A DNA stretch of 64,000 bases from NCBI GenBank assembly GCA_964584895.1, contig CAZPAW010000001.1, positions 337,504-401,503 on the forward strand, given 5' to 3'. This document shows positions 1 through 64,000 of this stretch, piece after piece (the stretch's first letter is position 1; the number at the start of each line of letters is the position of its first letter). Both the position numbers and the translations under genes were made by a program. This stretch comes from an uncultured Candidatus Saccharibacteria bacterium (GTDB lineage Bacteria > Patescibacteriota > Saccharimonadia > Saccharimonadales > JAGQNJ01). The notes below the pieces were generated by a model. It searched no databases. It had not been told where the DNA came from and saw nothing but the letters and a program-made list of their open reading frames with translations.

Positions 1-408
1 ATCGCAGATGCTGGCGTAGACAGAGCTACTATATGGTCTGCTTTTGGTGCGGCTATAGGGGTTCAACCAGAAGTTATGGCATGGTACGCTCCTTTGGCAG
101 TCCGTGGAGCTGTTGTAGCAACTGGCAGTAATTTATGTTTTTGGCTTCGGAATAAGCTTGTACTAGGTGGTAATTTTCATAAAGCAGCGAGTTTGTCCCA
201 AGCTGCTTTAGGAATAGGTTTAGTAGCAGGAGCTAAACCAGGGGCTATAATTCCAATTGCAGGGGTAACATATGGGATAAATGCAGTATCTGGTGCTGAT
301 TATTTTGGCGCTCACAGGAAATACATGCGAGAAGAAAAAAGCGAGGACCTTGAAAGAGTGAAGATTAAAAAATTAGAAGGGCTCAGGAGTCTATTCAATA
401 GGCACTAA
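1..408 (+). CDS. hypothetical Gly/Ala-rich small membrane protein, possibly 5'-partial
   Basis: ORF track 76..408. The same frame has no stop back to base 1, so the CDS may start upstream of the window. Hydrophobic G/A-rich stretches (GIGLVAGAKPGAIIPIAGV) are followed by a charged tail. Confidence 0.4.
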   Translation: MADAGVDRATIWSAFGAAIGVQPEVMAWYAPLAVRGAVVATGSNLCFWLRNKLVLGGNFHKAASLSQAALGIGLVAGAKPGAIIPIAGVTYGINAVSGADYFGAHRKYMREEKSEDLERVKIKKLEGLRSLFNRH

Positions 409-569
409 GTTCTACTCCCTATTGGAATGTCATAGACAGACTAGACCCGGATAACCTATGTTTGATATGAACAATCTCTCCCCAGATATAGTTGCAATTC
501 AATCATACCTCTGCTGCTATTTGTATAATAGATATTGATATAATGTACTATTTATAGTATAATATTAAT

Positions 570-1223
570 ATGTCGAAATTTGAAGTAATTGGTAATGATG
601 ATACAGATATTTTGAATGAGATTATGATCGAGGCTTATAAAAGATTGGCGAATTCTCCGTTTGTTAGTGAACTAGGCGTACAACAGGCGACACCTAGATC
701 ATTAGTAGAACAATCGTTGTGTGGCAATGCTTCGCATTTAGCTGTAAAGATTGCTCATGAGCAAAAAATATTTGCAGCTCGAGAAATTCACCATAATCAT
801 GTAGTAGCGCTTTTTACACCACCGGATACACGGTCACAAGAAACCGATACTATTATGTGTCTGACTTGGGGTCAGTTCAGTGATAGTGCCACTGTGTCTG
901 ACAGAGTTGAAAGTATGGGCCTAAATCCTGATTATCCTGGATATCTTGGTGCTCGCGCTGGCGCCATAGCGTTATTGGGTGGAGAAAAAGAACAATACGA
1001 CGAATATTATGGTTCTTCTGGAGTTGTAGGTATACAAACAGCTTACGCGGTCTTTGGTGAATCTATTAGACCACACTGGATTACGTCGGCGGTTGATGAA
1101 GTGTCGGTAGGCAATAATCCAATTGGCGAGATAAGCCAGGAAAAATACCATCTAGTCAAACAAGAAGAAGCGATTAGACCATTTAGGACTTTATTTCTTT
1201 TTGACTTAAAAGTTGTCCACTGA
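570..1223 (+). CDS. hypothetical protein
   Basis: 217-aa ORF preceded by an AT-rich region with several TATAAT-like boxes. No recognisable motif. Confidence 0.5.
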   Translation: MSKFEVIGNDDTDILNEIMIEAYKRLANSPFVSELGVQQATPRSLVEQSLCGNASHLAVKIAHEQKIFAAREIHHNHVVALFTPPDTRSQETDTIMCLTWGQFSDSATVSDRVESMGLNPDYPGYLGARAGAIALLGGEKEQYDEYYGSSGVVGIQTAYAVFGESIRPHWITSAVDEVSVGNNPIGEISQEKYHLVKQEEAIRPFRTLFLFDLKVVH

Positions 1224-1266
1224 GATCTTGCTGAATAGGGTAAAGCTATATTAATAGGGCAGGTTG

Positions 1267-1626
1267 CTAAAATTCTACACCGTTGTCTTTGTAGTAATCT
1301 TTAAGGGCCTTTTCGTAATATGGTCCCCAGGTTCCGTTTGTGTCACAAATTGTATTTAGCGCCAGGAACGCTCTTTCCTTGTCTTCGTCAGTAGGATAGC
1401 CTACAAATTCTGATTTGTTTTTTTGTAGTAGCTCTGCGTTAGAACAATATTTTTGCATAGCTTTTGTGCCCCATTCAGCTACGAATAGATCACCGTTATT
1501 ATACGCGTTTTTTACATACATATATCCGGCTATTCCCGCGATTACAATAATCGACAGTAGTATATTTAAACCTACCGAAATTCGAATAGGGGTTAAGAAT
1601 TTTTTTTGTTTTTTTGTTTTTGCCAT
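1267..1626 (-). CDS. hypothetical membrane-anchored small protein
   Basis: 119-aa ORF with a basic N-terminus (KTKKQKK) and one TM helix (ISVGLNILLSIIVIAGIAGYMYV). The antisense ORF 1415..1642 is less protein-like. Confidence 0.5.
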   Translation of the reverse strand: MAKTKKQKKFLTPIRISVGLNILLSIIVIAGIAGYMYVKNAYNNGDLFVAEWGTKAMQKYCSNAELLQKNKSEFVGYPTDEDKERAFLALNTICDTNGTWGPYYEKALKDYYKDNGVEF

Positions 1627-1783
1627 AAGTAACCTTTCTTAATTGATTATTGATTATTAATTATGCTTTTGGTTATGTCAATATGTCATGTTGTTGATAA
1701 TAAGTGTTGCCATAGTAGTAAGTCGGTATTTGTGATGGTATCATTAATTGTATAGCTAAAAACATAAGCAAGGTAGAGCTCCT

Positions 1784-4144
1784 ATGTATAAATACGTAAA
1801 ATTTTTTGATCAAATATCAATCGATGATATACCGCAAGTTGGCGGAAAAAATGCATCGCTCGGAGAAATGCAAAGTCATCTAGCGCCAAAAGGAGTGAAT
1901 CTGCCTAATGGATTGGCTACGACTGCCGAGAGTTACTATTATTATTTGGATTCTGTCGGGATTAGACACCAGATACAAGATATTTTAAACGGTCTTGATG
2001 TTAAGAATATTAACGATCTAAAAGCTCGAGGCGCAAAGATTAGAAATCTGATAATTAAATCAAAATTGCCGAAAGATTTTGAAGATGAGATTAGACGTGG
2101 CTATAAAGAATTAAGTCAAAAATGCGGACGAAAAAATCTAGTTGTTGCGATTAGGTCATCGGCTACGGCTGAAGATTTGCCTAACGCGTCTTTTGCTGGT
2201 CAACAGGAGACCTACTTGAATATTAAAGGCGAACGCAACGTATTAAAGGCCACGAAGAAGTGTATAGCCTCTTTATTTAATGATCGGGCAATCGTATATC
2301 GGGTAGAGAATAAATTTGATCATATGAAAGTTGCCTTGTCTGTAGGTATTCAGCAGATGGTTGCTGTGCGATCTAGAGCAGCCGGCATCATGTTTACTGT
2401 TGATACTGAGTCGGGATTTGAAAATGCAATTGTTATCAGCTCTATATATGGTATCGGCGAAAATATAGTACAAGGTCGAGTTAGCCCTGATGAGTTTACG
2501 ATTTTTAAACCCACAATGAAAATTATCAAGAAAAAAGTTGGCACCAAAAAAGAAAAAATGATTCCAGCTTTTGGCAGTAAAACAAAAAATATTCCAGTAT
2601 CGAAGGCCGATCAAGAACGATATTCAATAACCGACAAAGAAGCTCTTACGTTGGCGAATTGGGGTATAGCAATAGAAGAACACTATGGTCATCATATGGA
2701 TATTGAGTGGGCGTTAGATGAAGACGATAACAAATTATATGTTGTTCAAGCCCGCGGGGAAACGGTTCAATCCCAGAAGAACATAGACGTAATTGAAGAA
2801 TATCAGTTGAGCGAAAAAGGAAAAATTCTAACAAAAGGCTCGAGTGTTGGTAGCAAGATTGGCGTCGGTAAGGCTAGCAAGATAATGAGCCTTAAAGATA
2901 TCGCGTCATTTAAGGAAGGTGATGTGTTGGTGACCGAAATGACTGATCCAGACTGGGTAGCTATAATGAAAAAAGCTAGCGCAATCGTTACCGATAAAGG
3001 TGGCCGCACTTGTCATGCTGCGATTGTTTCCAGAGAACTAGGTATTCCTTGCGTTGTGGGTACAGCTGACGCGACTAGAAGGATTACCGATAAATCTAGT
3101 GTTACTGTAAGTTGTGCTGAGGGTGACGAAGGCTATGTTTATGAGGGAGAGCTAAAATATATAATCAATAAAACAAATATAAAAAACCTAGCCCGTCCAA
3201 AAACAAAAATAATGATGAACATCGGTTCGCCTGACCATGCTTTTGCCTATTCATTAATACCTAATGACGGTGTAGGCTTGGCCAGAGAGGAATTTATTAT
3301 AGATTCTCATATCAAGATTCATCCAATGGCATTACTAAAATTTGATCAACTCGAGGATCAGCATGCCCGCAGTGAAATAGAGAATCTGACTAGGGGTTAC
3401 AAAGATAAATCAAAGTACTTTATTGATAAACTAGCGGAAGGTATAGCTGTGATTGGGGCTGCGTTTTATCCCAATGATGTCATTATTCGGTTTAGTGATT
3501 TTAAGACGAATGAATACGCAAATTTAATAGGTGGAAAGCAATTTGAACCCCAAGAGAACAACCCAATGATAGGTTGGCGTGGTGCTAGCCGATATTATAG
3601 CGATTCTTACAGAGAAGCATTTAAGTTAGAGTGCTTGGCCTTTTTGAAAGCTAGAAACGAACTCGGCTTAACGAATGTTAAGGCAATGGTGCCTTTTTGT
3701 CGGGATATTACTGAGGCAAAAAATGTAATTGGAGTCATGGAAAGCGCTGGCTTAAAACAGGGCGACAATGGTTTTGAGGTGTACATGATGGTAGAGATTC
3801 CATCCAACGTCATTTTGGCTGAACAGTTTGCCGAGATATTTGATGGCTTTTCGATTGGCAGTAATGATCTTACTCAATTAACGCTTGGCGTAGATCGTGA
3901 TAACAGCACAGTTGCGCATGTTTATGACGAAAATAACGATGTCGTAAAAGCACTTATAACTCAGGCAATAAAAATCGCAAAGCGCACAAAGACAAAAATT
4001 GGTATATGCGGACAGGCACCATCGGATTATCCTCAATTTGCCCGATTCTTAGTAGAGGCGGGGATTGATAGTATATCGTTGGCGCCCGATACAGTGGTAA
4101 AAACGACATTAGATATTAATAAGTTAGAGAAAAAACTGAAGTAA
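1784..4144 (+). CDS. ppsA: phosphoenolpyruvate synthase (pyruvate, water dikinase)
   Basis: 786 aa. N-terminal GGKNASLGEM, phospho-His swivel motif GGRTCHAAIVSRELGIPCVVG, C-terminal PEP-utilising motif SIGSNDLTQL. Confidence 0.95.
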   Translation: MYKYVKFFDQISIDDIPQVGGKNASLGEMQSHLAPKGVNLPNGLATTAESYYYYLDSVGIRHQIQDILNGLDVKNINDLKARGAKIRNLIIKSKLPKDFEDEIRRGYKELSQKCGRKNLVVAIRSSATAEDLPNASFAGQQETYLNIKGERNVLKATKKCIASLFNDRAIVYRVENKFDHMKVALSVGIQQMVAVRSRAAGIMFTVDTESGFENAIVISSIYGIGENIVQGRVSPDEFTIFKPTMKIIKKKVGTKKEKMIPAFGSKTKNIPVSKADQERYSITDKEALTLANWGIAIEEHYGHHMDIEWALDEDDNKLYVVQARGETVQSQKNIDVIEEYQLSEKGKILTKGSSVGSKIGVGKASKIMSLKDIASFKEGDVLVTEMTDPDWVAIMKKASAIVTDKGGRTCHAAIVSRELGIPCVVGTADATRRITDKSSVTVSCAEGDEGYVYEGELKYIINKTNIKNLARPKTKIMMNIGSPDHAFAYSLIPNDGVGLAREEFIIDSHIKIHPMALLKFDQLEDQHARSEIENLTRGYKDKSKYFIDKLAEGIAVIGAAFYPNDVIIRFSDFKTNEYANLIGGKQFEPQENNPMIGWRGASRYYSDSYREAFKLECLAFLKARNELGLTNVKAMVPFCRDITEAKNVIGVMESAGLKQGDNGFEVYMMVEIPSNVILAEQFAEIFDGFSIGSNDLTQLTLGVDRDNSTVAHVYDENNDVVKALITQAIKIAKRTKTKIGICGQAPSDYPQFARFLVEAGIDSISLAPDTVVKTTLDINKLEKKLK

Positions 4145-4227
4145 ATCCAAAATATTGAAAATAAGTGAAAAAATTGTTGATAACCACTAGAGATTATTAG
4201 ATTAAGAATGTAGACTATAAAGCGTAA

Positions 4228-5658
4228 ATGAAATCAATCGTAAACCATCATGCTTCGAACTATCGAAGAACCAAAATTATTGCCACAGTTGGCCCTGCTA
4301 CCAGTGATTATGAAAAGATTGTAGGGATAATTAAAGCTGGTGCAAATGGTCTACGTCTTAATTTTAGTCATGGAGGCAACAACGAGGAATGGAAGCGCGT
4401 TATTGGTTTAATCCGACGGGCATCAGTCGAGTGCGATAAGCCTGTGGCAATTATTCAGGATTTGCAGGGACCAAAAATTCGGTTAGGTGATTTTGATGGT
4501 GTTATTAATGTCGAAAAGCATCAAGAACTTCAATTTAAGTATAATTCTGACTTTGAACGTTCAGGCGTAATTCCTCTGCAGTATGATTTGAGTAAAAAAG
4601 TAAAACGCGGGCAAGAAATGTATTTGTTTGATGGCAAGGTAAAGACAGTTATTACCGCCGTACATGAGAATGGACTAATCCAAGCCGAAGCAAAAAATAA
4701 TGGAATTTTAATAAAGCGAAAAGGCATTAACTTACCTGATACAGATTTTGGTGGAGACATTATCACGCTAAAGGATAGTAAAGATATTGCATTTGGATCT
4801 ACCCAAGACATTGATTATGTGGCTCTTAGCTTTGTTCAAAAAGCTAGCGATGTAGAGAAGTTAAAACGCAAGCTAAAGTCGCTAGGGAGTAAAGCTCGAG
4901 TAATTGCCAAGATAGAAACAAAAGCTGGGGTTGAAGATATTGATGAGATTTTCCAAGAAACAGATGTGGTTATGGTAGCGCGAGGTGATTTAGCTATAGA
5001 AACCAGTCCAGAGTCTGTGCCGGTGATGCAACGTCATATTATTGGCCTAGGGCTTCATTATAAAAAACCTACAATTGTAGCAACACAAATGTTGGCTAGC
5101 ATGACTAAATCATCTGAACCAACTAGAGCAGAGGTTTCAGACGTGGCTACTGCAGTAATTGTTGGGGCTGATAGTGTAATGCTGAGCGAAGAAACTGCAG
5201 TTGGTGAATATCCAATCGAGGCAGTTAAAGTGATGAAAAGGGTTATTCGTTATACAGAAAATAACTCTGATATCAAGGCGACATTTACATCGATTCCTAA
5301 AGACAAAGGTCGACAATATGCAATTTCTAAAGCAGTAATTGACCTAGCAAAGTCAATTGACGCTACTGCCGTAGTTGCAGAAACCAAATCTGGTGCAACG
5401 GCGGTCAATATCGCATCTCAGAGGCCAGATTCTACAATTATTGCTGTAGCTTCAGATAATGTCGTCACTAATCAGTTGGCAATTGTCTATGGAGTAAAAA
5501 GCTATCTGCGACCAGTTGATAAATTTGCAGCGACAAAGCTAACTAACTGGCTTGTAAAAGAAAAAGTGTTGCAAAAAGGGGATGTAATTATTACAGCATC
5601 CGGTAAACATCCTGGAGTCGTAGGTACTACTGACACGATTAAGGTCAGAGTAATATGA
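4228..5658 (+). CDS. pyk: pyruvate kinase
   Basis: 476 aa. RRTKIIATVGPA, NFSHG, MVARGDLAIE, MLSEETAVGEYP motifs. Confidence 0.95.
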   Translation: MKSIVNHHASNYRRTKIIATVGPATSDYEKIVGIIKAGANGLRLNFSHGGNNEEWKRVIGLIRRASVECDKPVAIIQDLQGPKIRLGDFDGVINVEKHQELQFKYNSDFERSGVIPLQYDLSKKVKRGQEMYLFDGKVKTVITAVHENGLIQAEAKNNGILIKRKGINLPDTDFGGDIITLKDSKDIAFGSTQDIDYVALSFVQKASDVEKLKRKLKSLGSKARVIAKIETKAGVEDIDEIFQETDVVMVARGDLAIETSPESVPVMQRHIIGLGLHYKKPTIVATQMLASMTKSSEPTRAEVSDVATAVIVGADSVMLSEETAVGEYPIEAVKVMKRVIRYTENNSDIKATFTSIPKDKGRQYAISKAVIDLAKSIDATAVVAETKSGATAVNIASQRPDSTIIAVASDNVVTNQLAIVYGVKSYLRPVDKFAATKLTNWLVKEKVLQKGDVIITASGKHPGVVGTTDTIKVRVI

Positions 5659-6941
5659 GTTTTCATAAAAAAACAATAAAAGATATTGAGCTATCAAATA
5701 AGACCGTCTTGCTTCGTGTTGATTACAATGTGCCGATGGATGCTCAAAAAATTAGAGAACCGTATCGCATAGAGCAATCTATACCGACTATTGAATATTT
5801 GTTAGGCAAAAAAACTAAAATTGTTATCTGTTCCCATCTTGGTAGACCGACAGCGGATGATAAAAAGAACCTATCGCTAAAACCGGTCGCAGAATTTTTA
5901 TCAAAAAAACTAAAACGTGAAGTTATTTTTATAGATGATTGTGTTGGTGACGATAGGGATGAAATTATTGAAAACCTAAGACCAGGCCAGATTGTATTGT
6001 TAGAAAATCTTCGGTTCTATAAAGAAGAGGAGGAAAATGAATCGTCGTTTGCGAAAGCGCTTGCATCGAAATGTGAAGTTTTTGTACAAGATGCATTTGG
6101 AGTTGTTCATCGCAAACATGCTTCAGTTGATGCAATAACGAAGATTATGCCTTCCGTTGCTGGATTACTTCTTGAAAAAGAAGTGACTATTATCGAACAA
6201 GTTTTATCTAAGCCCGAAAGACCGTTAACCACTATTGTTGGTGGTGCAAAAATTAAAGATAAAATCGATATATTAAAAACGTTCATTAAAACGGCAGATT
6301 TTGTCGCTATTGGGGGCGCTATGGCAAATACTTTCTTAGATGCCAAAGGCGTAGAAGTTGGGAAAAGCTTGGTAGATGATGATGAAATTGACGTCGCAAA
6401 ACAAATTCTACATATGGCAGAACAAGAAGCTAAAATTAGAGACTTCGTTTTTTACTTGCCCCAGGATGTGGTTGTCGCAACTAGTACTGACAAGCTAGCA
6501 AAAACACGAATCGTTGATCTTGACGCCCACGTAATCGCGGATATTGAAAGTTATCCGAGACAAGCTCTTAAGAGTTCGAGAACTATAAATAGCGAAGAAT
6601 TAATATTGGATATTGGCCCATTTTCTGGGGCGTTTATAGCCGGTAATTTACAGTATGCTAAGACTGTAATTTGGAATGGCCTGATGGGCGTAACAGAAAC
6701 TCCATCGGTCAATGGACCGATTGGCCCATTTGCTCACGGTACCGAGCTCATTCTAGATGCACTAAGCGGTCAATATGGACGACGACCCTACAGTCTAATT
6801 GGCGGTGGAGATACTTCGACTTATATAGAACATCGTAATTTGATGAAGTGTTTTAATCATGTATCGACTGGCGGCGGTGCAACTTTAGAATTAATTGCCG
6901 GGAAAAAATTACCAGGCATTGAAGCATTGCAAGACAAATAG
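5655..6941 (+). CDS. pgk: phosphoglycerate kinase
   Basis: 428 aa. VLLRVDYNVP, GGAKIKDKI, STGGGA motifs. 4-nt ATGA overlap with the pyk stop. Confidence 0.95.
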   Translation: MSFHKKTIKDIELSNKTVLLRVDYNVPMDAQKIREPYRIEQSIPTIEYLLGKKTKIVICSHLGRPTADDKKNLSLKPVAEFLSKKLKREVIFIDDCVGDDRDEIIENLRPGQIVLLENLRFYKEEEENESSFAKALASKCEVFVQDAFGVVHRKHASVDAITKIMPSVAGLLLEKEVTIIEQVLSKPERPLTTIVGGAKIKDKIDILKTFIKTADFVAIGGAMANTFLDAKGVEVGKSLVDDDEIDVAKQILHMAEQEAKIRDFVFYLPQDVVVATSTDKLAKTRIVDLDAHVIADIESYPRQALKSSRTINSEELILDIGPFSGAFIAGNLQYAKTVIWNGLMGVTETPSVNGPIGPFAHGTELILDALSGQYGRRPYSLIGGGDTSTYIEHRNLMKCFNHVSTGGGATLELIAGKKLPGIEALQDK

Positions 6942-6991
6942 ATTACATAACTTTTGGTTTTCGGTTTGTCTTAGTATAACTTTTAGTCAAA

Positions 6992-7062
6992 AACAACAAC
7001 AGTCTGCGCAACTCATTCGTCGGTAACGGGCTTAAAACAGTCCTCAACTTATAGTTGTTGTT
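6992..7062 (+). repeat. intergenic hairpin, member of the three-tier hairpin family (copy R1)
   Basis: AACAACAAC (6992-7000) pairs perfectly with GTTGTTGTT (7054-7062). Junction sequences ACAACAGTCTGCG and AGTCCTCAACTTATAGTTGT match copy B at 59088-59186. Followed by TCAGGACAAGCCGGATGCC (7073-7091). Confidence 0.55.
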
Positions 7063-7172
7063 ACAAAACTATTCAGGACAAGCCGGATGCCGTTAAACGC
7101 TCGCTGGATCACATATCATATAAGCAGAAGCTTCTATATGTTAAACTGTAACAAAGGTAAACATAAGCACAT

Positions 7173-7961
7173 ATGAAACGCACACTTATCGTCGGTAACT
7201 GGAAAATGAATCTGAACGCTAGTCAGTCTAGCCTGTTATTACATCGTTTACATGAGCGAATAAAAATTTATCGGGACATTGAGGTAGTTTTGGCGCCTTC
7301 GATGTTGGTTTTGCAGCCACTGAGCCTTCAAATTGATAGACGAAAGTTTAGGTTAGCCGCTCAAAATGCTCATCCAACAGATGAAGGAGCTTATACTGGC
7401 GAAGTTTCCTTTACTCAATTACAAGAGCTTGTTCATTACACAATTATTGGCCATAGCGAACGTCGAATTCATTTTGGCGAAAGTCTAGATTTAATTAGAG
7501 ATAAAGTTGCAGCTTGTGTAAGGAATAATATCACCCCGATACTCTGCGTAGGAGAAACTAAAACTGAAAGACGAGCAGGAGAGACAAACCAAGTTCTTCA
7601 CGATCAGCTATCAACAGCGCTGGCAGACCTCACTTCAAACGAAGTAGCAAACATGGTGATTGCCTATGAACCGACCTGGGCAATTAGTACTTTTGAGGGC
7701 CAATTAGCAAAACCTTTAGAGGTAAAAAAGGCATTTGATTGCATCCGTAAGCAGGTTGGTGATCTGTATGGCAGAAAAACAGCCAGCAAAGTGAGGCTAT
7801 TGTATGGCGGTAGTGTTGATGAGCACTCTGCTAGAGGTTATTTAGAAATCGAAGGTTGTGACGGTGTATTGGTCGGAGGCGCTAGTCTTAACTATCACAA
7901 ATTTTCTGAGATTGTAAATTCTGCCTATCGTTCAAATAACGAGATTGAAAAGAGTAATTAA
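7173..7961 (+). CDS. tpiA: triosephosphate isomerase
   Basis: 262 aa. VGNWKMN, IIGHSERR, AYEPTWAIST, YGGSV motifs. Confidence 0.95.
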   Translation: MKRTLIVGNWKMNLNASQSSLLLHRLHERIKIYRDIEVVLAPSMLVLQPLSLQIDRRKFRLAAQNAHPTDEGAYTGEVSFTQLQELVHYTIIGHSERRIHFGESLDLIRDKVAACVRNNITPILCVGETKTERRAGETNQVLHDQLSTALADLTSNEVANMVIAYEPTWAISTFEGQLAKPLEVKKAFDCIRKQVGDLYGRKTASKVRLLYGGSVDEHSARGYLEIEGCDGVLVGGASLNYHKFSEIVNSAYRSNNEIEKSN

Positions 7962-8767
7962 TGACTGCAAAATCAAAAGATCCAAGCATAAACGTTAGCT
8001 CTGTGAAATCAATCGATATCACTACAAAAGAGAAAAATGAAATTAAACTAAAGCCAGAAAAAAAGCCTGAAATCATCAAGCCTACAGGCATGATAAAAGA
8101 CATTCACGATAATCCAGATCAAGAAAATAAAGAAATTATTGGTTCGCCTAAACTGGATTTGCCAGAAAATTTAATATCTAATCTAAAACCACCGAGCGAA
8201 AATCGAAAAGTAATAAAACCTACTCCAGCAGTAAATGAAAGCGATTTAGTATCAAAGCCTGCTGATGATTTAACGGGTGATGACAAAACGAGAGATAAAT
8301 CATATATTGATAAAATAAGCGCTGAAGACAGCCACAATACAGAAGAAAAAGATAGTTCTATTGACGAGTCTATGGAGGAGAAAGACGTCACTAATAAAGC
8401 AGATCAAGATGATGATAAAATCAGTGATACAGAAAAAAGCGACCCCAAAAAATCGGATGACGAGCAATCTGATAAGTATGACAATGATGGAATTGTAAAT
8501 GAGCTAGCTGAACAGGCCGCAGATACGAAAAAAAAGAAACAAGAGGATAAAGAGCTCGATGACAGAGCCCAGCGAATAGAAGAACTAATTGAAGCAAAGA
8601 CTTATAATGTTCCGATTGCTCAACTTAGCCATAAAAGGCATACCAGGCTACTTATGATAATTTTGGTGATGCTCTTGGTTTGTGGACTGATTGCTGTCAA
8701 TATTGCTATTGATGCAGGAACTATAGATATTGGGATTGAGCCGTTAACTGACTTTATTCCAAATTAA
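7961..8767 (+). CDS. hypothetical acidic low-complexity protein with C-terminal TM anchor
   Basis: 268 aa. The ATG shares one base with the tpiA TAA stop (TAATG). K/D/E/S-rich body, single C-terminal TM (LLMIILVMLLVCGLIAVNIAI). Confidence 0.6.
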   Translation: MTAKSKDPSINVSSVKSIDITTKEKNEIKLKPEKKPEIIKPTGMIKDIHDNPDQENKEIIGSPKLDLPENLISNLKPPSENRKVIKPTPAVNESDLVSKPADDLTGDDKTRDKSYIDKISAEDSHNTEEKDSSIDESMEEKDVTNKADQDDDKISDTEKSDPKKSDDEQSDKYDNDGIVNELAEQAADTKKKKQEDKELDDRAQRIEELIEAKTYNVPIAQLSHKRHTRLLMIILVMLLVCGLIAVNIAIDAGTIDIGIEPLTDFIPN

Positions 8768-8811
8768 ATAACAACATCATCATTGCTTATGGTAGGTTAC
8801 AATAGTTAGTC

Positions 8812-10980
8812 GTGGTTGAGGAATTTCTTAAAGACTTAAATACAGAACAGCAAAGAGCAGTAAAATCTACTGAAGGTCCTTTATTGATTTTGGCGGGTGC
8901 CGGTAGTGGCAAAACAAAAACACTTACAAATCGAATCGCCTATATCATTGATAAGAACCTCGCTACTCCCTACAACATTTTAGCTGTAACCTTTACCAAT
9001 AAAGCGGCAGAAGAGATGCGGCAACGAGTCGCGGTATTGCTTGGGCATCGATCAGATGACAGGACTTTTATGCCTTACATGGGAACGTTTCACAGTATCT
9101 GTGTTCGATTACTACGTCAGGACGGAGATCATATTGGCGTTCCCAAAAATTTTGTGATTTTTGATGAATTAGATAGAGTCGCTTGCGTCAAAAAGATTTC
9201 AAAAGAATTATCGATCGATGAAAAAAGTTTTCCGGCCCGCAAGCTATCAGGTGTGATTTCGAGCGCAAAAAATGATTTGGTTACGCCTGATGAAATGATC
9301 TCATCAGCTAACAGTCCAACCCAAAAAGAAGCGGCTCGCGTCTATCCTATTTATCAGAAATATTTGATTGACGCTATGGCGCTTGATTTTGACGATTTGA
9401 TTGCAAAAACCGTAAAGCTATTATCAGAAAATGATGAAGTTAGACAGAAGTGGCAAAATCAATTTAAATACGTGATGATTGACGAGTATCAGGATACTAA
9501 CGTTGCGCAATATAAGTTAATAAAACTACTGATAAATGAACGAAATAATATTGCTGTAGTAGGCGATGATTGGCAATCGATTTATTCATGGAGAGGCGCT
9601 GATTTTAAGAATATTCTAAATTTTGAAAAAGACTACAAAAACTGTCAGGTTATAAAATTAGAACAAAATTATCGAAGCACAAAACATATATTAGATGCTG
9701 CACATGGCGTAATTGCAAAAAATGCTCATAGATCTACTAAAAAACTTTGGACAGATTTGGGCGATGGTTTGCCTGTGCAGATAATACCGGTTCATTCTGA
9801 ACGAAGTGAGGGTGAGGCGATTGTTAGAGTGATTCGAAATCAAGTTGACGGAAGGACAAGACAATACAAAGATTTTGCAGTGCTTTACAGAACAAACGCA
9901 CAAAGCCGTTCGCTTGAAGAGGTTTTTGTACATTATGGTATACCTTATAGAATCGTTGGCGGTGTTAGATTTTATGACCGCAAAGAGATTAAAGATATTA
10001 TTGCTTACCTGAGATTAATTTATCAACCAGAAGATATAATTAGTTTTGAAAGAGTTGTAAATATTCCAGCTAGAGGTGTTGGGGCAAAATCACTCATTAA
10101 TTTTAATTCATGGAGATTAGACAATAGAGTCTCTCTGGATGATGCTTTATCGAACGTTGTCAATTGTAGCGCCATAACAGCCAAAGCTAGAAAGGGATTG
10201 GCGGATCTTGCCGACATACTGCAGTCACTTCGCACGGTAATGTCAGACAGTAGTGTATCTGGACTAGTTGATGCACTTGTGCGACGGCTGGATTATATAA
10301 ATTATCTTGATGATGGGACTATTCAGGCACAGTCAAGACAAGAAAATGTCAAAGAATTAATGTCGGTAGCCTCAGAATACGAGACTTTAGGCTTGGATGG
10401 CTTTTTGGAAGAAGTGTCGTTACTGACTAGTGCTGACAATAATGACAGCCAAAAAGACTGTGTTACTTTAATGACTTTGCATGGGGCTAAAGGGCTGGAA
10501 TTTCCCGTAGTGTTTATGGCTGGTATGGAGGAAACAATTTTTCCACATAGCAGAGCGCTTTATGATGCGACCGAAATGGAAGAAGAGCGACGATTGTGCT
10601 ATGTCGGTATGACTCGTGCAAAACAAGAGCTATATCTGTTATTTGCATCCAGTCGAATGCTATATGGTGGAGTGCAACACAACCCTCCTAGTCGATTTTT
10701 GTCTGATGCTAATCCGAAGTTGATGAATACTCATCAATCTCCTATGTTCAATAGTACTTATGAGAGTGAATATGCTCCTAGGCCAAAAGAGGCTATGAGC
10801 GTCTCGAGCGAGCCTCGCTATGTGCCTGATCTAGATATTGGCGACGGAATTAATCATTCTGTTTTTGGAAAAGGGATAGTAGTTCACATGGATGGAGATA
10901 TTGCGACGATTAGCTTTAATGGACGAGGTACAAAGCAATTAGATATCAGTCTCGCGCCTTTAGAAAAGATCGACAGCTAA
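8812..10980 (+). CDS. uvrD: ATP-dependent DNA helicase, UvrD/PcrA family
   Basis: 722 aa, GTG start. Helicase motifs AGAGSGKT, DEYQDTN, EQNYRST, TLHGAKGLEFPVVF, YVGMTRAK. Confidence 0.9.
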   Translation: MVEEFLKDLNTEQQRAVKSTEGPLLILAGAGSGKTKTLTNRIAYIIDKNLATPYNILAVTFTNKAAEEMRQRVAVLLGHRSDDRTFMPYMGTFHSICVRLLRQDGDHIGVPKNFVIFDELDRVACVKKISKELSIDEKSFPARKLSGVISSAKNDLVTPDEMISSANSPTQKEAARVYPIYQKYLIDAMALDFDDLIAKTVKLLSENDEVRQKWQNQFKYVMIDEYQDTNVAQYKLIKLLINERNNIAVVGDDWQSIYSWRGADFKNILNFEKDYKNCQVIKLEQNYRSTKHILDAAHGVIAKNAHRSTKKLWTDLGDGLPVQIIPVHSERSEGEAIVRVIRNQVDGRTRQYKDFAVLYRTNAQSRSLEEVFVHYGIPYRIVGGVRFYDRKEIKDIIAYLRLIYQPEDIISFERVVNIPARGVGAKSLINFNSWRLDNRVSLDDALSNVVNCSAITAKARKGLADLADILQSLRTVMSDSSVSGLVDALVRRLDYINYLDDGTIQAQSRQENVKELMSVASEYETLGLDGFLEEVSLLTSADNNDSQKDCVTLMTLHGAKGLEFPVVFMAGMEETIFPHSRALYDATEMEEERRLCYVGMTRAKQELYLLFASSRMLYGGVQHNPPSRFLSDANPKLMNTHQSPMFNSTYESEYAPRPKEAMSVSSEPRYVPDLDIGDGINHSVFGKGIVVHMDGDIATISFNGRGTKQLDISLAPLEKIDS

Positions 10981-11098
10981 CTAAGTTTGCTCGACTTTTT
11001 ATTTATGCTGAACCAGATAAGTGCTACAATTAGCCATAGCAATTTTCGACTGACGACAGAGGTAACTATTCGGAAAAAGTCAAAAATTACGATAATAT

Positions 11099-12346
11099 AT
11101 GTTTAAAAAAAAGTCAAAGAACTCTAATAATCAAAAGCCAAACAGGATAAAGGTCAGGCAACTACACAAACATCCGTTCGTTGTACCTATTGCGACCTTT
11201 TTCTTACTCTTTTTTATTACAATTTTTGCTTACATCAATTTTAATGCTTCGGAGGTTAGTCCAGCCGATCAACGAGTGGTAAATGTTTATGTTGACGATC
11301 AACAACAGGTTGTCCCGACTAGAGCACGTACAGTAGGTGATTTGCTAAAACGGATGGATGTAACTTTAAATGAGGGCGATCAAGTTGAGCCAAAGGCAAG
11401 TACGCCAATATTAGAAGATGACTTTACCGTTAATGTATACAGAGCAAGGCCAGTAACTGTTATAGATGGCAAAAAAATAACCACAGTTCTTAGCGCCCAG
11501 CAATCAGCTCGTGCAGTCGCCGAAGAAGTTGGCTTAAAATTATACCCTGAAGACGATGTTAGGCTTAAGGTCCCTGACGATCTATTGAAGGAGGGTGTAA
11601 TTGCTGAAAAAGTTGTTATAAAAAGATCTATTCCTGTCAAGCTAGTGTTATATGGTCAAACGTATAGCGTGCGAACCTTGTCAAAAACCGTAGGCGAATT
11701 AGTTAAGGAAAAGGGACTTGATACTAATGAAGTTACAGTATTTCCGCCTGCAAAAACAAAACTAAAACCAAATTCTGTAGTATATGTAACCTACCCTGGC
11801 AAAAAAATAATTACCAAAGAAGAAAAAATACCATTTAAAGAAAAAAGAGTCGAAGATCCTGATTTAGATGTTGGGGTAAGCGAAGTTAGGCGAGAAGGCG
11901 AGAATGGTAAAAAAGTTGTGATTTATGAAATTGATAAGAGTAATCCTAAGAAAAAGAAAGCGCTAAAGACTGTCGTAGCAAAAAAACCAATCGATAAAAT
12001 AATCGCTGTTGGAACAGGGGGTTCTAGTGAAGATTTGTCTCTTCCGGGCGGAACAGTTTCGGGTAGTAAATTGGATTGGATGAAGGCTGCCGGGATCGAC
12101 CCGTCCCAATATCAATATGTTGATTTTATTATCGGACACGAATCAGGTTGGAATCCCGCTAGTGTTAGTGCAAATCGTTGCGTAGGTCTTGGTCAGCGAT
12201 GTGATGCTAGTGTTCTTATATCGGCATGTCCTAACTGGCAATCTGATCCAGTCTGTCAGCTGAATCATTTTAGTGGATATGCAAATGGGCGTTATGGTAG
12301 TTGGCAAGGGGCTTATAATGCGTGGCAAGCCCAAGGCTGGTGGTAA
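11099..12346 (+). CDS. RpfB/YabE-like cell-wall protein (TM anchor, DUF348-like repeats, G5 domain, C-terminal transglycosylase-like domain)
   Basis: 415 aa. N-terminal TM, three repeats of the V.V..DG....T.A.TVG.LL type, and a G5-like segment (EVRREGENGKKVVIYE...IIAVGT). The C-terminus (IIGHESGWNP...GLGQ...RYGSWQGAYNAWQAQGWW) resembles resuscitation/aggregation-promoting-factor lysozyme-like domains. Confidence 0.75.
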   Translation: MFKKKSKNSNNQKPNRIKVRQLHKHPFVVPIATFFLLFFITIFAYINFNASEVSPADQRVVNVYVDDQQQVVPTRARTVGDLLKRMDVTLNEGDQVEPKASTPILEDDFTVNVYRARPVTVIDGKKITTVLSAQQSARAVAEEVGLKLYPEDDVRLKVPDDLLKEGVIAEKVVIKRSIPVKLVLYGQTYSVRTLSKTVGELVKEKGLDTNEVTVFPPAKTKLKPNSVVYVTYPGKKIITKEEKIPFKEKRVEDPDLDVGVSEVRREGENGKKVVIYEIDKSNPKKKKALKTVVAKKPIDKIIAVGTGGSSEDLSLPGGTVSGSKLDWMKAAGIDPSQYQYVDFIIGHESGWNPASVSANRCVGLGQRCDASVLISACPNWQSDPVCQLNHFSGYANGRYGSWQGAYNAWQAQGWW

Positions 12347-12531
12347 TTCTGGCTCATGCACCACGGCGACCTGCTTTCTGGCAGAGCCAGAAACACTGTC
12401 GCCGTTCTCGGCACATTGCGATAGTTTTCGCTGCGGGGCGCAGTCGCCGTACCTAGCGTACGACTCCCTTACACTCCACGTGAAGAACTATTGAACTGCA
12501 CTCGAGCGCAAGACCCAGAATCGATTTTTTT
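12347..12531 (+). ncRNA. candidate structured RNA / 3'-UTR element of unknown class (GC-rich)
   Basis: Starts right after the stop codon and is locally GC-rich in an AT-rich genome. Nested stems GGCGAC(12365-70)/GTCGCC(12398-403) enclose TTTCTGGC(12375-82)/GCCAGAAA(12386-93). A competing 9-bp pairing is TTCTGGCTC(12347-55)/GAGCCAGAA(12385-93). CTGCG-GGG-CGCAG sits at 12431-43, and the element ends CCCAGAATCGATTTTTTT. Confidence 0.3.
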
Positions 12532-12587
12532 GATTTGACAATCCGTATAAAATTTAATATTTTACAAAACAGTGTTTACGCTCAAAT

Positions 12588-12616
12588 TTGACATAACTAC
12601 TTAGATATTCTAATGT
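12588..12616 (+). promoter_or_regulatory. putative sigma-70-type promoter
   Basis: TTGACA (12588-93), 17-nt spacer, TAATGT (12611-16), 38 nt upstream of the 12654 ATG. Confidence 0.35.
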
Positions 12617-12653
12617 ATATATACATATTTTAAGATTCAGAGGCGCAAAAATT

Positions 12654-13178
12654 ATGGCTCGACATTATATAGACAGAGGAACAAATGAAACAGAGGCTAG
12701 TGTTATGGCGATGGTTGCCTTAAACCCAGGTCAATACTTAATGAGTGACATTGCGAAAGAACTCGGTAAAATTCCTAGCTCAATAAGCAGCGCGGCGAGA
12801 GGCTTAGCTAGCAGGGGATGGTTAGAATCTGGGAATTCAAAGACTAAAAGACCAAATATTGCTTATAAAACACTTGTTCCAACGGATGAATTTTGGTCAG
12901 ATTACAAGAGAGTTGTCCAAGTTATCCACGAGTTTTTTGAATCAGATAAAAAACTAGAGCCGGTTTTTACAAACGCCATTACGGCTAAGCATGAGCTTGG
13001 CGATCTGAAGCCCGAATCCCAAGAGTATCTTGACCGACGAGTCGTGTACTTAGGAGGGATAGCAGTACTGGGTGAGCATGTCGATCTACATATAGCCACA
13101 TCTGGAGTGTGGTTTGCATATGAGCCAGGATGGCGCGCAATCGTTGACGTTCAGGTATCTCAAATTCCTGCTTCATAA
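12654..13178 (+). CDS. hypothetical protein, possible MarR-like winged-helix regulator
   Basis: 174 aa. The N-terminal segment LMSDIAKELGKIPSSISSAARGLASRGWLESG looks like an HTH recognition helix plus wing. Assignment is tentative. Confidence 0.45.
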   Translation: MARHYIDRGTNETEASVMAMVALNPGQYLMSDIAKELGKIPSSISSAARGLASRGWLESGNSKTKRPNIAYKTLVPTDEFWSDYKRVVQVIHEFFESDKKLEPVFTNAITAKHELGDLKPESQEYLDRRVVYLGGIAVLGEHVDLHIATSGVWFAYEPGWRAIVDVQVSQIPAS

Positions 13179-13202
13179 GTTTTTTTGCTAAGCTGTTGAT
13201 AT

Positions 13203-13994
13203 ATGGGCGCAACAATACCGAATAAATTTCTGGGGCAGCATTGGCTGAAGGATAAATATTCTTTGCAGGCGATGATTGAGAGCGCTGAGGTCAATACTAG
13301 CGATAATGTGCTTGAGATTGGGCCCGGAACAGGTCTTTTAACAGATCAATTATTAGATGCTGGTGCACAAGTTACAGCGTTAGAATTTGATCATACTTTG
13401 GCCCAGCAATTGCTGTTTAAATATGCCAGCAATAAGAATGTGCAGGTAATTGAGGGCGATATTCGTAAGTTTGATTTTGCTAGCTTGCCAGCAAACTTTA
13501 AAATTGTTGCCAACATCCCTTATTATTTGACGGCGAATTTGTTTAGAAAGCTGATTGATTCTGATAAAAAACCAGATGTAGCTTCATTGTTAGTACAAAA
13601 AGAAGTTGCCGAGCGAGCTAGCGCCGAGGCTGGCAAATTGTCATTTGTAGCTGTGGCTTTGCAGGTCTTTTATCAGATAAGGGCAGGGGAGGTAGTACTG
13701 GCACATTTGTTTGAACCACCACCCAAAATCGACTCTCAAATTCTTGTGCTAGAACGGAGAGAAACGCCACAGATTGATGTTGACAAAATCGATAATTTTT
13801 TAACACTAGTAAAGGCTGGCTTTGATCAACCTAGAAAAAAACTGATTTCTAATCTGTTGAGAGAAGTAAAAGATGAAAAAGAAGTCTTACTTCAGATATT
13901 TGATGGGCTAGAGATCGATTCTAGCGTTCGGGCTCAAGAATTATCAATTGACCAGTGGAAGCAACTATTTGCAAAGCTACAGAAAAATTTGTAG
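13203..13994 (+). CDS. rsmA: 16S rRNA (adenine1518/1519-N6)-dimethyltransferase
   Basis: 263 aa. LGQHWL, SAM-binding LEIGPGTGLLT, NIPYY motifs. Confidence 0.9.
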   Translation: MGATIPNKFLGQHWLKDKYSLQAMIESAEVNTSDNVLEIGPGTGLLTDQLLDAGAQVTALEFDHTLAQQLLFKYASNKNVQVIEGDIRKFDFASLPANFKIVANIPYYLTANLFRKLIDSDKKPDVASLLVQKEVAERASAEAGKLSFVAVALQVFYQIRAGEVVLAHLFEPPPKIDSQILVLERRETPQIDVDKIDNFLTLVKAGFDQPRKKLISNLLREVKDEKEVLLQIFDGLEIDSSVRAQELSIDQWKQLFAKLQKNL

Positions 13995-14115
13995 GAGTCC
14001 CCTACCCTAACTGTTGTAAAAATAAAACATATGATTTTTGTAGTTCTGGAGACTTCGATATAGGACTTTTCGATACTTAAGGTATTTGCAAATGTACGGC
14101 TTCCCTGTCTTAATA

Positions 14116-14144
14116 TTGCTAATGTTTACGGATTTTGTTATAAT
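14116..14144 (+). promoter_or_regulatory. putative ssrA promoter
   Basis: TTGCTA (14116-21), 17-nt spacer, TATAAT (14139-44), 10 nt upstream of the mature tmRNA 5' end. Confidence 0.5.
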
Positions 14145-14154
14145 AATCTTTGAT

Positions 14155-14541
14155 GGGGCTGAAATTATGCTCGACGTAGGACTTTATCAGTTAGATCGGC
14201 AGGTCGCTTGTCAGCGTATAGGCAACTATTTTAACTGCAAATGTTAAAAAACAGCTAGTAGCAGCTTTTGGAAATTTCCAAATGCCTAAACTAGCGCCCG
14301 CTTTAGTTTAACTAAAGCCACGCGGTAGAGTGACATCAGATAACATTACCAACGTGTCATATCATCTGGTTGCCTAAGTTTCGTTATTCGAAAACTTAGT
14401 AAGACAATAGGATATGCGAGACTTAATTTTTTTGTCTGTTTATAGATTGGGTTTCTAAGAAAAAGTAAAATAGACTATGCCTGTAGAAGACTAACAAAGA
14501 TAATCCAGCGGACCGGAGTGCAATTCTCCGCAGCTCCACCA
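14155..14541 (+). ncRNA. ssrA: transfer-messenger RNA (tmRNA)
   Basis: 5' GGGGCTGAAATTATGCTCGACG. The 3' end GGACCGGAGTGCAATTCTCCGCAGCTCCACCA gives a T-arm plus an acceptor stem pairing GGGGCUG/CAGCUCC with a G3:U pair and a terminal ACCA. An internal tag-like ORF runs GCA AAT GTT ... CTA GCG CCC GCT TTA GTT TAA (tentatively ...KLAPALV*, resume codon uncertain). Confidence 0.85.
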
Positions 14542-14574
14542 AAAGGGACTTTTCAGTTTTTGAAAGGTCTTTTT
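14533..14574 (+). repeat. 42-bp direct repeat, copy 1 (attL-like; last 9 nt of ssrA plus terminator)
   Basis: GCTCCACCAAAAGGGACTTTTCAGTTTTTGAAAGGTCTTTTT is identical to 17002-17043. Confidence 0.85.
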
Positions 14575-14575
14575 T
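14547..14575 (+). terminator. rho-independent terminator of ssrA
   Basis: 9-bp stem GACTTTTCA / TGAAAGGTC (one G:U), 5-nt loop, then a T-run. Confidence 0.7.
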
Positions 14576-14734
14576 ATTATTGATGGTAATCGATGTTCGA
14601 TAGTGCAATGCGACAATCAAGAGAACAAACGAGTTGCCAGCATTCCATCTAGCCAAATATTTGAATCGTAAAGATGATCTTAATGATTTATTCTACTAAC
14701 TAAGATTCAAATTCCCTCGGCATAATAAACAATA

Positions 14735-15886
14735 TTATGTGAGTATTTGTTCTATGGTTACTGTAGTTCGGCGTTTAGGATCTATGAGAATGTAGTTATT
14801 TTCTAACACCGCTTTACCGACACGCCAAGCAGCCTCTCCGCTGTATTCTCCATTGTCTGTTTCTACGTGATTTACTTGATCGTCCGAATCAGGCAGACTA
14901 TCGATAAAAGCTTGACGGGCTCGTCGTCGCTTGGATTCGGCTACAAAAGCTGCAAACTTCTCAGGGTCTTTTATTACATTGGGGGATTTTGTGTGTCGTC
15001 GCTTGGATTCTGCTACAAAAGCTGCAAACTTATCAGGATCTACAATTGTACCTTCCGAAGCACTTGGCGGATCTTCAGTTTCAGCTGTTTTCGGCGTACG
15101 GTCGTATGTATCGCGGAGAACATCTAGAGATTTACTAACGATTTGCTGAATACGTTGGTGGGTTAGCTTATGATCTAGACCAATTTCTTTAAAAGTCTTG
15201 GGCGCTCCGGAAAGACCAAAGTAAGAAAAAAGAATTTTAATGCTACGGTCAGGCAATTCGGCATCATTGATGAGTTTAACTATAGTTTCGCGTGCCTCAA
15301 CAACGTCTAATTCTGTTGATGCCCGACTGTCTGGTGCGTCGTGTTGCCACTCGAGCGGGGCGAGTTCTTCGGCTATATCCACGGCAAGGTCTGTTTGTTG
15401 ATCTTCATCAACATATCCTTCATAACTTGGGATTTGTTCGTTGTATGTTATATTTGGCAACGGAAGGGTCCCAAGAAATGCTTTTTCGAAAGCATGAACC
15501 GGGAGAGGCCATGGCATGTCTTCTATTGCGGCATATCGAACCATAGCATTAGTGATGCGCGGAAGAGCTAGCGTTGATAAAGCCCCCTGATCTGGTTTGA
15601 AGTCTGCTAATGTACTAGGCAATGCAAAGAAACCGGTTTGTACGAAATCTTCGAATTCTGCAAGGCTACCATTACTTCTTGCGAAACCGACTTTTATTGC
15701 ATTTAACTTTATTAAGTGGTTGTTTGTTTTTAGCGCACCAATGACTAATCTTGCACCATGGTAAAGAAGACCTAAATTCTCACCACATTCTCTCATTAAA
15801 TCAGTCGGGATAACAGGGGTTTCTCTATCGGGATTTGCAAGCGTGCCAGGCCCAATTTGTTCTCTTATCGCCTCATCAATTTCCAT
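14735..15886 (-). CDS. sigma-70 family-like protein with C-terminal tandem repeat
   Basis: 383 aa. Region-2-like FEDFVQTGFFAL...FKPDQGA..STLALPRITNAMVRY. Region-4 HTH-like LPDRSIKILFSYFGLSGAPKTFKEIGLDHKLTHQRIQQIVSKSLDVLR. C-terminal duplicated DP[DE]KFAAFVAESKRR. Confidence 0.7.
   Translation of the reverse strand: MEIDEAIREQIGPGTLANPDRETPVIPTDLMRECGENLGLLYHGARLVIGALKTNNHLIKLNAIKVGFARSNGSLAEFEDFVQTGFFALPSTLADFKPDQGALSTLALPRITNAMVRYAAIEDMPWPLPVHAFEKAFLGTLPLPNITYNEQIPSYEGYVDEDQQTDLAVDIAEELAPLEWQHDAPDSRASTELDVVEARETIVKLINDAELPDRSIKILFSYFGLSGAPKTFKEIGLDHKLTHQRIQQIVSKSLDVLRDTYDRTPKTAETEDPPSASEGTIVDPDKFAAFVAESKRRHTKSPNVIKDPEKFAAFVAESKRRRARQAFIDSLPDSDDQVNHVETDNGEYSGEAAWRVGKAVLENNYILIDPKRRTTVTIEQILT
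14924..15040 (-). repeat. 72-nt-period tandem duplication inside the sigma-like gene
   Basis: TCGTCGCTTGGATTC[G/T]GCTACAAAAGCTGCAAACTT[C/A]TCAGG[G/A]TC at 14924-14968 and 14996-15040, in frame (24 aa). Confidence 0.85.
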
Positions 15887-16061
15887 AACGAAACAAATTA
15901 TACACTAAAACGGATAATACCGCAAAAATTTAGTATTGCATAATTTTCTATTTATAAGGGCTTTATTAGAAAACCATTACCTATTTGTATTTCGTCATAA
16001 TTAAGGTTGGTTTTTTGAAGCTGTTCAACACAATCTATTCATTAAGTGTGAAGAATTGTTG

Positions 16062-16724
16062 TTATTGTGGATTAATAGCGATAACACCAATAAAATGTCT
16101 TAAAACTGGTTCACTGCCAAGATTTTTACTTGACCGATGCCAAACATTGTTGTCAATTCTGGCAACGGCTAGTTCTGGTGGTTGATCGATTGTAAGTAAG
16201 CCTTCGTTTAAAGCTTCATCTATGATTACATTTTCATTTGAAGATGTTGATCTGGATGCTCTCAGAAAAGCTCTCGCCCAGCGTCCTTTAAGTACACCGC
16301 TAACGATTTCGGTGGGCAAAACATCCGAGACGATATAGGCTTTTGCATCTTCGGAATAACCCATATCTAAATGCCATTTTAGAGAAAGTTGCCTCAAACT
16401 TGGAGCGACAAGCCCTTTTGCGTAGTATAAGGTTGTTTTATCTTGTGCGGTTTTTGGTAAGTGTTCATCGGACCCTGTTACAGCTATAATTGCTTCGCGA
16501 ACTATTTCGAGGCTGTGATCATCATCAATGGTTTCTACAATTCCACGAGCTGTAATTGCTTTTAGTGGAGGCTCATTTCTGACTTCAAGCGTGGTTTGAA
16601 CGCTTTCGTGACGGCAAAATCCGTATTGTTCATTCAGAGGATCTAAAGGCAAAAAGACTTCAGGAGAAATAGTGCGCTTTATGACTGCTGCTGGCAAAAC
16701 TACACGCTCAAACATTATAGACAA
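16062..16724 (-). CDS. hypothetical protein (islet cargo)
   Basis: 220-aa ORF co-oriented with the sigma-like gene. No recognisable motif. Confidence 0.5.
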   Translation of the reverse strand: MSIMFERVVLPAAVIKRTISPEVFLPLDPLNEQYGFCRHESVQTTLEVRNEPPLKAITARGIVETIDDDHSLEIVREAIIAVTGSDEHLPKTAQDKTTLYYAKGLVAPSLRQLSLKWHLDMGYSEDAKAYIVSDVLPTEIVSGVLKGRWARAFLRASRSTSSNENVIIDEALNEGLLTIDQPPELAVARIDNNVWHRSSKNLGSEPVLRHFIGVIAINPQ

Positions 16725-17001
16725 ATTATACCATATATATAAAAATAAAACAAATTAATATTTGCATTCCATATCGGAATAATGTCTTAGACAATGTCAT
16801 ATATATCATTATGATTATGCTATTTTAGGGTGTGTGTTGATGTCAAAACGATGAGCCTCGGACAGTTGATTCGTCTTGACCTTGCCGAAGGAGAGGATAA
16901 TGAACGACATTTTTTATTGTTGTACTTAGTTCAATCGCCCTAGAGTAAATACCGCCATCTTCGAATTTCGGCAAAGATGAGGGGTGAACTCTTTTCGAGG
17001 T

Positions 17002-17043
17002 GCTCCACCAAAAGGGACTTTTCAGTTTTTGAAAGGTCTTTTT
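17002..17043 (+). repeat. 42-bp direct repeat, copy 2 (attR-like; includes a second copy of the ssrA terminator hairpin)
   Basis: Identical to 14533-14574. The sequence upstream of it is unrelated to the tmRNA body. Confidence 0.85.
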
Positions 17044-17117
17044 GTTTTGCCATTCTTTAATACATACCAAATAACACGCATTGCATAGTTTGACGACCAT
17101 AAATATAATAATCTTAA

Positions 17118-17399
17118 ATGAGTGAGCACGCTGCATACTGGTATATAACCGAGCGAGCAAGTATAGAAGAGCTGGAGGTCCTGGATGCAAGGATATGGCC
17201 GACTGACTTTGATACTTACATGGAGGGAAGCGGTAATTTATACTTAAAGTATGATCCCGTCGCTTCTATGGAAATGCTGGAACAGACGTGGCGTCAAGGA
17301 GTTTGGCTAGGAGGAGTTATCCACGCTCAGTTTAAGCAACAAACCGGTCACGAAGAACCAGCAGTGCTTTGGTGGTGCAAAGATTTCGATCAACTATAA
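17118..17399 (+). CDS. hypothetical protein
   Basis: 93-aa Trp-rich ORF starting 75 nt after repeat copy 2. Confidence 0.45.
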   Translation: MSEHAAYWYITERASIEELEVLDARIWPTDFDTYMEGSGNLYLKYDPVASMEMLEQTWRQGVWLGGVIHAQFKQQTGHEEPAVLWWCKDFDQL

Positions 17400-17498
17400 A
17401 CTTAGTTTAGCGTAAGCGTTTTATGCCGTATTTTTATATTGCTTGTGGTTTTGGATGAATTAGCGCTATACTTTAGATAAATTAATTGCGGGGTAAGT

Positions 17499-18134
17499 AT
17501 GGAAGATCAAAGTAGACCAAATAATATGGGAACACTAGATGGTTTTAAACCGTTTGAGACGCCAAAACATAATGAATATGAAAAACCAACACCAACACCA
17601 GAATCAACACAAGAATTGCCAAAAGAACCAGTAATTCATGAGACGCGCTCACCGTCACTGTCCAGTGATGGTGACAGATCTATACCTGTGGTTAAAGTGT
17701 TAAGCGTTAGAGGGTTAGAATATCTAATGATGTCTGTGGGATTGTGGCTAGGTGCAGGAGGGTTACTTTGGGGTGTTTTAACGGCATTAAACGGAGGAAC
17801 ATCGTTTACTATACTTGCGATGCCAGCTTCTTTGGCTTTAGTTGGAGTTTTAGTTTTTGCTGGGTTTTTTATTAGGCTAAAAAAAGCAGAATTGAAAGAT
17901 CCAAGCCTAAGACTTGATTCTTCAAAAAGAAGAACATCGCAAATAACACAATTACTAGCGTTTTTTGTGTTGTTAGTTAATTTAATAACTTTTGTCTATA
18001 TTTGTTTTACTAAGCTTGGTGGTGAAAATAGTATCTCGCTTGGAAAAGCTGCTATAAATCTGTTGGTAGTCACAGTTATTGCCGGCGGAATACTATTATA
18101 TTACTGGTTAGATGAACACAAGGTTAGAAAGTAG
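17499..18134 (+). CDS. hypothetical multi-pass membrane protein
   Basis: 211 aa. Hydrophilic N-terminus followed by about four hydrophobic helices. Confidence 0.55.
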   Translation: MEDQSRPNNMGTLDGFKPFETPKHNEYEKPTPTPESTQELPKEPVIHETRSPSLSSDGDRSIPVVKVLSVRGLEYLMMSVGLWLGAGGLLWGVLTALNGGTSFTILAMPASLALVGVLVFAGFFIRLKKAELKDPSLRLDSSKRRTSQITQLLAFFVLLVNLITFVYICFTKLGGENSISLGKAAINLLVVTVIAGGILLYYWLDEHKVRK

Positions 18135-18140
18135 AGGCTA

Positions 18141-18992
18141 GTGATGAAAAAATATTACATTGGAGTTGTAGTAATTATACTTATGACTTTTGGCTTTGTG
18201 GGCTACACGGTTTATCTTGGGCTGGAAAGCAAGAGTGATGTCGAGACGCAAAAATCAGCCGAAGAAATTTCTAAAAAGTTAAATGAATACGTAAAAAACA
18301 ATCAAAAAATTCCTGAATCTTTGAGCGAAGTAGGTGCAAACGATGTACCGTCGACAATTGCGTACACTAAACTTTCAGATTCTCAGTATAAATTTTGTGT
18401 AACCTATAAATCCGCTAGTGGGTATTATGATTCTGGTATTTCAGGTGTAGTAACGGGTGTGACGGCCAACAGTTATCCTGATGAATATTACGAAAGTCCG
18501 TATCCATCAGACTATCCTGAGCCTGATCTGTATATAGATAGCTATCATAAAAAGGGTGAAAACTGCACAACTGTAAAGCCTTATTTTAGTAATTCATATA
18601 GTCCTCCATCATATATAGATAATCTTCCAAATGGTGCCGAGGATTCATCATCAACAAACAGTACTAACGTCGACGATAACTCCAGAGAAGCGGATATTAA
18701 TGCTTTGCATTCAAAGATGGAATACTACTATGCGCTTTACGGATATTATCCAACACTAGATAATTTGAATGATAGTAATTGGCGAACATTGAATATGAAA
18801 GGTTTGTCAGACGAGGCCCTGCAAGATCCAGAAGGATCTAGTAAAAAATTATCTTCGACCGCAAAAACAAATACTTATGTTTACAGCGTAAAACCAGTCG
18901 GGTGCGACAACAAAACAAAAGATTGCACAAGCTACAAATTAACCGCAACCCTAGATAGCGGTAAAGAATATTCTAAGAATTCTCTAAATTAA
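18141..18992 (+). CDS. membrane-anchored protein with pilin-like C-terminal domain
   Basis: 283 aa with an N-terminal TM. The C-terminal segment DINALHSKMEYYYALYGYYPTLDNLND...DPEGS...YVYSVKPVGCDNKTKDCTSYKLTATL resembles type IV pilin/pseudopilin globular domains. The canonical G/FTLIE prepilin signal is absent. Confidence 0.5.
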   Translation: MMKKYYIGVVVIILMTFGFVGYTVYLGLESKSDVETQKSAEEISKKLNEYVKNNQKIPESLSEVGANDVPSTIAYTKLSDSQYKFCVTYKSASGYYDSGISGVVTGVTANSYPDEYYESPYPSDYPEPDLYIDSYHKKGENCTTVKPYFSNSYSPPSYIDNLPNGAEDSSSTNSTNVDDNSREADINALHSKMEYYYALYGYYPTLDNLNDSNWRTLNMKGLSDEALQDPEGSSKKLSSTAKTNTYVYSVKPVGCDNKTKDCTSYKLTATLDSGKEYSKNSLN

Positions 18993-19042
18993 AATATTAG
19001 ATATCGTGAAATATTTTTACATTCTTTCTGGTATTATAGTTC

Positions 19043-20116
19043 TTGAGTATGAATAAAAATAATAATCAGCTAATTGTATATTTTGCCTGGTTATTATCGG
19101 CGGCAGTTTTGTCGTTATCAATATTCTCTTGGGGTAGTAACTTAAATTGGCAATTCTCGAATCTCTCATTATACGGATTATTCCCTCTGCTAGGATTGTT
19201 AGCTTTCAGTTTAATGTGGACACATTACATTGTTGGTGCTGGCAGGCGAGTGCTGTGCTTTGATAAAAAACAATTAAAGACTTATTTTTCGTTAACTGGT
19301 TGGGCTGTATTGATACTAATATTACTGCATCCATTACTACTTTGGATGCAATTATATCGTGATGGTTTTGGTTTGCCGCCATCAAGTTATCTAAACAATT
19401 ACGTTGCGCCAACCCTACATTGGGCTGCAATATTAGGAACCTTTGGTTTGGTTGCGTTTTTAGCATTCGAGACAAAACATTGGTTTAATAAAAAAGGTTG
19501 GTGGCCAGTAGTAGAATACGTCAATGTAATAGCCATGTTTGCAATTATCATTCATGGATTGGCGCTAGGTTCAAATTTGCAATATGGATGGCTCCGAACT
19601 GTATGGTTTTTTTATGCAATAACTTTGCTGGCTAGTGTTATCTACATTTATCATAAACAAACAATAATAGCTAAAAAGAAAGGAGAACTGATGAAAAAAT
19701 CAATAGGAATCATATTAGTATTTATTGTGATTATAGGGGGAGGTGTGTTTGCTTATACCCAGCTAACCAAAGAAGATGAGCAACCGGCAACACAAAGTAT
19801 TAATGAAACAACTTCTACTAGTCAAAATTCTTCGTCAGATTCATCAGAAAAAGTGTTTAGTGTAGAAGAAGTAAAAGCTCATAATACTGAGACCGATTGT
19901 TGGACTATAATCAGTGGCTCGGTTTACGATATTACAGACTATGTTTCAAGACATCCAGGTGGATCTGAAATACTTCGAGCTTGCGGTGAAGATGGAACTA
20001 CTTTATTTACAGAGCGTAAAGATGAATCTGGTAACTCAGTTGGTAGTGGTACCGCACACAGTAGTAGTGCGGCTAGTCAATTAGCTAACTTTAAGATCGG
20101 TACAGTTTCGCAATAA
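19043..20116 (+). CDS. membrane protein (His-containing 6-TM domain) fused to cytochrome b5-like heme-binding domain
   Basis: 357 aa. The TM helices carry conserved-looking His residues (WTHYIV, LLHPLL, IIIHGLA), followed by a further TM. C-terminal FSVEEVKAHNTETDCWTIISGSVYDITDYVSRHPGGSEIL matches the cytochrome b5 family signature. Start is TTG 19043 or ATG 19049. Confidence 0.7.
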   Translation: MSMNKNNNQLIVYFAWLLSAAVLSLSIFSWGSNLNWQFSNLSLYGLFPLLGLLAFSLMWTHYIVGAGRRVLCFDKKQLKTYFSLTGWAVLILILLHPLLLWMQLYRDGFGLPPSSYLNNYVAPTLHWAAILGTFGLVAFLAFETKHWFNKKGWWPVVEYVNVIAMFAIIIHGLALGSNLQYGWLRTVWFFYAITLLASVIYIYHKQTIIAKKKGELMKKSIGIILVFIVIIGGGVFAYTQLTKEDEQPATQSINETTSTSQNSSSDSSEKVFSVEEVKAHNTETDCWTIISGSVYDITDYVSRHPGGSEILRACGEDGTTLFTERKDESGNSVGSGTAHSSSAASQLANFKIGTVSQ

Positions 20117-20204
20117 CTGTCGGTTAAGGCGACTTACTAGATTACTCCTCAAGTTTAATATCATGATTTGTGTTAAGCTTATGCTATAAGTTTTAGGGTA
20201 GTAT

Positions 20205-22244
20205 ATGAAAAATAATGACTCGCAAAATAGTCGGAATAATCAGGTAAAAAAACGTTTTTCCTCTCGCCGTGCTCAATTAGTGTTTGTAGTCATCTGCATT
20301 TTGCTTGTGATTGGAGTTTATTTTGCTAGTAGAATAATACAAGACCAAAGCAATCAAAAAGATGCAACTGCTGAAGTTAAAAAATCATCAAAACCACCTA
20401 GTTACAGCTTTCGCATTGTAAGAAAATCGAAAACAATAAATCATGCGATGGAGGGTACACGAGTAAAATTTGTTATAAAATCTCGATCAGCACAAAAGAT
20501 AAAAAATATTCAAATCGCCTTTGACGGCAAGTATCAAAACGCGACAAAAACGACAATAAAGGGTAAAGGTACTCACACAATATTGACGGCTAAAGCTTGT
20601 TGTAATGCTGAAACGCGTAATGTAAAAGTTCGTGCTACAAACTCTAAGGGTAAACGCTTCGCAATCAAATACTACAAAGGTTCAACTAGTCTCAATTTTC
20701 AAGTTAAAGCGTTCTCTGAAAATGCAGAAGTTTCTTCTGTACGGAATTATGGTGCAAAAGGGGATGGTATAACCGATGATACGGACGCGTTACAACGGGC
20801 AATCGACTCTACAAAAGGCATTTTATATGTTCCTCCTGGTAGGTATAAGATAACGAAGCCGTTATTTATGAAGTCATTTGTCAGGATGAAGGGAACACCA
20901 GGTCAAACGGTTTTTGTTCAAGGCAATACTGACAACCCATACCCTAGTCATATGGTACTTGGAGACACGTTTCCTTCGGCTTACTATTCAAATCGACCAC
21001 AGCGAGAACAATTTACTAATTTTGAAACTGTCGAGTCGTCATGGTCAAAAGGAACTGATACTTTAACATTAAAAAATTCGAGCGATGCTAGTAGGTTAGA
21101 AAAAGGAGAAATTGTTTGTGTCCGTTCTACAAAACGTTTTGACCAGCCAGAAAACAATCTGTCTCATCCTGACTTTGTTCAGTTTACTCGTATAAAGGAT
21201 ATCGATGGCAAGAGATTGCAGTTTGCTGAGAGAGCAATAAATAGTGTCGGAGATCAAAATAATGGACCTCCTCAAGTTTGCAAAATTACCGGCCGTGATC
21301 CATATCTGAGCTATATTATGGGTCGTGATATTAATTGGTATGCAGTAAAGTGGGCTGAAGTATCTGGGATAACATTTGAGGGTGGGGCGTCTGGTTTTTA
21401 CAGTGGATTTTGTTATGGGTGTTATATTCACGATGTAAAATTTCGAGGCGTGGATGCGCCAATGGTTTTAAATACAATGGTCAAAACGAACTTCGAGAAT
21501 ATTGAAGGCGACTATAGTTACGAAGCTATAGAAGTTGCTATGGCTTCTTCACAAACAACGTACAACAATATAAACTTTACTTATAGACCGCTGAGTTGCT
21601 CTTATGCGTCAGAACCCGATCCACTCAAGTGCTCGCCTCCTGTTCCGTCAAACAAACGACCTCCTAACTGCTCTGAAGCGACTTATCCTAATCCTCGCGA
21701 TTGCCCTTTGGTCGGAAATCCAGCAATTGCAGTTGGCGAGAGGTCGGTTGATATTACTTTCGATAAAATAAAGTTAAAAGTTGGCAGTAATGCTACTCTG
21801 CCGGCAAGATTAATAGGAATTGGCGACGCTCAAGATATCAACTTTATTAATTCGGATTTATCAATAGACGGAGCAGGCAATCAACAGATTTTTGAATTTA
21901 GAGGTAATTCAAATTCAGCAGGCACTTCATCGCCCGAGAAGTCTGATTTTGAAACAAAAAATTATATTATCGCCAATAATAAAATCAATTTAGGAATTCA
22001 AAAAAACGAACTTGCTATTATTGTAGGGAACGAAAAAAACTGGATTCAGGACTTGAGGTTTTATAATAATCGTTGGACAGGTACACCAACCACCGACGGC
22101 ACTGCCTATTGGGCGGGTAATTATGTCCGCGATTGGTCGGTAGTAAATGAATCTCTTCCTATAGCAACACATTTTCGGGTTACACATGATGCCACGCATT
22201 TTAACGAGGATCCGACAATTTATAATGTAGTATTTGGGGACTAG
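20205..22244 (+). CDS. membrane-anchored pectate-lyase-superfamily (right-handed beta-helix) protein
   Basis: 679 aa with an N-terminal [40 protein letters not shown] is the typical N-cap of Pectate_lyase_3 / tailspike-like glycosidases. Confidence 0.75.
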
Positions 22245-22317
22245 CAAACTTATATAAGTGTGTACACAGTAAAAAGTTTATGTTATAATTTTACGGTAAG
22301 GGAGTGCCCGTACAAGG

Positions 22318-24162
22318 GTGCTTTTTAATTTTATGACACAAGACCCTACTAAAATACGAAATATTGCCATAATTGCCCATGTCGATCATGGTAAAACTAC
22401 TCTTGTTGACGGGCTATTAAAACAGTCGCAGACTTTTCGAGATAATCAGGCTGAAATGGGTCAAGATTTGATTATGGATAGTGGCGATCAAGAAAAAGAA
22501 CGTGGGATAACAATTACAGCAAAGGTCACGGCAGTGCAACATGGTGATTATCGAATCAACATTATCGATACACCAGGACATGCTGATTTTTCAGGCGAGG
22601 TCGAGCGAACTTTGAATATGGCTGATGGTTGTATTTTGATTGTTGATGCGCAAGAAGGTCCGATGCCACAAACTAAATTTGTGTTATCAAAAGCCTTAGC
22701 TAACGAGCTAAAACCAATTGTGATTATCAATAAAATCGATAAACCTGGATCAAGATTAAAAGAGGTGGAAGACGAGCTTGCTGATCTGTTCTTAGAGCTT
22801 GCTGTGCATGAGGACCAACTACACTATCCTGTTTATTATGCGGTAGGTCGCGAGGGTAAGGCTTGGGCAGAACCGCCAGCTAGCTTCGATGATGAGGGTG
22901 ATCTTGAAGTAGTTTTTAAAGCAATAATTAATGATATTCCGGCGCCACATGCCGAGCCGGATAAACCTTTTCAGATGCTAGTTACTGCATTATCGTGGGA
23001 TAGTTTTAAGGGAAAATACGCCATAGGGCGAATTACTAGGGGCAAAATCAAAGCTGGCGATCAGGTAGTTTTATGTAAAAAAGATGGCTCTCAGATTAAG
23101 ACAAAAATTGACACAGTCTATATGAGCCATGGTGTTAGTAAATTTGAAGTGGATGGTGGAGTAGCCGGTGATATTGTGCAACTAACTGGGGTAGGTGATG
23201 CACAGATCGGTGAAACTGTTGCTGATGTCGAGCAACCAGAGGCTTTGCCGGTGTTGGAAGTAGAAGCTCCGACACTGAAAATTTATTTAGGGCCAAATAC
23301 TAGTCCATTCAAAGGTCAAGAAAGTAAATTTTCTACAAACCGACAAATAGCCGAAAGATTGAACAAAGAGTTAGAAACAAATGTAGGATTACGGGTTGAA
23401 GAAGAAGGCATTGGCTTTTTGATTTCAGGACGTGGAGAATTGCACTTGAGTGTGCTAATTGAGACCATGCGTCGAGAAGGTTTTGAGTTTGAGGTTGGAC
23501 GTCCACAAGTTGTAACTAGAGATAACGATGGTGTTGTTGAGGAGCCTGTAGAAGAGCTTATTATTGAAGTCCCTGCTGATTATGTGGGCGCTGTACAGAT
23601 GGAACTAGGCAAGCGAAAAAGTGTGCTAAAAGAGCAATTTGCAACCAGTAAAGGTGTAACAAAACTAATTTATGAAATCCCAACGCGGGCACTAATTGGT
23701 CTGCGGAATATTCTGATGACTAACACCAAGGGTACAATTATCATGAATAGCCTCGTAACTGGTTATCAGCCCCTTGGGGCACCTTTGGAGCAACTTCGTA
23801 ATGGGGTGCTGATTGCTTTCGAAACAGGAGTGACAACTCCATACTCATTACAAAATGCCGAAGATAGGGGTGAGTTATTTGTTGGCGGAGCAGTAAAAGT
23901 CTATGCAGGCCAGATAATCGGGCTCAATAAAAGAAGTGACGATCTTGAGATTAATGTATGCAAGGCAAAACATCTGACTAATATGCGAAGTTCTAGTAGT
24001 GATGGAGTGGTGCAATTATCGCCGCCAACAATTCTTAGTCTAGAGCAGTGTATCGATTTTTTGGAAAAAGATGAATTATTAGAAGTTACTCCAGAAAATT
24101 TGCGTCTTCGAAAGAGCGAATTAGACCCAAATAAGCGTCGTCGGGCCAAGGCTAATACTTAA
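22318..24162 (+). CDS. typA: translational GTPase TypA/BipA
   Basis: 614 aa. AHVDHGKTT, DTPGHADF, NKIDK motifs. Start is GTG 22318 or ATG 22333 (MTQDPTKIRNIAIIAHVDHGKTT). Confidence 0.93.
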   Translation: MLFNFMTQDPTKIRNIAIIAHVDHGKTTLVDGLLKQSQTFRDNQAEMGQDLIMDSGDQEKERGITITAKVTAVQHGDYRINIIDTPGHADFSGEVERTLNMADGCILIVDAQEGPMPQTKFVLSKALANELKPIVIINKIDKPGSRLKEVEDELADLFLELAVHEDQLHYPVYYAVGREGKAWAEPPASFDDEGDLEVVFKAIINDIPAPHAEPDKPFQMLVTALSWDSFKGKYAIGRITRGKIKAGDQVVLCKKDGSQIKTKIDTVYMSHGVSKFEVDGGVAGDIVQLTGVGDAQIGETVADVEQPEALPVLEVEAPTLKIYLGPNTSPFKGQESKFSTNRQIAERLNKELETNVGLRVEEEGIGFLISGRGELHLSVLIETMRREGFEFEVGRPQVVTRDNDGVVEEPVEELIIEVPADYVGAVQMELGKRKSVLKEQFATSKGVTKLIYEIPTRALIGLRNILMTNTKGTIIMNSLVTGYQPLGAPLEQLRNGVLIAFETGVTTPYSLQNAEDRGELFVGGAVKVYAGQIIGLNKRSDDLEINVCKAKHLTNMRSSSSDGVVQLSPPTILSLEQCIDFLEKDELLEVTPENLRLRKSELDPNKRRRAKANT

Positions 24163-24397
24163 ATTTTTATAGTTTAGACCAGAAGCGGTTTTAAATCACT
24201 CGAATCAGTAATATCAACAGAGAAAAAAGTTTGCTATTTTTGGTTGTTTTTGTGTTATAGTTACCCTGACTAGATAAAGCTGCTAATGTAACGAGTTAGT
24301 TCGGTTCTAGGTTCAATAATATTAACAATGTGTTTTTAGTAGGAGCAGCTAACTCGGCGTTGCCAAAGTTACCTCTAGAAATTAATAAGGAGTTCAA

Positions 24398-24649
24398 ATG
24401 GCAACTAATCTATTTGTAGGTTCATTGTCTTGGAACGTGACTGACGATCAGCTTAAAGAGTTGTTCGAAACAGTTGGTAAGGTTGTATCTGCAAAAGTTA
24501 TAACTGACCGAGACACTAATCGATCAAAAGGTTTTGGGTTTGTAGAAATGGGTTCAGATGATGAAGCCAAAGCTGCAGTCGACCAGTTGAATGGTAAAGA
24601 GCTTGACGGCCGACCAATCAACGTAAGCGAAGCCCGCCCTCGCGATTAA
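24398..24649 (+). CDS. RRM-type RNA-binding protein
   Basis: 83 aa. RNP2 LFVGSL and RNP1 KGFGFVEM. Strong RBS AAGGAG. Confidence 0.9.
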   Translation: MATNLFVGSLSWNVTDDQLKELFETVGKVVSAKVITDRDTNRSKGFGFVEMGSDDEAKAAVDQLNGKELDGRPINVSEARPRD

Positions 24650-24680
24650 TTTCAGATTTATCTGAAATTAATACAATCAA

Positions 24681-24709
24681 GACCTCGGAGCGATCCGGGG
24701 TCTTTTTTC
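24681..24709 (+). terminator. rho-independent terminator
   Basis: GACCTCGG-agcgat-CCGGGGTC stem (one G:U) followed by TTTTTT. Confidence 0.75.
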
Positions 24710-24753
24710 TTATATTGAATTATTATGCCACGTATGTTTAAGTAGGTGTTCGA

Positions 24754-25002
24754 ATGGAAGAAATACCAGAACCAACAATGGATCAAGACAATGGTGATGC
24801 ATTGCAAAAGTGGGGTACTTGGGTGTCTATCGCTGGGGTAGGTATTATTTTCGTGGGTGACGTCTTGATAGGGAGTAATACCTTTAATATCTGGGAGATA
24901 GAGCCATTTATTTACAACGTCGTTGCTGGCATAGGAGTAGCTGCTGTATCGGCAGGAATGGCGTTAACTTGCTCGGGGCTTAATCGTACAAGTAACCATT
25001 GA
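24754..25002 (+). CDS. hypothetical small membrane protein
   Basis: 82 aa with two hydrophobic helices. AGGTG lies 7 nt upstream of the ATG. Confidence 0.4.
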   Translation: MEEIPEPTMDQDNGDALQKWGTWVSIAGVGIIFVGDVLIGSNTFNIWEIEPFIYNVVAGIGVAAVSAGMALTCSGLNRTSNH

Positions 25003-25038
25003 CCAATACACAGAGAGAGCACTACACTGGTAGTACTT

Positions 25039-26307
25039 ATGCTTGATAAAACAAAGAACTTTGCCAGTAAAATTTTGCCAGGGCATAAAATTCATGTACT
25101 TGATCCTCAAGAAGTTCAAGTCGCAAGACGATATATTGACATTTATTGGGAAAAACTCAAGCGTTATCACCCTAAAGATGACGAAACCCTGATAGGATTG
25201 CCTAATCCATATCTTGTTCCGGCTTATGAAGAAGGGCATTCGTTTGACTTTAACGAGATGTATTACTGGGATAGTTATTTTATGGTACAAGGCATGATGA
25301 ATCGCGAGCACAAGGATCTCGTTGTGGGGATACTCGATAATCTAATCTCGATGCAAAAACGCTTCAAGATAATCCCAAATGCCTCTAGGACATATCTGAT
25401 GGGACGATCTCAGCCGCCGTTTTTAACCAGTTTTATATTCGAAGTTTATGATGCGTTTGATATGAGTCCAGCTTGGCTGAAAGAGAGAATCGCCTGTGCC
25501 CATCAAGAATACAGCCGAGTATGGCTAGGTACTGGCAAACCTAACTGGCGTAATGTCTATATGGGACTTAGTCGCTATTATGACATTAATATGACCCACG
25601 ATCTGGCTGAGGCCGAAAGTGGCTGGGATTACACCACTAGATTTAACCGACACGCACTTAATTATCTGCCAGTCGACCTCAATTCATTGCTTTATAAATA
25701 CGAGACTGACTTTGCGCGGGCTGATACTATCCTTGGCGATGAGCATGGGGCTAAAGTTTGGTTAGAGCGCGCTCGAACCCGCAAACAAACCATGGACGAG
25801 TTGATGTGGAGTAATGCGCGCAATCTGTACTACGATTATAATTTTGTAAAGAAAAAGCGCGGTAACGTATCCTCGCTTGCCGGATTCTTTCCGCTATGGG
25901 CGGGAATGGTGGATGATAAGCGTGCAAAAACTATTGTTAACCAGCTTCGAAGATTTGAAAATAGGGGTGGTTTGTCTACTACCGATATGCAACCAATCAA
26001 TCAGGTAATTGTGCCGAATTCTTTTCCAACCCAATGGGCATATCCTAATGGTTGGGCACCTTTGCAATATTTGATTATTAAGGGGTTGGATCGTTACGGG
26101 TATCACGATGATGCAAAACGAATTGCAATGAAGTGGTTAAATACAAATCTGCAGTGGTTCAACAAAAATGGAGTGTTTTTAGAAAAGTACAATGTAGTAA
26201 ATCCGGACAAACCACCGCTCAAGGGCGTATATCCGTCGCAGACTGGCTTTGGTTGGACTAACGCCGTCTTTGAACGCCTCTGCCAAGACTACATAGATAA
26301 ACATTAA
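25039..26307 (+). CDS. trehalase (glycoside hydrolase family 37), cytoplasmic type
   Basis: 422 aa. MYYWDSYF, RSQPPFL, ESGWDYTTRF, FPLWAG and QWAYPNGWAPLQ match the GH37 signatures. No signal peptide. Confidence 0.85.
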   Translation: MLDKTKNFASKILPGHKIHVLDPQEVQVARRYIDIYWEKLKRYHPKDDETLIGLPNPYLVPAYEEGHSFDFNEMYYWDSYFMVQGMMNREHKDLVVGILDNLISMQKRFKIIPNASRTYLMGRSQPPFLTSFIFEVYDAFDMSPAWLKERIACAHQEYSRVWLGTGKPNWRNVYMGLSRYYDINMTHDLAEAESGWDYTTRFNRHALNYLPVDLNSLLYKYETDFARADTILGDEHGAKVWLERARTRKQTMDELMWSNARNLYYDYNFVKKKRGNVSSLAGFFPLWAGMVDDKRAKTIVNQLRRFENRGGLSTTDMQPINQVIVPNSFPTQWAYPNGWAPLQYLIIKGLDRYGYHDDAKRIAMKWLNTNLQWFNKNGVFLEKYNVVNPDKPPLKGVYPSQTGFGWTNAVFERLCQDYIDKH

Positions 26308-26966
26308 AGCTGGTTTGATATCCGGTAATCGTTAACCTCGTCAGCTCTTGCCTGAGTAATGTGCCCTTCTGCTACTCCGTAATCTAGTAGTTCTGTGGCG
26401 GTAAGAATGGATAACATTTCTGCGCCTGACTTTGCAAGGTTAGCTACGCCACCTTGTTCTCTGTCGACAACACACAGTACGTAATTTACTTGTAAACCTA
26501 GTCCCTCGGCTGCTGTTTTGAAAAGCCGATTATTTCTCGCTCCAGAGATGTGATCCTCTACTACCTCTAGTTCATCTCCTTCAGAGAATGATCCATCAGA
26601 TAAATCAAATTGTGTTTTAGGAGTAGTCGTTTTGCCAAAAATTAACAAGTTATCGGGGTACTGTGTTGGGTATTGTCTCGCAAGTGAGTCTCCTAGTGGG
26701 TTCGCTCCCATTGGGACTGCACCGATTTTTTTGGGTGAGATTTTTGGATGGTGCTGATCGTTAATGCTTTTAAATTCGACACCTATTAGTTCAAATAGTT
26801 CAGGTAATATTTCTGCCCCTCGTTCGTTAGGCTTTGGATAATGAAGATACCATGGTGATTCTGGAAGATTAGGGTTATCGATATGTGCTGATAATCTAAA
26901 GCTGCCAAATCTTATTGAATTACTACGATAATATAATTCTGCAATTTTTTCGCTCCCTATACTCAT
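26304..26966 (-). CDS. orotate phosphoribosyltransferase-like protein
   Basis: 220 aa. IRFGSFRLSAH..., VVDREQGGVANLAKSGAEMLSILTATELL resembles PyrE. The PRPP-loop is divergent (VVEDHISGARN). Confidence 0.6.
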   Translation of the reverse strand: MSIGSEKIAELYYRSNSIRFGSFRLSAHIDNPNLPESPWYLHYPKPNERGAEILPELFELIGVEFKSINDQHHPKISPKKIGAVPMGANPLGDSLARQYPTQYPDNLLIFGKTTTPKTQFDLSDGSFSEGDELEVVEDHISGARNNRLFKTAAEGLGLQVNYVLCVVDREQGGVANLAKSGAEMLSILTATELLDYGVAEGHITQARADEVNDYRISNQL

Positions 26967-27025
26967 AGAGGCGATTATACATGATAATTTTTATTTCTTC
27001 TCTGTTTGAGATAGGATGATTATAT

Positions 27026-28489
27026 ATGAATTATTTTGTTACAACATCAATACCATATGTTAACGGCGATCCTCACCTCGGACATGCGTTAGAGTTTATT
27101 ATGGCTGATGTTATGGCGCGCTCTGCTCGTCAGGCAAAAACTCCAACAATTTTTAGTATGGGGACAGATGAGCATGGCGGCAAAATAGCAGAAAAAGCTA
27201 AAGAAAACGGTATGGAGCCAAAATTTTTTACAGATCAAATGAGCCAAAAGTATCGCGATTTAGCAAAAGCATTAAATATTAGCAATGACAGATTTATCCG
27301 TACAACAGACGAAGGTCATGAACAGCGCGCCCAAATCATATGGAAGAACCTAGAGAAGTATATTTATAAAGGTAATTATGAGGGTTGGTATTGTACTGGC
27401 TGTGAAACTTTTGTGCCGGATAATGTAGTAAAGGAGCGAGCTGGGACATGCCCAGATCACAATCGACCTTACGAAAAACTTAAAGAAGATAACTATTTTT
27501 TTAAGGTATCATTATTTTCTGATCAAATTAAAGAAGCTATTAATACCGATACGTTTAAAATTGTCCCAACGACCAGAAAACAAGAGATATTAAATATTAT
27601 CGGCAAAGGTCTGGAGGATATCAGTATCTCTAGACCTAAAGACAAGATAGGCTGGGGGATACCAGTACCGGGCGACGATAGTCAGGTTATGTATGTTTGG
27701 TTTGAAGCGTTGATGAACTATATAACCGTGCTTGGATACCCAGAACATGAGGATTTTAAAAAATTTTGGCCGGCACAGGTTCAGGTTATCGGCAAAGATA
27801 TCTTGAGGTTTCACGCAGCGATTTGGCCTGCAATGTTATTAGGACTTGGTTTACCATTGCCAAAAATTTTATTTGTTCATGGCTTTATTACGCTTGACGG
27901 CAAGAAAATGAGTAAAAGTCTAGATAACTATATTGCGCCATCGCAAATTTTAGAAAAATATTCAGCCGATGTGTTTCGATATTTCTTTTTACGTCATTTG
28001 CCGAGTTATGATGACGGCGATTTTAGTTGGGAAAAGTTAGATGAGGCATACAATAATGAGCTTGCGAACGAACTAGGCAATGCAGTGCAGCGAACGGTTG
28101 TGTTGATTCAAAAGCATCAGGCGGGAGTAATTGGAGTAATACCAGAACCAGGTCACGATATCGATGGTTATAAGAACGCAATGGAGGCTTGTAAATTTGA
28201 CAGGGCTCTAGATGAGGTCTGGGAGCAAGTCAGGGGCCTAAATCAATATATCGAGGAAGAAAAACCTTGGGAGATTGCAAAACATGATGATGCTGGACAT
28301 CTTCGCGACATTTTGGCATACCAAGTAGGAGCACTACTTCAGATAGCCAATCTATTAACGCCATTTATGCCAGAAACAGCTGACAGGATAAAACATATCT
28401 TTGCTTCAGGCGTTGTCCAGCCGATTGAAGGTACACTTTTTCCTCGTAACGATAAAGCCACTCCGCTTACTCAAAAATTAAAGAGTTAA
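27026..28489 (+). CDS. metG: methionyl-tRNA synthetase
   Basis: 487 aa. PYVNGDPHLGHA (HIGH) and KMSKSL motifs. Confidence 0.95.
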   Translation: MNYFVTTSIPYVNGDPHLGHALEFIMADVMARSARQAKTPTIFSMGTDEHGGKIAEKAKENGMEPKFFTDQMSQKYRDLAKALNISNDRFIRTTDEGHEQRAQIIWKNLEKYIYKGNYEGWYCTGCETFVPDNVVKERAGTCPDHNRPYEKLKEDNYFFKVSLFSDQIKEAINTDTFKIVPTTRKQEILNIIGKGLEDISISRPKDKIGWGIPVPGDDSQVMYVWFEALMNYITVLGYPEHEDFKKFWPAQVQVIGKDILRFHAAIWPAMLLGLGLPLPKILFVHGFITLDGKKMSKSLDNYIAPSQILEKYSADVFRYFFLRHLPSYDDGDFSWEKLDEAYNNELANELGNAVQRTVVLIQKHQAGVIGVIPEPGHDIDGYKNAMEACKFDRALDEVWEQVRGLNQYIEEEKPWEIAKHDDAGHLRDILAYQVGALLQIANLLTPFMPETADRIKHIFASGVVQPIEGTLFPRNDKATPLTQKLKS

Positions 28490-28491
28490 TC

Positions 28492-29337
28492 ATGACATTA
28501 GTCGATACTCATTGCCATATTCATGAGGCTACGCTTGAGGGTAAGTCAGAGCTAAGTAAAGACGAGGAAATCACCCGAGCAAAGTGGATAAAAGCGGGAA
28601 GCCCAACGCCTGAGGATATTATCGAACGAGCCAAAAAAGCCGGGGTTAACCAGCTTATATGCGTTGGGACGTCAGCCCAGGATAGTAAGTTGGCAGTTAA
28701 TTTTGTGAGCAACAAGCTAGATTGTTTTGCTAGTATCGGGATTCATCCCCACGAATCCGATAGGCATTTAGATTACGATTTTGATGAGTTTTTTAAACTC
28801 GCCACACAACCAAAAGTAGTGTCGGTGGGAGAAATTGGTCTGGATTATTTTTATGAACATTCTAAAAAATCAGCTCAAAAACAAATACTAATAAATCAGT
28901 TAAAGGTTGCGCAGAAAAACGATTTACCAGTGATATTTCACGTTCGAGGCAGTAAAGACACTCCTCACGATGCATTTGATGATTTATTTGCCATTTTGGC
29001 CGATTTTAAGGGGCTTAGAGGCGTTGTTCATAGTTTTACGGCTGATAGTGCTACTCTTGACAAAATTCTCGCCCTAGGGCTTTATATTGGCTTGAATGGT
29101 ATTATGACATTCACGCAAGATCCATCACAGTTAGTGATGGCAAAACAGGTCCCAAGGGATAGGCTAGTTATCGAAACAGATTCACCATATTTGACACCAC
29201 ATCCTCATCGTGGTAAAATATGCGAACCAATGTATCTTCGTGATACAGCAGTGTTTTTAGCAGATTTACGAGACGAAGATCTCGACGATTTTGCAAAATA
29301 CACTACAAGTAACGCTAAAGAGCTATTCAAATTATGA
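28492..29337 (+). CDS. tatD: TatD-family metal-dependent hydrolase/DNase
   Basis: 281 aa. DTHCH, GIHPHE, GEIGLDY, HSF, ETDSPYL motifs. Confidence 0.9.
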   Translation: MTLVDTHCHIHEATLEGKSELSKDEEITRAKWIKAGSPTPEDIIERAKKAGVNQLICVGTSAQDSKLAVNFVSNKLDCFASIGIHPHESDRHLDYDFDEFFKLATQPKVVSVGEIGLDYFYEHSKKSAQKQILINQLKVAQKNDLPVIFHVRGSKDTPHDAFDDLFAILADFKGLRGVVHSFTADSATLDKILALGLYIGLNGIMTFTQDPSQLVMAKQVPRDRLVIETDSPYLTPHPHRGKICEPMYLRDTAVFLADLRDEDLDDFAKYTTSNAKELFKL

Positions 29338-29663
29338 CAAACAATACTGAAATAAGACCAGAATTAACAGTCGAGACAGCCAGAGACCTTGTATCGATTG
29401 CTTTAGCGTCGGCGGTTGAAACACATCCAGCAATTGTTGAGGTAAGGCGTGAGATTGAAATATCGCCGAAACTAGTACGTACTGATCTGATAAGTGGTGA
29501 TGGAATGCGAACAATTGGTGAGTCTGAAAGTCATGAAGAATTTGCTCGTGCCTTAGTCGAAGAGGCTTTTAGAGATCTGCCGGAGATTTCAGCCGAAGTT
29601 ATCCCTGTCCGACAACTTCCAGATCCAGATGTTAGTAATTCGCAATTCGCGATATCGGCTTAA
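29334..29663 (+). CDS. hypothetical acidic protein
   Basis: 109-aa ORF with a 4-nt overlap with the tatD stop. Confidence 0.45.
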   Translation: MTNNTEIRPELTVETARDLVSIALASAVETHPAIVEVRREIEISPKLVRTDLISGDGMRTIGESESHEEFARALVEEAFRDLPEISAEVIPVRQLPDPDVSNSQFAISA

Positions 29664-29678
29664 GGGTAAAATAAATTT

Positions 29679-30833
29679 ATGAGCGATCATCAACAGATAT
29701 ATCTTGATTATGCAGCCGCTACACCGCTAGATCCTACAGTACTTGAGGCTATGATGCCGTATTTAACAGATGAGTTTTATAATCCATCGGCTGGCTACCA
29801 ATCTGCTAAAAGGGTGCGAGGGGCAATTAATGAATCACGACGATTTGTGGCTCATTGGTTAGGGGTAAAACCTAGTGAAATTATTTTTACAGCTGGTGGG
29901 ACAGAAGCTAATAATCTGGCAATTAATGGTGTAATGAGCAAATATCCAGATTCTGAGATTATTATTAGTTCGATAGAGCACGAATCTATCAGAGAACCAG
30001 CCAATCTATATAAATGTAATGAGGTGCCGGTTGATAAGAGTGGGATTGTTGATGTCGCAAAGTTAACAAAACTGATTACCGACAAAACTGTGTTAGTAAG
30101 TGTTGTATACGCAAATAACGAAATTGGAGTAATCCAGCCACCTCGTGAAATTTATACAGTTATCGAAAAAGTTAGAAAAGTCCGCCTACAAAAAGGCAAT
30201 AATCTACCGATTTATCTTCATAGCGATGCTTGTCAGGCTGGCAATTATTTAGACCTGCATGTCGCTCGACTTGGCGTGGACTTTTTGACACTTAATGGCG
30301 GTAAAATTTATGGTCCAAAGCAATCAGGGGCGTTATATATACGTGCCGGTATCGAGCTAGCGCCACTCATTCGTGGTGGCGGTCAAGAACAAAGCTTGCG
30401 TAGTGGCACTGAAAACGTGGCGAGCTGTGTGGGGTTTGGCAAGGCCTTGGATATGGCGCAATCGATGCGTGTTGAGGAGTCCAAACGAGTCAGCGAGCTA
30501 CGCGATGAATTTGTAAAAATGTTACAAAAAAACTTCCCTAAAATCAAAATTAACGGATCAATGAAAAAGCGATTACCTAACAATATTAGCGTGACATTTC
30601 CGGGCGTTGATAACGAGCGGTTAATGATGCAACTCGACGAAGCTGGGATAATGTGCTCGGTTGGGTCGGCGTGTAGCGCCAGTAGCGACGAACCATCGCA
30701 CGTTCTAAAAGCAATCGGCCTATCCGATGCTCAGGCTCAATCCACCATCCGCTTCAGCATTGGTCGCCAAACATTTGAAAGAGGTATTCGGCAAGTTTTG
30801 TCAGCGTTAGCTCAGGTACTTAAAGATAGCTAG
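29679..30833 (+). CDS. iscS: cysteine desulfurase (class V aminotransferase)
   Basis: 384 aa. IYLDYAAATP, FTAGGTEANN, GGKIYGPK, RSGTENV, SVGSACSA motifs. Confidence 0.9.
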   Translation: MSDHQQIYLDYAAATPLDPTVLEAMMPYLTDEFYNPSAGYQSAKRVRGAINESRRFVAHWLGVKPSEIIFTAGGTEANNLAINGVMSKYPDSEIIISSIEHESIREPANLYKCNEVPVDKSGIVDVAKLTKLITDKTVLVSVVYANNEIGVIQPPREIYTVIEKVRKVRLQKGNNLPIYLHSDACQAGNYLDLHVARLGVDFLTLNGGKIYGPKQSGALYIRAGIELAPLIRGGGQEQSLRSGTENVASCVGFGKALDMAQSMRVEESKRVSELRDEFVKMLQKNFPKIKINGSMKKRLPNNISVTFPGVDNERLMMQLDEAGIMCSVGSACSASSDEPSHVLKAIGLSDAQAQSTIRFSIGRQTFERGIRQVLSALAQVLKDS

Positions 30834-30840
30834 ATAGTTG

Positions 30841-31137
30841 TTATACGGCGTTTTCTATCGCTACTAAGGCCCCGTTGATAGCGTTGTTTACTCTTGAAAG
30901 TACGTTATCAGGAGGTGTTGTTCGTCCCGCTTCAAGCCCGGCAGCACCAAGTGCTACACCTAGAGCAACCATGCCACCCGTCACTATCTCTGCATCTCGT
31001 AGTGACACCATTCGGTCATGGTTGGCTAAGGACGCAGCTAACTCTGTCTGGCCGGAGGCAATAAAGCCAATACGCGCAAATGCTACTTCTCTTCTGGTTA
31101 CTCTCATCAAATCGTTGTTGCTATCAAATTCCATCAA
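30841..31137 (-). CDS. hypothetical protein
   Basis: 98 aa. A strong RBS (AAAGGAG) lies 5 nt upstream on the minus strand. Preferred over the overlapping + strand ORF 30875..31204, which has biased low-complexity composition. Confidence 0.5.
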   Translation of the reverse strand: MMEFDSNNDLMRVTRREVAFARIGFIASGQTELAASLANHDRMVSLRDAEIVTGGMVALGVALGAAGLEAGRTTPPDNVLSRVNNAINGALVAIENAV

Positions 31138-31207
31138 AAAACTCCTTTTATTAAAGTATTTATATATCGTTTGCCTTAATGTGTCAATAGTTGGTATGAT
31201 GTAACAG

Positions 31208-32305
31208 ATGAAAACAGTATATGTTGGGATGAGCGGCGGGGTCGATAGCTCCGTTACGGCAGCACTTCTAAAAGAGCAGGGCTACAACGTTGTCGGTGTC
31301 TATATGAAGAACTGGACCAAGAGCCTGCCTGGTTTTGATTGCCCTTGGAAAGAGGATTTTGCTGATGCAAAACGTGTTGCCGTGCAACTGGGTATCGATT
31401 TTAAGGTGTTTGATTTTGAGAAGCAATATAAACAAAAAGTAGTAGATTACATGATTAACGAGTTTAAAGCGGGGCGAACTCCAAACCCAGACATCATGTG
31501 CAATCAAGAGGTAAAATTTAAGCTGTTTTTGGAAATGTGTCTGGAAGATGGCGCAGATCTAATAGCCACTGGCCATTATGCTCGAGTTGAAAACTCGAGC
31601 AGCTCTAAGCTGTCAGCTAAAAGCTCTAAGCTTGGCATCGCACGACTTCTTAAGGCTCGCGATGCCAATAAAGATCAAACGTATTTTTTGTATCGAATAA
31701 CAGAGAAGGCATTATCAAAAACATTGTTTCCGTTAGGCGAATATACGAAGCCGGAAGTAAGAAAACTGGCTAAAAAGTTTGGTCTAGTGACGGCGGAAAA
31801 GAAAGAAAGCATGGGCATATGTTTTGTTGGCAAGGTTGGTATTAAGGAATTTCTCAGCCAATACGTCAAAACAAAACCTGGCAATATTATCGATGAATCC
31901 GCCGGCGGGCGGAGGCAAGTAGTTGGCGAGCACGACGGTGCTATTTTCTACACTATCGGACAGCGGTCGGGGCTTGGTGTTGGTGGCGGCCTGCCGTATT
32001 ACGTGACTGGCAAAGACATGATAAAAAACGAAGTCTACGTTACCACTAATTTAGACGACAAAAAACTCTGGTACAAAGAGCTAAATCTAACAGATGTCCA
32101 CTGGATAAATAATCCACTCGAAGACAATGCCAAAGTACAGGTACGCACTAGACATAGGGCCCCATTAATCGACGCAACACTACAAGTAGTGTCAAAAAAC
32201 AAAGCTATTGTCACCACAAAAGACGCAATCCGCGCCGTAACCCCCGGTCAATCCGCAGTAATTTATGACGGCGACCTAGTCCTCGGCGGAGGAATTATCT
32301 GTTAA
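31208..32305 (+). CDS. mnmA: tRNA 2-thiouridine(34) synthase
   Basis: 365 aa. PP-loop GMSGGVDSSV, NPDIMCN, ATGHYAR motifs. Confidence 0.93.
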   Translation: MKTVYVGMSGGVDSSVTAALLKEQGYNVVGVYMKNWTKSLPGFDCPWKEDFADAKRVAVQLGIDFKVFDFEKQYKQKVVDYMINEFKAGRTPNPDIMCNQEVKFKLFLEMCLEDGADLIATGHYARVENSSSSKLSAKSSKLGIARLLKARDANKDQTYFLYRITEKALSKTLFPLGEYTKPEVRKLAKKFGLVTAEKKESMGICFVGKVGIKEFLSQYVKTKPGNIIDESAGGRRQVVGEHDGAIFYTIGQRSGLGVGGGLPYYVTGKDMIKNEVYVTTNLDDKKLWYKELNLTDVHWINNPLEDNAKVQVRTRHRAPLIDATLQVVSKNKAIVTTKDAIRAVTPGQSAVIYDGDLVLGGGIIC

Positions 32306-32316
32306 AATATAAAAAT

Positions 32317-34269
32317 ATGACAGCACAAGAGATTCGAAAGGCATATTTAGAGTTTTTTGAAAAACGCGGACACAAAATAATTCCGCGTGCTCCGTTGGTG
32401 CCTGATAATGACCCAACAACGCTATTCACGGGCAGTGGCATGCAACCACTACTTCCGTATTTGCTCGGCGAAAAACACCCAGCTGGCGTACGCCTGACTG
32501 ATAGTCAAACAGTGATTCGGGTGCAAGATATTGAAGAGGTTGGCGACAATCGACACGATACGTTTTTCGAGATGCTTGGGAATTGGTCTCTAGGCGATTA
32601 CTTTAAAAAAGAGCAAATCCCGTGGTTTTGGGAACTGTTAACAGATGAAATTGGCCTAGATCCAGACAAGCTATTTATAACATTGTTTATTGGTGACGAA
32701 AAATACAATGTCCCTAGAGACACTGAATCTGCAAGTATCTGGAAAGATGTTTTAGGCAAAAGTGATATCAAAGCAAATGAAGCTGATATGGGCAGTGAAG
32801 AGATGGCTGCCAAAAGAGGTATGAAACCAGGAGAGAAAATATTTTTTTACGATGGTTCCAAAAACTGGTGGAGTCGCTCGGGCCAACCTGAGAATATGCC
32901 AGCAGGTGAACCCGGTGGACCAACAACAGAGATATTTTACGAATTTGACTTCGTAGAGCATGATAAAGATTATGGAGAAAACTGTCATCCTAATTGTGAT
33001 TGTGGTCGGTTTGTAGAGATTGGCAACTCTGTATTCATGGAGTATCTAAAATCAGAAAAAGGGATCGAGAAGTTGCCGAAACAAAACGTTGATTTTGGCG
33101 GTGGGCTAGAGCGATTGGCAATGGCGGCTATTAACAGCCCAGATGTTTTCAAAATTAGTATCATGTGGCCAATTATTGAAAAACTAGAGAAAATCAGTGG
33201 TAAAAACTATGATTCACATACCACAGCAATGCGAGTTATCGCCGATCATTTGCGTAGTGCAACATGGCTTGCTGTTGATGGTGTAACGCCAAGCAACAAA
33301 GAACAGGGTTATGTTATGCGCCGCCTGCTACGTCGCGCCATTCGATTTGCCTTTGAGCTGGGTATTGAGCAAAACTTTTTGCAGGAGGTAGTGCCGGTAA
33401 TTACTGAGCTGTACGAAAATGATTTCCCAGAGGTAAAAGTCAAAAAAGATGAAATTATAGAGACCTTGGCGAGAGAAGAAAAAGTCTTTCGCCAGACACT
33501 ACGTAAAGGCCTCAAAGAATTTGAAAAATCAACAGGCTTCACGATTGGAGTGTCAACAATCGGCGGACCAGACAAAATTGGCAAGCAATCTGAAAAGATC
33601 AAAGAATTGAGTGGCGAGTTAATCTTCCGACTTTATGACACTTATGGGTTCCCTACAGAATTAAGTCTAGAAGAAGCGTCAATTAGAGATATTAAAGTAT
33701 CGAAAGATTGGCAACAGCAATTCGAAGCTAAAATGAAGGAACAACGAGAACGTAGTCAGACGGCTACCAAAGGTACATTTAAAGGTGGTCTTGGTGGGCA
33801 GACAATGCAACATAAGAAATACCATACAGCGACGCATTTGATGTATCAGGCCTTGCGCGATGTTTTGGGTGACCACGTTGTGCAACGTGGCTCTAACATT
33901 ACAGAAGAACGTCTGCGATTTGACTTTAGCCATCCTGAAAAAGTCACTAAAGAGCAATTGCGAGTAGTTGAAGATATGGTAAATGAACAGATAAAAAATG
34001 ATTTAACAGTGACATTTGAAGAGCACCCTAAAGAATATGCATTGGAAAAACTTAAACCACTAGGTCATTTTGGAGACCGCTACGGCGATGTGATAAAAAT
34101 CTACCGCATGCAAGGAAAGAACGACAAAGAACCATTTAGCTATGAAATTTGTGGTGGCCCCCATGTTGAGCATACTGGACAGTTAGCCGAAGGCGGTAAA
34201 ACATTTAAAATTACGAAAGAAGAAGCAAGTTCTGCCGGTATTCGACGTATTAAAGCAGTATTGCAGTAG
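32317..34269 (+). CDS. alaS: alanyl-tRNA synthetase, short form lacking the C-terminal (C-Ala) domain
   Basis: 650 aa. N-terminal FFEKRGH, FTGSGMQP. Editing-domain HTATHLM and CGGPHV. The protein ends about 35 aa after CGGPHV. Confidence 0.9.
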   Translation: MTAQEIRKAYLEFFEKRGHKIIPRAPLVPDNDPTTLFTGSGMQPLLPYLLGEKHPAGVRLTDSQTVIRVQDIEEVGDNRHDTFFEMLGNWSLGDYFKKEQIPWFWELLTDEIGLDPDKLFITLFIGDEKYNVPRDTESASIWKDVLGKSDIKANEADMGSEEMAAKRGMKPGEKIFFYDGSKNWWSRSGQPENMPAGEPGGPTTEIFYEFDFVEHDKDYGENCHPNCDCGRFVEIGNSVFMEYLKSEKGIEKLPKQNVDFGGGLERLAMAAINSPDVFKISIMWPIIEKLEKISGKNYDSHTTAMRVIADHLRSATWLAVDGVTPSNKEQGYVMRRLLRRAIRFAFELGIEQNFLQEVVPVITELYENDFPEVKVKKDEIIETLAREEKVFRQTLRKGLKEFEKSTGFTIGVSTIGGPDKIGKQSEKIKELSGELIFRLYDTYGFPTELSLEEASIRDIKVSKDWQQQFEAKMKEQRERSQTATKGTFKGGLGGQTMQHKKYHTATHLMYQALRDVLGDHVVQRGSNITEERLRFDFSHPEKVTKEQLRVVEDMVNEQIKNDLTVTFEEHPKEYALEKLKPLGHFGDRYGDVIKIYRMQGKNDKEPFSYEICGGPHVEHTGQLAEGGKTFKITKEEASSAGIRRIKAVLQ

Positions 34270-34290
34270 CTTATCAGAATAAATAATTAG

Positions 34291-34659
34291 TTATTGGCGC
34301 GCGTCAAACAGGCAATCGCCAAGTTGCGTAGCTGGCTCGATCATGTTTCTGCGAATCCCAGTAAGAGCAACCACTACACTGAATTTGCAGGCATCTATTT
34401 CACAAACTCGCGTTTCTACATCGCAGGTTTCGTAGTCGCTATCGACGCCATACGGGCAATCAGGTTGCCAGCCAGGCTTGTTTTCTCTTCCAACATAACG
34501 AGTAGCTGAATGTCTAGATCCTTCAACTACTTCTGCTCTATCATTCACTCCGTCATATTTGTCGGCATATCGTTGCAAACACTGGGGTGTTTCTGCCTCT
34601 TCAAGCATTGCCGCATCAACATCATCCATTAATTTTTCGTACCATGCATCTGTATCCAT
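34291..34659 (-). CDS. hypothetical Cys-rich acidic protein
   Basis: 122-aa ORF, convergent with alaS, with 7 Cys. Confidence 0.45.
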   Translation of the reverse strand: MDTDAWYEKLMDDVDAAMLEEAETPQCLQRYADKYDGVNDRAEVVEGSRHSATRYVGRENKPGWQPDCPYGVDSDYETCDVETRVCEIDACKFSVVVALTGIRRNMIEPATQLGDCLFDARQ

Positions 34660-34781
34660 AAGTTTTTTATATCGATAAAATTAAGAAAAGTCAAAATATG
34701 TCATTTGGGATTTTGCAAAACTTTTATGCAAATACCAAAATAAAACTCTTTATTGCTCATGGTATAATTACGAGGGTAATT

Positions 34782-36074
34782 ATGCTTGATAAATTAAAAA
34801 AAATAAAACCGTCGGCACATGTTAAAACAAAAGGCAAAAAGAACTCTGATCGTTTTGTCGTGGCGCTTGATATTGGGACAGAATTTGTTAAAGCCTTGAT
34901 TGCCCAAGTTGAAGGCAATAAAGCTGAGATTATAGGGGTTGGCAGAGCACATCAAGGGTTAGGCGATATGCAGGCTGGCGCCATCTCAGATATTGGTGCA
35001 GTGGTTGCAAATTGCGACAAGGCGTTAACCGAGGCCGAGAGGATGGCGGGTGTTAGCGCTAGAACAGCTATGATTGGAATAGCCGGAGAACTTGTTAAGG
35101 GCACAACGACGAATGTTCGCGTAAAACGTCGCGACGGTACAAAGCCGATGGATATTGCCGAGATAGAAGAAATTATTGCGCTTGTTCAAAAACGGGCCGA
35201 AGAAATTGCCAAACGCCAACTAGCATGGGAGTTGGGCGGTAAAAAAGTCGAGATTAGGTTAGTTAATAGCGCTCTAGTTGGGATTGAGATTGATGGCTAT
35301 AAAGTTACGAATCCTCTTGGTTTTCAGGGGCAAGATGTGGTTGTTCAACTCTACACTGCTTTTGCTCCACTGATTCATATTGGGGCGCTTGAACGTACGG
35401 CCCAAGAATTAGACTTGGACCTTTTGGCTGTTGCTGCTGAGCCGTTTGCAGTATCTAGATCGGTTATTGGAGATGATGCCAGTGCAAATATGAGCGCCAT
35501 ATTAATGGATGTCGGCGGTGGTACGACGGATATAGCGGTTATTAATGATGGTGGCGTACAAGGTACCAAGATGTTTGGTATCGGTGGTCGCGCCTATACT
35601 AGGTCTGTCGAAAAAGAGTTAGATGTTAGTTTTGAGCAAGCTGAAGAGATGAAATTAGCGTTATCTAATAATGAAAACCCAGACGATAAAAACAAGGATG
35701 TGGTCGCAGCGCTAGAAAAAACTCTGGATGTGTGGGTAAAAGGGGTGGATTTGGCGCTATCTGATTTTACAAAACTTGATCATATGCCATCTAAAATACT
35801 TCTCTGTGGTGGCGGGTCTAGTCTTGATATGCTAAAACACGAACTTGGCTCGACAAATTGGTACCAGAATCTACCTTTTACAAAAAAACCAACTGTTCAG
35901 TTAATAAAACCAGAACAAGTAGTCGGTATTATTGATAAAACAGATCGTGTTAACGATCATACTTATATTACCGCCATGGGTTTACTGCGAGTCGGAATTG
36001 ATACATTAGCCCAAGAATTAGACAAACCGTCAGGTTCAATAAAAGAAAAGTTTGATAGGATGTTAAGGGTATAA
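34782..36074 (+). CDS. ftsA: FtsA-like actin-family ATPase
   Basis: ALDIGTEFVKA (phosphate 1) and DVGGGTTDIAV (phosphate 2). Start moved from the track's 34698 to ATG 34782, because an extended -10 (TGGTATAAT, 34760-68) and a GAGGG RBS lie inside the putative N-terminal extension. Confidence 0.75.
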   Translation: MLDKLKKIKPSAHVKTKGKKNSDRFVVALDIGTEFVKALIAQVEGNKAEIIGVGRAHQGLGDMQAGAISDIGAVVANCDKALTEAERMAGVSARTAMIGIAGELVKGTTTNVRVKRRDGTKPMDIAEIEEIIALVQKRAEEIAKRQLAWELGGKKVEIRLVNSALVGIEIDGYKVTNPLGFQGQDVVVQLYTAFAPLIHIGALERTAQELDLDLLAVAAEPFAVSRSVIGDDASANMSAILMDVGGGTTDIAVINDGGVQGTKMFGIGGRAYTRSVEKELDVSFEQAEEMKLALSNNENPDDKNKDVVAALEKTLDVWVKGVDLALSDFTKLDHMPSKILLCGGGSSLDMLKHELGSTNWYQNLPFTKKPTVQLIKPEQVVGIIDKTDRVNDHTYITAMGLLRVGIDTLAQELDKPSGSIKEKFDRMLRV

Positions 36075-36075
36075 A

Positions 36076-37728
36076 ATGACAGTTACAAAAGACACAATTT
36101 ATATTGATATCGATGACGAGATTACCGCAATTGTAGATAAACTCCAGGCGAGCGGGTCTAATATCGTTGCTTTAGTCTTGCCAAAACGTGCCACTGTAAT
36201 GCACAGCATAATAAATATGAAGTTGCTAAAACGTGCGGCTGATGAAGCAGGAAAAAAAGTCGTATTGATTACTTCAGAGGTTGGTCTATTGCCGTTAGCC
36301 GGAGCGACTGGTATGTACGTTGCGAAAAACCTTCAGTCAAAACCTGAAATTCCAGAAGCTCCAGATGGTCCTAGTAATGATGAAGATGAAGAAATTACTG
36401 ATATGGCAAACGAGAACCCTGACGATAAAGATCTCGGAAAATTGGCTGGTGCAGCAGCGGTTGGCGCCGTAGCATCAGGTGCCGTAAGAAAAAGCTCTGC
36501 CGCTAGTACCCCTTCCCAAAAACCATCCACTAAGCCAGCCAAAACTAAAGAAAAGCAACCTAAAATCCCTAACTTTAACAAGTTTCGTAAAAAAACATTT
36601 ATTGCTATAGGTGTTATTTTATTATTGATAGTTGGCTGGTACTTTGCTGTTTTTGTTTTACCAAAAGCTACTATTACTATTCAAACTGATACTGAGAATA
36701 TCGCATCTAATTTTGAGTTTACGGCGAGTACTACCTCTAGCACTGTAGATATTGAAGAAAAAACTGTTCCAGCAGAGGTAGAAACTGTTACAAAATCAGA
36801 TAGTCAAACAGCTCCTACGACCGGTACAAAAGACGTGGGGACAAAAGCTAAAGGCACCGTAACAATACGAAACTGTAGCGACACGGCGGTAACAATCAAA
36901 TCTGGTACTGGGGTTAGCAGCAACAGCAAGACATTTATCACCCAAAGTGGCTTGGTGCTTGGTTCGGGCAATTTTGATAGTGACGGAAATTGTAAAACAA
37001 GCGGTAGTCACGTAGGTGCAATTGGTGTTGTAGCCCAAAATAATGGGGACGAATATAATTTGGCAAGCGGTTCGTCCTATTCGGTTGCAGGTTTTGGTTC
37101 GTCCGTATCCGGTGTTGGTACGGCGATGACAGGAGGTACCAGTAAAACAATTAAGGTTGTGACTGAATCTGACGTCAGTTCTGCTAAAGAAAAACTCGAC
37201 ACCAAAGACGATTCAATTAAAGGCGAACTTAAAAAAGCATTAGAGGATAAAGGTTATTATGCTATTGAGGGCACCTATGAGATACAAGACGAAAAGACTG
37301 TAGTAAGTCCAAATGTTGGTCAAGAAGCATCAGAAGTTAAAGTAAGTTACAGCGCTACTTATAAGATGGTAGGAGTGAAAAAAGATGATCTTCGCAAGAT
37401 TGTCGAAGACAGCATCAAAGATCAGGTAGATATTGAAAGACAATCAATTCAAAATGATGGCATCGATAGTGCAAATTATGAAATAATCAGCGGTCAAGAC
37501 AGTGATGATATTGTTATTAGCTATGATTCTCAGGTTGAGGTAGGCCCAGATATTGATCAGGATCAATTGAAGCAAGACATTGCTGGGCAAAAGAAAGGTG
37601 ACACCGAAATTCTAGTCATGGAGTATCCTGGAGTCCAGTCGGTTACAGTTGAATACAGTCCGTTCTGGGTAAACAAAACACCGAAAAATACTTCAAAGAT
37701 AAATATTGAGTTTAGCTCTGCTGAATAA
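36076..37728 (+). CDS. hypothetical single-pass membrane protein
   Basis: 550 aa. Cytoplasmic N-domain, low-complexity linker, one TM (FIAIGVILLLIVGWYFAVFVL) and a large extracytoplasmic domain. Adjacent to the ftsA-like gene. Confidence 0.6.
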   Translation: MTVTKDTIYIDIDDEITAIVDKLQASGSNIVALVLPKRATVMHSIINMKLLKRAADEAGKKVVLITSEVGLLPLAGATGMYVAKNLQSKPEIPEAPDGPSNDEDEEITDMANENPDDKDLGKLAGAAAVGAVASGAVRKSSAASTPSQKPSTKPAKTKEKQPKIPNFNKFRKKTFIAIGVILLLIVGWYFAVFVLPKATITIQTDTENIASNFEFTASTTSSTVDIEEKTVPAEVETVTKSDSQTAPTTGTKDVGTKAKGTVTIRNCSDTAVTIKSGTGVSSNSKTFITQSGLVLGSGNFDSDGNCKTSGSHVGAIGVVAQNNGDEYNLASGSSYSVAGFGSSVSGVGTAMTGGTSKTIKVVTESDVSSAKEKLDTKDDSIKGELKKALEDKGYYAIEGTYEIQDEKTVVSPNVGQEASEVKVSYSATYKMVGVKKDDLRKIVEDSIKDQVDIERQSIQNDGIDSANYEIISGQDSDDIVISYDSQVEVGPDIDQDQLKQDIAGQKKGDTEILVMEYPGVQSVTVEYSPFWVNKTPKNTSKINIEFSSAE

Positions 37729-37735
37729 TATTGGT

Positions 37736-38164
37736 ATGGAAGATAAGACGATAATTGCTTTAGATGTTGGCACCAAAAGAATTGGAGTAGCCCGCGCTAA
37801 CTCTATTGCGCTAATTGCCGAGCCACTATTAACGCTAGATAATGATAAAGATTTATTTAAAAACATCAGCACAATTATTAAAGAACAAAATGCGAAATTA
37901 CTAGTAATTGGTATGCCTAATAATCTAGAAGGTAATCAAACCCAGCAAACTAAGTATACTGATGAATTTGTTAAGGATTTATCTAAAACGATTAGTATCC
38001 CTGTGGCTGTGCAGAATGAAGCTTTGTCATCTGTAATTGCACGCGATCGCCTATCTATTCGCAAGACTAATTATGACAAATCAGAAGTTGATTCTATGGC
38101 TGCAAGCGTTATACTAGAGTCTTTTATAGAGTCTAACGCAGGGAAGATAAAACAATTAGTATGA
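37736..38164 (+). CDS. ruvX: putative pre-16S rRNA nuclease / Holliday junction resolvase-like YqgF
   Basis: IIALDVGTKRIGVA motif. ATG 37736 is preferred over the track's TTG 37706, which overlaps the upstream gene. Confidence 0.85.
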   Translation: MEDKTIIALDVGTKRIGVARANSIALIAEPLLTLDNDKDLFKNISTIIKEQNAKLLVIGMPNNLEGNQTQQTKYTDEFVKDLSKTISIPVAVQNEALSSVIARDRLSIRKTNYDKSEVDSMAASVILESFIESNAGKIKQLV

Positions 38165-39204
38165 ATAAAACGCAACCGACGGCTCGTGAAAAATGGATAA
38201 AAAATACAATCATTGGAATCATTATCCTTGTTACTGTTGCTGTTGTGGCTGCAATCGCAATCAGGCAAATCTATACTTCAAATCTCAAACCGTTAAGTGA
38301 TTCTCAAGAAATAAAAATTATAGAAATTCCGAGTGGATACAGCGCAAAACAGATAGGAGATTCGCTAGAGAGTAGCGGAGTAATCAAGCAATCATGGGCA
38401 TTTAACTGGTATGTCCGAACCAATGGGCTTATCGAGGATCTAAAGGCAGGTACCTACGCTTTGCGTCCAAGTCAATCAGTGTCTGAGGTTGTAGATACGA
38501 TAGCTGGCGGTGAAGTAGCTACAGATTTAGTAACTATTTTACCAGGACAAAGAATAGATCAAGTTAGGGCAGCGCTAATTAATAGTGGGTTTTCGCCTGA
38601 ATCTGTCGATAAGGCCCTTGACCCAGACACATATCCAAATCATCCAGCCTTGGTTGATAAACCAAAAAACGCTAACCTAGAAGGCTATTTATACCCAGAG
38701 ACTTTTCAAAAAAATACTTCAACAAAAGCCAGCGATATAATTAGAGCTTCACTAGATGAAATGCAGGCTAGATTGACCCCTGGTGTACGCAGAGCTATTG
38801 CTAAGCAAAATTTAAGTGTGTACGAGGGCATAATACTGGCCTCAATCGTAGAACAAGAGGTTGCTGATCTGAAAGATAAGCCGGTTGTAGCTAGCGTATT
38901 TTTTAACCGACTGAAAAACGGTCAAAGACTACAGTCGGACGTAACAGTGCTATATGGAGCGATTGCAAATGGGCAACCGCCTAGTTTGACCTACGACTCG
39001 GCATATAACACTTTTACAAATAATGGATTACCGGTCGGTCCGATTAGTAATGTGTCTAAAGAATCATTGCTAGCAGTTGCTAATCCAAAAAATACAGACT
39101 ACTTGTATTTTGTGGCGGGTGATGATGGTGTGACTTACTTTTCTAAAACCCTTGAAGAGCACGAGAAAGCTGTGTCCGAACATTGTAAAAAACTTTGTAA
39201 TTAA
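38161..39204 (+). CDS. mltG: endolytic murein transglycosylase (YceG-like)
   Basis: 347 aa. N-terminal TM, LASIVEQE, FFNRL, LQSDVTVLYG motifs. Confidence 0.9.
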   Translation: MNKTQPTAREKWIKNTIIGIIILVTVAVVAAIAIRQIYTSNLKPLSDSQEIKIIEIPSGYSAKQIGDSLESSGVIKQSWAFNWYVRTNGLIEDLKAGTYALRPSQSVSEVVDTIAGGEVATDLVTILPGQRIDQVRAALINSGFSPESVDKALDPDTYPNHPALVDKPKNANLEGYLYPETFQKNTSTKASDIIRASLDEMQARLTPGVRRAIAKQNLSVYEGIILASIVEQEVADLKDKPVVASVFFNRLKNGQRLQSDVTVLYGAIANGQPPSLTYDSAYNTFTNNGLPVGPISNVSKESLLAVANPKNTDYLYFVAGDDGVTYFSKTLEEHEKAVSEHCKKLCN

Positions 39205-39437
39205 TTAGAGTATTTTCTACCAGAAAAACAGAGCCGGCAGGTTTGCACGAAAACGCTTGAAATGCTATACTTTTGGGTGCGATTTGATACTTTTTGTTGG
39301 TTCCCAACAGAGGTGATGATTGCTCAACTACAGGTAATTGAGAGGCAATTAGCAATAATGTCGATCCTCTCTAGCGTTTACTAACATTAACCCCTGTCAG
39401 TTGATAATAGACGAGATTCGTCTAGGGAGCCCGGTAT

Positions 39438-40598
39438 TTGAAAACCACCGAGACCATTAACCAAGAACTCAATCAAAAAATAGAATCAATACAAACCGCC
39501 GTTTCGAAAAAACGGATGCTAAATAACTTACTTTCAAAACGTAACAGAGGTAAGTTAATTAAGTATTCCCTTATTACTGCAAATGCAGCCATTCTTTTAG
39601 TTGTTATTGGAATTGTTTTGCAACCTTCAAATAATTCTTCTCAGAATAGCCCGGCATTATTATCAACTCAAGCTGATGAAGATGAGGTTGCTAATCCTGT
39701 CGATGTTTTGTCTTCGGCTGATATTGCAGTGAATGTTGCTCGGGTAACAAGAATCGAAGAGGCGACTAGCGTTACTAATAAGGCAGATACGGTTAACGCT
39801 CAGCTAAATACCGCACCATCTGATGATATTGTGGCTGCGCAACCTCAGGTTATCGCTACTTCGTTGAAATCTCGTTTTGATATTCAAACTTACGTAGTAG
39901 AAAAAGGTGATACCATAAAAAGTATTGCCAAGAAATTCGATATCTCAACAGATACAATTCGATGGTCTAACGATGTTTCTGATGAGGACATCAAACCCGG
40001 CTTGAGGCTTTTGATCTCTCCAATAGATGGTATTGTCTATAAGGTAAAAAAAGACGATACGGCAGCCAGCTTAGCATCTAAATACAGCGCGGATAAAAAC
40101 AAGATATCAATATTTAATGATTTTGAGGTTAGTGGCATACCTGTCGGCGAATATATTGTTATTCCTGAAGGACGTCCACCAAGTCAAGCAGTTGTTCCAG
40201 CGGCTGCTCCAGCCAGTACTTTTGGTACGAACACAGGTTTTGCTTGGGGCGGTGGATCGGCTGTCTATAACGGTAATGGCTATGATTATGGGTATTGTAC
40301 TTGGTGGGCAGCAGTGCGTAGATCACAAACTGGCAACCCTATACCTAGCAACCTCGGTAACGCTAGTACATGGGCCGCATTAGCTCAGCAAGCCGGTTTT
40401 GGAGTCGGTAATGCTCCAGCGAGCGGTGCAGTTATATGGACACCACCTAGAGATTATTATGGCCATGTAGGTTTTGTTGAAAAAGTTAATCCAGACGGAA
40501 GCGTATTAGTATCAGAGATGAACGTTGCCGGTTGGGGTGTAGTTAGTAAAAAAACGCTATCAAAAGCCCAAGCTGCTCAATACAGCTACATATATTGA
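39438..40598 (+). CDS. LysM-repeat / CHAP-domain peptidoglycan hydrolase
   Basis: 386 aa, TTG start with GGGAG RBS. TM anchor, two LysM-like repeats (YVVEKGDTIKSIAKKFDIS..., YKVKKDDTAASLASKYSAD...). C-terminal CHAP-like YGYCTWWAA...GHVGFVEKV. Confidence 0.85.
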   Translation: MKTTETINQELNQKIESIQTAVSKKRMLNNLLSKRNRGKLIKYSLITANAAILLVVIGIVLQPSNNSSQNSPALLSTQADEDEVANPVDVLSSADIAVNVARVTRIEEATSVTNKADTVNAQLNTAPSDDIVAAQPQVIATSLKSRFDIQTYVVEKGDTIKSIAKKFDISTDTIRWSNDVSDEDIKPGLRLLISPIDGIVYKVKKDDTAASLASKYSADKNKISIFNDFEVSGIPVGEYIVIPEGRPPSQAVVPAAAPASTFGTNTGFAWGGGSAVYNGNGYDYGYCTWWAAVRRSQTGNPIPSNLGNASTWAALAQQAGFGVGNAPASGAVIWTPPRDYYGHVGFVEKVNPDGSVLVSEMNVAGWGVVSKKTLSKAQAAQYSYIY

Positions 40599-40632
40599 AA
40601 ATATAACAAAAAAAGGTTATAATAATTAGATT

Positions 40633-41094
40633 ATGGCTATATTTGAAAATTCAGTTGAAGATTATTTGCGTGAGGGTGAGAGGATTGCAGATTCTAGTAT
40701 TGAGGTTACAGATAACGGTACTGTCGGTATACACGTAATTGAAAGAGAAGGACTTCGCAAAGCAGATGAAGTTCTGCTTGATATAGTTGGCGATAGCGAA
40801 CCGTTAGTATTAATAGGTGGCAACGCTATCAGGACTGAGGTGCAGACAGGATGGGGTTTGTTGACGATTATGGATCTTTGCAATCCATCAGACATAGATA
40901 TTGTTCAGTTAAGGCCTGGAGATACCTACAGAATTCCTTCAACAAATACTGTTTATTCGTATTCTGCTGATGCATCTCAAAACTGGATTATCAGAGATCA
41001 TTGCACAGATTTTGAACCAGAGTATGAGCCAACTGCTCAAGACGTTGCCAATGCGCTGAGCACGGCGCTGATAACGACATGGTCTAATCTATAA
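40633..41094 (+). CDS. hypothetical protein (possibly cupin-like)
   Basis: 153-aa ORF. VQLRPGDTYRIPSTNTVYSY resembles a cupin strand motif, which is weak evidence. Confidence 0.45.
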   Translation: MAIFENSVEDYLREGERIADSSIEVTDNGTVGIHVIEREGLRKADEVLLDIVGDSEPLVLIGGNAIRTEVQTGWGLLTIMDLCNPSDIDIVQLRPGDTYRIPSTNTVYSYSADASQNWIIRDHCTDFEPEYEPTAQDVANALSTALITTWSNL

Positions 41095-41100
41095 CAGTAA

Positions 41101-42414
<1,314 letters not shown>

Positions 42415-42582
42415 AATCTTTACGTATAGCACATTATTAACCCACGTCTGTAACTTTCTCGATCTCAAATAAAGTGACAATAAGTGAATAACAGGCATTT
42501 ATCTGGTGTAGAGATAAAGCGTAAAACTACCCTCATTAAAAAAACAGTATAAATACCTAAAACAAAAGAATATTAAGAATAT

Positions 42583-42612
42583 TTGACACAAGTGCATATA
42601 ACGTGTTACAAT
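42583..42612 (+). promoter_or_regulatory. putative promoter giving a leaderless or near-leaderless transcript
   Basis: TTGACA (42583-88), 18-nt spacer, extended -10 TGTTACAAT (-10 at 42607-12). The ATG of the next ORF is only 7 nt after the -10. Confidence 0.5.
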
Positions 42613-42619
42613 ATGACGC

Positions 42620-42976
42620 ATGGATTTACCACGAGAAACATTATGTCGAAATTGCCCACAATTAGCGGAAGATACGCCAGTTGTGCATGGTCTTGCGCAA
42701 GAAACTGCAGGAATAATCAGTGAAATAATTCGCAATTACAATAATTGTAGAGAAGATTATCTTGATGAAGTGGGTGATGATATTGATTTGGTAACAGAAG
42801 GTGAAGAAGGATTTGGCGCAATATTATCAGGAGACTTAGCTGTTGCCGGTGAACTTATGGAAGATAGAATTTTTCCTGATGACGATCTTAGCGGTGAAAA
42901 AGTGGCTTATTTTGCATGCGCTAAAAAACTTCAAGGCTATCGTCAGTGTGGACTTGACCCTGGTATTGCTTATTAA
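42620..42976 (+). CDS. hypothetical acidic protein
   Basis: 118-aa ORF with no RBS (see promoter above). Confidence 0.45.
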   Translation: MDLPRETLCRNCPQLAEDTPVVHGLAQETAGIISEIIRNYNNCREDYLDEVGDDIDLVTEGEEGFGAILSGDLAVAGELMEDRIFPDDDLSGEKVAYFACAKKLQGYRQCGLDPGIAY

Positions 42977-43006
42977 TAGCGACAATTACTGATAGACTAG
43001 TAGTCA

Positions 43007-44446
43007 ATGGCTGCCAGTCTATTTTTTTATGACTTAGAGACGAGTGGATTTGATGCTAGATCTGATCGAATTATGCAGTTTGGTGGACAGCGGACTGATT
43101 TGGACCTCAATCCAATCGGTGGTCCATTTAATTATTTGATAAAACTTACAGACGATATATTGCCAAGTCCTGATGCTGTATTAGTAACGGGTATTACGCC
43201 TCAGAAAGTACAGTCAGATGGCTTAACAGAGCTAGAATTTTTAAAAATTTTTCATGATCAGATTGCAACTATTGATACGATTTTTGTTGGCTTTAACTCG
43301 ATAAGATTTGACGATGAATTTATGAGATTCCTACATTGGCGAAATTTTTTTGATGCGTATGAATGGCAGTGGAAGGATGGTCGGGGACGTTGGGATTTGC
43401 TTGATCTTGTCAGAATGACAAGAGCTCTACGGCCGGATGGGATCAATTGGCCGGTTGATGTTAATGGTAAATCAGCCAATCGCTTAGAATTACTGGCGAG
43501 CCTTAACGGACTAGAGCATAATAGTGCTCATGATGCTCTGAGCGACGTTCAGGCGAGTATCGCTTTGGCAAAATTGATAAAAACAAGACAACCAAAATTA
43601 TTTGACTGGCTTTTACAAATGCGCGAAAAAAAGAAAGTTTCAGCGTTCGTTGGTAATTCTCAACCATTTATTTATGTCAGCGGTAAATACCAGGCAGATT
43701 ACGAAAAAACAACTGTCGCAATAAAGATAGGCGACCATCCAAAAAAACAAGGTGCACTAGTCTACGATCTTCGCTATGATCCAGACGATTATTTGAAGCA
43801 GACTCCAGAAAATTTAGTCAATCTTTGGCGATATGATAAAAACAGAGAAGGCCCAGGTTTGCCAGTAAAAACATTACTATTTAACAGATGTCCGGCGATT
43901 GCACCATTAAATGTTATTGATGAAGACAGTAAGGTTCGTTTGAGTTTGGATATTAATCAGATTGAGAAAAACCGCAATAAATTAGAATCAAACAAAGAAA
44001 AATTTTACAAACTACTATTATCGGCTCTGGATATAATGGATAAAAAACAACAAACAAAAATGATAGAAAATACAGATGTTTCTGAAAGTCAGCTGTATGA
44101 AAAATTTGTAAACGAAAGTGATAAAAAATTAATCGAAAATCAATTTAAGTTAGATCCAGAACGCATAGAAGACATAAAACAACAATTACATGACGATAGA
44201 TTAAAAAATTTAATTTTGCCATTTAAGGCGAGAAATTATTCCAAGAGTTTGAGTTCTGAGGAGGCTAACGATTGGGAAAAATATCGTGTTAAAAAACTCT
44301 CAGCTGCAAAATTTAACCTCATGACTTATTTTAAGCGCATTGAAGAACTGTCAAATATACACAAAAACAATAAACAAAAATTATATTTACTTGAAGAACT
44401 TAGACTATACGGCGAAAGTATTATGCCCGAAGAGATGGTTTTTTAG
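43007..44446 (+). CDS. sbcB: exodeoxyribonuclease I
   Basis: 479 aa. DEDDh motifs FFYDLETSGFD, GFNSIRFDDEF, HNSAHDALSDV. Confidence 0.9.
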   Translation: MAASLFFYDLETSGFDARSDRIMQFGGQRTDLDLNPIGGPFNYLIKLTDDILPSPDAVLVTGITPQKVQSDGLTELEFLKIFHDQIATIDTIFVGFNSIRFDDEFMRFLHWRNFFDAYEWQWKDGRGRWDLLDLVRMTRALRPDGINWPVDVNGKSANRLELLASLNGLEHNSAHDALSDVQASIALAKLIKTRQPKLFDWLLQMREKKKVSAFVGNSQPFIYVSGKYQADYEKTTVAIKIGDHPKKQGALVYDLRYDPDDYLKQTPENLVNLWRYDKNREGPGLPVKTLLFNRCPAIAPLNVIDEDSKVRLSLDINQIEKNRNKLESNKEKFYKLLLSALDIMDKKQQTKMIENTDVSESQLYEKFVNESDKKLIENQFKLDPERIEDIKQQLHDDRLKNLILPFKARNYSKSLSSEEANDWEKYRVKKLSAAKFNLMTYFKRIEELSNIHKNNKQKLYLLEELRLYGESIMPEEMVF

Positions 44447-44606
44447 TCGACTTGTTGTGCTTTTGTTTGCCTGCACTGGCAAAATTATGATTATGGAACT
44501 TTAAATCAAAATAAATTATTAGACCAAAAAAAACCAATACAAACCAAGCAAGTGTAACTTGTATATTTGTGCCAGGGATCTTTCCTAAAACTATTAACTC
44601 TAACAT
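44421..44606 (-). CDS. hypothetical small membrane protein
   Basis: 61 aa with one TM and a GAGG RBS 8 nt upstream. Its 3' end overlaps the sbcB 3' end by 26 nt. Confidence 0.3.
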   Translation of the reverse strand: MLELIVLGKIPGTNIQVTLAWFVLVFFGLIIYFDLKFHNHNFASAGKQKHNKSTKKPSLRA

Positions 44607-44688
44607 TATAACCTCGAGGATATATATTCTTCAGGGGTTATTATACATCAAATTGTCAACGTGTCAAAGAAATGTATAAAACTAATGT

Positions 44689-44952
44689 TTATTTACGAAA
44701 CAGTTTTTTGATCTTAACTTTAATATATTTAATAAGTTTTTCAATTTGCGCAATCATCCAATCTCTAGCTCGTTCTGCGAATGCAAATTCGCTAGCTAGT
44801 ACTGCAAAGCCGATAAATATCGCGGCCCAGCCTGGCCCAGGAAATATCAACATAATTAGCCCAGTTATAATAATGCTAGAACCAATAATTAGGACTAGCG
44901 TTTTTCGTATAGCTTTTGGAATTCTTTTCCAGAATCTTTCTATTTTATGCAT
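44689..44952 (-). CDS. PGPGW-motif transmembrane protein
   Basis: FPGPGW motif between two TM helices. Start moved to ATG 44952 (MHKIERFW, AAGGA RBS), which removes the overlap with pheA. Confidence 0.6.
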   Translation of the reverse strand: MHKIERFWKRIPKAIRKTLVLIIGSSIIITGLIMLIFPGPGWAAIFIGFAVLASEFAFAERARDWMIAQIEKLIKYIKVKIKKLFRK

Positions 44953-44968
44953 ATTTAAGTATCCTTGA

Positions 44969-45793
44969 CTAAAAGTTTTTTGAGGATTTGTAGCTACCAA
45001 GTACTATTGTCTCACAGCCCTGAGTTTCTAGTTCTGTTAACGCTTGATTCAGAATATTGTTGTTTAGGCCTATGCTGACATCAATATAAAACATATATCT
45101 CCATGCTTGTTTTTTTATTGGACGAGATTGTAGCTTTGTCATATTGATACTGTATTTATCAAAAACGCCCAGAGCTCGATACAAAGATCCAGCTTCGTGA
45201 GAAGTGATTAATGCTAAAGATGTTTTATTCGCCGTGCTATCTATAGTTTTATTATTTTGAAGAACTATGAATCGGGTGTAATTTTGTTTATTGTCCTCAA
45301 TTTCTTTATCCAAAATCTCCATATTGTGTAGCTTCGCAGAATCAGCGCTAGCAATTGCAGCTTTGGTTTTATCGCCTGACTTTTTGACTAACTCTACGCT
45401 CGCAACAGTATCATGATATTCAATGTGCTTTGCTTTGGGGAAGTTATTATCTAAATAATTTTCACACTGGGCGAGTGCCATAATTTGTGAATAGATTTCT
45501 TCAATAGTATTTTTTTTGGATCCGGGTATTCCTATTAGGCAATGTTGAATGCGCAGGTTTATCTCTCCAGATACCCATAATTGTTTTTTTAGTAATAAAT
45601 CATATACAGGATTTATTGAGCCATATAAAGAATTTTCGATTGCAATTACGGCGTAATCGGCTTGATTATTCTCGACGGACTCAAAGCCTTCCTTGAATGT
45701 ATCGCAAGCCACCACATCAATATCATCTCCAAAAAAATGTTTTGCCGCCTGATGGTGGTATGACGCTTTTTGTCCTTGAATTGCAACTTTCAT
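44969..45793 (-). CDS. pheA: prephenate dehydratase
   Basis: 274 aa. VAIQGQKASYHHQAA, TRF and QSRP (ESRP-like) motifs, C-terminal ACT-like region. Confidence 0.85.
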   Translation of the reverse strand: MKVAIQGQKASYHHQAAKHFFGDDIDVVACDTFKEGFESVENNQADYAVIAIENSLYGSINPVYDLLLKKQLWVSGEINLRIQHCLIGIPGSKKNTIEEIYSQIMALAQCENYLDNNFPKAKHIEYHDTVASVELVKKSGDKTKAAIASADSAKLHNMEILDKEIEDNKQNYTRFIVLQNNKTIDSTANKTSLALITSHEAGSLYRALGVFDKYSINMTKLQSRPIKKQAWRYMFYIDVSIGLNNNILNQALTELETQGCETIVLGSYKSSKNF

Positions 45794-45825
45794 TGAATGT
45801 TATACTAACACAATAGTAGGGAAAA

Positions 45826-46446
45826 TTGATTACAAGAATGATGCCAAAAAGATCAAACCACAGAGTTCAAAATCCTAAACCTAGAGATCATGACATATCG
45901 GGGTTTGCCTGGTATAGGCCTGTAAATATTGACTCAGCAGAAAAATTATACGAATTTTCGAAAGAGATGATAGCTAGGGGTAAAGTTCCCGAGGGATCGA
46001 CACCGAGACAACCCAATGAAATGCGCTTAACCTATATTGAAAAAGGTAAATTAGAAAAACAATTAAGAGCATTCGCAGTCGGATGGGATGCGCGAGGTGC
46101 TATCCAAGAATTTGACAGGAGGTGCGAAACCCATAATCAACCATTAGAAGTAGGGCTGGGTAGGGTTGCGTTGTTTGGTGCTAGAAAACAGGTACTCTCT
46201 GTCACCACAGAGCATGATCAAACTGTCGCTGACGAATATCTATTTGCCGTAGAATCATTAGAGCTTCTGCATGTAAAAGGATTAGACCGAAGGACTTTTA
46301 GGCCTCATATTTCGTTATTTCATTTACCGCATACATCGCCATTGGGCGAGAGAAATCAGGCTATGCATGCTGTTAATGGTAACCTACATCCAATGTCGAT
46401 CATTTTAGACGAAATAACGGTTTACCCCGATAGATATAGTTTGTAG
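45826..46446 (+). CDS. hypothetical protein
   Basis: 206-aa ORF (TTG; alternative ATG 45838). No confident motif. Confidence 0.45.
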   Translation: MITRMMPKRSNHRVQNPKPRDHDISGFAWYRPVNIDSAEKLYEFSKEMIARGKVPEGSTPRQPNEMRLTYIEKGKLEKQLRAFAVGWDARGAIQEFDRRCETHNQPLEVGLGRVALFGARKQVLSVTTEHDQTVADEYLFAVESLELLHVKGLDRRTFRPHISLFHLPHTSPLGERNQAMHAVNGNLHPMSIILDEITVYPDRYSL

Positions 46447-46524
46447 TACTAGAAAAATCCTCTGTTTTCTGATACAATCCAGCGTCGATATATATAGTCG
46501 AGTAAGAGATCTTGGGTAGAAAAA

Positions 46525-49335
46525 ATGAGTGAATACATAGAAGTAAAAGGCGCTAGAGAACACAACCTAAAAAACATTAGCGTAATTCTTCCACGTCAGA
46601 AATTAGTTGTAATTACTGGTTTGTCGGGTTCTGGAAAGTCTAGCTTGGCTTTTGATACTATTTACGCCGAAGGTCAACGGAGGTATGTTGAAAGTCTTAG
46701 TTCTTATGCCCGGCAGTTTTTGGGACTAATAGAAAAGCCAGACGTTGATCAAATCGATGGATTAAGCCCAGCAATCAGTATTGACCAAAAATCGACTAGT
46801 CGTAATCCACGATCTACGGTCGCGACGGTGACTGAAATTTTTGATTACCTGAGGCTACTGTATGCAAGAATAGGCATTCCACATTGTTCTGTTTGCAACA
46901 AATCAGTTACTAGACAAACACCGCAAGGAGTTGTCGACCAAGTCATAAGCCACACTACCGATGCTCGAATAATGATTTTATCGCCAGTAGTCGTAGATAA
47001 AAAGGGAGCTTTTGAACATATTCCTGAGCAATATATGCGAGGCGGTTTTGCTCGAGTTAGAGTTGACGGAGTAGTATATGCTTTGGACGAGTTTCCTTCG
47101 CTCAACAAAACTAAAAAACACACTATCGAAGTAGTCGTAGATCGCCTGACTAATAATAAAGATAATAGTGGGCGTTTAGTGCAATCGATTGAGCAGGCAC
47201 TAGACCTATCTGATGGAAGATTGACAGTCCATAATGCCGATAAAGGTGTAGATTATTCTTATAGCTTGATGTATGCATGCGTTGATCACCCTGAAGTCTC
47301 GATTCCAGAATTAGAACCCAGAACTTTTAGTTTTAACTCGCCGTTTGGCGCTTGTTCTGTTTGCACAGGCCTAGGTACAAGGATGGAAGTTGATCCCGAG
47401 CTAGTAATACCTAATGGTCGATTGACAATATCAGAAGGTGCAATTAGGCCTTATAACCGAGTTAGTACTGACGCATGGTATATGAAAAAGATGCAAGCTG
47501 TTGCCGATGACAACAATTTTAGTTTGCAGGTACCTACTTCCGAGTTATCAAAAAAACATTTGGATTTGTTGCTATACGGAACTGGCGATAAAAAATATCG
47601 GGTACCATTAGGCGGTGGGCGGTCTTTCGATACGACTTATGAGGGTGTAATCCCAAATTTAGAGCGTCGTCATAAAGAAACAGAAAGCGACTTTATGCGT
47701 CGAGACATCGAGAGGTTCATGCTAGAACGGCCTTGTCACGCATGCAAAGGAAAAAGATTAAAACCGGAAGTCTTAGCAATAACAGTTAACGATACTTCGA
47801 TAATTGATGTTTGCGAAAATTCTATTGATGATAGTGTGACTTTTTTTGACAATCTAAAATTGGATCAAAAAGAGCAGATGATTGCAAAACAAATATTAAA
47901 AGAAATCAAAGCCAGACTCAAATTTCTCCAAGACGTAGGCTTAAATTATTTGACATTAGCTCGTAGCGCTACCACTTTGAGCGGTGGAGAAGCTCAAAGG
48001 ATTAGACTAGCAACGCAAATCGGTTCAGGATTAATGGGCGTGCTGTATGTTCTGGACGAGCCATCTATAGGGTTGCATCAACGCGATAATAACAGGTTGA
48101 TCAGTACCTTAAAAACTTTGCGCGATCTCGGTAACTCGGTGATTGTAGTAGAACACGACGAAGAAACAATAAAAACTGCCGATTATCTTCTGGATATCGG
48201 ACCTGGTGCGGGGATTCATGGCGGAGCTGTAGTTGCCGAAGGTACACCCGAAGCAGTTTCAAAAGTCAAAAACAGTATCACTGGCCAGTATTTACGAGGC
48301 GAAAAATCAGTTGATGTACCGAAAAAAAGACGAGCAGGTAACGGAAATTTCTTATCCGTTATTGGTGCAAATGAGCATAATTTACAGAATATTGATGCAG
48401 TCATACCTCTCGGAAAAATGGTCGTAGTTAGTGGTGTGTCTGGTTCTGGAAAATCTAGCCTGATTAACGATATTATTGCTAAAGAATTATCTGCACGCCT
48501 TCATCGTGCAAATACTGTTCCTGGTAAGCATGATGATATTACTGGCATAGAACATTTAGATAAAGCAATTATTATCGATCAATCGCCAATTGGTCGGACG
48601 CCGCGATCTAATCCGGCAACTTACACCGGATTATTTACTCCAATAAGAGAACTTTTTTCTAGTGTGCCAGAGGCAAAAGTACGAGGTTACAACCCTGGAC
48701 GTTTTAGCTTTAACGTTAAAGGAGGAAGGTGCGAAAATTGTTCAGGCGACGGAATAATAAAAATTGAAATGCACTTTTTGCCAGATGTTTATGTAGCCTG
48801 CGAAGTTTGTCATGGCAAGCGTTATAACAAAGAAGCTCTTGAAATTCACTATAAAGGCAAAACAATTAGTGATGTACTGGATATGACGTGTGAGACTGCG
48901 TTAGAATTCTTTTCTAATATCCCGTCGATTGCCCGAAAACTTCAGACTTTAGTAGATGTAGGGTTAGGTTATATTGCGCTTGGTCAACCAGCTACAACTC
49001 TTAGTGGAGGCGAAGCTCAACGAGTTAAGTTGGCAACAGAATTATCAAAACGTCCAACTGGCCGAACACTGTATATTTTGGATGAGCCGACGACTGGCCT
49101 ACACATGGATGACGTAAAAAAGTTACTCCAGGTTCTACACGCACTGGTTGATACCGGCAACAGTATGATAATAATCGAACATAATCTTGACGTAATAAAG
49201 TCAGCTGATCATATTATCGATATGGGTCCAGAAGGTGGCTCTGGTGGCGGATACATCGTGGCCGAGGGCACACCTGAACAAGTTAGCAAAAATAAAAAAT
49301 CATACACAGGCGATTATCTTTCAAAAGTAATTTAG
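46525..49335 (+). CDS. uvrA: excinuclease ABC subunit A
   Basis: 936 aa. Two ABC modules ([18 protein letters not shown]; LSGGEAQR twice) and CxxC zinc modules. Confidence 0.97.
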
Positions 49336-49342
49336 GTTAATT

Positions 49343-49936
49343 ATGCAAAAAATATTTCATCAATTACGAGACTTTGAAAACTTTGAAGATAGGTTGGCTA
49401 CGACAATTACTACTAGACTAAAACTAGAGCCAAATATAGACCAAATCGAAGCTTGGAAATGCCGTGAGCGAGCCGATACATTCTTGCGCCCAGAAATCAC
49501 TGATAATAATTTTTCAATAGAATTGTCGGCGAGTTTGGCTCAAATAATCCTAAATAGTCTCGATGAACCTTTAGAAGAGTTAGTTAATTACAAAAAAAAT
49601 GGTTGGGAGTTAAAAGATATGCGCACAGGATTAACTCAGACAAAAGCTGAAGAGCTTGATGGGCTAAAAGTATTACGCGGGTTCTCATGCCAAGTTGATT
49701 TTCTGAGCTTCAACTACCCATCCACCAGAATAAGATCACTCATTTGGTACGCACCGGCATTAATTAGACCAGACAGTGAAGGATATGAATATACGCAACC
49801 AGACTCTGGAAAACCGCATATAAATCGAATTGCCACAAAATCTATTTTTGAAAATGGCACTGAAGCTAACATCGCAGTCTTAAAAGAATCTAGACAGAAT
49901 TCTGGTGCGTTGCAGCGTCAAAAATCAAAAAAATAG
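49343..49936 (+). CDS. hypothetical protein
   Basis: 197-aa ORF immediately after uvrA. Confidence 0.45.
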   Translation: MQKIFHQLRDFENFEDRLATTITTRLKLEPNIDQIEAWKCRERADTFLRPEITDNNFSIELSASLAQIILNSLDEPLEELVNYKKNGWELKDMRTGLTQTKAEELDGLKVLRGFSCQVDFLSFNYPSTRIRSLIWYAPALIRPDSEGYEYTQPDSGKPHINRIATKSIFENGTEANIAVLKESRQNSGALQRQKSKK

Positions 49937-49938
49937 TA

Positions 49939-50592
49939 CTATTTAACTTTTTTGTTTAAAAAGAGGTTGCTAAGCCAAAGTTTTATTCTCTTGGAGATGC
50001 GTTCACGATTTTCTTTGTCTTTTAATAGGTGATAAAGGGCTGGTCCAAAAGTAGCTAGCGTAGCCAGTAAAAAGACTGGCAAAATGTATTTCTCAATATT
50101 ATCAATCTTACTACCAAGCCAATAACCAAGTAGCGTAACCCCAGCACCCCAGATTATTCCTCCTATGACGTTATAGAAAAAAAAGTTTTTTCTAGGCATT
50201 TTGCCGACGCCTGCAATTACAGGGACGAATGTCCTAACTACTGGCACGAACCTGGCTAGCACGATAGTTTTACCTCCGTGGGCATCATAAAATGCTTCTG
50301 CTCGTTTGATGTTATCTTTATGAAAGAATATACCATCTTCTTTTTTGAATATTCTATGCCCAGTCCTTCGGCCGATGCTATAGCCAACGTTGTCGCCAAC
50401 GATTGCTGCAACGACCACCGCAATTATTAGTACTGGTAAATTGAGTGCGCCTTGTGAGGCGAAAAATCCGGCAGTAAATAGTAAAGTATCACCCGGCAAA
50501 AAGAAGCCAACTAGCAATCCGGACTCTGCAAAGACGATAAAAGCGACGAGCAAAATACCGCCACTTTGGATTAAATGTTCAACGTCTAGCAT
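49939..50592 (-). CDS. dedA: DedA-family membrane protein
   Basis: 217 aa. FAESGLLVGFFLPGDTLLF and ARFVPVVRTF motifs. Confidence 0.85.
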   Translation of the reverse strand: MLDVEHLIQSGGILLVAFIVFAESGLLVGFFLPGDTLLFTAGFFASQGALNLPVLIIAVVVAAIVGDNVGYSIGRRTGHRIFKKEDGIFFHKDNIKRAEAFYDAHGGKTIVLARFVPVVRTFVPVIAGVGKMPRKNFFFYNVIGGIIWGAGVTLLGYWLGSKIDNIEKYILPVFLLATLATFGPALYHLLKDKENRERISKRIKLWLSNLFLNKKVK

Positions 50593-50683
50593 TAATGGAA
50601 TATATTATAGCAACAAACAGATGAAAATTTGCTATAATATTATCTATAATTGTGGGAAAATAAGTTGTCAGGAAAGGATAAGA

Positions 50684-51382
50684 GTGAGTAATCAAGATAT
50701 AAGTTTGACGCTTCAAGAAAGAGATATAGTCGGAAAGGGCTTAAACAAGCTAAAGAATGATGGTCAGATACCGGCTGTTATTCATAATCCAGGCAAAGAT
50801 TCAGTTATTGTCAGCGGTAATTATCTAGAAATGGTTAGAGCATACAACTCTGCCGGAAAGCATAACCCGATTAATGTAAAAGTAGGTGATAAAGATTATT
50901 TAACAATGATCAAAGAAGTTGATTTTGAGCCAAAAAAGAATCAACTGCGACACGTGGTGTTTGGCGCGATCAAGAAAGATCAGAAAGTAAAAGCTGAAGT
51001 TCAGATCGAAATCGTCCACGGTGACGAGCAAATTCCAGCCGAACGTGATGGGCTACTGGTTATTAAAGTTGTTGATAGCTTAGAAGTAGAGGCTATACCA
51101 AGCAAATTAGTTGAACGTCTAACTGTTGATGGGTCTAAACTAGCCGAAGTAGGCGACAAGTTACACGTTAGCGACATTGACGTACCAGAGGGGTTAGAAA
51201 TACTGGACGAACCCGATAAAACCATTGTGACAGTAGATGCGCCTCGTGCTGCTATTGAAGAAGCTGCCGAAGAAGAAGCTGAAAGCGAAGAAGCTGCCGA
51301 AGCAAATACCGAAGGCGAAGAATCTACAGAAAATGATTCCGAACAAAAAACTGAAGCAGATTCTACCGACAGTAACCAATAA
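50684..51382 (+). CDS. rplY: 50S ribosomal protein L25 / Ctc with acidic C-terminal tail
   Basis: GTG 50684 preceded by a GGAAAGGA RBS and an extended -10 TGCTATAAT (50630-38). LNKLKNDGQIPAVIHNPGKDS... matches L25/Ctc. The track ORF start 50390 lies inside dedA on the other strand. Confidence 0.85.
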   Translation: MSNQDISLTLQERDIVGKGLNKLKNDGQIPAVIHNPGKDSVIVSGNYLEMVRAYNSAGKHNPINVKVGDKDYLTMIKEVDFEPKKNQLRHVVFGAIKKDQKVKAEVQIEIVHGDEQIPAERDGLLVIKVVDSLEVEAIPSKLVERLTVDGSKLAEVGDKLHVSDIDVPEGLEILDEPDKTIVTVDAPRAAIEEAAEEEAESEEAAEANTEGEESTENDSEQKTEADSTDSNQ

Positions 51383-51488
51383 GACCTAGTTAGTTTTAAT
51401 TAGGGTGATAATCATAGTATTAATCAATAATTGAATCTTCTGTAATAATATAGTAAGCTGCTTGTGTATATTAAATTAGGAAATAAAA

Positions 51489-52322
51489 ATGAACAAATTA
51501 AACAAAGCTCAATCTGGTGCTGTCGGTCCTGTAGAAATAGTAATGATTCTAATAATAGTTGGGCTGGTTGGACTAATTGGCTGGCGTGTTTATGATGCAA
51601 GGACTGATGTGTCTAATAGAGCATTCGTTTCGGATGAAGTTGTCGAGTTTAAGCCATTACCTAATGATCTGAGCGGGATTATTGATATAGACAGACTCAA
51701 AACTATCGTCAATGATCAGACTGACGGATTAAGTATTGTCGACCTAGAATTAAAAAGTGAAGATGGTGTGCTTGTTTATCAAGTAAAGCTTAGTGACGGA
51801 TCAGTTCTAGTGATAAACGCTAACGACGGATCTTTTATTGTAAAGACTGAAGATGATGAGAGCGATGACGAAAACTTACCGAATTTAGCTGATCTAAAAA
51901 TAGGCTTTAACGATGCACTCAAAACTGCATTAGCAGAGCATGAGGGTGGTGTGCGAAAGATAGAACTTGAGTTAGAAGACGGCGTTTTAGTCTACAGCGT
52001 ACGTTTTATTGACGGATATCGGGTTGATGTGAATGCTTCAAATGGTAGTGTCATAAGGACCAAGGATGCGAAAGGTGAATCAAGTAGGTCCAATGATGAC
52101 GATAGCGATGATGATAATGAGGCTGAAAACGAATTTGAAGATGACGGAGAAGACGACAAGCGCGGTTCAAGACAATTGAGCGAATCAGATGATGACAAGG
52201 AGGATGACAAGCAAGATGATGCCGATGATAAAGACGAAAACGAAGATGAAGAAGACGATGAAGATGAAGATGAAGATGAAGATGATAGCGAAGAAAACGA
52301 CGAAGAACAAGAAGACAATTAA
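51489..52322 (+). CDS. PepSY-domain membrane-anchored protein with poly-acidic tail
   Basis: 277 aa. N-terminal TM, two PepSY-like repeats (...GVLVYQVKLSDGSVLVINANDGSFI; ...GVLVYSVRFIDGYRVDVNASNGSVI) and a D/E-rich C-terminus. Confidence 0.65.
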   Translation: MNKLNKAQSGAVGPVEIVMILIIVGLVGLIGWRVYDARTDVSNRAFVSDEVVEFKPLPNDLSGIIDIDRLKTIVNDQTDGLSIVDLELKSEDGVLVYQVKLSDGSVLVINANDGSFIVKTEDDESDDENLPNLADLKIGFNDALKTALAEHEGGVRKIELELEDGVLVYSVRFIDGYRVDVNASNGSVIRTKDAKGESSRSNDDDSDDDNEAENEFEDDGEDDKRGSRQLSESDDDKEDDKQDDADDKDENEDEEDDEDEDEDEDDSEENDEEQEDN

Positions 52323-52332
52323 ATCGGCAGAA

Positions 52333-54120
52333 CTAATTCTCTAGGAACCCACCGGTTTGGTGATTCCACAGGCTGGCGTAGGTCCCTTCTTTGCGAATTA
52401 ACTCTTTATGAGTACCTTCCTCAACAATCTTGCCTTCGTCAAGCACAATAATTCTATCCATTTTTTGAATCGTGCTTAGTCGGTGGGCAATTACAATTGC
52501 CGTCCGGCCTTCCATTAACTTCCATAGGGCGTCTTGAATAAGCACCTCGCTCTCACTATCAAGGGCGGATGTCGCTTCGTCGAGTACTAATATCGGTGCG
52601 TTTTTGATCATGGCTCGGGCAATAGCGATACGTTGCCGTTGACCTCCAGATAATTTAACGCCACGTTCGCCAACAAGCGTATCGTATTTTTTAGGGAGTT
52701 TCTCTACAAAGTCATGAGCATGGGCCATTTTTGCTACAGCTTTAAGCTGACGGTCGGATGCTTCGGGATTACCATACAGTATATTTTCGGCGATTGACCG
52801 ATGGAACATCAAAGGTTCTTGTGGCACATAGGTAATCCGATTGCGCAAATTATCCTGAGTAACACTGGTGATATCTTGGCCATCGATTGTAATTTCGCCA
52901 CCGTCAATATCCATAAATCGCAGCAATAGTTTGGTTAGGGTTGTTTTTCCTGACCCAGAATGCCCAACTAACCCAATCTTTTCACCAGGTTTGATGTACA
53001 AGTTAAGATTATGAAATAACGCCTCTTTGTCCTCATCATGGGCGAATGTGACCGAGTTAAATTCAATCCCGCCACGATTCATTTTTACTTTTTCGGGGTT
53101 TGCTGGGTCGGCAATCTCAGGCTCTATTTGCAAGATTTTTATCATGTCACTAGCATCACCAAAGGCTCGGTTGTATTGGCGTAAGACGTTTTGAAAATCC
53201 CATAACCTTTGACCGAGAGATCCAGTAAAACTAACCATCAAAAACAGCGTACCGATGTCAATTGTTAGATACTTTACACCGATTATTGCAATGAGTAAGG
53301 AGGCAATCGCGATCGAAGATGTTATTACGCTAGAAAATGATTCTCTGATCATGGTTGCTCGCACAGAATTTTGCCCCATCTTTCTAGTGTGTGATGTGAC
53401 ATTCCAAAATCTTTTCATTTCAAAATTTGATCGTGAGAATCCTTTAACCGCCATAACATTAGATACGCTGTCAGCTAGATATCCGGTTTGGCGACTTTCA
53501 GCTTCGGCTTCTTTTGTGTTTGCTTTTCGAACAGGTTTTGCAAAGTGAAAAGTACCAATAATGTACAATATCGAAAAAATGACCATGGCGGCGGCGTACA
53601 CCGGAACTTTAGGGGCTAGTATTACAATAGTCGCGATTAACGAAATAATTAATGTATATAGATTAAATATAGTAGAGTCAGTGAATCTAACATATGCCCC
53701 TGTTAATTTATTGGATTGCGAGACCAGCGAGCCAGCAAATTTGTTAGCATGAAAGCTAGGGCTCAGTTTCATTAGGTGCGAGAATACTCTATTACTAATG
53801 TCTCTAACTACATTTAGCTCAAGGCTCCACAAACAATAGATGACTAGTCGCCAGCCTATGATCCCACTCGCGATTACCGCTAAAGCATAATAGATTAAAG
53901 AAGCTCCAAAGCTGGACCATAAATCCGAGACATCATAACTGTTACTACTAATTTGCTGTAATACATTTGATATGATTATCGGTTCGATAAATTCTCCAAT
54001 TATAATTACGATAGGAACCAATACAATCATAGGCACAAGGAAACGCTTGTACTGAGTCGCGTGTTGCCAAAACAAACTAATAGTTTGCTTGACGTTAGAT
54101 TTTGACTTGGATTTTGCCAT
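52333..54120 (-). CDS. ABC exporter, fused permease/ATPase (MsbA-like)
   Basis: 595 aa. 6-TM N-domain, Walker A GHSGSGKTT, signature LSGGQRQR, Walker B ILVLDEATSALD. Confidence 0.9.
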   Translation of the reverse strand: MAKSKSKSNVKQTISLFWQHATQYKRFLVPMIVLVPIVIIIGEFIEPIIISNVLQQISSNSYDVSDLWSSFGASLIYYALAVIASGIIGWRLVIYCLWSLELNVVRDISNRVFSHLMKLSPSFHANKFAGSLVSQSNKLTGAYVRFTDSTIFNLYTLIISLIATIVILAPKVPVYAAAMVIFSILYIIGTFHFAKPVRKANTKEAEAESRQTGYLADSVSNVMAVKGFSRSNFEMKRFWNVTSHTRKMGQNSVRATMIRESFSSVITSSIAIASLLIAIIGVKYLTIDIGTLFLMVSFTGSLGQRLWDFQNVLRQYNRAFGDASDMIKILQIEPEIADPANPEKVKMNRGGIEFNSVTFAHDEDKEALFHNLNLYIKPGEKIGLVGHSGSGKTTLTKLLLRFMDIDGGEITIDGQDITSVTQDNLRNRITYVPQEPLMFHRSIAENILYGNPEASDRQLKAVAKMAHAHDFVEKLPKKYDTLVGERGVKLSGGQRQRIAIARAMIKNAPILVLDEATSALDSESEVLIQDALWKLMEGRTAIVIAHRLSTIQKMDRIIVLDEGKIVEEGTHKELIRKEGTYASLWNHQTGGFLEN

Positions 54121-54394
54121 AAAAGTAGCCTCCTGCTACTTGTTTAATGATTAAATTGTTTTTTGAAAAATTTTGGTAAAGACTGTTTGTTTAGATTGTT
54201 TCTAGTATAAAGAAATTTATCGCGCTAGAGCGACAAATTGCATTGAGCCCGCTTGTCTTAGTTGTGTAGTCATTATATTGTCGCCCTTTCCGTTAAATTT
54301 AATAATTTAACAATTGTACCACTTATGTCAATAGTGTGCAAAAATCGCAATATCTCGTATCATAGGAATATAGCTTAAAAAGGAGAAAATCTAT

Positions 54395-54685
54395 ATGCCA
54401 AAATCAAAATCAAAATCACAAAATCCAGAGTTAGAAATCAAGGCAAAACTCAGCGGAGCTGATGATTGGAAGCACTGGTGTAAAGAAAAGGGCAAAAACT
54501 CTAATGCCTCAACGCATGGGACAAGTGGGGCGCTGTACTTTGTTGGCTTTATTGGGTCATTAGTCTATTGGATGCAGGCAGCGGTTGGGTTTGGTGCGGT
54601 TGTAACAGGATTTTTAAAGGCTATGGTATGGCCGGCATATATTGTCTATAAATTGCTAGAGAGTTTTTACGGAGTAGTTATATAA
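54395..54685 (+). CDS. hypothetical small membrane protein
   Basis: 96 aa. Strong RBS AAAGGAG, basic N-terminus, two TM helices. Confidence 0.5.
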   Translation: MPKSKSKSQNPELEIKAKLSGADDWKHWCKEKGKNSNASTHGTSGALYFVGFIGSLVYWMQAAVGFGAVVTGFLKAMVWPAYIVYKLLESFYGVVI

Positions 54686-54810
54686 ATAGTTTTTACTTCA
54701 CGATTCCGATTGTATTAGACCAATAAAACTAAATTCATTCTTTCTTACGAGCTAAAGCTCGCGCCATATTACTTTGTGCCGACAAAGTAATACAAAACTC
54801 CTGGCTAGAC

Positions 54811-54927
54811 ACTAAAACACTACTAGGCTGTTAGTTGTTTGTACAATGCTTAGCAGAACTTGGGCTTTGCCCTCAAACAGCTGCACGCAATAATTGTACA
54901 AACCACAACACCCTAATCGGTTTTAGT
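54811..54927. repeat. long imperfect intergenic hairpin (copy A of the hairpin family) between convergent genes
   Basis: ACTAAAAC(54811-18)/GTTTTAGT(54920-27). GTTGTTTGTACAAT(54834-47)/ATTGTACAAAC-C-ACAAC(54893-909). Inner GGGC-ttt-GCCC. A separate perfect 11-bp hairpin TATTACTTTGT-gccg-ACAAAGTAATA lies at 54767-54792. Confidence 0.5.
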
Positions 54928-55015
54928 GCTTTTAGGCAAGAAACAACACCCAAAACACTGCATCTATTCAGGAAAAAATCAGAGACCCATTAAACGATAA
55001 ACAAAAATTTCTAAA

Positions 55016-55522
55016 CTAAAAAATGCAGTTGATGTCGTCTTCATCGAACGTAGAGTTGATGGCGACATCGGCGGCAAACTGAGATGATGCTATAAAGTCA
55101 TGGAGTTCGCCAAATTCTGCCAATTGGCGATGTGCCTTTATTGCGGCTTTTTGTTGGCGGGTAGAAAGCCCAGCGGTTATTCCAGTCAATCCTTGAATGG
55201 GCGGTGGATCTGTTACTAAATCAATGTAACATGATAGTTTGACTGTGCAACTAGCACATACGCCTCGAGCGACTTCTACTCCTTTGGCGTTGCCGGGGCC
55301 CGGGTGCATAATTTTAGGGTTTGTTAACTTTCTGCAAAGAGCGTCTTTTTTCCATCTGGAATCTATGGTTAACGGGTTTACTTTTATTGACATTGTACTG
55401 CCTCTTGCTGGGGATGGCGGGGCTGTTCGTTCAGGGATATCACTGATAGTGAATGCTTCGTCAATAATTTCAAATTCTGCCATGATAAAACAGATAATAT
55501 AACTATCTAGGACTTTGTTCAA
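55016..55522 (-). CDS. WhiB-like (Wbl) Fe-S cluster-type regulator homologue
   Basis: 168 aa (TTG 55522; alternative ATG 55483). W..DALC-x25-CASCTVKLSC gives the C-Xn-C-X2-C-X5-C spacing of WhiB proteins, followed by G[I]TAG.S..Q resembling the GVWGG turn. Confidence 0.6.
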   Translation of the reverse strand: MNKVLDSYIICFIMAEFEIIDEAFTISDIPERTAPPSPARGSTMSIKVNPLTIDSRWKKDALCRKLTNPKIMHPGPGNAKGVEVARGVCASCTVKLSCYIDLVTDPPPIQGLTGITAGLSTRQQKAAIKAHRQLAEFGELHDFIASSQFAADVAINSTFDEDDINCIF

Positions 55523-55555
55523 CTACTAGTAACCCCGACAACCGCAATATAATTG

Positions 55556-55584
55556 TTGACAAATATAGTGTAATGCCCTATAAT
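55556..55584 (+). promoter_or_regulatory. consensus sigma-70 promoter
   Basis: Perfect TTGACA (55556-61), 17-nt spacer, perfect TATAAT (55579-84). About 185 nt upstream of the 55772 ATG. Confidence 0.6.
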
Positions 55585-55695
55585 GTCTTTTTACGGAGAT
55601 AATTCTCTGGGAGCAAAATAGCATACAGTGACTATGGCTTCCACCGAAACAGCATTGTCCCAAATCAAAGTACGCGTCCACATCTATTGTGCCTA

Positions 55696-55763
55696 GCGCC
55701 TCTACCTTGACTAAGCAATTCGCGCACTAAGGCGACTACTTAATCAAGCGTCAAAGGAGGCGC
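55696..55763 (+). promoter_or_regulatory. candidate SD-sequestering leader hairpin
   Basis: GCGCCTC..CCTTGAC (55696-711) can pair with GTCAAAGGAGGCGC (55750-63), which contains the AAGGAGG RBS of the 55772 ORF. Confidence 0.35.
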
Positions 55764-55771
55764 TATTTATT

Positions 55772-56362
55772 ATGTTTTTAAGAAAAACATTAGAGCAAAA
55801 ACTACCAGTCAGAGATGACGAAGTAAGGTTGCCAGATTCAGTCTCTAGAGGTATCTTCAGAGGCTCATATCTTTTGCCTACAAAAATAACAAAAATTGAA
55901 AACAAAAGAAACAATAGACCCCGCACTATGGATGCATATCCTTGGCAGAGAAAAGTTACAAAAACCTATTCCGACGGATCAAAAATCTTTAAAGGAGATA
56001 GTTGGGATGACATAGTATACTCAGAAGCAATTAGCTACGAAGATTTAGATATAGCTAACAGCCCTGCTGGTTTGCGTCGAGCGACACGAATTGAAAGCGT
56101 TGCTAGACGGATAAAAGCCGTAGCATTGGGTGTCGGTGCAGCCGCATTAGTGGGATTACTTACAATCGGTGTACTAAGCGATTCATCTGATAGTAGTAAT
56201 GAGAGTCCAGAACTTCCGGCATGCGAAAGTGTTGCCGATAATGGCGAATCATTACTTGGGATAGCAGACGATCAAATAGATCCTGCTAATCAACTTGGGC
56301 AAACTGTTTGTTCGATTAATGACGATAATTACCTTGTCGTTATGCCAACAGAACCTCAATAA
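55772..56362 (+). CDS. hypothetical bitopic membrane protein
   Basis: 196 aa, RBS AAGGAGG. Central TM (AVALGVGAAALVGLLTIGVL) and a short Cys-containing C-terminal ectodomain. Confidence 0.5.
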   Translation: MFLRKTLEQKLPVRDDEVRLPDSVSRGIFRGSYLLPTKITKIENKRNNRPRTMDAYPWQRKVTKTYSDGSKIFKGDSWDDIVYSEAISYEDLDIANSPAGLRRATRIESVARRIKAVALGVGAAALVGLLTIGVLSDSSDSSNESPELPACESVADNGESLLGIADDQIDPANQLGQTVCSINDDNYLVVMPTEPQ

Positions 56363-56407
56363 ATTTAACTAAATATATAACAACGTCTTAAGGAGGCGTA
56401 AATTAAC

Positions 56408-56977
56408 ATGGAAAAATTAAAACCAAAAAAATCATTAACAAGAGCAGTGATATTAACTCTAGGGCTGGCAGTAGCAAGTGCTTGTTCGGCCGAGTCCACT
56501 ACTCATACAGGCGAAACGACCGCATCTGATGTTTTTACAACATTGGATGTTGAGGTGATTAGACCTGGACAAAGCGCATTTAGCGGTTTATCAACTGATA
56601 ACGAAGAGCACGAGGCGATTACAGACGATTTAGATATTGTCGATGATCAACACCCTAATAGTTGGGATGATGATGGTGCACCACTTATCGGTCAGTTACC
56701 GGTAAGAGTTGACGCCCACCAATCCTTTACGAATGAAGCAAAAGCTGGTTTTAGCAATGATATTGGTTGTGATAGCTTTCCGCTTGATCTTCAAGGATTA
56801 GATAGCTCTGAGGTATATGTTGGCGCCGTAGCGCTTAGCGATTCTGATGATGATAGGGTACTAATTAGCTGGCCACGAACTGACGGCAAGCCTGCTAATC
56901 ATATTTTGATGTGCATGGATGACACTCGTGAGCCAGCCGATGGCGTAGTGCTGTTTGTATCCGATCAACAACGTTAA
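56408..56977 (+). CDS. putative secreted protein / lipoprotein, acidic
   Basis: 189 aa, RBS AAGGAGG. Signal peptide ending LAVASAC (imperfect lipobox). Confidence 0.55.
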   Translation: MEKLKPKKSLTRAVILTLGLAVASACSAESTTHTGETTASDVFTTLDVEVIRPGQSAFSGLSTDNEEHEAITDDLDIVDDQHPNSWDDDGAPLIGQLPVRVDAHQSFTNEAKAGFSNDIGCDSFPLDLQGLDSSEVYVGAVALSDSDDDRVLISWPRTDGKPANHILMCMDDTREPADGVVLFVSDQQR

Positions 56978-57040
56978 TATTCTATAATAAAACTAATAAG
57001 TCATATATTGACTATAATGCAATAGTGTTGTTAAGATATT

Positions 57041-57655
57041 ATGATGATAGATATTGAACGCGGTGAGGCGACGCCTCCACTTTTTGTAATGCGAACAGGG
57101 CAAATTTATTCATCGCCTTATGGTTTTTTTGATGAATTAGCCAAACGTCTCGATGCCCATATGATAGTCCCAGAAGACATCAGGCAAGAGTTTGTTGAAA
57201 AATATGATGTACCAGAGGGGCATGAAAGGTCTGCTCCCGTCAGAGAGATGACAAGGATTATTGCCGAGCAGCAAGTTGTTGAAGGTTTAGAAAAGGGTGA
57301 CAACGTCGTCTACGAGGGTCTTCTAAATCAGGCTAATCGTAGACAGTATTTACGAGAAGTTGCAGAGAGTTGCGGGGCTTTAACCCTGTTAATTGTTACA
57401 AAATCATCATTTGATGATATTTCAAAGCGGATACACCAGCGTGCCAGTGGCGAAATTGATGGCGTAGAGCCAAAAGATCAAGAGTGGATTGATAGAAAAA
57501 AATTTGGTTATCATAGAGTACAAAGTTCGATTGAATGGCCAAATAATGAAGCACATTTATCATTGCGATGCGATTTTGGCAGAGACACCGAAGAATTGTT
57601 TCGGGTTGTTGAAAAACGGATTGAAGACATCTACTGGAGCGCCCGAAATAAATAA
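57041..57655 (+). CDS. hypothetical protein, P-loop-kinase-like fold without a Walker A motif
   Basis: 204 aa. The central and C-terminal parts (NVVYEGLLNQANRRQYLREVAESCGALTLLIV...RIHQR) resemble AAA_33/zeta-toxin-type kinases. The expected GxxxxGK[ST] position reads MRTGQIYSSPYG. Weak assignment. Confidence 0.4.
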   Translation: MMIDIERGEATPPLFVMRTGQIYSSPYGFFDELAKRLDAHMIVPEDIRQEFVEKYDVPEGHERSAPVREMTRIIAEQQVVEGLEKGDNVVYEGLLNQANRRQYLREVAESCGALTLLIVTKSSFDDISKRIHQRASGEIDGVEPKDQEWIDRKKFGYHRVQSSIEWPNNEAHLSLRCDFGRDTEELFRVVEKRIEDIYWSARNK

Positions 57656-57724
57656 GTTTAATTAAACGCTAACCTAGAAGTAATATCATGCTTATGGATT
57701 TAATGATTGTAAGGAGTACACTTT

Positions 57725-58198
57725 GTGTATATGACAAACCCAGAGTTATTCGTACCAGATAATTATCTTGAACTATGTCAGGGCCTACAAGAGGTTATTG
57801 CATCGGTCCCGCCAGACGAACAAGACATAGCAGGTGCCAAAGTACGCGAAATGGCAGGCAAAGCTGTATATTTTGGTGAAAAAAAGCTAGAAGTAAGGAC
57901 CTTGGGTGCATATGCCTTGCCAGATGGACTAACGATGGAAAGCGATGTTTGGCCAACTGTTAGTTTTGGTGCAATGAGGCTACGGGGCGAACTAGCGCAA
58001 CTTGCCTATGCAAGAGTTGGGCGTGTTAGGTCGCTTATGTGGATGATGGTAGAACCCAAAGTGAGAGAAGCCAGTCCAACACCGTCAACTAACATATTTG
58101 ACGCAGAAGTTGCCAGACTGGGTTATAAAAATGATGTGCTTCGGCGACCGCTATATCTACCAGTAGGAATGATCGAATCTGTTATCATTGCTGCCTAA
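57725..58198 (+). CDS. hypothetical protein
   Basis: 157-aa ORF (GTG 57725 or ATG 57731). Confidence 0.45.
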   Translation: MYMTNPELFVPDNYLELCQGLQEVIASVPPDEQDIAGAKVREMAGKAVYFGEKKLEVRTLGAYALPDGLTMESDVWPTVSFGAMRLRGELAQLAYARVGRVRSLMWMMVEPKVREASPTPSTNIFDAEVARLGYKNDVLRRPLYLPVGMIESVIIAA

Positions 58199-58293
58199 GT
58201 TAATATTTTGGTTAAGTTAATTGGTGATTAATTTTTACTACTATAAGATCGCAAACTTGACAAAGGGCCTAATAGTTGTAAGATACTATTATT

Positions 58294-58920
58294 ATGAGAC
58301 TAAAAGAATCAGTGGCTGAACTACTGACACCTCAATCTCAAGAACTTATTCGTAGAGAAGCTGCTGATTTTCAGACACCCCTAGGCTATACTTTTTCTTT
58401 AGCTGTAAACAACATAGGTAAGCCATTGGCAACTAAACTAACTACTGCATCAGAGATCATTGAACCCTACGATGCGGATTTACATGAGGTTGTTGATCGA
58501 GAATCAGACAATAGAGATGCATTTATCAGAGGTGGCTTATTGGCGGTTAGACTTTGTTATGAATATTTTGGGCCAAATTTTCAGGATGAAATGAGCGATT
58601 ATGAACACGATCTGATACCTCTTCCTGATACAAATAATTCACTTTATCCAGAATTAAGAAAAAATAGAACTGAAGCAATAATTGAATTTGCTGAAGATGG
58701 CTGGAGGGTTGCGGAGCCAGAATTCGGTGATTTATTCGAACAATGGGAAGATATGATTGTGCCTAAAATGTCCGCACAATATTATTTACGGCCAGGTTTT
58801 GGTTATATTGTTAAGCTCGCATCAAAAGTCGAAGAAGTGATAGCTGATAAATTAGAGGCTATAGCCGTTGCGCCACCAGATGCTTGGGATGATGCATTAA
58901 CAAGAGAGCTTTCGCTTTAA
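58294..58920 (+). CDS. hypothetical acidic protein
   Basis: 208-aa ORF, last gene of the co-oriented ORFan block. Confidence 0.45.
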   Translation: MRLKESVAELLTPQSQELIRREAADFQTPLGYTFSLAVNNIGKPLATKLTTASEIIEPYDADLHEVVDRESDNRDAFIRGGLLAVRLCYEYFGPNFQDEMSDYEHDLIPLPDTNNSLYPELRKNRTEAIIEFAEDGWRVAEPEFGDLFEQWEDMIVPKMSAQYYLRPGFGYIVKLASKVEEVIADKLEAIAVAPPDAWDDALTRELSL

Positions 58921-58956
58921 CTAAAACTTGTAACTTTCTTACTATCTTATCGATTA

Positions 58957-59260
58957 GCGCGTTTTCATACTTTCTTAATCAGCAAAAATCAACATTCTTT
59001 TTTAGAGCCAATTTCTCATACTTTTCTCAGTAGCAAGAAAAGTATGCAAAAGTGCCATGCTTCCTGTTTTTCGTGATGTAACTTCCAGTCAATGCCTACA
59101 ACAGCCTGCGGAATGCAAGCACCCCGAATAGTTCTTTAAGTGTAAGTATTCGGGGGAGTCCTCGGCTGATCAGTTGTAGGATTGACGAAGTTACTCAAGA
59201 AAAACAGAGGCAATTCAACTGCAGTCAGTGCAACATCATAACAACCCGGACGCCCAAATA
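58957..59260 (+). repeat. composite intergenic repeat, copy B (block 1 + three-tier hairpin 59088-59186 + short motifs)
   Basis: Colinear with 62651-63100. The identical 26-mer CTCATACTTTTCTCAGTAGCAAGAAA is at 59015-40 and 62713-38. Hairpin CATACTTTTC/GAAAAGTATG at 59017-46. CTCAAGAAAAACAGAGGC at 59194-211. CCCGGACGCCC at 59245-55. Confidence 0.7.
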
Positions 59261-59393
59261 AACACAAACAAGGAGATATAAAACCAAAGTCCTAGTAAAC
59301 CCTCTCTTAAGCGCGTAAGTTACAACTGATAAATTTTACAACAGTTTACGTCTTCGGTAACATGTAAAATGTATGCATAAGCATTGAGGGGTA

Positions 59394-62300
59394 GTGTTTG
59401 TGCTAATATTGGAAAAACCAAACAAGTATATAAGCGCGATAAAAATTATTTTATTCATTAGTTTGTTATTAACGGGTTTAACTTTATTAAACCCAAGAAC
59501 AACCTATGCATTCAGTGGGGGTAGTGGCGCATCGGATGACCCTTATCAAATCACAACTCCAGCAGAACTAGCTAGCATGACAAGCTACTTGGGTTCTGGA
59601 AATTCAGGCAAGTACTTCAAGTTAATGAACGATATCGACCTTGACGTTTCGCCGTATAACACGGGTAGCGGCTGGACACCTATTGGTAACAGCAGTAGCA
59701 ATTTTTACGGCAAGTTTGATGGCGACGGGCATAGCATCTCCGGATTGTATATCAATAGGACTACTAGCTATGGTGGCTTGTTTGGCTATACGCAAGGCGC
59801 AACAATCCAAAACGTTAGTTTGACGGGCGCCAACGTAACAAGCACCGCTACTTATACCGGCATCCTAGTGGGCAGAGCATACAACAATAATACGATAAGC
59901 GGTGTCTCTGCCAGTGGCACCATAAGCTCTAGTAGTAACTATGTCGGCGGCTTAATCGGCTCGATGCATTCTGGTGTAATTACCAACGCAAATTCCTCAG
60001 CAGCCGTGACTGGCGCTCAGTACGTTGGCGGTTTGCTTGGTGAGATAAATGGCACAACCTTGACCAACCCGGATATTAGTGATTCTTATGCTACAGGCGA
60101 TATCAGGGCGGACTCATACATTGGCGGCTTTGTGGGCTACAAGGTTTATGGAGCTGTAAGCCGATCTTACGCAAGCGGCGATATTTTGGGCGATCGCACC
60201 GGAGGGTTAACTAATGATTACGGTGGTGGCTTTGTCGGGGCTGTATGTTACGGCTCAATTGTCAGATCATATGCTACTGGTAATATATATGGTGATAACG
60301 AGCTGGCAGGGTTCGGCGGTCTTAGCCATAACTGTAGCGGTACTACCATTACCGACAACTATGCGCGTGGCGATGTCTATCCTTCGGTATCTGGCACCGG
60401 TGGCGGGTTTATGAGATATAACTATCTTGCCACGGTGCAACGTAATTTTTCTACAGGCTTAGTAGATGGTCAAACTAATGCAGGTTTCATATATTGGGAT
60501 GTTGGTTGTGGCGGTTGTTCAAATAATTATTGGGATACCCAAACCAGCGGTCAGAGTACCGGAGGACTTTTCGCTGGTGGCGGTGCTACAGGTAAAAATA
60601 CTCTCCAAATGAAGACCGTTGACACCTATACTACATCCAATGCTTGGGATTTTGTCGGCAACCCGATTAATGATGTTGCTAATAATGATTACTGGGACAT
60701 CAATGGTACTACCAACGACGGTTATCCATTTCTGGCTTGGCAAAGCGCCAATTCTAATCCAGATACTCCCGATATAAGTGCGACAAACTCTGATTTTACA
60801 GTCGGCGATTGGCAGCAGGACACCACACCAACTTTTTCAATGACCTTGGCCGACGATAACGTAAGCGACACTGTTAAATATACGATTGAAGTAGACGATT
60901 CCAGCGATTTTGGCAGCCCGGTAGTAGAGTACACGTCGGCCTTAGCCGCACAAGGCGAGGTGAGTTTTACGCTTGGACAAGCAGCTGGCAGTGGTACCTA
61001 TACCACGGGCAGTGAAGGACAGACACTCGGCGAGGCACAGTACTATTGGCGCGTTAAATCTATTGACGAAAACGACGCCGAAAGCTCGTATACCACGGCA
61101 AACAGTGGAGGTGTCGCGTTTGGAGTTGACACGGCTGTACCTACTACTCCAGGAACTCCGTCGACCACTACGCCAACATCAGATACTACGCCCACATGGA
61201 CCTGGACGGCTAGCACCGATAGCGGGTCAGGCCTATCAAGCAGCCAAACATATATACTTTCGTATTCTCAAGACGCTGATTTTGATTCCTACACCTCTAC
61301 AGATGTTTTAACCAATAGCTTTACCCATGGCACCCCGCTCGGTGAAGGCACATGGTATGTACGCGTAGCAGCGCTTGATAATGTCGGTCGCACATCGACG
61401 ATATCCGATACCGCGACAATTTTAGTTGATACATCGTCGCCAACTGTGCCGGGGACACCGAGTATGCCGGCAAGTGCAACAAATGATACTACGCCCACAT
61501 GGACCTGGACGGCCAGTACCGATAGTGGCGCGGGACTACACTCTACGCCGTATACATTTTATTTCTCCATGGATTCTGATTTTAGTAGTGGGTCATTTTC
61601 GACCGCGAGCTCAAATAGCTTCACTCACTCTTCGCCCTTAAGTGAAGGCAGGTGGTATGCTCGATTAACGGCGCGCGACGCCGTTGCTAATACCTCTGCC
61701 AATTCATCATCGGGATCGGTATATATTGATACAACTGCACCAACAACCCCTGGCAAACCTGCACCTTCAACGAGTAATTCAGATGATACGCCATCATGGA
61801 CCTGGACGGCTAGCACAGATAGCGGATCTGGCCTTGCCAGTAGCGAAAAATACACAATTCAGTGGAGTAAAAGCAGCACTTTTGCAAGTGGAGTATATAC
61901 CACCACCAGCAATACTAACTCATTTACTCACAGCAGTTCGCTAGCAGATGGCACCTGGTATTTTAGGGTAAAATCAAACGACTCAGCTACAAACCAATCT
62001 GGCTACAGCACAAAAGGCAGTATTACTATTGATACGACAATAGAGACTCAAGATAGCGAAGCTAGTTCTTCAGATTCCCAAGCAACTGATGCTACCATCG
62101 AATTTTTTAGCGCAATTATTGACAACACAAAACAAGACCAGCAAAAACCAGTCACGATTATTTTGGACGATTTTCCAGAATACCGATCTGCAGGGAAAAA
62201 GATCAGAGTTAACGAAGGGCAATTACTATATTTTTGCGCGAACAATACAAAATCATGCAAAGATTCAAACAAGCATTCTATAACCATAGATTCAATAGAT

Positions 62301-62630
62301 TTAATCAATAAAACTGTTACCGTGACGGTTCGCTCAACACCGCAAACGTACACATTTGCTTTAAACGACCAAAAGAAAGTAGATGTAGATTACGATGGGG
62401 AACCCGACATTGAAATATCGCTCAGTTATTTAGGGATTGATCACGCCGGATTTAAATTCAAAGGTTTGGCTGCAGCATCTTCGGGTGCAGTCCAAACCAC
62501 CGAAAGCAACAATACTGTCAATAAATCTAACAGCACTGCTCGGCAGTGGGTAGCAGTAGCTGTAGTTGTTATAGTTGGTATATTGGTTACAAAGACGATT
62601 AAAGCCAAGAGATTACGCGCCAGTAAATAG
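59394..62630 (+). CDS. large surface protein: signal peptide, GLUG-motif repeats, four FN3-like modules, C-terminal TM anchor
   Basis: 1078 aa, GTG start with GAGGGG RBS. Signal peptide ...NPRTTYA/FSGG. Repeated Y[VI]GG[LF][IVL]G...G.I.N GLUG-type motifs. About 100-aa modules carry DTTPTWTWTASTDSGSGL and GTWY.RV. C-terminal WVAVAVVVIVGILV + KAKRLRASK. Confidence 0.8.
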   Translation: MFVLILEKPNKYISAIKIILFISLLLTGLTLLNPRTTYAFSGGSGASDDPYQITTPAELASMTSYLGSGNSGKYFKLMNDIDLDVSPYNTGSGWTPIGNSSSNFYGKFDGDGHSISGLYINRTTSYGGLFGYTQGATIQNVSLTGANVTSTATYTGILVGRAYNNNTISGVSASGTISSSSNYVGGLIGSMHSGVITNANSSAAVTGAQYVGGLLGEINGTTLTNPDISDSYATGDIRADSYIGGFVGYKVYGAVSRSYASGDILGDRTGGLTNDYGGGFVGAVCYGSIVRSYATGNIYGDNELAGFGGLSHNCSGTTITDNYARGDVYPSVSGTGGGFMRYNYLATVQRNFSTGLVDGQTNAGFIYWDVGCGGCSNNYWDTQTSGQSTGGLFAGGGATGKNTLQMKTVDTYTTSNAWDFVGNPINDVANNDYWDINGTTNDGYPFLAWQSANSNPDTPDISATNSDFTVGDWQQDTTPTFSMTLADDNVSDTVKYTIEVDDSSDFGSPVVEYTSALAAQGEVSFTLGQAAGSGTYTTGSEGQTLGEAQYYWRVKSIDENDAESSYTTANSGGVAFGVDTAVPTTPGTPSTTTPTSDTTPTWTWTASTDSGSGLSSSQTYILSYSQDADFDSYTSTDVLTNSFTHGTPLGEGTWYVRVAALDNVGRTSTISDTATILVDTSSPTVPGTPSMPASATNDTTPTWTWTASTDSGAGLHSTPYTFYFSMDSDFSSGSFSTASSNSFTHSSPLSEGRWYARLTARDAVANTSANSSSGSVYIDTTAPTTPGKPAPSTSNSDDTPSWTWTASTDSGSGLASSEKYTIQWSKSSTFASGVYTTTSNTNSFTHSSSLADGTWYFRVKSNDSATNQSGYSTKGSITIDTTIETQDSEASSSDSQATDATIEFFSAIIDNTKQDQQKPVTIILDDFPEYRSAGKKIRVNEGQLLYFCANNTKSCKDSNKHSITIDSIDLINKTVTVTVRSTPQTYTFALNDQKKVDVDYDGEPDIEISLSYLGIDHAGFKFKGLAAASSGAVQTTESNNTVNKSNSTARQWVAVAVVVIVGILVTKTIKAKRLRASK
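60751..62040 (+). repeat. in-gene tandem modules (~300-nt period, 4 copies)
   Basis: Near-identical stretches GATACTACGCCCACATGGACCTGGACGGC[T/C]AG[C/T]ACCGATAG[C/T]GG at 61182 and 61485, a related copy at 61782, and a degenerate first module from about 60751. Confidence 0.8.
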
Positions 62631-62650
62631 TCTTACGGAATCTAAAGATT

Positions 62651-63100
62651 CGCGTGTTTCATGCTTTCTCAATCAGAAAGAATACGGTGTTCTTTTCTAA
62701 AGAACCAAATCACTCATACTTTTCTCAGTAGCAAGAAATTCGCTGTACAGCGCAATGCAAAAGCTCGGGTTATTTCAAAAATTATCATGCCACTCTTAGA
62801 GTTTCACAATTTCAACTTTTGGTAGCAAAAGTTGAGCAAAAACCACCAAGCAAATAAAAGAACTAGATGAAAGTTTTCACAACAAACCTCGTGCCTGTGG
62901 AATGCAAGCACCCCAAATGGTTTAATTAGAGTAATTATTTGGGGATGTCCTCGGCAATGATTCGAGATTTGTTATAAAAACTATCTCTGTTTTTCAGGGC
63001 ATGGATCCAAACTACAATAATCATAAACGAAGTTAATCAGGGCAAGCCGGACGCCCAAGTCAAACAGCATCTGCTCAGGAAAAATCAGAGGCAGATGAAA
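62651..63100 (+). repeat. composite intergenic repeat, copy C (block 1 + hairpins + three-tier hairpin 62872-62982 + short motifs)
   Basis: See copy B. Extra perfect hairpin CAACTTTTG-gtag-CAAAAGTTG at 62813-34. TCAGGGCAAGCCGGACGCCC at 63037-56. CATCTGC-tcaggaaaaatcagag-GCAGATG at 63068-97. Confidence 0.7.
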
Positions 63101-63151
63101 CGCAAAAAAACTCTAAAAAATTGGTCCATAAATTGTACATCCTGCTAGTGC

Positions 63152-63181
63152 TTGCAATTTAGATATCGATGAAACGATAAT
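63152..63181 (+). promoter_or_regulatory. putative promoter
   Basis: TTGCAA (63152-57), 18-nt spacer, GATAAT (63176-81), 25 nt upstream of the 63206 ATG. RBS AAAGGAG. Confidence 0.35.
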
Positions 63182-63205
63182 AGAACTATCTAAAGGAGAA
63201 AAAAT

Positions 63206-63532
63206 ATGCCTAAAGACCCGGGAGAAGTAGCTTTTGAGAGCCAGATTGAGTTTAATGGACAAGCACTTGATGTCCACCAACTAATTCCTCAGCTTCCATG
63301 TAGCCCAGAAAAGAGAGCGCAATGCCTTGAGCACCTTGAGGAAGGCAGAGGTGATGAAATGTATAGTGATTTTTGGCTTATGGGCTGTGATTTCCCTGTG
63401 GCCTTACAAGAAGGTGAAGTAACGGTTCAATTAGCCTGCAAAGGAATAACGAGATTTACCAAAAGGTGCCGTCTAACTCTCACTCAATATAGTGCAGATG
63501 GCGATATACTCAACAAAGGCAGCTTCGAGTAG
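63206..63532 (+). CDS. hypothetical Cys-containing small protein
   Basis: 108-aa ORF with a strong RBS. Confidence 0.45.
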   Translation: MPKDPGEVAFESQIEFNGQALDVHQLIPQLPCSPEKRAQCLEHLEEGRGDEMYSDFWLMGCDFPVALQEGEVTVQLACKGITRFTKRCRLTLTQYSADGDILNKGSFE

Positions 63533-63712
63533 AAGATTACTCGCCATCTCAACGAGCATCCCAAAAATTCGAAGACAGGTAACATCTTCTCAGGAAAAAT
63601 CTGAGACACAAATAAGGGCATAATTTTAAAATAAAATACCCCACTTCTAAAATCCCCTCCTAGAACTTCTTGCTACATAGGAGTAAAATATATTTAAACC
63701 AAAGGAGTAAGT

Positions 63713-63931
63713 ATGATCGATGAATATATTAAAACATTTTTATGGGGAATTACTGGGGCGGTAACGATGGCGGTTGCGCTACCCTTGCTATTGTGGGTTT
63801 TCGATAAGTTTACTCCTGTTAATGAATGGGCTGAGATAAAAAAGGGCAATATGGCGGTAGCCATTATTTTGGGTGCGTTAATTTTAAGTTTTGCGATTGT
63901 AATGGGGCTTTCAGTTGTACCATCAGTCTAG
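63713..63931 (+). CDS. DUF350-like small membrane protein
   Basis: 72 aa, RBS AAAGGAG. Two TM helices flank ...PVNEWAEIKKGNMAVAIILG..., typical of the YjfL/DUF350 family. Confidence 0.6.
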   Translation: MIDEYIKTFLWGITGAVTMAVALPLLLWVFDKFTPVNEWAEIKKGNMAVAIILGALILSFAIVMGLSVVPSV

Positions 63932-64000
63932 AGTAGGTGATAAGATAGTCCGCCGAATAGTACTTGCGGTAACTATTCTTGCATTGCTAGTAGCAACGCC

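Follow-up and report, generated by a model that had tools for sequence, protein, structure and literature searches.

A probable remnant of an ssrA-specific serine-recombinase element in a Saccharibacteria genome

The DNA analysed here (the window, a 64-kb stretch from an uncultured Candidatus Saccharibacteria bacterium) contains a perfect 42-bp direct repeat, GCTCCACCAAAAGGGACTTTTCAGTTTTTGAAAGGTCTTTTT, that begins within the 3' end of ssrA and recurs downstream (Table 1). Exactly two copies are present, both on the plus strand and with 0 mismatches; no third copy was found in the 64-kb window at up to three mismatches (chance expectation 0), and a 17-nt sub-core of the repeat also occurs just twice there. 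Within the 64 kb, a dispersed terminator or REP-like repeat was rejected, as each of these two copies comes with a tmRNA end, and the count there likewise speaks against the concern of the initial annotation that the second 42-mer might be one of many generic terminators. The tmRNA was detected by Rfam (RF00023, 90 bits, model positions 1-374) as a full-length gene that is not truncated, although ARAGORN made no tmRNA call at the locus. With the gene placed by Rfam, the first nine nucleotides of copy 1 are therefore the tmRNA 3' end, GCTCCACCA, and the remainder of the repeat is a hairpin followed by a T-run, so that exact matching and Rfam together uphold the original description of the repeat as the last nine nucleotides of tmRNA plus its terminator. 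Independent assemblies confirm both junctions: contig L001 crosses the tmRNA, copy 1 and the sigma side, contig L023 crosses the left flank, copy 2 and orf93, and two Logan unitigs (L005 and L024) end at the very points at which a k=31 graph is broken by a 42-bp repeat.

Between the copies lie a sigma-70-like gene and an ORFan, both on the minus strand; 40 of the 48 long ORFs of the window are on the plus strand. The sigma-70-like ORF matches Pfam region 2 with 26.7 bits (cut-off 24), region 4 with 23.4 bits, just under the cut-off of 24.1, and also TIGR02937 (E 1.7e-10) and PHROG 351 (E 1.3e-10). Profile searches of the cargo, which the initial annotation had proposed, thus support the sigma assignment in Pfam, NCBIfam and PHROGs and give the ORFan no family, nothing having exceeded a family threshold in Pfam, PHROGs, PADLOC or NCBIfam (one weak PHROG match, E 0.027). 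An AlphaFold model of the ORFan from a four-sequence alignment is unusable (pLDDT 30). Its homologues form just four clusters among 5.8 billion proteins, every one at this same locus, and all of them start at the same ATG, which corrects the predicted length from 220 to 217 aa while leaving the cargo otherwise as first described. Outside copy 2, orf93 has no match in PADLOC, PHROGs, NCBIfam or Pfam and could be either host flank or the remnant of an older element.

Table 1. Features at the ssrA locus, in coordinates of the 64-kb window
Feature	Position	Strand	Remarks
ssrA (tmRNA) gene, proposed integration target	14155..14541	+	Rfam RF00023
Repeat copy 1 at the attL position, with the final 9 nt of tmRNA followed by hairpin and T-run of the ssrA terminator	14533..14574	+	
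Sigma cassette, presence/absence segment directly after the terminator T-run	14575..16037	-	carries the sigma-70-like gene, 14735-15886
ORFan, conserved ssrA neighbour in the clade	16062..16724	-	217 aa from ATG 16715
Species-only block of ~620 bp with relic tail, copy 2 and orf93	16838..17461		hand alignment; blastn boundaries 16833 and 17679
Relic of large serine recombinase C-terminal tail (P arm of attP)	16904..17001	-	interrupted by stops in frame, ...LVEHLEKSSPLIFAEIRRWRYLL*GD*
Repeat copy 2, attR position: displaced tmRNA 3' end and terminator hairpin	17002..17043	+	
orf93, small ORF confined to the species, just outside copy 2	17118..17399	+	one homologue cluster, same species

The islet had been described as lacking a recombinase, which holds for an intact gene or a recombinase body: neither Pfam, applied to 30 ORFs, nor tblastn with the recombinase of contig L027 revealed one between the repeats or anywhere in the 64-kb window. 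It does not hold for a relic of 47 codons (17044..16904, minus strand) that spans copy 2 and the 98 nt to its left and corresponds to the C-terminal tail of a large serine recombinase, with 64% identity over 47 aa to residues 487-533 of the L027 protein (tblastn, E 2.6e-11). A phmmer search of 1.84 billion proteins returned seven tail-bearing ORFs. The DNA beside and into copy 2 is 86-89% identical to contigs L027, L034 and L037 (blastn spans of 72-109 nt, including 9-42 nt of core); elsewhere L027 has no DNA similarity to the window, L034 only in the tmRNA 3' end, and L037 only weak matches (64-72%) in tmRNA, trehalase and pcrA. The same tblastn query found no relic of the recombinase body rightward of either copy, and at copy 1 only 14 core-encoded residues match. 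The first ~25 nt after copy 2 match the element-side flank too weakly in a hand alignment to be informative, and the position of the body, beside ssrA on the reverse strand, is taken in the window by the sigma cassette.

Relatives of this relic occur in other Saccharibacteria-like contigs, and we defined a family of Saccharibacterial ssrA-specific serine-recombinase elements from L034, L037 and L027 (a further contig, L036, is too short to inform). The L027 protein is a serine recombinase by its catalytic motif, RVSTPEQ, and by its Pfam domains (Resolvase, Recombinase, Zn_ribbon_recom); its best NCBIfam match is XisF (E 7e-21, far below the family cut-off), and a PDB search gave no relative by sequence. 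Its ORF crosses a core that matches that of the window at 41 of 44 positions, and the core with the following segment is 88% identical to the window over 109 nt. Two contigs hold intact elements, with recombinases in the family size range of ~535-570 aa. In L034 the tmRNA (9079-9456, minus strand) is overlapped by 65 nt by a 534-aa recombinase (7539-9143), the tail ORF lies at 1723-2067, and body and tail read GGTGGAGC in one codon phase; L037 has the pcrA-G5-rsmA-ssrA synteny of the window, a recombinase of 569 aa that overlaps the tmRNA, and the tail 6.5 kb off. In both, the reverse-strand recombinase gene adjoins ssrA and runs into the end of the tmRNA, and the conserved tail is kilobases from the body, beside a displaced GCTCCACCA and in shared codon phase; the recombinase gene therefore spans attP and would be split by integration. 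Across the relatives, the last ~55 recombinase codons, on the opposite strand, pass through a terminator hairpin and a tmRNA 3' end copy (GCTCCACCA) into a conserved tail that reads LVEHLEKSSPLIFEEIRRWRYLLWDDY...LVP, its first three residues, LVE, being encoded by the tmRNA-end copy; at attR the tail motif is LVEHLE..SPLIF.EI.RWRYLL. In the window, the conserved tail of the relic continues in frame from the reverse complement of GCTCCACCA at attR, as the family requires, with stop codons present. Remnants of the recombinase body lie beside ssrA in L030, L032 and L026, and tail plus core with no adjacent tmRNA occur in L028 and L025, the latter with ssrA 1.7 kb upstream and no recombinase between. 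The minus-strand placement of the window cargo is that of the recombinase modules in L034 and L037; homologues of the sigma gene, the ORFan and orf93 were found in no other element copy. The 22-nt core and relatives of the L027 recombinase were both absent from viral contigs, and a phage nature of the element is therefore unsupported.

The junction of copy 2 with a recombinase tail, the attR mark of the intact relatives, bears out the original idea that the repeat is a scar of site-specific recombination at ssrA. Among the readings first offered, a decayed island fits best, with the tail left as a relic and the body gone, and a new type of minimal cargo element is not needed. We put at roughly 0.6 the probability that the locus is the decayed remnant of a Saccharibacteria ssrA-specific integrative element that used a large serine recombinase. 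Recombination would take place within GCTCCACCA, the crossover block that we infer from L034, L037 and L025, whose repeats span only 9-12 nt, and would insert the element after ssrA. At attL, the recombinase body and an element-borne ssrA terminator would land beside the tmRNA; at attR, the far end, the tail would remain with the original terminator and the displaced end of the tmRNA. The window would have retained both attachment sites, attL as copy 1 and attR as copy 2 with the stop-bearing relic tail, and lost the recombinase body by deletion; the islet would therefore be incapable of moving by itself. The window itself is only a dead or dependent remnant, possibly a cis-mobilisable one. 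An intact tmRNA at one end and a displaced direct 3' fragment at the other are what is expected of an Islander-type island, of which the integrase gene inside is represented by the 47-codon relic only. The empty site in related genomes (ssrA, 42-mer, orf93) that the initial annotation had suggested looking for was not found in assembly-level data, nor was a circular junction; the expected attB junction is tmRNA, 42-mer, GTTTTGCC, and the circle junction GAGGT, 42-mer, TATTATTGATGG.

The perfect 42-bp identity would not be predicted from one simple integration and counts against a decayed element. End-to-end identity covers 42 bp including the terminator in the window, versus 9 bp in L034 and L037 and 12 in L025, and the intact elements have different terminators at their two ends where the window has the same one. 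The terminator loop of both window copies, CAGTTTTTG, resembles that of the L027 element copy, CAGCAATTG, and is unlike the ssrA loop of four sister species, CGACATT[A/C]G. The identity probably reflects element-type terminators at both ends, through repeated integration in one lineage, or homogenisation.

Related genomes show that the 2.4 kb do not form a single unit in an otherwise empty site, as had been proposed. Four sister species (the L007 group, L013, L014 and L033) have the ORFan beside ssrA with no second repeat, and L003 and L004 have both genes, also with no second repeat; the occurrence of both genes without repeats in all related genomes had been named in advance as refuting integration, and these relatives bear that out by half. 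The sigma gene lies in a separate 1459-bp cassette, present in L003 and L004 and absent, with the same junctions, from L014, L013, L007 and L033; the flanks of L003 (with sigma) and L014 (without) are 97.9% identical. Between the window and L003 the sigma tract is ~92% identical, versus ~80% for the next gene, with sharp boundaries. The cassette boundaries fall at T-runs and not within GCTCCACCA, and the terminator of L003 is that of sigma-less L014; homologous or illegitimate recombination, rather than the recombinase, may therefore have moved the cassette. A degenerate third core or tail between the sigma gene and the ORFan, which tandem integration predicts, reached just p 0.03-0.08 when compared with window-wide nulls, and its two best alignments disagree in register.

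Synonymous divergence, computed for single genes with our own Nei-Gojobori script, separates the cargo from the backbone. The sigma gene has a pS of 0.127 and the ORFan of 0.37-0.42 (dN/dS ~0.26), far below rsmA (0.55-0.65) and ten other backbone genes (0.69-0.84, near saturation), and both were therefore exchanged horizontally; an exact-protein match to RsmA found no contig. By this measure, the two genes moved between species after the backbones neared saturation, and their shared position does not reflect old vertical inheritance. The decayed element would thus enclose a composite cargo, sigma-factor cassette plus ORFan, exchanged between species later than the backbones diverged, and the sister species would have retained the ORFan and lost the attR segment or never had it.

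In a rather unlikely alternative, the repeat does not bound one element at all: the sigma gene and the ORFan would be ordinary accessory genes of a recombination hot spot anchored at the highly conserved ssrA, and the 620-bp block the leftover of a different element copy that later came to lie between the ORFan and the membrane-protein gene. This block could have come from another strain by homologous exchange, for instance, or represent the attP region, still unrecombined, of an element that was inserted by another route. When the intergenic regions are aligned by hand between the window, L003, L007, L013 and L014, the block is seen to interrupt a promoter-like stretch upstream of a membrane-protein gene, which in the sister species is single, contiguous and well formed, as the hot spot would have it. 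A candidate 30-bp promoter duplication flanking the block, which could have set the polarity as insertion or deletion, has 9 of 11 matches in the -35-like part only; with no outgroup to set polarity, the attR-bearing segment could equally be a later insertion in this species. In L001 and L002, 7.8 kb with VirB4-, VirD4- and M23-like genes replaces 16991-17290, including the first 173 nt of orf93; this spot is therefore variable in its own right, which again suits the hot spot, as do the element-type terminator loop of copy 2, expected of an attP-type site, the sigma cassette edges off the crossover block, and the young look of the relic tail (22 of the first 23 residues follow the family consensus, where ORFan proteins are just 76% identical between species). 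However, the relic, in direct orientation, marks precisely the point where the minus-strand block gives way to the plus-strand backbone, the place expected for attR of an ssrA island, and the 42/42 match to the resident ssrA end includes the species-specific loop; the hot spot needs coincidence for the first and coincidence or conversion for the second. Moreover, no known mechanism inserts an attP-type fragment there, and the low synonymous divergence already marks both inner genes as mobile.

It is very unlikely that the islet is still a live cis-mobilisable element or satellite, with working attL and attR moved by a cognate serine recombinase (and a directionality factor) encoded elsewhere in the genome or by a co-resident element, an activity that would keep the 42-bp copies identical. 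Strain L023 matches the window at 42 of 42 positions in copy 2, with 92.5% identity over 212 nt to the left and ~97.7% over 787 nt to the right, so that strain divergence jumps at copy 2; a perfect copy beside relic DNA that differs by 7.5% is what such maintenance would leave. Both cargo genes have crossed species boundaries, seemingly active family elements exist (L034 and L037), and the integrase-less ssrA islands of Dehalococcoides are thought to be mobilised by accretion (PMC3146451). Against this, the 64-kb window yielded no recombinase, the P arm at copy 2 is decaying, with strain differences within 20 nt of the core, sister species have the ORFan without attR, and assembly-level data gave no excision junction. 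An origin of the second 42-mer without any recombinase, whether by segmental duplication through chance or as a good terminator put to use again, is extremely improbable: the repeat is mostly terminator hairpin and lies in a divergent intergenic region, where it might serve to insulate transcription, but it includes 9 nt of tmRNA, has two copies only in 64 kb, and is fused in frame to a recombinase tail relic as in intact elements of unrelated contigs, which contradicts this explanation.

Beyond the decayed element itself, we offer as an unlikely speculation that the ssrA 3' end in Saccharibacteria is an accretion platform, at which one serine-recombinase family inserts repeatedly, possibly also at the displaced copy, recombinase-less leftovers like this islet are exchangeable in trans, the perfectly conserved second 42-mer is a live secondary att site, and the recombinase regulates itself by re-tailing. 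If so, the second 42-mer would be a route by which epibionts with tiny genomes swap regulators such as the sigma factor across species. To our knowledge, there is little documentation of integrative elements in Saccharibacteria and the rest of the CPR, bacteria with reduced genomes that are often called poor in mobile DNA, and a search of a limited literature collection returned no description of ssrA islands or serine-recombinase elements in Saccharibacteria. The locus led us to an apparently ssrA-targeting family of compact design, in which the end of the recombinase gene would serve as attachment site, spare tmRNA 3' end and spare terminator. The stretch downstream of ssrA is a trading place for a sigma factor and an orphan gene among species near-saturated in backbone synonymous sites. 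Core and tail motif together provide a simple signature with which such islands could be found and delimited in CPR metagenome bins, and the cognate recombinase could serve as a site-specific integration tool in bacteria that are hard to manipulate.

The SSV1-type integrases of Sulfolobus viruses and IntP of Myxococcus phage Mx8 are tyrosine recombinases whose genes contain their own attP. As in the present family, integration splits or re-tails the integrase gene, which is full-length only when excised or at the junction of tandem copies. In contrast, the enzyme here is a large serine recombinase, of which only the last ~40 codons would be exchanged and whose coding sequence also supplies, on the complementary strand, a replacement tmRNA 3' end and terminator. 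XisF-type, CcrB-type and phage large serine recombinases share its order of catalytic domain, recombinase domain, zinc ribbon and coiled coil, whereas the target and the tail motif are specific to the Saccharibacteria family.

CIMEs (cis-mobilisable elements) descend from ICEs or IMEs that lost their modules for recombination and transfer, as known from the ICESt elements of Streptococcus thermophilus. The islet resembles them in having attL and attR and no recombination or transfer genes in between, a state that would arise by deletion and leave it movable through accretion by a related element; it differs in its P arm, which is already decaying, in its two content parts of differing age, and in a mobility that is putative. 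The CIME concept was also used for the ssrA islands of Dehalococcoides, 15 of 31 of which have no integration module (PMC3146451), and these islands appear to be the closest precedent. There, too, a recombinase gene adjoins attL on the reverse strand, tandem arrays form, and islands are proposed to be fixed with age and to lose what marks them as islands (PMC3146451). Their insertion is in the tmRNA T-loop (333/334) with a 20-bp repeat, whereas here the terminal nine nucleotides would be the crossover block. Their integration module, where present, is DsiB/DsiA, compared here by description in the case of DsiB; the window has none, and neither L034 nor L037 showed a second recombinase resembling DsiA or a ParB/Mom module. 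The Saccharibacteria elements differ further in host phylum and in their recombinase ORF, which crosses the att site and would be split by integration, a split that is not reported for Dehalococcoides (PMC3146451).

The 42-bp direct repeat reported by the initial annotation at the end of ssrA is real: it occurs in the window as two perfect copies, both on the plus strand, with no third copy at three or fewer mismatches and none expected by chance. Each copy consists of the final 9 nt of the tmRNA gene (GCTCCACCA), AAA, a hairpin (GGGACTTTTC / GAAAGGTC) and a T-run; the hairpin and T-run of copy 1 were detected by a terminator scan. L001 crosses the junction of copy 1 and L023 that of copy 2; as these are independent assemblies, assembly error does not explain the repeat, and unitigs L005 and L024 end where a 42-bp repeat would break a k=31 graph. 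The tmRNA gene was missed by ARAGORN in the window despite a full-length Rfam match of 90 bits, and annotation pipelines that depend on ARAGORN may overlook tmRNA in this lineage. The tmRNA gene of the related contig L003 has about 165 extra nt around its last pseudoknots, missing in L014 (a sister species), whose 112 adjacent nt are 100% identical. The sole Rfam matches of this insert, to plant miRNA-precursor models, are weak and suggest that it folds into a long hairpin; an intervening sequence and a small insertion element are both conceivable.

Positions of the features discussed, in the window and in related contigs
Sequence	Feature	Position	Strand	Remark
Window	rsmA	13203-13994		directly upstream of ssrA
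Window	tmRNA gene (ssrA)	14155-14541		
Window	core, copy 1	14533-14574	plus	attL position
Window	sigma-70-like gene	14735-15886	minus	Pfam region 2 just above cut-off, region 4 just below
Window	ORFan, 217-220 aa	16062-16724	minus	ORF without family match
Window	recombinase tail relic	16904-17001	minus	
Window	core, copy 2	17002-17043	plus	attR position
Window	orf93	17118-17399	plus	
Window	WhiB-domain ORF, 168 aa	55016-55522	minus	PF02467, E 5e-5
L003	tmRNA gene	3650-4198		
L003	tmRNA insert	3725-3891		
L034	tail ORF	1723-2067		7.3 kb away, beyond cargo
L034	tyrosine-recombinase gene, 307 aa	5781-6704		Phage_integrase
L034	recombinase, 534 aa	7539-9143	plus	65-nt overlap with tmRNA end
L034	tmRNA gene	9079-9456	minus	
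L037	recombinase tail	7841-8125		6.5 kb away
L037	recombinase, 569 aa	12920-14629		overlaps tmRNA at 14505-14907

In our estimate, with a probability of about 60%, the locus is what is left of an ssrA-specific serine-recombinase element: a composite remnant without its recombinase. When JGI metagenomes were scanned for the first 22 nt of the core, eight contigs emerged. On contig L027 the core lies outside any tmRNA; it falls in a long ORF, within its 3' end, and the product is a large serine recombinase. The catalytic motif RVSTPEQ is present, as are Resolvase, Recombinase and Zn_ribbon_recom domains, and there is an XisF-like match (E 7e-21). An IS110-family transposase is found at L027:2098-3114, with some 0.5 kb between it and the tail end of the recombinase gene. 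By blastn, L027 is 88% identical to window 16935-17043 over 109 nt, that is, to copy 2 and the 67 nt on its left, and by tblastn window 17044..16904 matches amino acids 487-533 of the L027 recombinase (64% identity, E 2.6e-11). Because the frame of this match carries stops (KDLSKTEKSLLVEHLEKSSPLIFAEIRRWRYLL*GD*TKY in the window, KDLSIAEKSLLVEHLENNAPLIFDEIRRWRYLLWDDYIEY in L027), copy 2 and the 98 nt to its left represent a pseudogenised recombinase tail. No further tblastn match to the L027 recombinase was found in the 64 kb besides the 14 residues encoded by copy 1.

A phmmer search of 1.84 billion proteins with the 38-aa relic gave seven short tail-bearing ORFs (E 2e-6 to 3e-4), two of which led to complete integrated copies, on contigs L034 and L037. 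The L034 recombinase is 31% identical to the L027 protein (E 1e-72), and the host synteny of L037 (pcrA, G5 protein, rsmA, ssrA) is that of the window. The two ends of each element have only GCTCCACCA in common, and their terminators are unlike. In L034, the gene body and the tail ORF read GGTGGAGC in one and the same codon phase, so recombination there would fuse the two in frame, as in L027. Among the L034 cargo are genes for an HTH regulator, a cyclase and a DUF488 protein, and the element carries a tyrosine-recombinase gene alongside that for the serine recombinase. Other relics comprise gene-body remnants adjacent to ssrA (L030, L032, L026) and two contigs with tail and core. On L028 there is no adjacent tmRNA, and the core separates defence-like cargo on its inner side from ABC-transporter genes on its outer side; on that inner side three small genes at L028:3756-5396 looked, by eye, toxin-antitoxin- or abortive-infection-like (a DUF4065/Panacea-like N-terminus, an AbiV-like protein). 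On L025 ssrA lies 1.7 kb upstream with no recombinase between, making it an independent analogue of the window. In the window, the DNA that flanks copy 2 and runs into it is 86-89% identical to L027, L034 and L037 (blastn, 72-109 nt including 9-42 nt of core). Beyond it, DNA similarity to the window is absent in L027, limited to the tmRNA 3' end in L034 and to weak matches (64-72%) in tmRNA, trehalase and pcrA in L037, a contrast characteristic of a mobile element.

The architecture of L034 and L037, together with the fusion in L027, indicates that the recombinase gene spans attP. Integrase genes containing their own attP are known among tyrosine recombinases, as in SSV1 and Mx8. Integration would leave the recombinase body and an element-borne ssrA terminator at attL, and the recombinase tail and the displaced native end at attR. 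The restored attB would read tmRNA 3' end, 42-mer, GTTTTGCCATTC, and the junction of the excised circle ...CTTTTCGAGGT, 42-mer, TATTATTGATGG.

The closest genomes to the window are Candidatus Saccharibacteria MAGs. Comparison of the loci by blastn and by eye distinguished four arrangements. In the window, L005/L024 and L023 the order is ssrA, core, sigma, ORFan, relic, core, orf93, membrane gene; L003/L004 have ssrA, core, sigma, ORFan, membrane gene, and four sister species (L007 group, L013, L014, L033) have ssrA, core, ORFan, membrane gene. At face value these last two arrangements, neither with a second core, count in part against the single islet at ssrA that the initial annotation had proposed. 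The fourth arrangement, in L001/L002 (98.5% identical to the window), is as in the window, but 16991-17290, including copy 2, is swapped for 7.8 kb (L001:325-8123, L002:1-694) with VirB4-, VirD4-, M23-, aldo-keto-reductase- and glycosidase-like genes. This segment, which also has a PNPOx gene, begins 11 nt before the expected position of copy 2, and its VirB4-like protein has a homologue in the distant Saccharibacteria contig L017 (~41% amino acid identity); a conjugative element that entered at the displaced core and has since decayed may be its origin. Across the ORFan and membrane genes L003 and L014 are 97.9% identical, yet the two differ in a 1459-bp sigma segment (window 14579-16037), which is therefore a presence/absence cassette of its own, its left edge directly behind the terminator T-run. 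The recombination scar is supported, now with a recombinase tail at copy 2, but a reading of the 2.4 kb between the copies as one unit is not.

The sigma-70-like gene matches TIGR02937 (E 1.7e-10) and PHROG 351 (E 1.3e-10). Its C-terminal extension has a tandem duplication of 72 nt (window 14923-14969 and 14995-15041), in frame and kept in L001, L003 and L005, which encodes DP[DE]KFAAFVAESKRR twice. Among 5.8 billion proteins there are two homologue clusters for sigma and four for the ORFan, every homologue being at the same ssrA locus. The plus strand holds 40 of the 48 long ORFs of the window; both inner genes are on the minus strand and share their orientation relative to ssrA with the L034 and L037 recombinase modules. 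A further minus-strand ORF has a WhiB domain, that of a regulator typical of Actinobacteria, the usual hosts of Saccharibacteria.

Synonymous differences (pS, Nei-Gojobori) between the window and the sister species are at or near saturation in ten backbone genes (0.69-0.84) and far lower in the ORFan (0.37-0.42; dS ~0.5, dN/dS ~0.26) and, against L003, in sigma (0.127; dS 0.14, dN/dS ~0.5), hence both genes passed between species well after divergence of the backbone, at two different times. Identity to L003 in a 100-nt profile is ~92% from 14575 to ~16090 and ~80% thereafter, the ~92% tract coinciding exactly with the cassette set by the L003/L014 indel. The common position of the ORFan is as expected for a mobile segment, site-specific or anchored on ssrA, and does not testify to vertical residence; the main objection to the island reading thereby falls away. 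The sigma cassette may have been transferred by homologous or illegitimate recombination, since its left edge follows the T-run and the L003 terminator is the same as that of L014; a degenerate third core sought at its right edge was not significant. For rsmA pS is intermediate (0.55-0.65), and the identity between L003 and L014 is 98% on one flank of ssrA against 89% on the opposite flank, a pattern suggestive of homologous recombination in tracts that have the conserved tmRNA gene as their anchor.

The chief competing explanation, possible but clearly weaker, is that the relic block arrived separately and the repeat does not bound one element. A ~620-bp block (~16838-17461) holding copy 2 is confined to this species, where it interrupts a promoter-like stretch continuous in the sister species; without an outgroup, deletion from the sister species is as parsimonious as insertion here.

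The repeat spans 42 bp in the window, against 9-12 bp in copies elsewhere, intact or decayed. The two window copies have the loop CAGTTTTTG, and the L027 element copy has the similar CAGCAATTG, whereas in each of the four sister species the ssrA loop is CGACATT[A/C]G, from which the window differs by a compensated stem change. Copy 2 thus looks like an element-type terminator, not a displaced native one. This fits repeated integration by one element lineage, in which a junction of tandem elements has, like L027, the tail to its left and an element terminator to its right; homogenisation of the copies fits equally. Between the window and L023, identity is 92.5% over the 212 nt left of copy 2, 42/42 in copy 2 and ~97.7% over the 787 nt to its right (chi-square for the contrast ~11, by our own arithmetic). 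Their tails share one substitution against the family consensus (E to A); beyond it, a stop codon is found in the window only and the changes S to R and F to V in L023 only, which places pseudogenisation shortly before the strain split, recent relative to species divergence. 

That the islet is still mobilised in trans, as the initial annotation allowed, is improbable. Plain duplication with no recombinase hardly merits consideration beside the recombinase tail.

For a composite remnant of an ssrA-specific element, the ssrA-GI family of Dehalococcoides is the closest described system; the literature searched contained no description of such ssrA elements in Saccharibacteria. In that family a serine recombinase of ~540 aa, DsiB, adjoins attL on the reverse strand, the ssrA end is repeated over 20 bp, tandem arrays occur, and 15 of 31 islands are without an integration module and were read as cis-mobilisable or fixed (PMC3146451). 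The Saccharibacteria elements differ in host phylum, in a crossover at the final 9 nt of tmRNA rather than in the T-loop, and in a recombinase ORF that crosses attP.

Follow-up and report, generated by a model that had tools for sequence, protein, structure and literature searches.

A previously undescribed, lineage-restricted family of intergenic hairpin repeats in Candidatus Saccharibacteria

The window analysed here is a stretch of 64,000 nucleotides from an uncultured Candidatus Saccharibacteria bacterium. It contains four long intergenic hairpins, named R1, A, B and C, the first of which lies inside a pyk-pgk-tpiA gene string that has no terminator. A first-pass annotation had listed the four as hairpins of one architecture. 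They are genuine members of one repeat family, and the stems, loops and G:C to A:T swap quoted there are all present in the sequence; the feature itself is larger than was described. Coordinates are given in Table 1, in which designations beginning with L refer to other sequences compared with the window.

B, C and A are very stable hairpins, and B and C reach about 155 nt. Compared with dinucleotide shuffles of the plus strand, z is -5.8 for B (0 of 200 shuffles equally stable), -4.7 for A and -3.9 for C; R1 as first delimited is weak (z = -1.8), and the full element is recognised by the family covariance model (Table 1). The existence of the hairpins was thus noted correctly and their lengths were not, since B and C pair beyond the annotated segments. 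The likeness of B and C also holds, but it is not confined to the hairpin, as the two spacers are paralogous over about 450 nt. The four copies are the longest unbranched hairpins within the true intergenic DNA of the window. Long hairpins in the apparent spacers 17261-17377, 24815-24915 and 30929-31059 are unrelated; they fall within or next to unlisted ORFs.

The family is not a chance pattern: its model gives copy C, which was outside the seed, 50.7 bits (E = 1e-9), and has no hit below E = 0.25 in 727 kb of unrelated viral DNA. Copy A is missed by the model at E <= 1. Its flanking framework, which consists of CGAGC-N4-GCTCG, a ATTACTTTGT-N4-ACAAAGTAAT hairpin, a CAAAACTCCTGGCT linker and a TCAGGAAAAA tail, is common to the copies in L017 and L011, and A is therefore regarded as a true relative.

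Each hairpin is embedded in a modular unit of 200-450 nt. The first part of the unit is a small AU-rich 5' hairpin (TACTTT...AAAGTA). The second is a bulged foldback of about 150 nt, in which the arms and the middle helix (CAGCCTGYGGA / TCCTCGGCTG) are conserved and the apical stem-loop is exchangeable, with at least three types. The third is the motif YTCAGGAMAA on the 3' side; in some units it closes the long hairpin, in others it makes a small hairpin of its own. The M1 module of B is also found 5' of copies in L010, L011, L013, L017 and L019, and the tail of B is 80% identical over 102 nt to L011:5931-6032, where it adjoins the unrelated gene radC. The cores of B and C are 81% identical; their outer arms differ, and the basal helix of C is flipped compared with that of B. 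Recurrent features of the copies are the junction motifs CTGYGGAA and AGTCCTC and the loop TCAGGAAAAA. This invariance of the junction is partly an artefact, because the search patterns required it and the diverged copies A, L017b and L011_A lack it. The unit borders (TCATACTTT... to ...CAGAGGCA or ...GGAYGCC) are not mutual inverted repeats, and the sequences 5' of M1 have no common motif.

Table 1. Repeat units and their parts in the window (CM, family covariance model; MFE, minimum free energy).
Feature	Coordinates	Strand	Remarks
Copy R1, type II core, between pgk and tpiA	6959..7094	+	CM 105 bits
R1, 3' base arm	7072-7091		TTCAGGACAAGCCGGATGCC
Copy A, unit	54748..54988	+	homologous units L011:4950-5145 and L017:106-296
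A, GC hairpin	54748-54761
A, M0 hairpin	54768-54791
A, linker	54792-54806
A, long hairpin	~54798-54945		40 pairs at 54810-54928
A, tail	54961-54988
B unit, 5' small hairpin M1	59016..59046	+	CATACTTTT...AAAAGTATG; half copy M1a at 58965-58989
Copy B, full long hairpin	59058..59212	+	59 pairs; MFE -64 kcal/mol; CM 161 bits, E = 5e-37
B, inner part	59088-59186		extent in the first-pass annotation
B, core	59102-59168		middle helix and type I apical stem-loop
B unit, 3' tail	59222..59306	+	CAGTCAGTGCAAC, CCCGGACGCC, conserved block ending CCTAGTAAACCCTCTC
C unit, M1 variant	62714..62764	+	inserted CGCTGTACAGCG hairpin; matches L010:319-366
Copy C, full long hairpin	62846..63004	+	54 pairs; CM 50.7 bits
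C, core	62891-62956
C unit, 3' tail	63037..63097	+	TCAGGGCAAGCCGGACGCC 63037-63055; hairpin CATCTGC-TCAGGAAAAATCAGAG-GCAGATG 63068-63097
Solitary tail-type hairpin, in the spacer after the C unit	63588..63606	+	TCTCAG-GAAAAAT-CTGAGA; probably a unit remnant

About 16 copies in total were found with the covariance model and pattern scans, all of them intergenic and all in a few Candidatus Saccharibacteria genomes. With the model, 13 copies are detected on the plus strand of the window and of six Saccharibacteria genomes. A genome-wide pattern scan returned only three Saccharibacteria species, plus chance matches, and a metagenome scan gave one further carrier species. Searches of 159 kb of eight other Saccharibacteria, and of viral contigs, phages, plasmids and E. 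coli, gave no copies; a phage or plasmid origin was rejected for lack of matches. The density is 4 copies in the 64 kb window (about 1 per 16 kb) and 3 in 20.8 kb of L023. Between species, copies are 80-95% identical. A full-text literature search found no report of an interspersed repeat family in Saccharibacteria or CPR bacteria. The repeat family is restricted to one lineage and was previously undescribed.

R1 has an ortholog at L023:9784-9919, with 78.6% identity over 154 nt. In a comparison of the window with L023, identity is 81% for the pgk-tpiA spacer, 42-50% for other spacers of 80-120 nt and 35-36% (saturated) for four-fold sites. Recent recombination was rejected as the source of this conservation, since the identity profile has no tract and the four-fold sites of tpiA are saturated. 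In strains that are 99% identical, 7 of the 231 positions of the R1 spacer have changed (3.0%). This is no slower than the change at four-fold sites (3.5%) and is hard to square with strong constraint. R1 of the window has three derived substitutions, each of which produces a G-U on the plus strand. A 29-codon ORF at 7087-7176, which shares ATGA with the start of tpiA and is also open in L023, is probably not coding (8 non-synonymous versus 3 synonymous changes).

Copies are gained and lost. The pgk-tpiA spacer is 231-259 nt long with the element (window and L023; the element is also present in L152) and is empty, with only 2-90 nt, in six other species (L027, L031, L032, L033, L034 and L035). 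Two inverted copies, L023b and L023c, occupy a spacer of L023 where the window has none, and in a 99%-identical strain a truncated copy lies at a breakpoint where the window has a MarR-like gene instead. The same subfamily occurs at unrelated, non-orthologous loci in different species, and the flanking genes are diverse (topA/def, pgk/tpiA, SAM methyltransferase, EcoRI-type methylase, radC, surface protein). Units often bracket single accessory genes, as in B-gene-C, L017b-AKR-L017, L013p-MTase-L013m and L011_A-gene-L011. Neighbouring genes are co-oriented with 12-13 of the 16 copies; three copies (L013m, L023c and L019) are antisense to both neighbours. Copies vary in the centre and are conserved in the arms. 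Modules are also shuffled: the L013 pair has the same arms with different apical modules, L023b and L023c have an identical apical module with different arms, and in C-type copies the basal helix is flipped. None of the copies has a linked transposase, RAYT or recombinase. Pfam scans of nearly every ORF of 90 aa or more bear out the first-pass annotation in that the window encodes no integrase, reverse transcriptase or transposase, and a tblastn search of about 380 kb with an approximate IS200 TnpA query returned nothing. No target-site duplication or precise insertion boundary is definable, the filled and empty sites being too diverged for exact junctions.

The family keeps its pairing through compensatory changes, as had been proposed from the four window copies. 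In an alignment of nine copies 88.5% of cells are paired, compared with 78.2% in shuffles, and double changes affect 18 of 41 pairs, compared with 11.0 in shuffles and 4-7 in slid controls. The M0 hairpin ATTACTTTGT/ACAAAGTAAT becomes CACACTTTTA/TAAAAGTGTG in L011 with the pairing kept. What looked like a variable outer stem is for the most part a contrast between subfamilies, each recurring in several genomes, and not free drift. Drift with kept pairing is no support for selection on an RNA, as both strands fold equally well. The MFE is lower for the plus strand in 9 of 16 copies and for the minus strand in 7 of 16, and about 56 G-U pairs are present on each; with no consistent folding advantage of one strand and an equal share of G-U pairs on the two, the signature of an RNA made from one strand is missing. 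The alignment holds 11 G-U cells versus 14 A-C cells, and one-sided G-U intermediates are rarer than double changes. In its pairing and G-U pattern the family behaves like a palindrome at the DNA level and unlike an RNA made from one strand. Bulges are conserved in the arms, and the basal helix has a conserved U-G pair in 6 of 9 copies. These bulges, the U-G in the arms and the lasting conservation of R1 would also fit a purely functional RNA or DNA site.

Known RNA families and signals were compared with the elements. At the Rfam gathering threshold the only hit in the window is the tmRNA, in line with the earlier failure to place the element in a family, and at E <= 10 over 54600-64000 nothing was found at the elements; a tRNA or tmRNA origin is ruled out by the RNA searches. 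Intrinsic terminators were rejected because no U tract follows any copy; canonical ones are found elsewhere, e.g. at 24679-24711 and after the tmRNA. Inspection by eye and a scanner gave no consistent sigma-70 promoter in M0, M1 or the arms. The hairpin 3' strand ACAGUCCU equals the sTRSV substrate 8-mer. A hairpin ribozyme was nevertheless rejected and the match is regarded as coincidence: loops A and B are not matched by the strand opposite and the second loop, and Rfam's model of the hairpin ribozyme gave no hit. Hammerhead, K-turn and box C/D motifs in GGCUGAUCAG are not conserved among copies. The TIGR arrays of CPR bacteria are tandem and adjoin a Nop-domain gene (PMC12045711), whereas the units here are dispersed with no Nop-domain gene nearby. 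IS110 bridge RNA and IscB/TnpB omega-RNA were rejected as well, no such gene being present in the window.

Among bacterial repeats, REPINs have two inverted conserved arms and a less conserved centre, form a hairpin in single-stranded DNA or mRNA, and commonly carry compensatory changes (PMC3116915). The present units resemble REP and REPIN elements in being extragenic and multi-copy, in their inverted conserved arms, compensatory changes and inverted pairs, and in vertical persistence along with gain and loss. They differ in size, with a foldback of about 135-155 nt compared with 20-60 nt for REP and 70-110 nt for REPIN, and in number, with tens of copies per genome (extrapolated from the window) compared with hundreds. 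They also have extra asymmetric modules (M0/M1, tail) and apical swapping, belong to a different phylum and have no sequence similarity. A cognate, usually REP-flanked RAYT (Y1/HUH) was found neither in the window (Pfam) nor in about 380 kb (tblastn, approximate query).

ERIC (IRU) elements are imperfect intergenic palindromes of about 127 bp, conserved in sequence across species at differing positions, with variants that carry internal insertions and with reported effects on mRNA stability. The units share with them the long, imperfect intergenic palindrome, the conserved sequence, the differing positions and variants with internal insertions. However, B has no blastn match in 5,426 E. coli genomes, no TA duplication has been demonstrated here, and the units occur in other taxa and over a far smaller range. 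BOX elements of Streptococcus pneumoniae are modular and intergenic, with a stable predicted structure, no terminal-repeat or duplication signature and no known transposase. Modular build, stable predicted secondary structure and intergenic position are common to both; BOX modules are linear (boxA-boxB(n)-boxC), whereas here the variable module tips one long foldback, and there is no sequence relation. Correia elements and other MITEs are small non-coding inverted-repeat elements with defined terminal inverted repeats (TIRs), target-site duplications and a parent IS, which occasionally create regulatory signals. The units are likewise small, non-coding and built of inverted repeats, and share with them presence/absence polymorphism at orthologous sites and strain insertion polymorphism. 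Here, in contrast, the whole element is palindromic and its flanks are asymmetric (M0/M1 on one side only), with neither defined TIRs nor a duplication demonstrable. The sequences analysed contain no IS that could be a parent.

The hairpins could be transcribed along with adjacent genes and act as cis-acting structured RNA in intercistronic or 3'-UTR positions, e.g. as an RNase III or exonuclease barrier by which differential stability is set, under direct host selection and with spread being secondary. This is possible but rather unlikely. The pairing support in the alignment is strong, 12-13 of 16 copies are co-oriented with genes, and U-G is conserved in the basal helix of 6 of 9 copies; R1, about 80% identical to its ortholog at saturated neutral divergence, lies in the pyk-pgk-tpiA string without a terminator and has acquired three substitutions that all give plus-strand G-U. 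Strand asymmetry, however, is lacking (fold energies 9 versus 7, G-U pairs 56 versus 56), L013m, L023c and L019 are antisense to both neighbours, and the flanking genes have no common function. Moreover, most Saccharibacteria examined lack the element, its apical part is freely swapped among copies, and predicted promoters of the downstream genes sit 3' of B and C. Genes for small trans-acting or protein-binding RNAs, with each unit of 200-300 nt an independent three-hairpin transcript, would agree with the fixed polarity, the three conserved modules and the recurrent junction motifs and loop TCAGGAAAAA. Such an RNA would be new, because Rfam has no match. This reading is improbable, as promoters or terminators are not conserved at the unit borders, copy number and positions differ among close relatives, the strands are symmetric, and the junction, whose invariance is partly a search artefact, is absent from diverged A, L017b and L011_A.

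At the DNA level, the first-pass annotation had noted a loose likeness of the AAC...GTT stem ends to the boxes of integron attC sites. Indeed attC sites are imperfect palindromes of 60-140 nt at gene ends, with bulged bases and single-strand folding; the units bracket single accessory genes, a gene-content breakpoint adjoins a copy, and the conserved arm bulges resemble extrahelical bases. That they are attC-type single-stranded recombination sites marking single-gene cassettes, with the recombinase encoded elsewhere, is nonetheless highly improbable. In attC sites structure and not sequence is kept, R''/R' boxes are present, cassettes form arrays by intI and folding is strand-biased, none of which applies to these units. 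The termini of B, C, R1 and their relatives are CTGTTTTTC.../...GAAAAACAGAGG or GGCTTTCC.../...CCGGATGCC, without RYYYAAC/GTTRRRY boxes, and the AAC/GTT runs are internal and off consensus. Furthermore, the window has no IntI-type integrase, R1 lies between the housekeeping genes pgk and tpiA, the sequence itself is highly conserved, some copies are inverted, and neither top- nor bottom-strand folding is favoured. Double-stranded binding sites (operators or nucleoid-protein sites) or symmetrically recognised cruciforms are very improbable. The sequence of both arms is conserved, the strands fold symmetrically and the two 10-bp arms of M0 are perfect inverted repeats, 4 bp apart; yet 150 bp is far above the length of any operator, compensatory arm swaps alter the sequence and keep the pairing, and the conserved bulges are asymmetric. 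It is likewise unlikely, if less so, that the units are folded single-stranded recombination or processing sites of an unrecognised Saccharibacteria system exchanging single accessory genes (cassettes without IntI), or a modular structured nucleic-acid class with the CUGYGGAA/AGUCCUC junction bound by a dedicated protein.

On balance it is somewhat probable that the hairpins belong to a multi-copy, modular and palindromic repeat of intergenic DNA that is restricted to one lineage and is the equivalent, in Saccharibacteria, of REP/REPIN, ERIC and BOX, a repeat which is mobile or recombining and of which some copies are selectively retained. Of the options first offered, a REP-like element fits best (extragenic, multi-copy, palindromic, with presence/absence polymorphism and non-orthologous sites); an attC-like element does not, and a dedicated structured RNA, for which drift with kept pairing is no support, is possible but less likely. 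Units of such a repeat would spread or be homogenised as DNA via a single-stranded foldback intermediate or inter-copy recombination, with an enzyme encoded outside the window. Copies are probably co-transcribed, because most are co-oriented inside or just after transcription units, and some may be kept by the host as intercistronic or 3' stem-loops in RNA processing or stability, or as DNA sites. Host retention would account for a pgk-tpiA copy that is about 80% identical across saturated neutral divergence. The missing linked enzyme, the low density, which is far below that of REP, the asymmetric units and the lack of a definable target duplication are points against a repeat of this kind.

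Genomes of Saccharibacteria and other CPR bacteria are very small and tightly packed. In this setting the repeat breaks metagenomic assemblies (two public contigs begin inside copy B), marks gene-content differences between 99%-identical strains, and has long been kept inside a glycolytic gene string. Strains might be typed by it, and in the few that can be cultivated it might serve as a landing site, neutral or regulatory. A partner enzyme, should there be one, would provide a new handle on gene exchange in reduced genomes.

The stem and loop sequences that the first-pass annotation had given for four intergenic hairpins (copies A, B, C and R1) were all found at their loci. Plus-strand RNA folds compared with dinucleotide shuffles gave z = -5.8 for B, -4.7 for A and -3.9 for C; R1, within the boundaries first proposed, is a marginal fold (z = -1.8). 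The hairpins become much longer once the flanks are added to the fold, and the four are the longest unbranched hairpins of the window in genuine intergenic DNA; three further long hairpins of apparent spacers sit in or beside unlisted ORFs. The original observation is confirmed and enlarged, with longer hairpins, a larger unit and more copies. The tmRNA was the sole Rfam match over the window, with none at A, B, C or R1. The last 42 nt (14533-14574) of the tmRNA gene (14155-14541), terminator included, are repeated exactly 2.5 kb downstream (17002-17043). Between the two repeats lie three ORFs on the minus strand, one sigma-70-like (14735-15886) and two without a Pfam match; this segment resembles an ssrA-integrated island, with no integrase present.

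The spacers of B and C align across about 450 nt. The unit consists of a small 5' hairpin (M0 or M1), the long hairpin and a 3' motif (tail). A middle helix, CAGCCTGYGGA / TCCTCGGCTG, is common to three apical module types, and in L019 (L numbers denote loci from related genomes) the type I loop is retained on another stem (CTTCCGAAC/GTTCGAAAG). Arm subfamilies recur across different genomes. The two L013 copies have common arms and unlike apical modules; L023b and L023c have an identical apical module and different arms. C-type copies carry the basal helix flipped relative to the core, their 5' arm CTCAAAAAAATAGA resembling the B 3' arm CTCAAGAAAAACAGA. Part of the apparent invariance of CTGYGGAA and AGTCCTC comes from ascertainment, both motifs having been demanded by the search patterns; they are altered in A, L011_A and L017b, which have diverged.

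Features of the repeat unit, with window coordinates
Feature	Coordinates	Sequence, size or occurrence
M1 (AU-rich 5' hairpin)	59016-59046; 62714 onward	CATACTTTYCT-N8-10-AGRAAAGTATG
M0 (AU-rich 5' hairpin)	54768-54791	ATTACTTTGT-N4-ACAAAGTAAT; CGAGC-N4-GCTCG before, CAAAACTCCTGGCT after
Copy B, full hairpin	59058 to 59212	59 pairs, -64 kcal/mol
Copy C, full hairpin	62846 to 63004	54 pairs
Copy A, hairpin	54810-54928	40 pairs
Copy R1, full element	6959-7094	
3' motif as 3' basal arm of long hairpin	B 59192-59212; R1 7072-7091	YTCAGGAMAA...GAYGCC
3' motif as own small hairpin	63068-63097; 54961-54988	YTCAGGAMAA...GAYGCC
3' motif, solitary copy	63588-63606	
Apical type I		GGAATGCAAGCA-CCCCRAAT...ATTYGGGG-KAG
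Apical type II		GGAACTCA-TCCGCC...GGCGGG-CTCARACAG
Apical type III		GGAACTT-GGTACTAAGTATGCC...
Arm subfamily B-like		window, L010, L013, L008
Arm subfamily R1-like		window, L023, L008 base
Arm subfamily L011/L017		
Arm subfamily C		
Arm subfamily L019		
Arm subfamily A-like		window, L011, L017b

One genome per species was scanned with the pattern GGAATGCAAGCA-N26-50-GTCCTCGGC. All five true matches are in Candidatus Saccharibacteria MAGs (CAZEED01 x3, DAISWO01, CAZBSC01); seven chance matches fell in other phyla, against about seven expected from a back-of-envelope estimate. A scan of JGI metagenomes added one Saccharibacteria-like contig, and regex and covariance-model searches of the hit loci and of tpiA-centred loci of relatives brought the total to about 16 copies. 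The covariance model was seeded with nine copies; copies outside the seed (C and those of L011, L017 and L019) scored 41-57 bits (E = 1e-7 to 4e-11). Viral DNA totalling 727 kb gave the model no match below E = 0.25. Eight other Saccharibacteria (TpiA 75-82% identical to that of the window) had zero copies in 159 kb, and blastn against phage, plasmid and E. coli collections returned no match. Literature searches found such an element nowhere described.

The window covers a housekeeping region (ppdK, pyk, pgk, tpiA, uvrD, tmRNA, bipA, metG, alaS, obg, uvrA and others) with no integrase, reverse transcriptase or transposase. Its final 10 kb holds three of the four copies, amid genes for hypothetical and surface proteins; B and C flank a 1078-aa Big_13/GLUG protein. 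The gene for this surface protein (59394-62630) contains three internal repeats of ~300 nt (61174, 61477, 61774) and has a locally raised GC content (48.6% vs ~40%). The B tail at 59253-59270 (CCCAAATAAACACAAACA, 18 nt) is 78% complementary to the first codons of this gene (59395-59412) and could form a long-range pairing over the start codon. Two public Logan contigs (L003:1, L004:1) start exactly inside the copy B core (GCGGAATGCAAGC); the repeat breaks short-read assemblies. Pairs of units also flank genes at other loci: for an aldo-keto reductase in L017, for a SAM methyltransferase in L013 (where the pair is inverted) and for a small coiled-coil protein in L011. Adjoining the L013 pair, at L013:1527-1680, part of the 3' end of a tRNA-Met gene recurs, att-like, 60 nt beyond the gene.

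Copies are mostly co-oriented with their neighbours (12-13 of 16), and three (L013m, L023c, L019) are antisense to both; GC skew is positive over the whole window, so that orientation relative to genes cannot be separated from orientation relative to replication. The genes downstream of B and C have predicted promoters at 59335-59363 and 63152-63181, 3' of the hairpins. No copy has a 3' U tract. Canonical terminators occur elsewhere in the window: a textbook intrinsic terminator (24679-24711) lies downstream of a gene for an 83-aa RRM-type RNA-binding protein (24398-24649), too short for the ORF cut-off of 90 aa, and the genome therefore does employ them.

Genes flanking the element are functionally unrelated and non-orthologous across genomes. 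The pgk-tpiA spacer carries it in the window (231 nt), in L152 (a 99%-identical strain) and in L023 (259 nt; TpiA 89% identical), and is only 2-90 nt long in L027, L031, L032, L033, L034 and L035. In L026 a different GC-rich hairpin is found at the element's position. A GC-rich hairpin repeat of the window, CCTGCTTTCTGGCAGAGCCAGAAAC (12347-12653, hairpin 12363-12405), resembles it (L026:9806-10000); the 307-nt spacer 12347-12653 has a very stable fold, and a 36-nt block, GAACTATTGAACTGCACTCGAGCGCAAGACCCAGAA (12485-12520), 92% conserved in L023, adjoins the hairpin. In L029, from another Saccharibacteria genome, the pgk-tpiA spacer has a different insertion of ~150 nt (L029:9811-10000), which carries a second copy of the initial 32 nt of tpiA and leaves a 44-codon stub ORF. 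The spacer after a G5-domain gene contains two inverted copies in L023 and none in the window; in L152 it ends in a truncated copy, where the window has ~700 nt including a MarR-like gene. This gene (12654-13178) is absent from L152 (window 12521-13202 vs L152:10494-10629), in which ~135 nt replace it, among them an R1-type element CAAGACAAATGGATAGCCCGATGGTTTTG, truncated and antisense; the breakpoint coincides exactly with where the 36-nt block ends.

When the window is compared with L023, four-fold degenerate sites are saturated (35-36% identical), pgk and tpiA are 66% and 76% identical in nucleotides, the two other spacers of 80-120 nt 42-50%, and a 45-nt spacer dominated by a promoter box 71%. 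Identity reaches 81% over the 231 nt of the pgk-tpiA spacer and 78.6% over 154 nt for the R1 hairpin alone, with no recombination tract around the spacer. Its 3' 52 nt are found at no other locus and are 94% identical; the R1 insertion is therefore ancestral to both species. Against L152 the spacer has 7/231 differences (3.0%) vs 3.5% at four-fold sites (Fisher p = 0.84), which is in tension with long-term constraint. These recent changes may be near-neutral, since several preserve pairing; alternatively, the long-term similarity of R1 may derive partly from homogenisation between copies. A 29-codon ORF (7087-7176) begins in the GGATGCC of R1, 8 nt past AGGA, and its ATGA end overlaps the tpiA start. 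L023 and L152 keep the frame open as well, with mostly non-synonymous changes; the ORF may serve as a coupling uORF or have no role.

To test pairing, nine copies were aligned with MAFFT independently of the structure; the consensus has 41 pairs. Standard pairs made up 88.5% of cells vs 78.2 +/- 1.1% with partners shuffled (0/500 as high). Double-sided changes occurred at 18 pairs; shuffling gave 11.0 +/- 1.7 (0/500 as high), and sliding the partners by 1-3 columns gave 4-7. Many of these changes are common to the copies of one subfamily, and independent events are fewer than cells. The double changes include U-A to A-U flips and are far commoner than one-sided G-U intermediates. M0 likewise keeps its pairing through double changes between the window and L011. 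Selection on one RNA strand, as in the structured RNA that the first-pass annotation had offered as one option, is expected to leave a reverse complement that folds worse and more G-U than A-C. The MFE is lower for the plus strand in 9/16 copies and for the minus strand in 7/16, predicted G-U pairs total ~56 on each strand over the 16 copies, and alignment cells of the nine copies hold 11 G-U vs 14 A-C. The hairpin potential is therefore strand-symmetric, like that of a DNA palindrome. A U-G pair kept in 6/9 basal helices and the R1 substitutions of the window, where 3/3 derived changes noted create a plus-strand G-U, are weak points toward RNA, in numbers too small to decide. A dedicated one-strand structured RNA is a less likely and unproven alternative, its expected strand signature being missing. 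The attC site is rejected, every testable feature having failed, and of the first proposals the REP-like element holds.

The elements are best described as a new family of modular, palindromic intergenic repeats that is restricted to one lineage and belongs with the REP/REPIN, ERIC and BOX kind, because they are extragenic and multi-copy, double changes maintain arm complementarity, copies are gained and lost at orthologous sites and exchange modules, and one subfamily occupies unrelated loci in different species. Propagation could proceed through a single-stranded DNA foldback on which a trans-acting enzyme works, or by recombination or gene conversion between copies; no partner enzyme was found in the DNA examined. 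The long persistence of R1 within a string of glycolytic genes speaks for a host-level role of at least some copies, most plausibly as a co-transcribed stem-loop. The family is of moderate interest, mainly for its occurrence in streamlined CPR genomes and its coincidence with sites of gene-content change.

Follow-up and report, generated by a model that had tools for sequence, protein, structure and literature searches.

A surface-protein gene between repeat-bearing spacers

Within a 64,000-nucleotide stretch of a Candidatus Saccharibacteria genome (contig CAZPAW010000001.1; the window), a 3.2-kb gene encodes a surface protein of 1,078 amino acids that opens with a signal or transmembrane segment at the N terminus, continues with GLUG repeats and three Ig/FN3-like repeats, and ends in a C-terminal transmembrane anchor. 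The G+C content of this adhesin gene is atypical (0.48–0.50 versus about 0.40). The intergenic spacers before it (spacer A) and after it (spacer B) are 470–575 nt long and contain several repeat modules each. The initial annotation had described them as colinear mosaics in direct orientation that bracket the gene (58957–63100), and this description is borne out, as all of its elements were found in the window sequence where it had placed them.

Block 1 (83 nt in spacer A and 88 nt in spacer B) aligns at 58958–59040 and 62651–62738 with 79.5% identity over 88 columns (E = 5e-14) and contains the 26-mer CTCATACTTTTCTCAGTAGCAAGAAA, identical at 59015–59040 and 62713–62738, the 24-mer core of which matches twice in the window with none expected. 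A unit of about 20 nt is present in two copies per spacer (58966/59017 and 62660/62715). Both spacers also share a 63-nt hairpin core; the core sequence GGAATGCAAGCACCCC occurs exactly twice in the window, a count reached in none of 100 shuffles. Two boxes follow: CCGGACGCCCAA at 59246 and 63047, and CTCA[A/G]GAAAAA(T)CAGAGGC at 59194 and 63074 (none expected). The second box (box2) has four plus-strand copies in the window, at 54968, 59195, 63075 and 63590, and 54807–54940 holds a further long hairpin of this family, the third. The features are as follows.

54748–54806, plus strand: small hairpins M0 (CGAGCTAAAGCTCG, 54748–54761) and M1 (ATTACTTTGTGCCGACAAAGTAAT, 54768–54791) with the tail AAAACTCCTGGCT; read from the sequence
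54807–54940, plus strand: long hairpin of type T3, core at 54856–54880, GAAC-[TTGGGC..GCCC]-TCAAACAG; read from the sequence, regular-expression match
54954–54986, plus strand: arm motif of box2 type, GCATCTATTCAGGAAAAAATCAGAGAC
58957–59015, plus strand: left part of block 1 in spacer A, a degenerate M2-like hairpin (58964–58990) and small hairpin module M1b (58992–59015)
59016–59060, plus strand: M2 hairpin CATACTTTTCT-CAGTAGCA-AGAAAAGTATG, then CAAAAGTGCCATGC; holds the 26-mer common to spacer B
59060–59212, plus strand: long three-tier hairpin of type T1, core at 59104–59166; fold, covariation and covariance-model match
59226–59257, plus strand: orphan arm motif of CCGGACGCCC type, box at 59246–59255, without a partner arm
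59272–59324, plus strand: module M4b
59394–62630, plus strand: surface-protein gene (1,078 amino acids), between the spacers and not part of the repeat family
62651–62738, plus strand: block 1 in spacer B, an M2-like hairpin (62658–62685), M1b (62686–62713) and the 5′ half of M2 (62714–62738)
62739–62795, plus strand: variant 3′ part of M2 (TTCGCTGTACAGCGCAATGCAAAAGCTCGGG...); alignment with locus L008
62796–62861, plus strand: ancestral spacer common to locus L035, with a small hairpin TCAACTTTTGG-TAG-CAAAAGTTGA (62812–62835)
62862–62998, plus strand: long hairpin of type T2, core at 62893–62955; fold and covariance-model match
63037–63093, plus strand: tandem orphan arm motifs, CCGGACGCCC type (63037–63057), then TCAAACAG and box2 type (63059–63093)
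63583–63608, plus strand: orphan arm motif of box2 type, ACATCTTCTCAGGAAAAATCTGAGAC, in the next spacer

M0 and M1 directly follow the stop codon of a 96-amino-acid gene. The promoter predicted for the adhesin gene (59335–59363) comes after M4b. The modules precede the sigma-70-type promoters predicted for the downstream genes, which makes the shared 5′-UTR role that had been suggested for the blocks unlikely.

Structure and conservation of the long hairpins

The long hairpin of spacer A (59060–59215) has a fold energy of −64.6 kcal/mol (z = −7.4), and its counterpart in spacer B (62862–62998) has a z score of −2.5. A covariance model, R1, scores 86.7 bits for T1 (59060–59212) and 86 bits for T2 (62862–62998). 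Long hairpins span about 140–160 nt. Their stems are variable, and three parts are conserved: the closing helix (GCCTGYGGA / TCCTCGGC), an internal loop that is asymmetric (AAYG(A)CAAGCR) and the apical loop (TTAGAKTAA). T1 and T2 are distinguished from T3 by a swapped apical hairpin, and T2 from T1 by basal arms that are flipped relative to the core; the 5′ basal arm of T2 in spacer B is degenerate. In the hairpin alignment 93.8% of cells are paired, and double changes affect 8 of 47 pairs, compared with 3.3 in shuffles (8 was reached in none of 500) and 0–2 in slid controls. The hairpin is kept up by compensatory changes, without overall strand asymmetry: fold energies are alike for sense and antisense, and the alignment holds 8 G·U cells versus 6 A·C cells. 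In L035 the T2 ortholog (9256–9327) retains the loops, and its stems are replaced by paired alternatives.

The two boxes do stand in swapped order in the two spacers, as reported, but they are not distinct: they align with each other as a single, diverged hairpin-arm motif, and represent two sequence variants of the long hairpin's 3′ basal arm. The box CTCAAGAAAAACAGAGGC (59194–59211), for example, is the 3′ basal arm of the T1 hairpin, with its partner at 59063–59076. The order is swapped because some copies are orphan arms, which may be remnants left after the rest of a hairpin decayed.

The loops and stems raise the possibility of a functional cis-acting RNA in 3′ UTRs or intergenic regions, bound by protein through the internal and apical loops, controlling mRNA stability, termination or processing, and copied to several loci. 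We consider this possible, although on the unlikely side. Conserved loops with covarying stems are as expected, and so is an element more conserved than synonymous sites: at the orthologous topA–def site it is 91.4% identical, versus 85% and 65% at third codon positions. A hairpin is also kept at the orthologous site downstream of the 94/96-amino-acid gene and beside topA. By our own tally, 13 of 17 copies share their orientation with a neighbouring gene, a weak bias among copies that are not independent. On the plus strand, no terminator-like site is predicted between the stop codon of the 208-amino-acid gene and the spacer A hairpin, and read-through transcription into the hairpin is therefore likely. 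One G·U pair in the apical helix (columns 76/92) is conserved on the sense strand.

Several observations point the other way. Strand asymmetry is absent overall, and pairs of the long lower helix change on both sides or break, with none varying through G·U alone. Some copies are antisense to their neighbours, in inverted pairs, and copies are commonly truncated or represented by orphan arms. The element lacks a promoter of its own, and no U tract follows the long hairpins, as it would in an intrinsic (Rho-independent) terminator. A canonical terminator of this organism occurs elsewhere in the window, at 24681–24708. Rfam 15 gave no credible match in spacer A (best E ≥ 2, far below gathering scores; at E ≤ 10 only snoRNA and miRNA noise of 16–18 bits), and tmRNA was the only family to reach its gathering score in the window. 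Relatives at about 75% Def identity lack the family, with the exception of one T3 copy.

Distribution of the modules and gene-content differences

The modules were found at 80–100% identity in at least six other species-level genomes, beside neighbours that include topA/def, a radC-like gene, a methyltransferase gene and tRNA-Met. The exact core pattern occurs at 5 loci in 3 Saccharibacteria metagenome-assembled genomes, one of which (CAZEED01) has at least 3 exact-core copies, and walks along orthologous genes revealed additional copies. Every copy is intergenic, at unrelated loci across at least seven species-level genomes including that of the window, as in families of interspersed palindromes; flanking genes at matched loci are unrelated, while the modules are 80–95% identical. 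The window itself contains only three long hairpins in 64 kb, all within its last 10 kb.

Individual modules recur in the same way. M1 is seen again after topA in L007, L023 and L021, and also in L008, L011 and L017; M1b (GTTCTTTT..AAAGAAC CAAAT) is present in L011, and M4b lies directly upstream of the radC-like gene in L009. The M2 24-mer is identical in L008, L010, L023, L027 and L031, and the variant 3′ part of M2 follows the M2 copy in L008 as it does in spacer B (62714–62761 versus L008 366–319, 85.7%). The T3 hairpin at 54807–54940 is homologous to L009 4954–5136 and matches in architecture the T3 copies in L010, L011, L017, L021 and L023. Two composite units are recurrent, M0-M1-long hairpin T3-arm motif and M2-long hairpin T1 or T2-arm motif, in the window and in L008, L009, L010, L011, L017, L021 and L023. 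Copies occur in both orientations, some as inverted pairs: L010 has a methyltransferase gene between T3 (plus) and T1 (minus), and the same T1/T3 block stands in opposite orientation in L017 and L023 (77% over 417 nt).

A purely local origin, by duplication at the insertion of the adhesin gene or by chance likeness of AT-rich sequence, with no wider family, would suit two copies only 3.7 kb apart in direct orientation around a gene of atypical composition. It is hardly credible, and we regard it as refuted by the wider family in other genomes. The modules are not specific to the adhesin gene, as at least six other genomes have them next to genes unrelated to it, and the spacer B hairpin is closer to the copies in L009 and L011 (93–96%) than to the spacer A hairpin (81%); chance likeness is excluded by the shuffles. 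The blocks do recur at unrelated sites, which largely agrees with what the initial annotation had said would speak against its proposals, except that all copies lie at gene boundaries.

Gene content often differs at these sites. At topA–def, L007 and L023–L026 have an element, L027 has a 146-amino-acid gene with only a relic of the element, and in L021 a T3 element adjoins topA, with four accessory genes; L016 and L019 have five to seven accessory genes and no element. Where L017 and L023 hold a T1/T3 pair, L007 has only a 20-nt M2 fragment. At the same sites relatives carry other genes or the relics of deletions, and no clean empty site was found. Short-read contigs also break inside elements: L003 and L004 start at window position 59108, L029 and L030 end at about 59045, L010 and L024–L026 start inside an element, and L017 and L027 end inside one. 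These breaks suggest further copies per genome.

The orthologous locus lacks the adhesin gene in L032 and L035 (92% and 85% relatives). In L035 a block of about 8 kb (approximately 54.76–62.80 kb) that includes the gene is missing, its right end being reached at about the variant M2 part (62739–62795); L035 keeps M0, the small hairpin (62810–62869 aligns to L035 at 88%) and, at the orthologous site, the downstream T2 hairpin. An L035/L032 indel junction falls inside the 3′ arm of T2. Within the species, no variant with the gene deleted or duplicated, as had been suggested, was seen: all five contigs that reach the region (L001–L005) carry adhesin sequence, and alignments to the window are gap-free for the contigs spanning the spacers. 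The idea that the repeats mark cassette boundaries has circumstantial support, in the atypical G+C content, the absence of the gene from these relatives and the presence of elements at gene-content edges elsewhere.

Taken further, this idea makes the hairpins recombination sites of exchangeable cassettes (attC-like folded DNA or single-strand transposase ends), with the adhesin gene as a cassette between two sites, which we regard as distinctly improbable. Elements do edge variable segments (the L035 block, the junction in the T2 arm, the topA–def hotspot and the methyltransferase gene between inverted copies), and the hairpins, being asymmetric and having conserved bases left unpaired, resemble sites recognized in folded single strands. 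However, neither the window ORFs scanned with Pfam (most of those of at least 100 amino acids; no transposase or integrase domain) nor the ORFs called beside copies at the fetched loci yielded an integrase, an HUH/Y1 transposase or any other recombinase. Integron attC sites have boxes R″-L″...L′-R′ with the consensus RYYYAAC / GTTRRRY, and by our own reading the arms (CTACAAC / GTTGTAG) lack it. The packed five-gene cluster at 55772–58920 has no such sites between its genes, each spacer has several modules and orphan arms instead of one site per gene, and the copies that flank the adhesin gene are only about 80% identical, with long hairpins of different subtypes.

Relation to known repeats and a reading of the arrays

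The repeat family is of the REP/BIME/BOX-like kind, probably new, and not specific to the surface-protein gene. Like REP/BIME sequences and REPINs, which are often co-transcribed at gene 3′ ends, it is extragenic and palindromic, forms mosaics of a few short modules in fixed order, and is partly conserved at orthologous sites with decaying copies. Among REPINs, doublets that form hairpins, one ‘master’ sequence dominates; in the present family the M2 24-mer is identical across several species-level contigs. In contrast, the hairpins here are 140–160 nt (35–40 nt for REP, about 100 nt for REPIN), conservation lies in the apical core with its loops rather than in the stem ends, the GTAG-type head is absent, and no RAYT (IS200/IS605-like Y1 transposase) occurs among the scanned window ORFs. 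REP/BIME elements number tens to hundreds per genome, whereas copy number here, in a 64-kb window and loci of at most 22 kb, appears low and clustered near accessory genes.

BOX elements of Streptococcus pneumoniae (boxA-boxB-boxC), and also RUP and ERIC, offer a parallel in their modular A-B-C organization with optional or repeated modules; they also share a stable predicted stem-loop, no coding capacity and intergenic positions near genes in a naturally transformable bacterium. Their sequences are unrelated, however, and here the modules are themselves hairpins, with subtypes that differ by a swapped apical hairpin (T1/T2 versus T3) and flipped basal arms. MITEs such as the Correia elements of Neisseria are likewise non-autonomous repeats with inverted ends (here the hairpin arms), in both orientations, at the boundaries of variable ‘minimal mobile element’-type regions, and can affect neighbouring transcripts. 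Unlike MITEs, the family showed no target-site duplication in the flanks, no terminal inverted repeats matching an insertion sequence, and no autonomous partner or mobilizing enzyme, and its mosaic structure blurs its boundaries. Neither a phage nor a plasmid match was found. Integron attC sites are also imperfect hairpins with unpaired bases and a variable centre, between accessory genes that run one way, but they are 57–141 nt, much shorter than these multi-module spacers, in which we found no R″/L″/L′/R′ boxes, no intI and not one site per cassette.

Two observations, the 91.4% identity at topA–def and the loops kept in the L035 T2 hairpin with its replaced stems, could instead reflect a selected, sequence-specific function. 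The long hairpins may be specific recognition sites, either folded-DNA recombination sites that delimit cassettes (integron-like, with no known integrase) or a new structured RNA domain that binds a protein and sits where accessory-gene transcripts end. Either version would fit the conserved loops and replaced stems in L035, as well as the elements at indel junctions; we hold this reading to be quite unlikely.

With moderate confidence, we favour spacers A and B as arrays of a clade-restricted, non-coding, hairpin-forming mosaic repeat family (REP/BIME/BOX/REPIN-like) at indel boundaries in Candidatus Saccharibacteria. The repeats persist in long spacers beside accessory genes, usually at the edges of gene-content differences. 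At the DNA level, their spread and rearrangement would come about through duplication and deletion, through inversion between their own arms, and through recombination or mobilization in trans. By analogy with REP/BIME and BOX, read-through transcripts from the upstream gene would carry stable stem-loops at their 3′ ends. The pair around the adhesin gene would be two members in direct orientation, with the gene probably gained along with such an array or inserted into one, and the identical 26-mer is a plausible crossover point. The lineage is reported to be naturally competent, and dispersed homology of this kind probably provides recombination anchors for the gain and loss of flanking genes.

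Repeated blocks in the spacers around the adhesin gene

The gene for the GLUG/FN3 surface protein (here, the adhesin) lies between two spacers, at the following positions.

59394–62630, + strand: adhesin gene, an open reading frame (ORF) of 1078 amino acids, flanked by spacers A and B
58921–59393: spacer A, upstream, 473 nt
62631–63205: spacer B, downstream, 575 nt

The initial annotation described colinear repeated blocks in these spacers, an observation that we confirm: pairwise alignment and blastn reproduced the blocks. Block 1, a direct repeat of 83 and 88 nt (58958–59040 versus 62651–62738; 79.5% over 88 columns, E = 5e-14), includes an identical 26-mer (59015–59040 and 62713–62738), the 24-nt core of which has two matches in the window where none is expected. 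The core GGAATGCAAGCACCCC occurs once in each spacer. The spacers also share a hairpin core (59104–59166 versus 62893–62955; 81%, E = 2e-11). Folding recovers the three-tier hairpin noted in spacer A (59060–59215, −64.6 kcal/mol, z = −7.4); its counterpart in spacer B is weaker (z = −2.5). Another long hairpin, belonging to a sister type, occurs at 54807–54940; a search of the 64 kb with a covariance model built on the hairpin core (filters off) finds only the two spacer copies. The repeats are limited to the last 10 kb of the window, a run of small genes most of which have no Pfam match. The window itself is chromosomal, with housekeeping genes, a tmRNA, a G+C content of ~0.40 and genes nearly all on the + strand. 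Matches to the core pattern, together with the closest proteins, place it in Candidatus Saccharibacteria.

The tmRNA gene (14155–14541, + strand; Rfam, 90 bits) is followed by a minus-strand gene for a sigma-70 family protein and by no integrase gene, and nothing therefore suggests that an island has inserted at the tmRNA.

Two boxes, CCGGACGCCCAA and CTCARGAAAAA(T)CAGAGGC, had been reported in swapped order in the two spacers. Each does occur once per spacer, in swapped order, but they are not distinct. The ‘second box’ has four + strand copies in the window (54968, 59195, 63075 and 63590). In spacer A, the box CTCAAGAAAAACAGAGGC is the 3′ basal arm of a long hairpin of type T1 and pairs with 59063–59076, and an alignment of 16 arm regions places the CCGGACGCCC box at the same position in the same arm motif (consensus, ACATCTGCTCAGGAAAAtCCrGAsGCCCA). 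In the related contigs L007 and L023, a T1 hairpin has the CCGGACGCCC variant as its real 3′ arm, with the matching change in the 5′ arm. Because the alignment places both boxes alike, they are one motif that is present two or three times per spacer. Several copies are orphans, with no partner arm.

59226–59257: orphan arm motif
63037–63057: orphan arm motif
63059–63093: orphan arm motif
63583–63608: orphan arm motif

A modular family dispersed in related genomes

Side-by-side comparison of copies resolves two recurrent composites of small hairpin modules (M0, M1 and M2) and long hairpins (T1, T2 and T3; ~140–160 nt). The first runs M0 (GAGCT..AGCTCG), M1 (ATTACTTTGTRYCRACAAAGTAAT), T3 and the arm motif; the second runs M2 (CATACTTTTCT-loop-AGAAAAGTATG CAAAAGTGCC), T1 or T2, and the arm motif. 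The ~20-nt unit of the initial annotation is the 5′ arm and loop of two M2-type hairpins. All long hairpins share the closing helix GCCTGYGGA / TCCTCGGC. T1 and T2 have the internal loop AAYG(A)CAAGCR, the apical stem CCCCRAAT/ATTYGGGG and the apical loop TTAGAKTAA, and differ in their basal arms: in T2, the A-rich arm and the T-rich arm are flipped, with respect to the core, by comparison with T1. T3 places GGAAC-[variable hairpin]-TCAAACAG in the same frame.

The exact pattern GGAATGCAAGCACC-N25–45-GTCCTCGG was found at five loci in three other Saccharibacteria metagenome-assembled genomes. The genes flanking these loci are unrelated (topA/def, a radC-like gene, a SAM methyltransferase gene, tRNA-Met and others), and the intergenic modules are 80–95% identical to those of the window. 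Orthologues of Def and of the ABC transporter led to further copies on species-level contigs (L017, L021, L023–L027, L031 and L035/L036). More distant relatives lack the modules, with one exception. Among relatives identified by their Def, one at 75% (L021) has a single T3 copy, adjoining topA, and one at 74% (L019) has no modules, nor does a relative with a 92% identical ABC transporter (L032). Three loci with adhesin homologues (L012, L014 and L015) also have no modules, and the repeats therefore do not travel with the adhesin gene family. L012, from a distant relative, carries (1–92 and 17848–18999) a UvrD gene with an intein (Hint/Intein_splicing) and a reverse-transcriptase gene near genes for an Mrr-like nuclease and an HTH protein; neither the intein nor the reverse transcriptase is related to the repeats.

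Database searches with spacer A returned no blastn match in phage and plasmid collections and nothing credible in Rfam at E ≤ 10; at gathering thresholds, Rfam found only the tmRNA in the whole window. The exact core pattern had no match in viral contigs or in JGI metagenome contigs. For the JGI contigs, coverage is probably incomplete: L023, a JGI contig found by a different path, contains the pattern. A second metagenome scan, with the M2 24-mer as the query, returned one contig, a duplicate of L023. Full-text literature searches found no account of such repeats in Saccharibacteria.

Hairpin maintenance and possible roles as RNA

In an alignment of seven T1 copies, 93.8% of the cells in 47 base pairs are paired, and 8 of the 47 pairs show two-sided changes (mean of 3.3 in shuffles, none of 500 of which reached 8; 0–2 in slid controls). 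The hairpin structure is thus maintained, and without a favoured strand: sense and antisense strands fold about equally, G·U cells are not commoner than A·C cells (8 versus 6), no pair in the long lower helix varies through G·U alone, and the strand-asymmetry test (RNA versus DNA) singled out no transcribed strand. An RNA would be no better an explanation of this than upkeep of a palindrome at the DNA level or selection of a DNA hairpin.

Further observations suggest some form of sequence-specific recognition. At the topA–def site, the 256-nt spacer is 91.4% identical and ungapped between L007 and L023; in the two flanking genes, identity at third codon positions is 85% (topA) and 65% (def). 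The T2 hairpin downstream of the 94/96-amino-acid gene is kept in L035, which is 79% identical to the window across the ABC-gene/96-aa-gene intergenic spacer and the 96-aa gene. There, conservation covers both loops and the closing helix; four double substitutions mark the apical stem, and the lower stems are wholly different, with pairing kept. The main rival explanation is a selected structured RNA with protein-bound loops, which we consider less likely. A shared 5′-untranslated role, as had been suggested, is unlikely, as the predicted promoters of the downstream genes come after the modules. On the + strand, the stretch from the 208-aa gene to the hairpin of spacer A has no predicted terminator-like site; by analogy, transcribed repeats would form stable stem-loops at the 3′ ends of mRNAs.

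Two further RNA candidates were rejected. The lack of a promoter and a terminator of its own argues against the element being an independent small-RNA gene, and the long hairpins have no U tract, as an intrinsic terminator would.

Elsewhere, a canonical intrinsic terminator (GACCTCGG..CCGGGGTC TTTTTT; 24681–24708) lies 3′ of a small gene with a putative RRM-type RNA-binding product (24399–24650), so the organism uses ordinary terminators at other sites. A G+C-rich, strongly self-complementary spacer between a G5/DUF348 gene and the next ORF (12347–12520; no Rfam match at E ≤ 1) may be an undescribed leader or small RNA. In relatives, two promoter-plus-structured-RNA-plus-terminator units upstream of small genes (75 and 80 aa) look like riboswitches or small RNAs.

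L035, ~9110–8945, − strand: promoter–RNA–terminator unit
L032, ~4600–4430 and 5640–5450, − strand: promoter–RNA–terminator unit

Repeats at the edges of gene-content differences

Between close relatives, elements are gained, lost, inverted and truncated, and the family lies at the edges of differences in gene content. The topA–def interval is a gene-content hotspot in the clade (L007, L016, L019, L021, L023 and L027), where the number of unrelated accessory genes (Fic, methyltransferase, HIT, LMWPc and others) ranges from zero to seven.

Contents of the topA–def interval in related contigs
L007, L023–L026: M0-M1-T1
L021: M1-T3 adjoining topA, and four accessory genes
L027/L028: 146-aa gene and a short T3 relic
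L016/L017, L019: five to seven accessory genes, no element

In L010, T3 (+) and T1 (−) form an inverted pair of ~240 nt with a methyltransferase gene between them; without cargo, the same T1/T3 pair has opposite orientations in L017 and L023, and L007 retains only a 20-nt fragment of it. Many short-read contigs begin or end within an element, which is what repeats exceeding the assembly k-mer in length would be expected to produce.

At the adhesin locus, L035 (ABC transporter 85% identical) has the 94-aa gene followed directly by M0, a small hairpin (TCAACTTTTGG..CAAAAGTTGA) and the T2 orthologue, and has no counterpart of 54.76–62.80 kb of the window, which holds a WhiB-like gene, five small genes, spacer A, the adhesin gene and the first half of spacer B. 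In L032, the island genes are partly different and include no adhesin. The junction of an indel that separates L035 from L032 falls within the T2 3′ arm. With its atypical G+C content (0.48–0.50), closest homologues (45–58% identical) in unrelated contexts, and absence from this locus in L035 and L032, the adhesin is probably a lineage-specific acquisition set in a pre-existing module array. The observed arrangement could have arisen by one crossover in the identical 26-mer, if incoming DNA carried a Block 1 that recombined with a chromosomal one.

The proposal that the flanking repeats delete or amplify the adhesin gene found no support in the consensus assemblies, from which rare variants could escape: all five same-species contigs that reach the region (L001–L005) contain adhesin sequence and align with the window ungapped, and contigs either carry the gene or break at a repeat. 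For the adhesin gene itself, the flanking repeats are generic and do not count as evidence of a dedicated switching mechanism.

Several neighbouring features were also recorded. The 168-aa WhiB-like ORF (55016–55522, − strand; E = 5e-5, just above the Pfam cut-off) has a homologue in L032. A perfect TTGACA-17-TATAAT promoter consensus (55556–55584, + strand) faces the five-gene cluster at 55772–58920, in which four genes have no Pfam match (one with a sub-threshold AAA_33); a PADLOC scan of small neighbouring proteins, including those of the cluster, had no matches. Within the adhesin gene, a 41-nt repeat (61182–61222 and 61485–61525, 95% identical) corresponds to repeated Ig/FN3-like modules (TPTWTWTASTDSGSGL). 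A 233-aa HNH endonuclease gene in L003 (5162–5863, − strand), just downstream of a DUF350 gene and ~1.2–1.9 kb past the window end, has no link to the repeats that we could find.

That the hairpins are cassette recombination sites would accord with their position at these edges, and is improbable: it lacks an enzyme and a consensus, and a scan of window ORFs detected neither a transposase nor an integrase domain. The attC class in particular was rejected because its consensus and integrase are both missing. We lean towards a new family of mosaic, palindromic intergenic repeats, restricted to the clade and of the same kind as elements familiar from other bacteria (REP/BIME, REPIN, BOX or Correia). 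Such a family would propagate and rearrange as DNA and would supply dispersed homology for recombination. Its unusual features are the long hairpins, the conservation of loops rather than stems, the swappable apical domains and flippable arms, and, for a very small genome, the consistent association with indel boundaries.

The genomes of Saccharibacteria and other Patescibacteria are very small and streamlined, and interspersed repeats in them are seldom discussed. If our reading is correct, a conserved modular hairpin family at the borders of gene-content differences would mark the entry and exit points of accessory genes, which here include a large surface protein of the host-contact type, and would explain why short-read assemblies break at these loci in the clade. 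The repeats would also be a testable candidate for recombination anchors or 3′-end RNA structures in an episymbiotic lineage that has become genetically tractable only recently.
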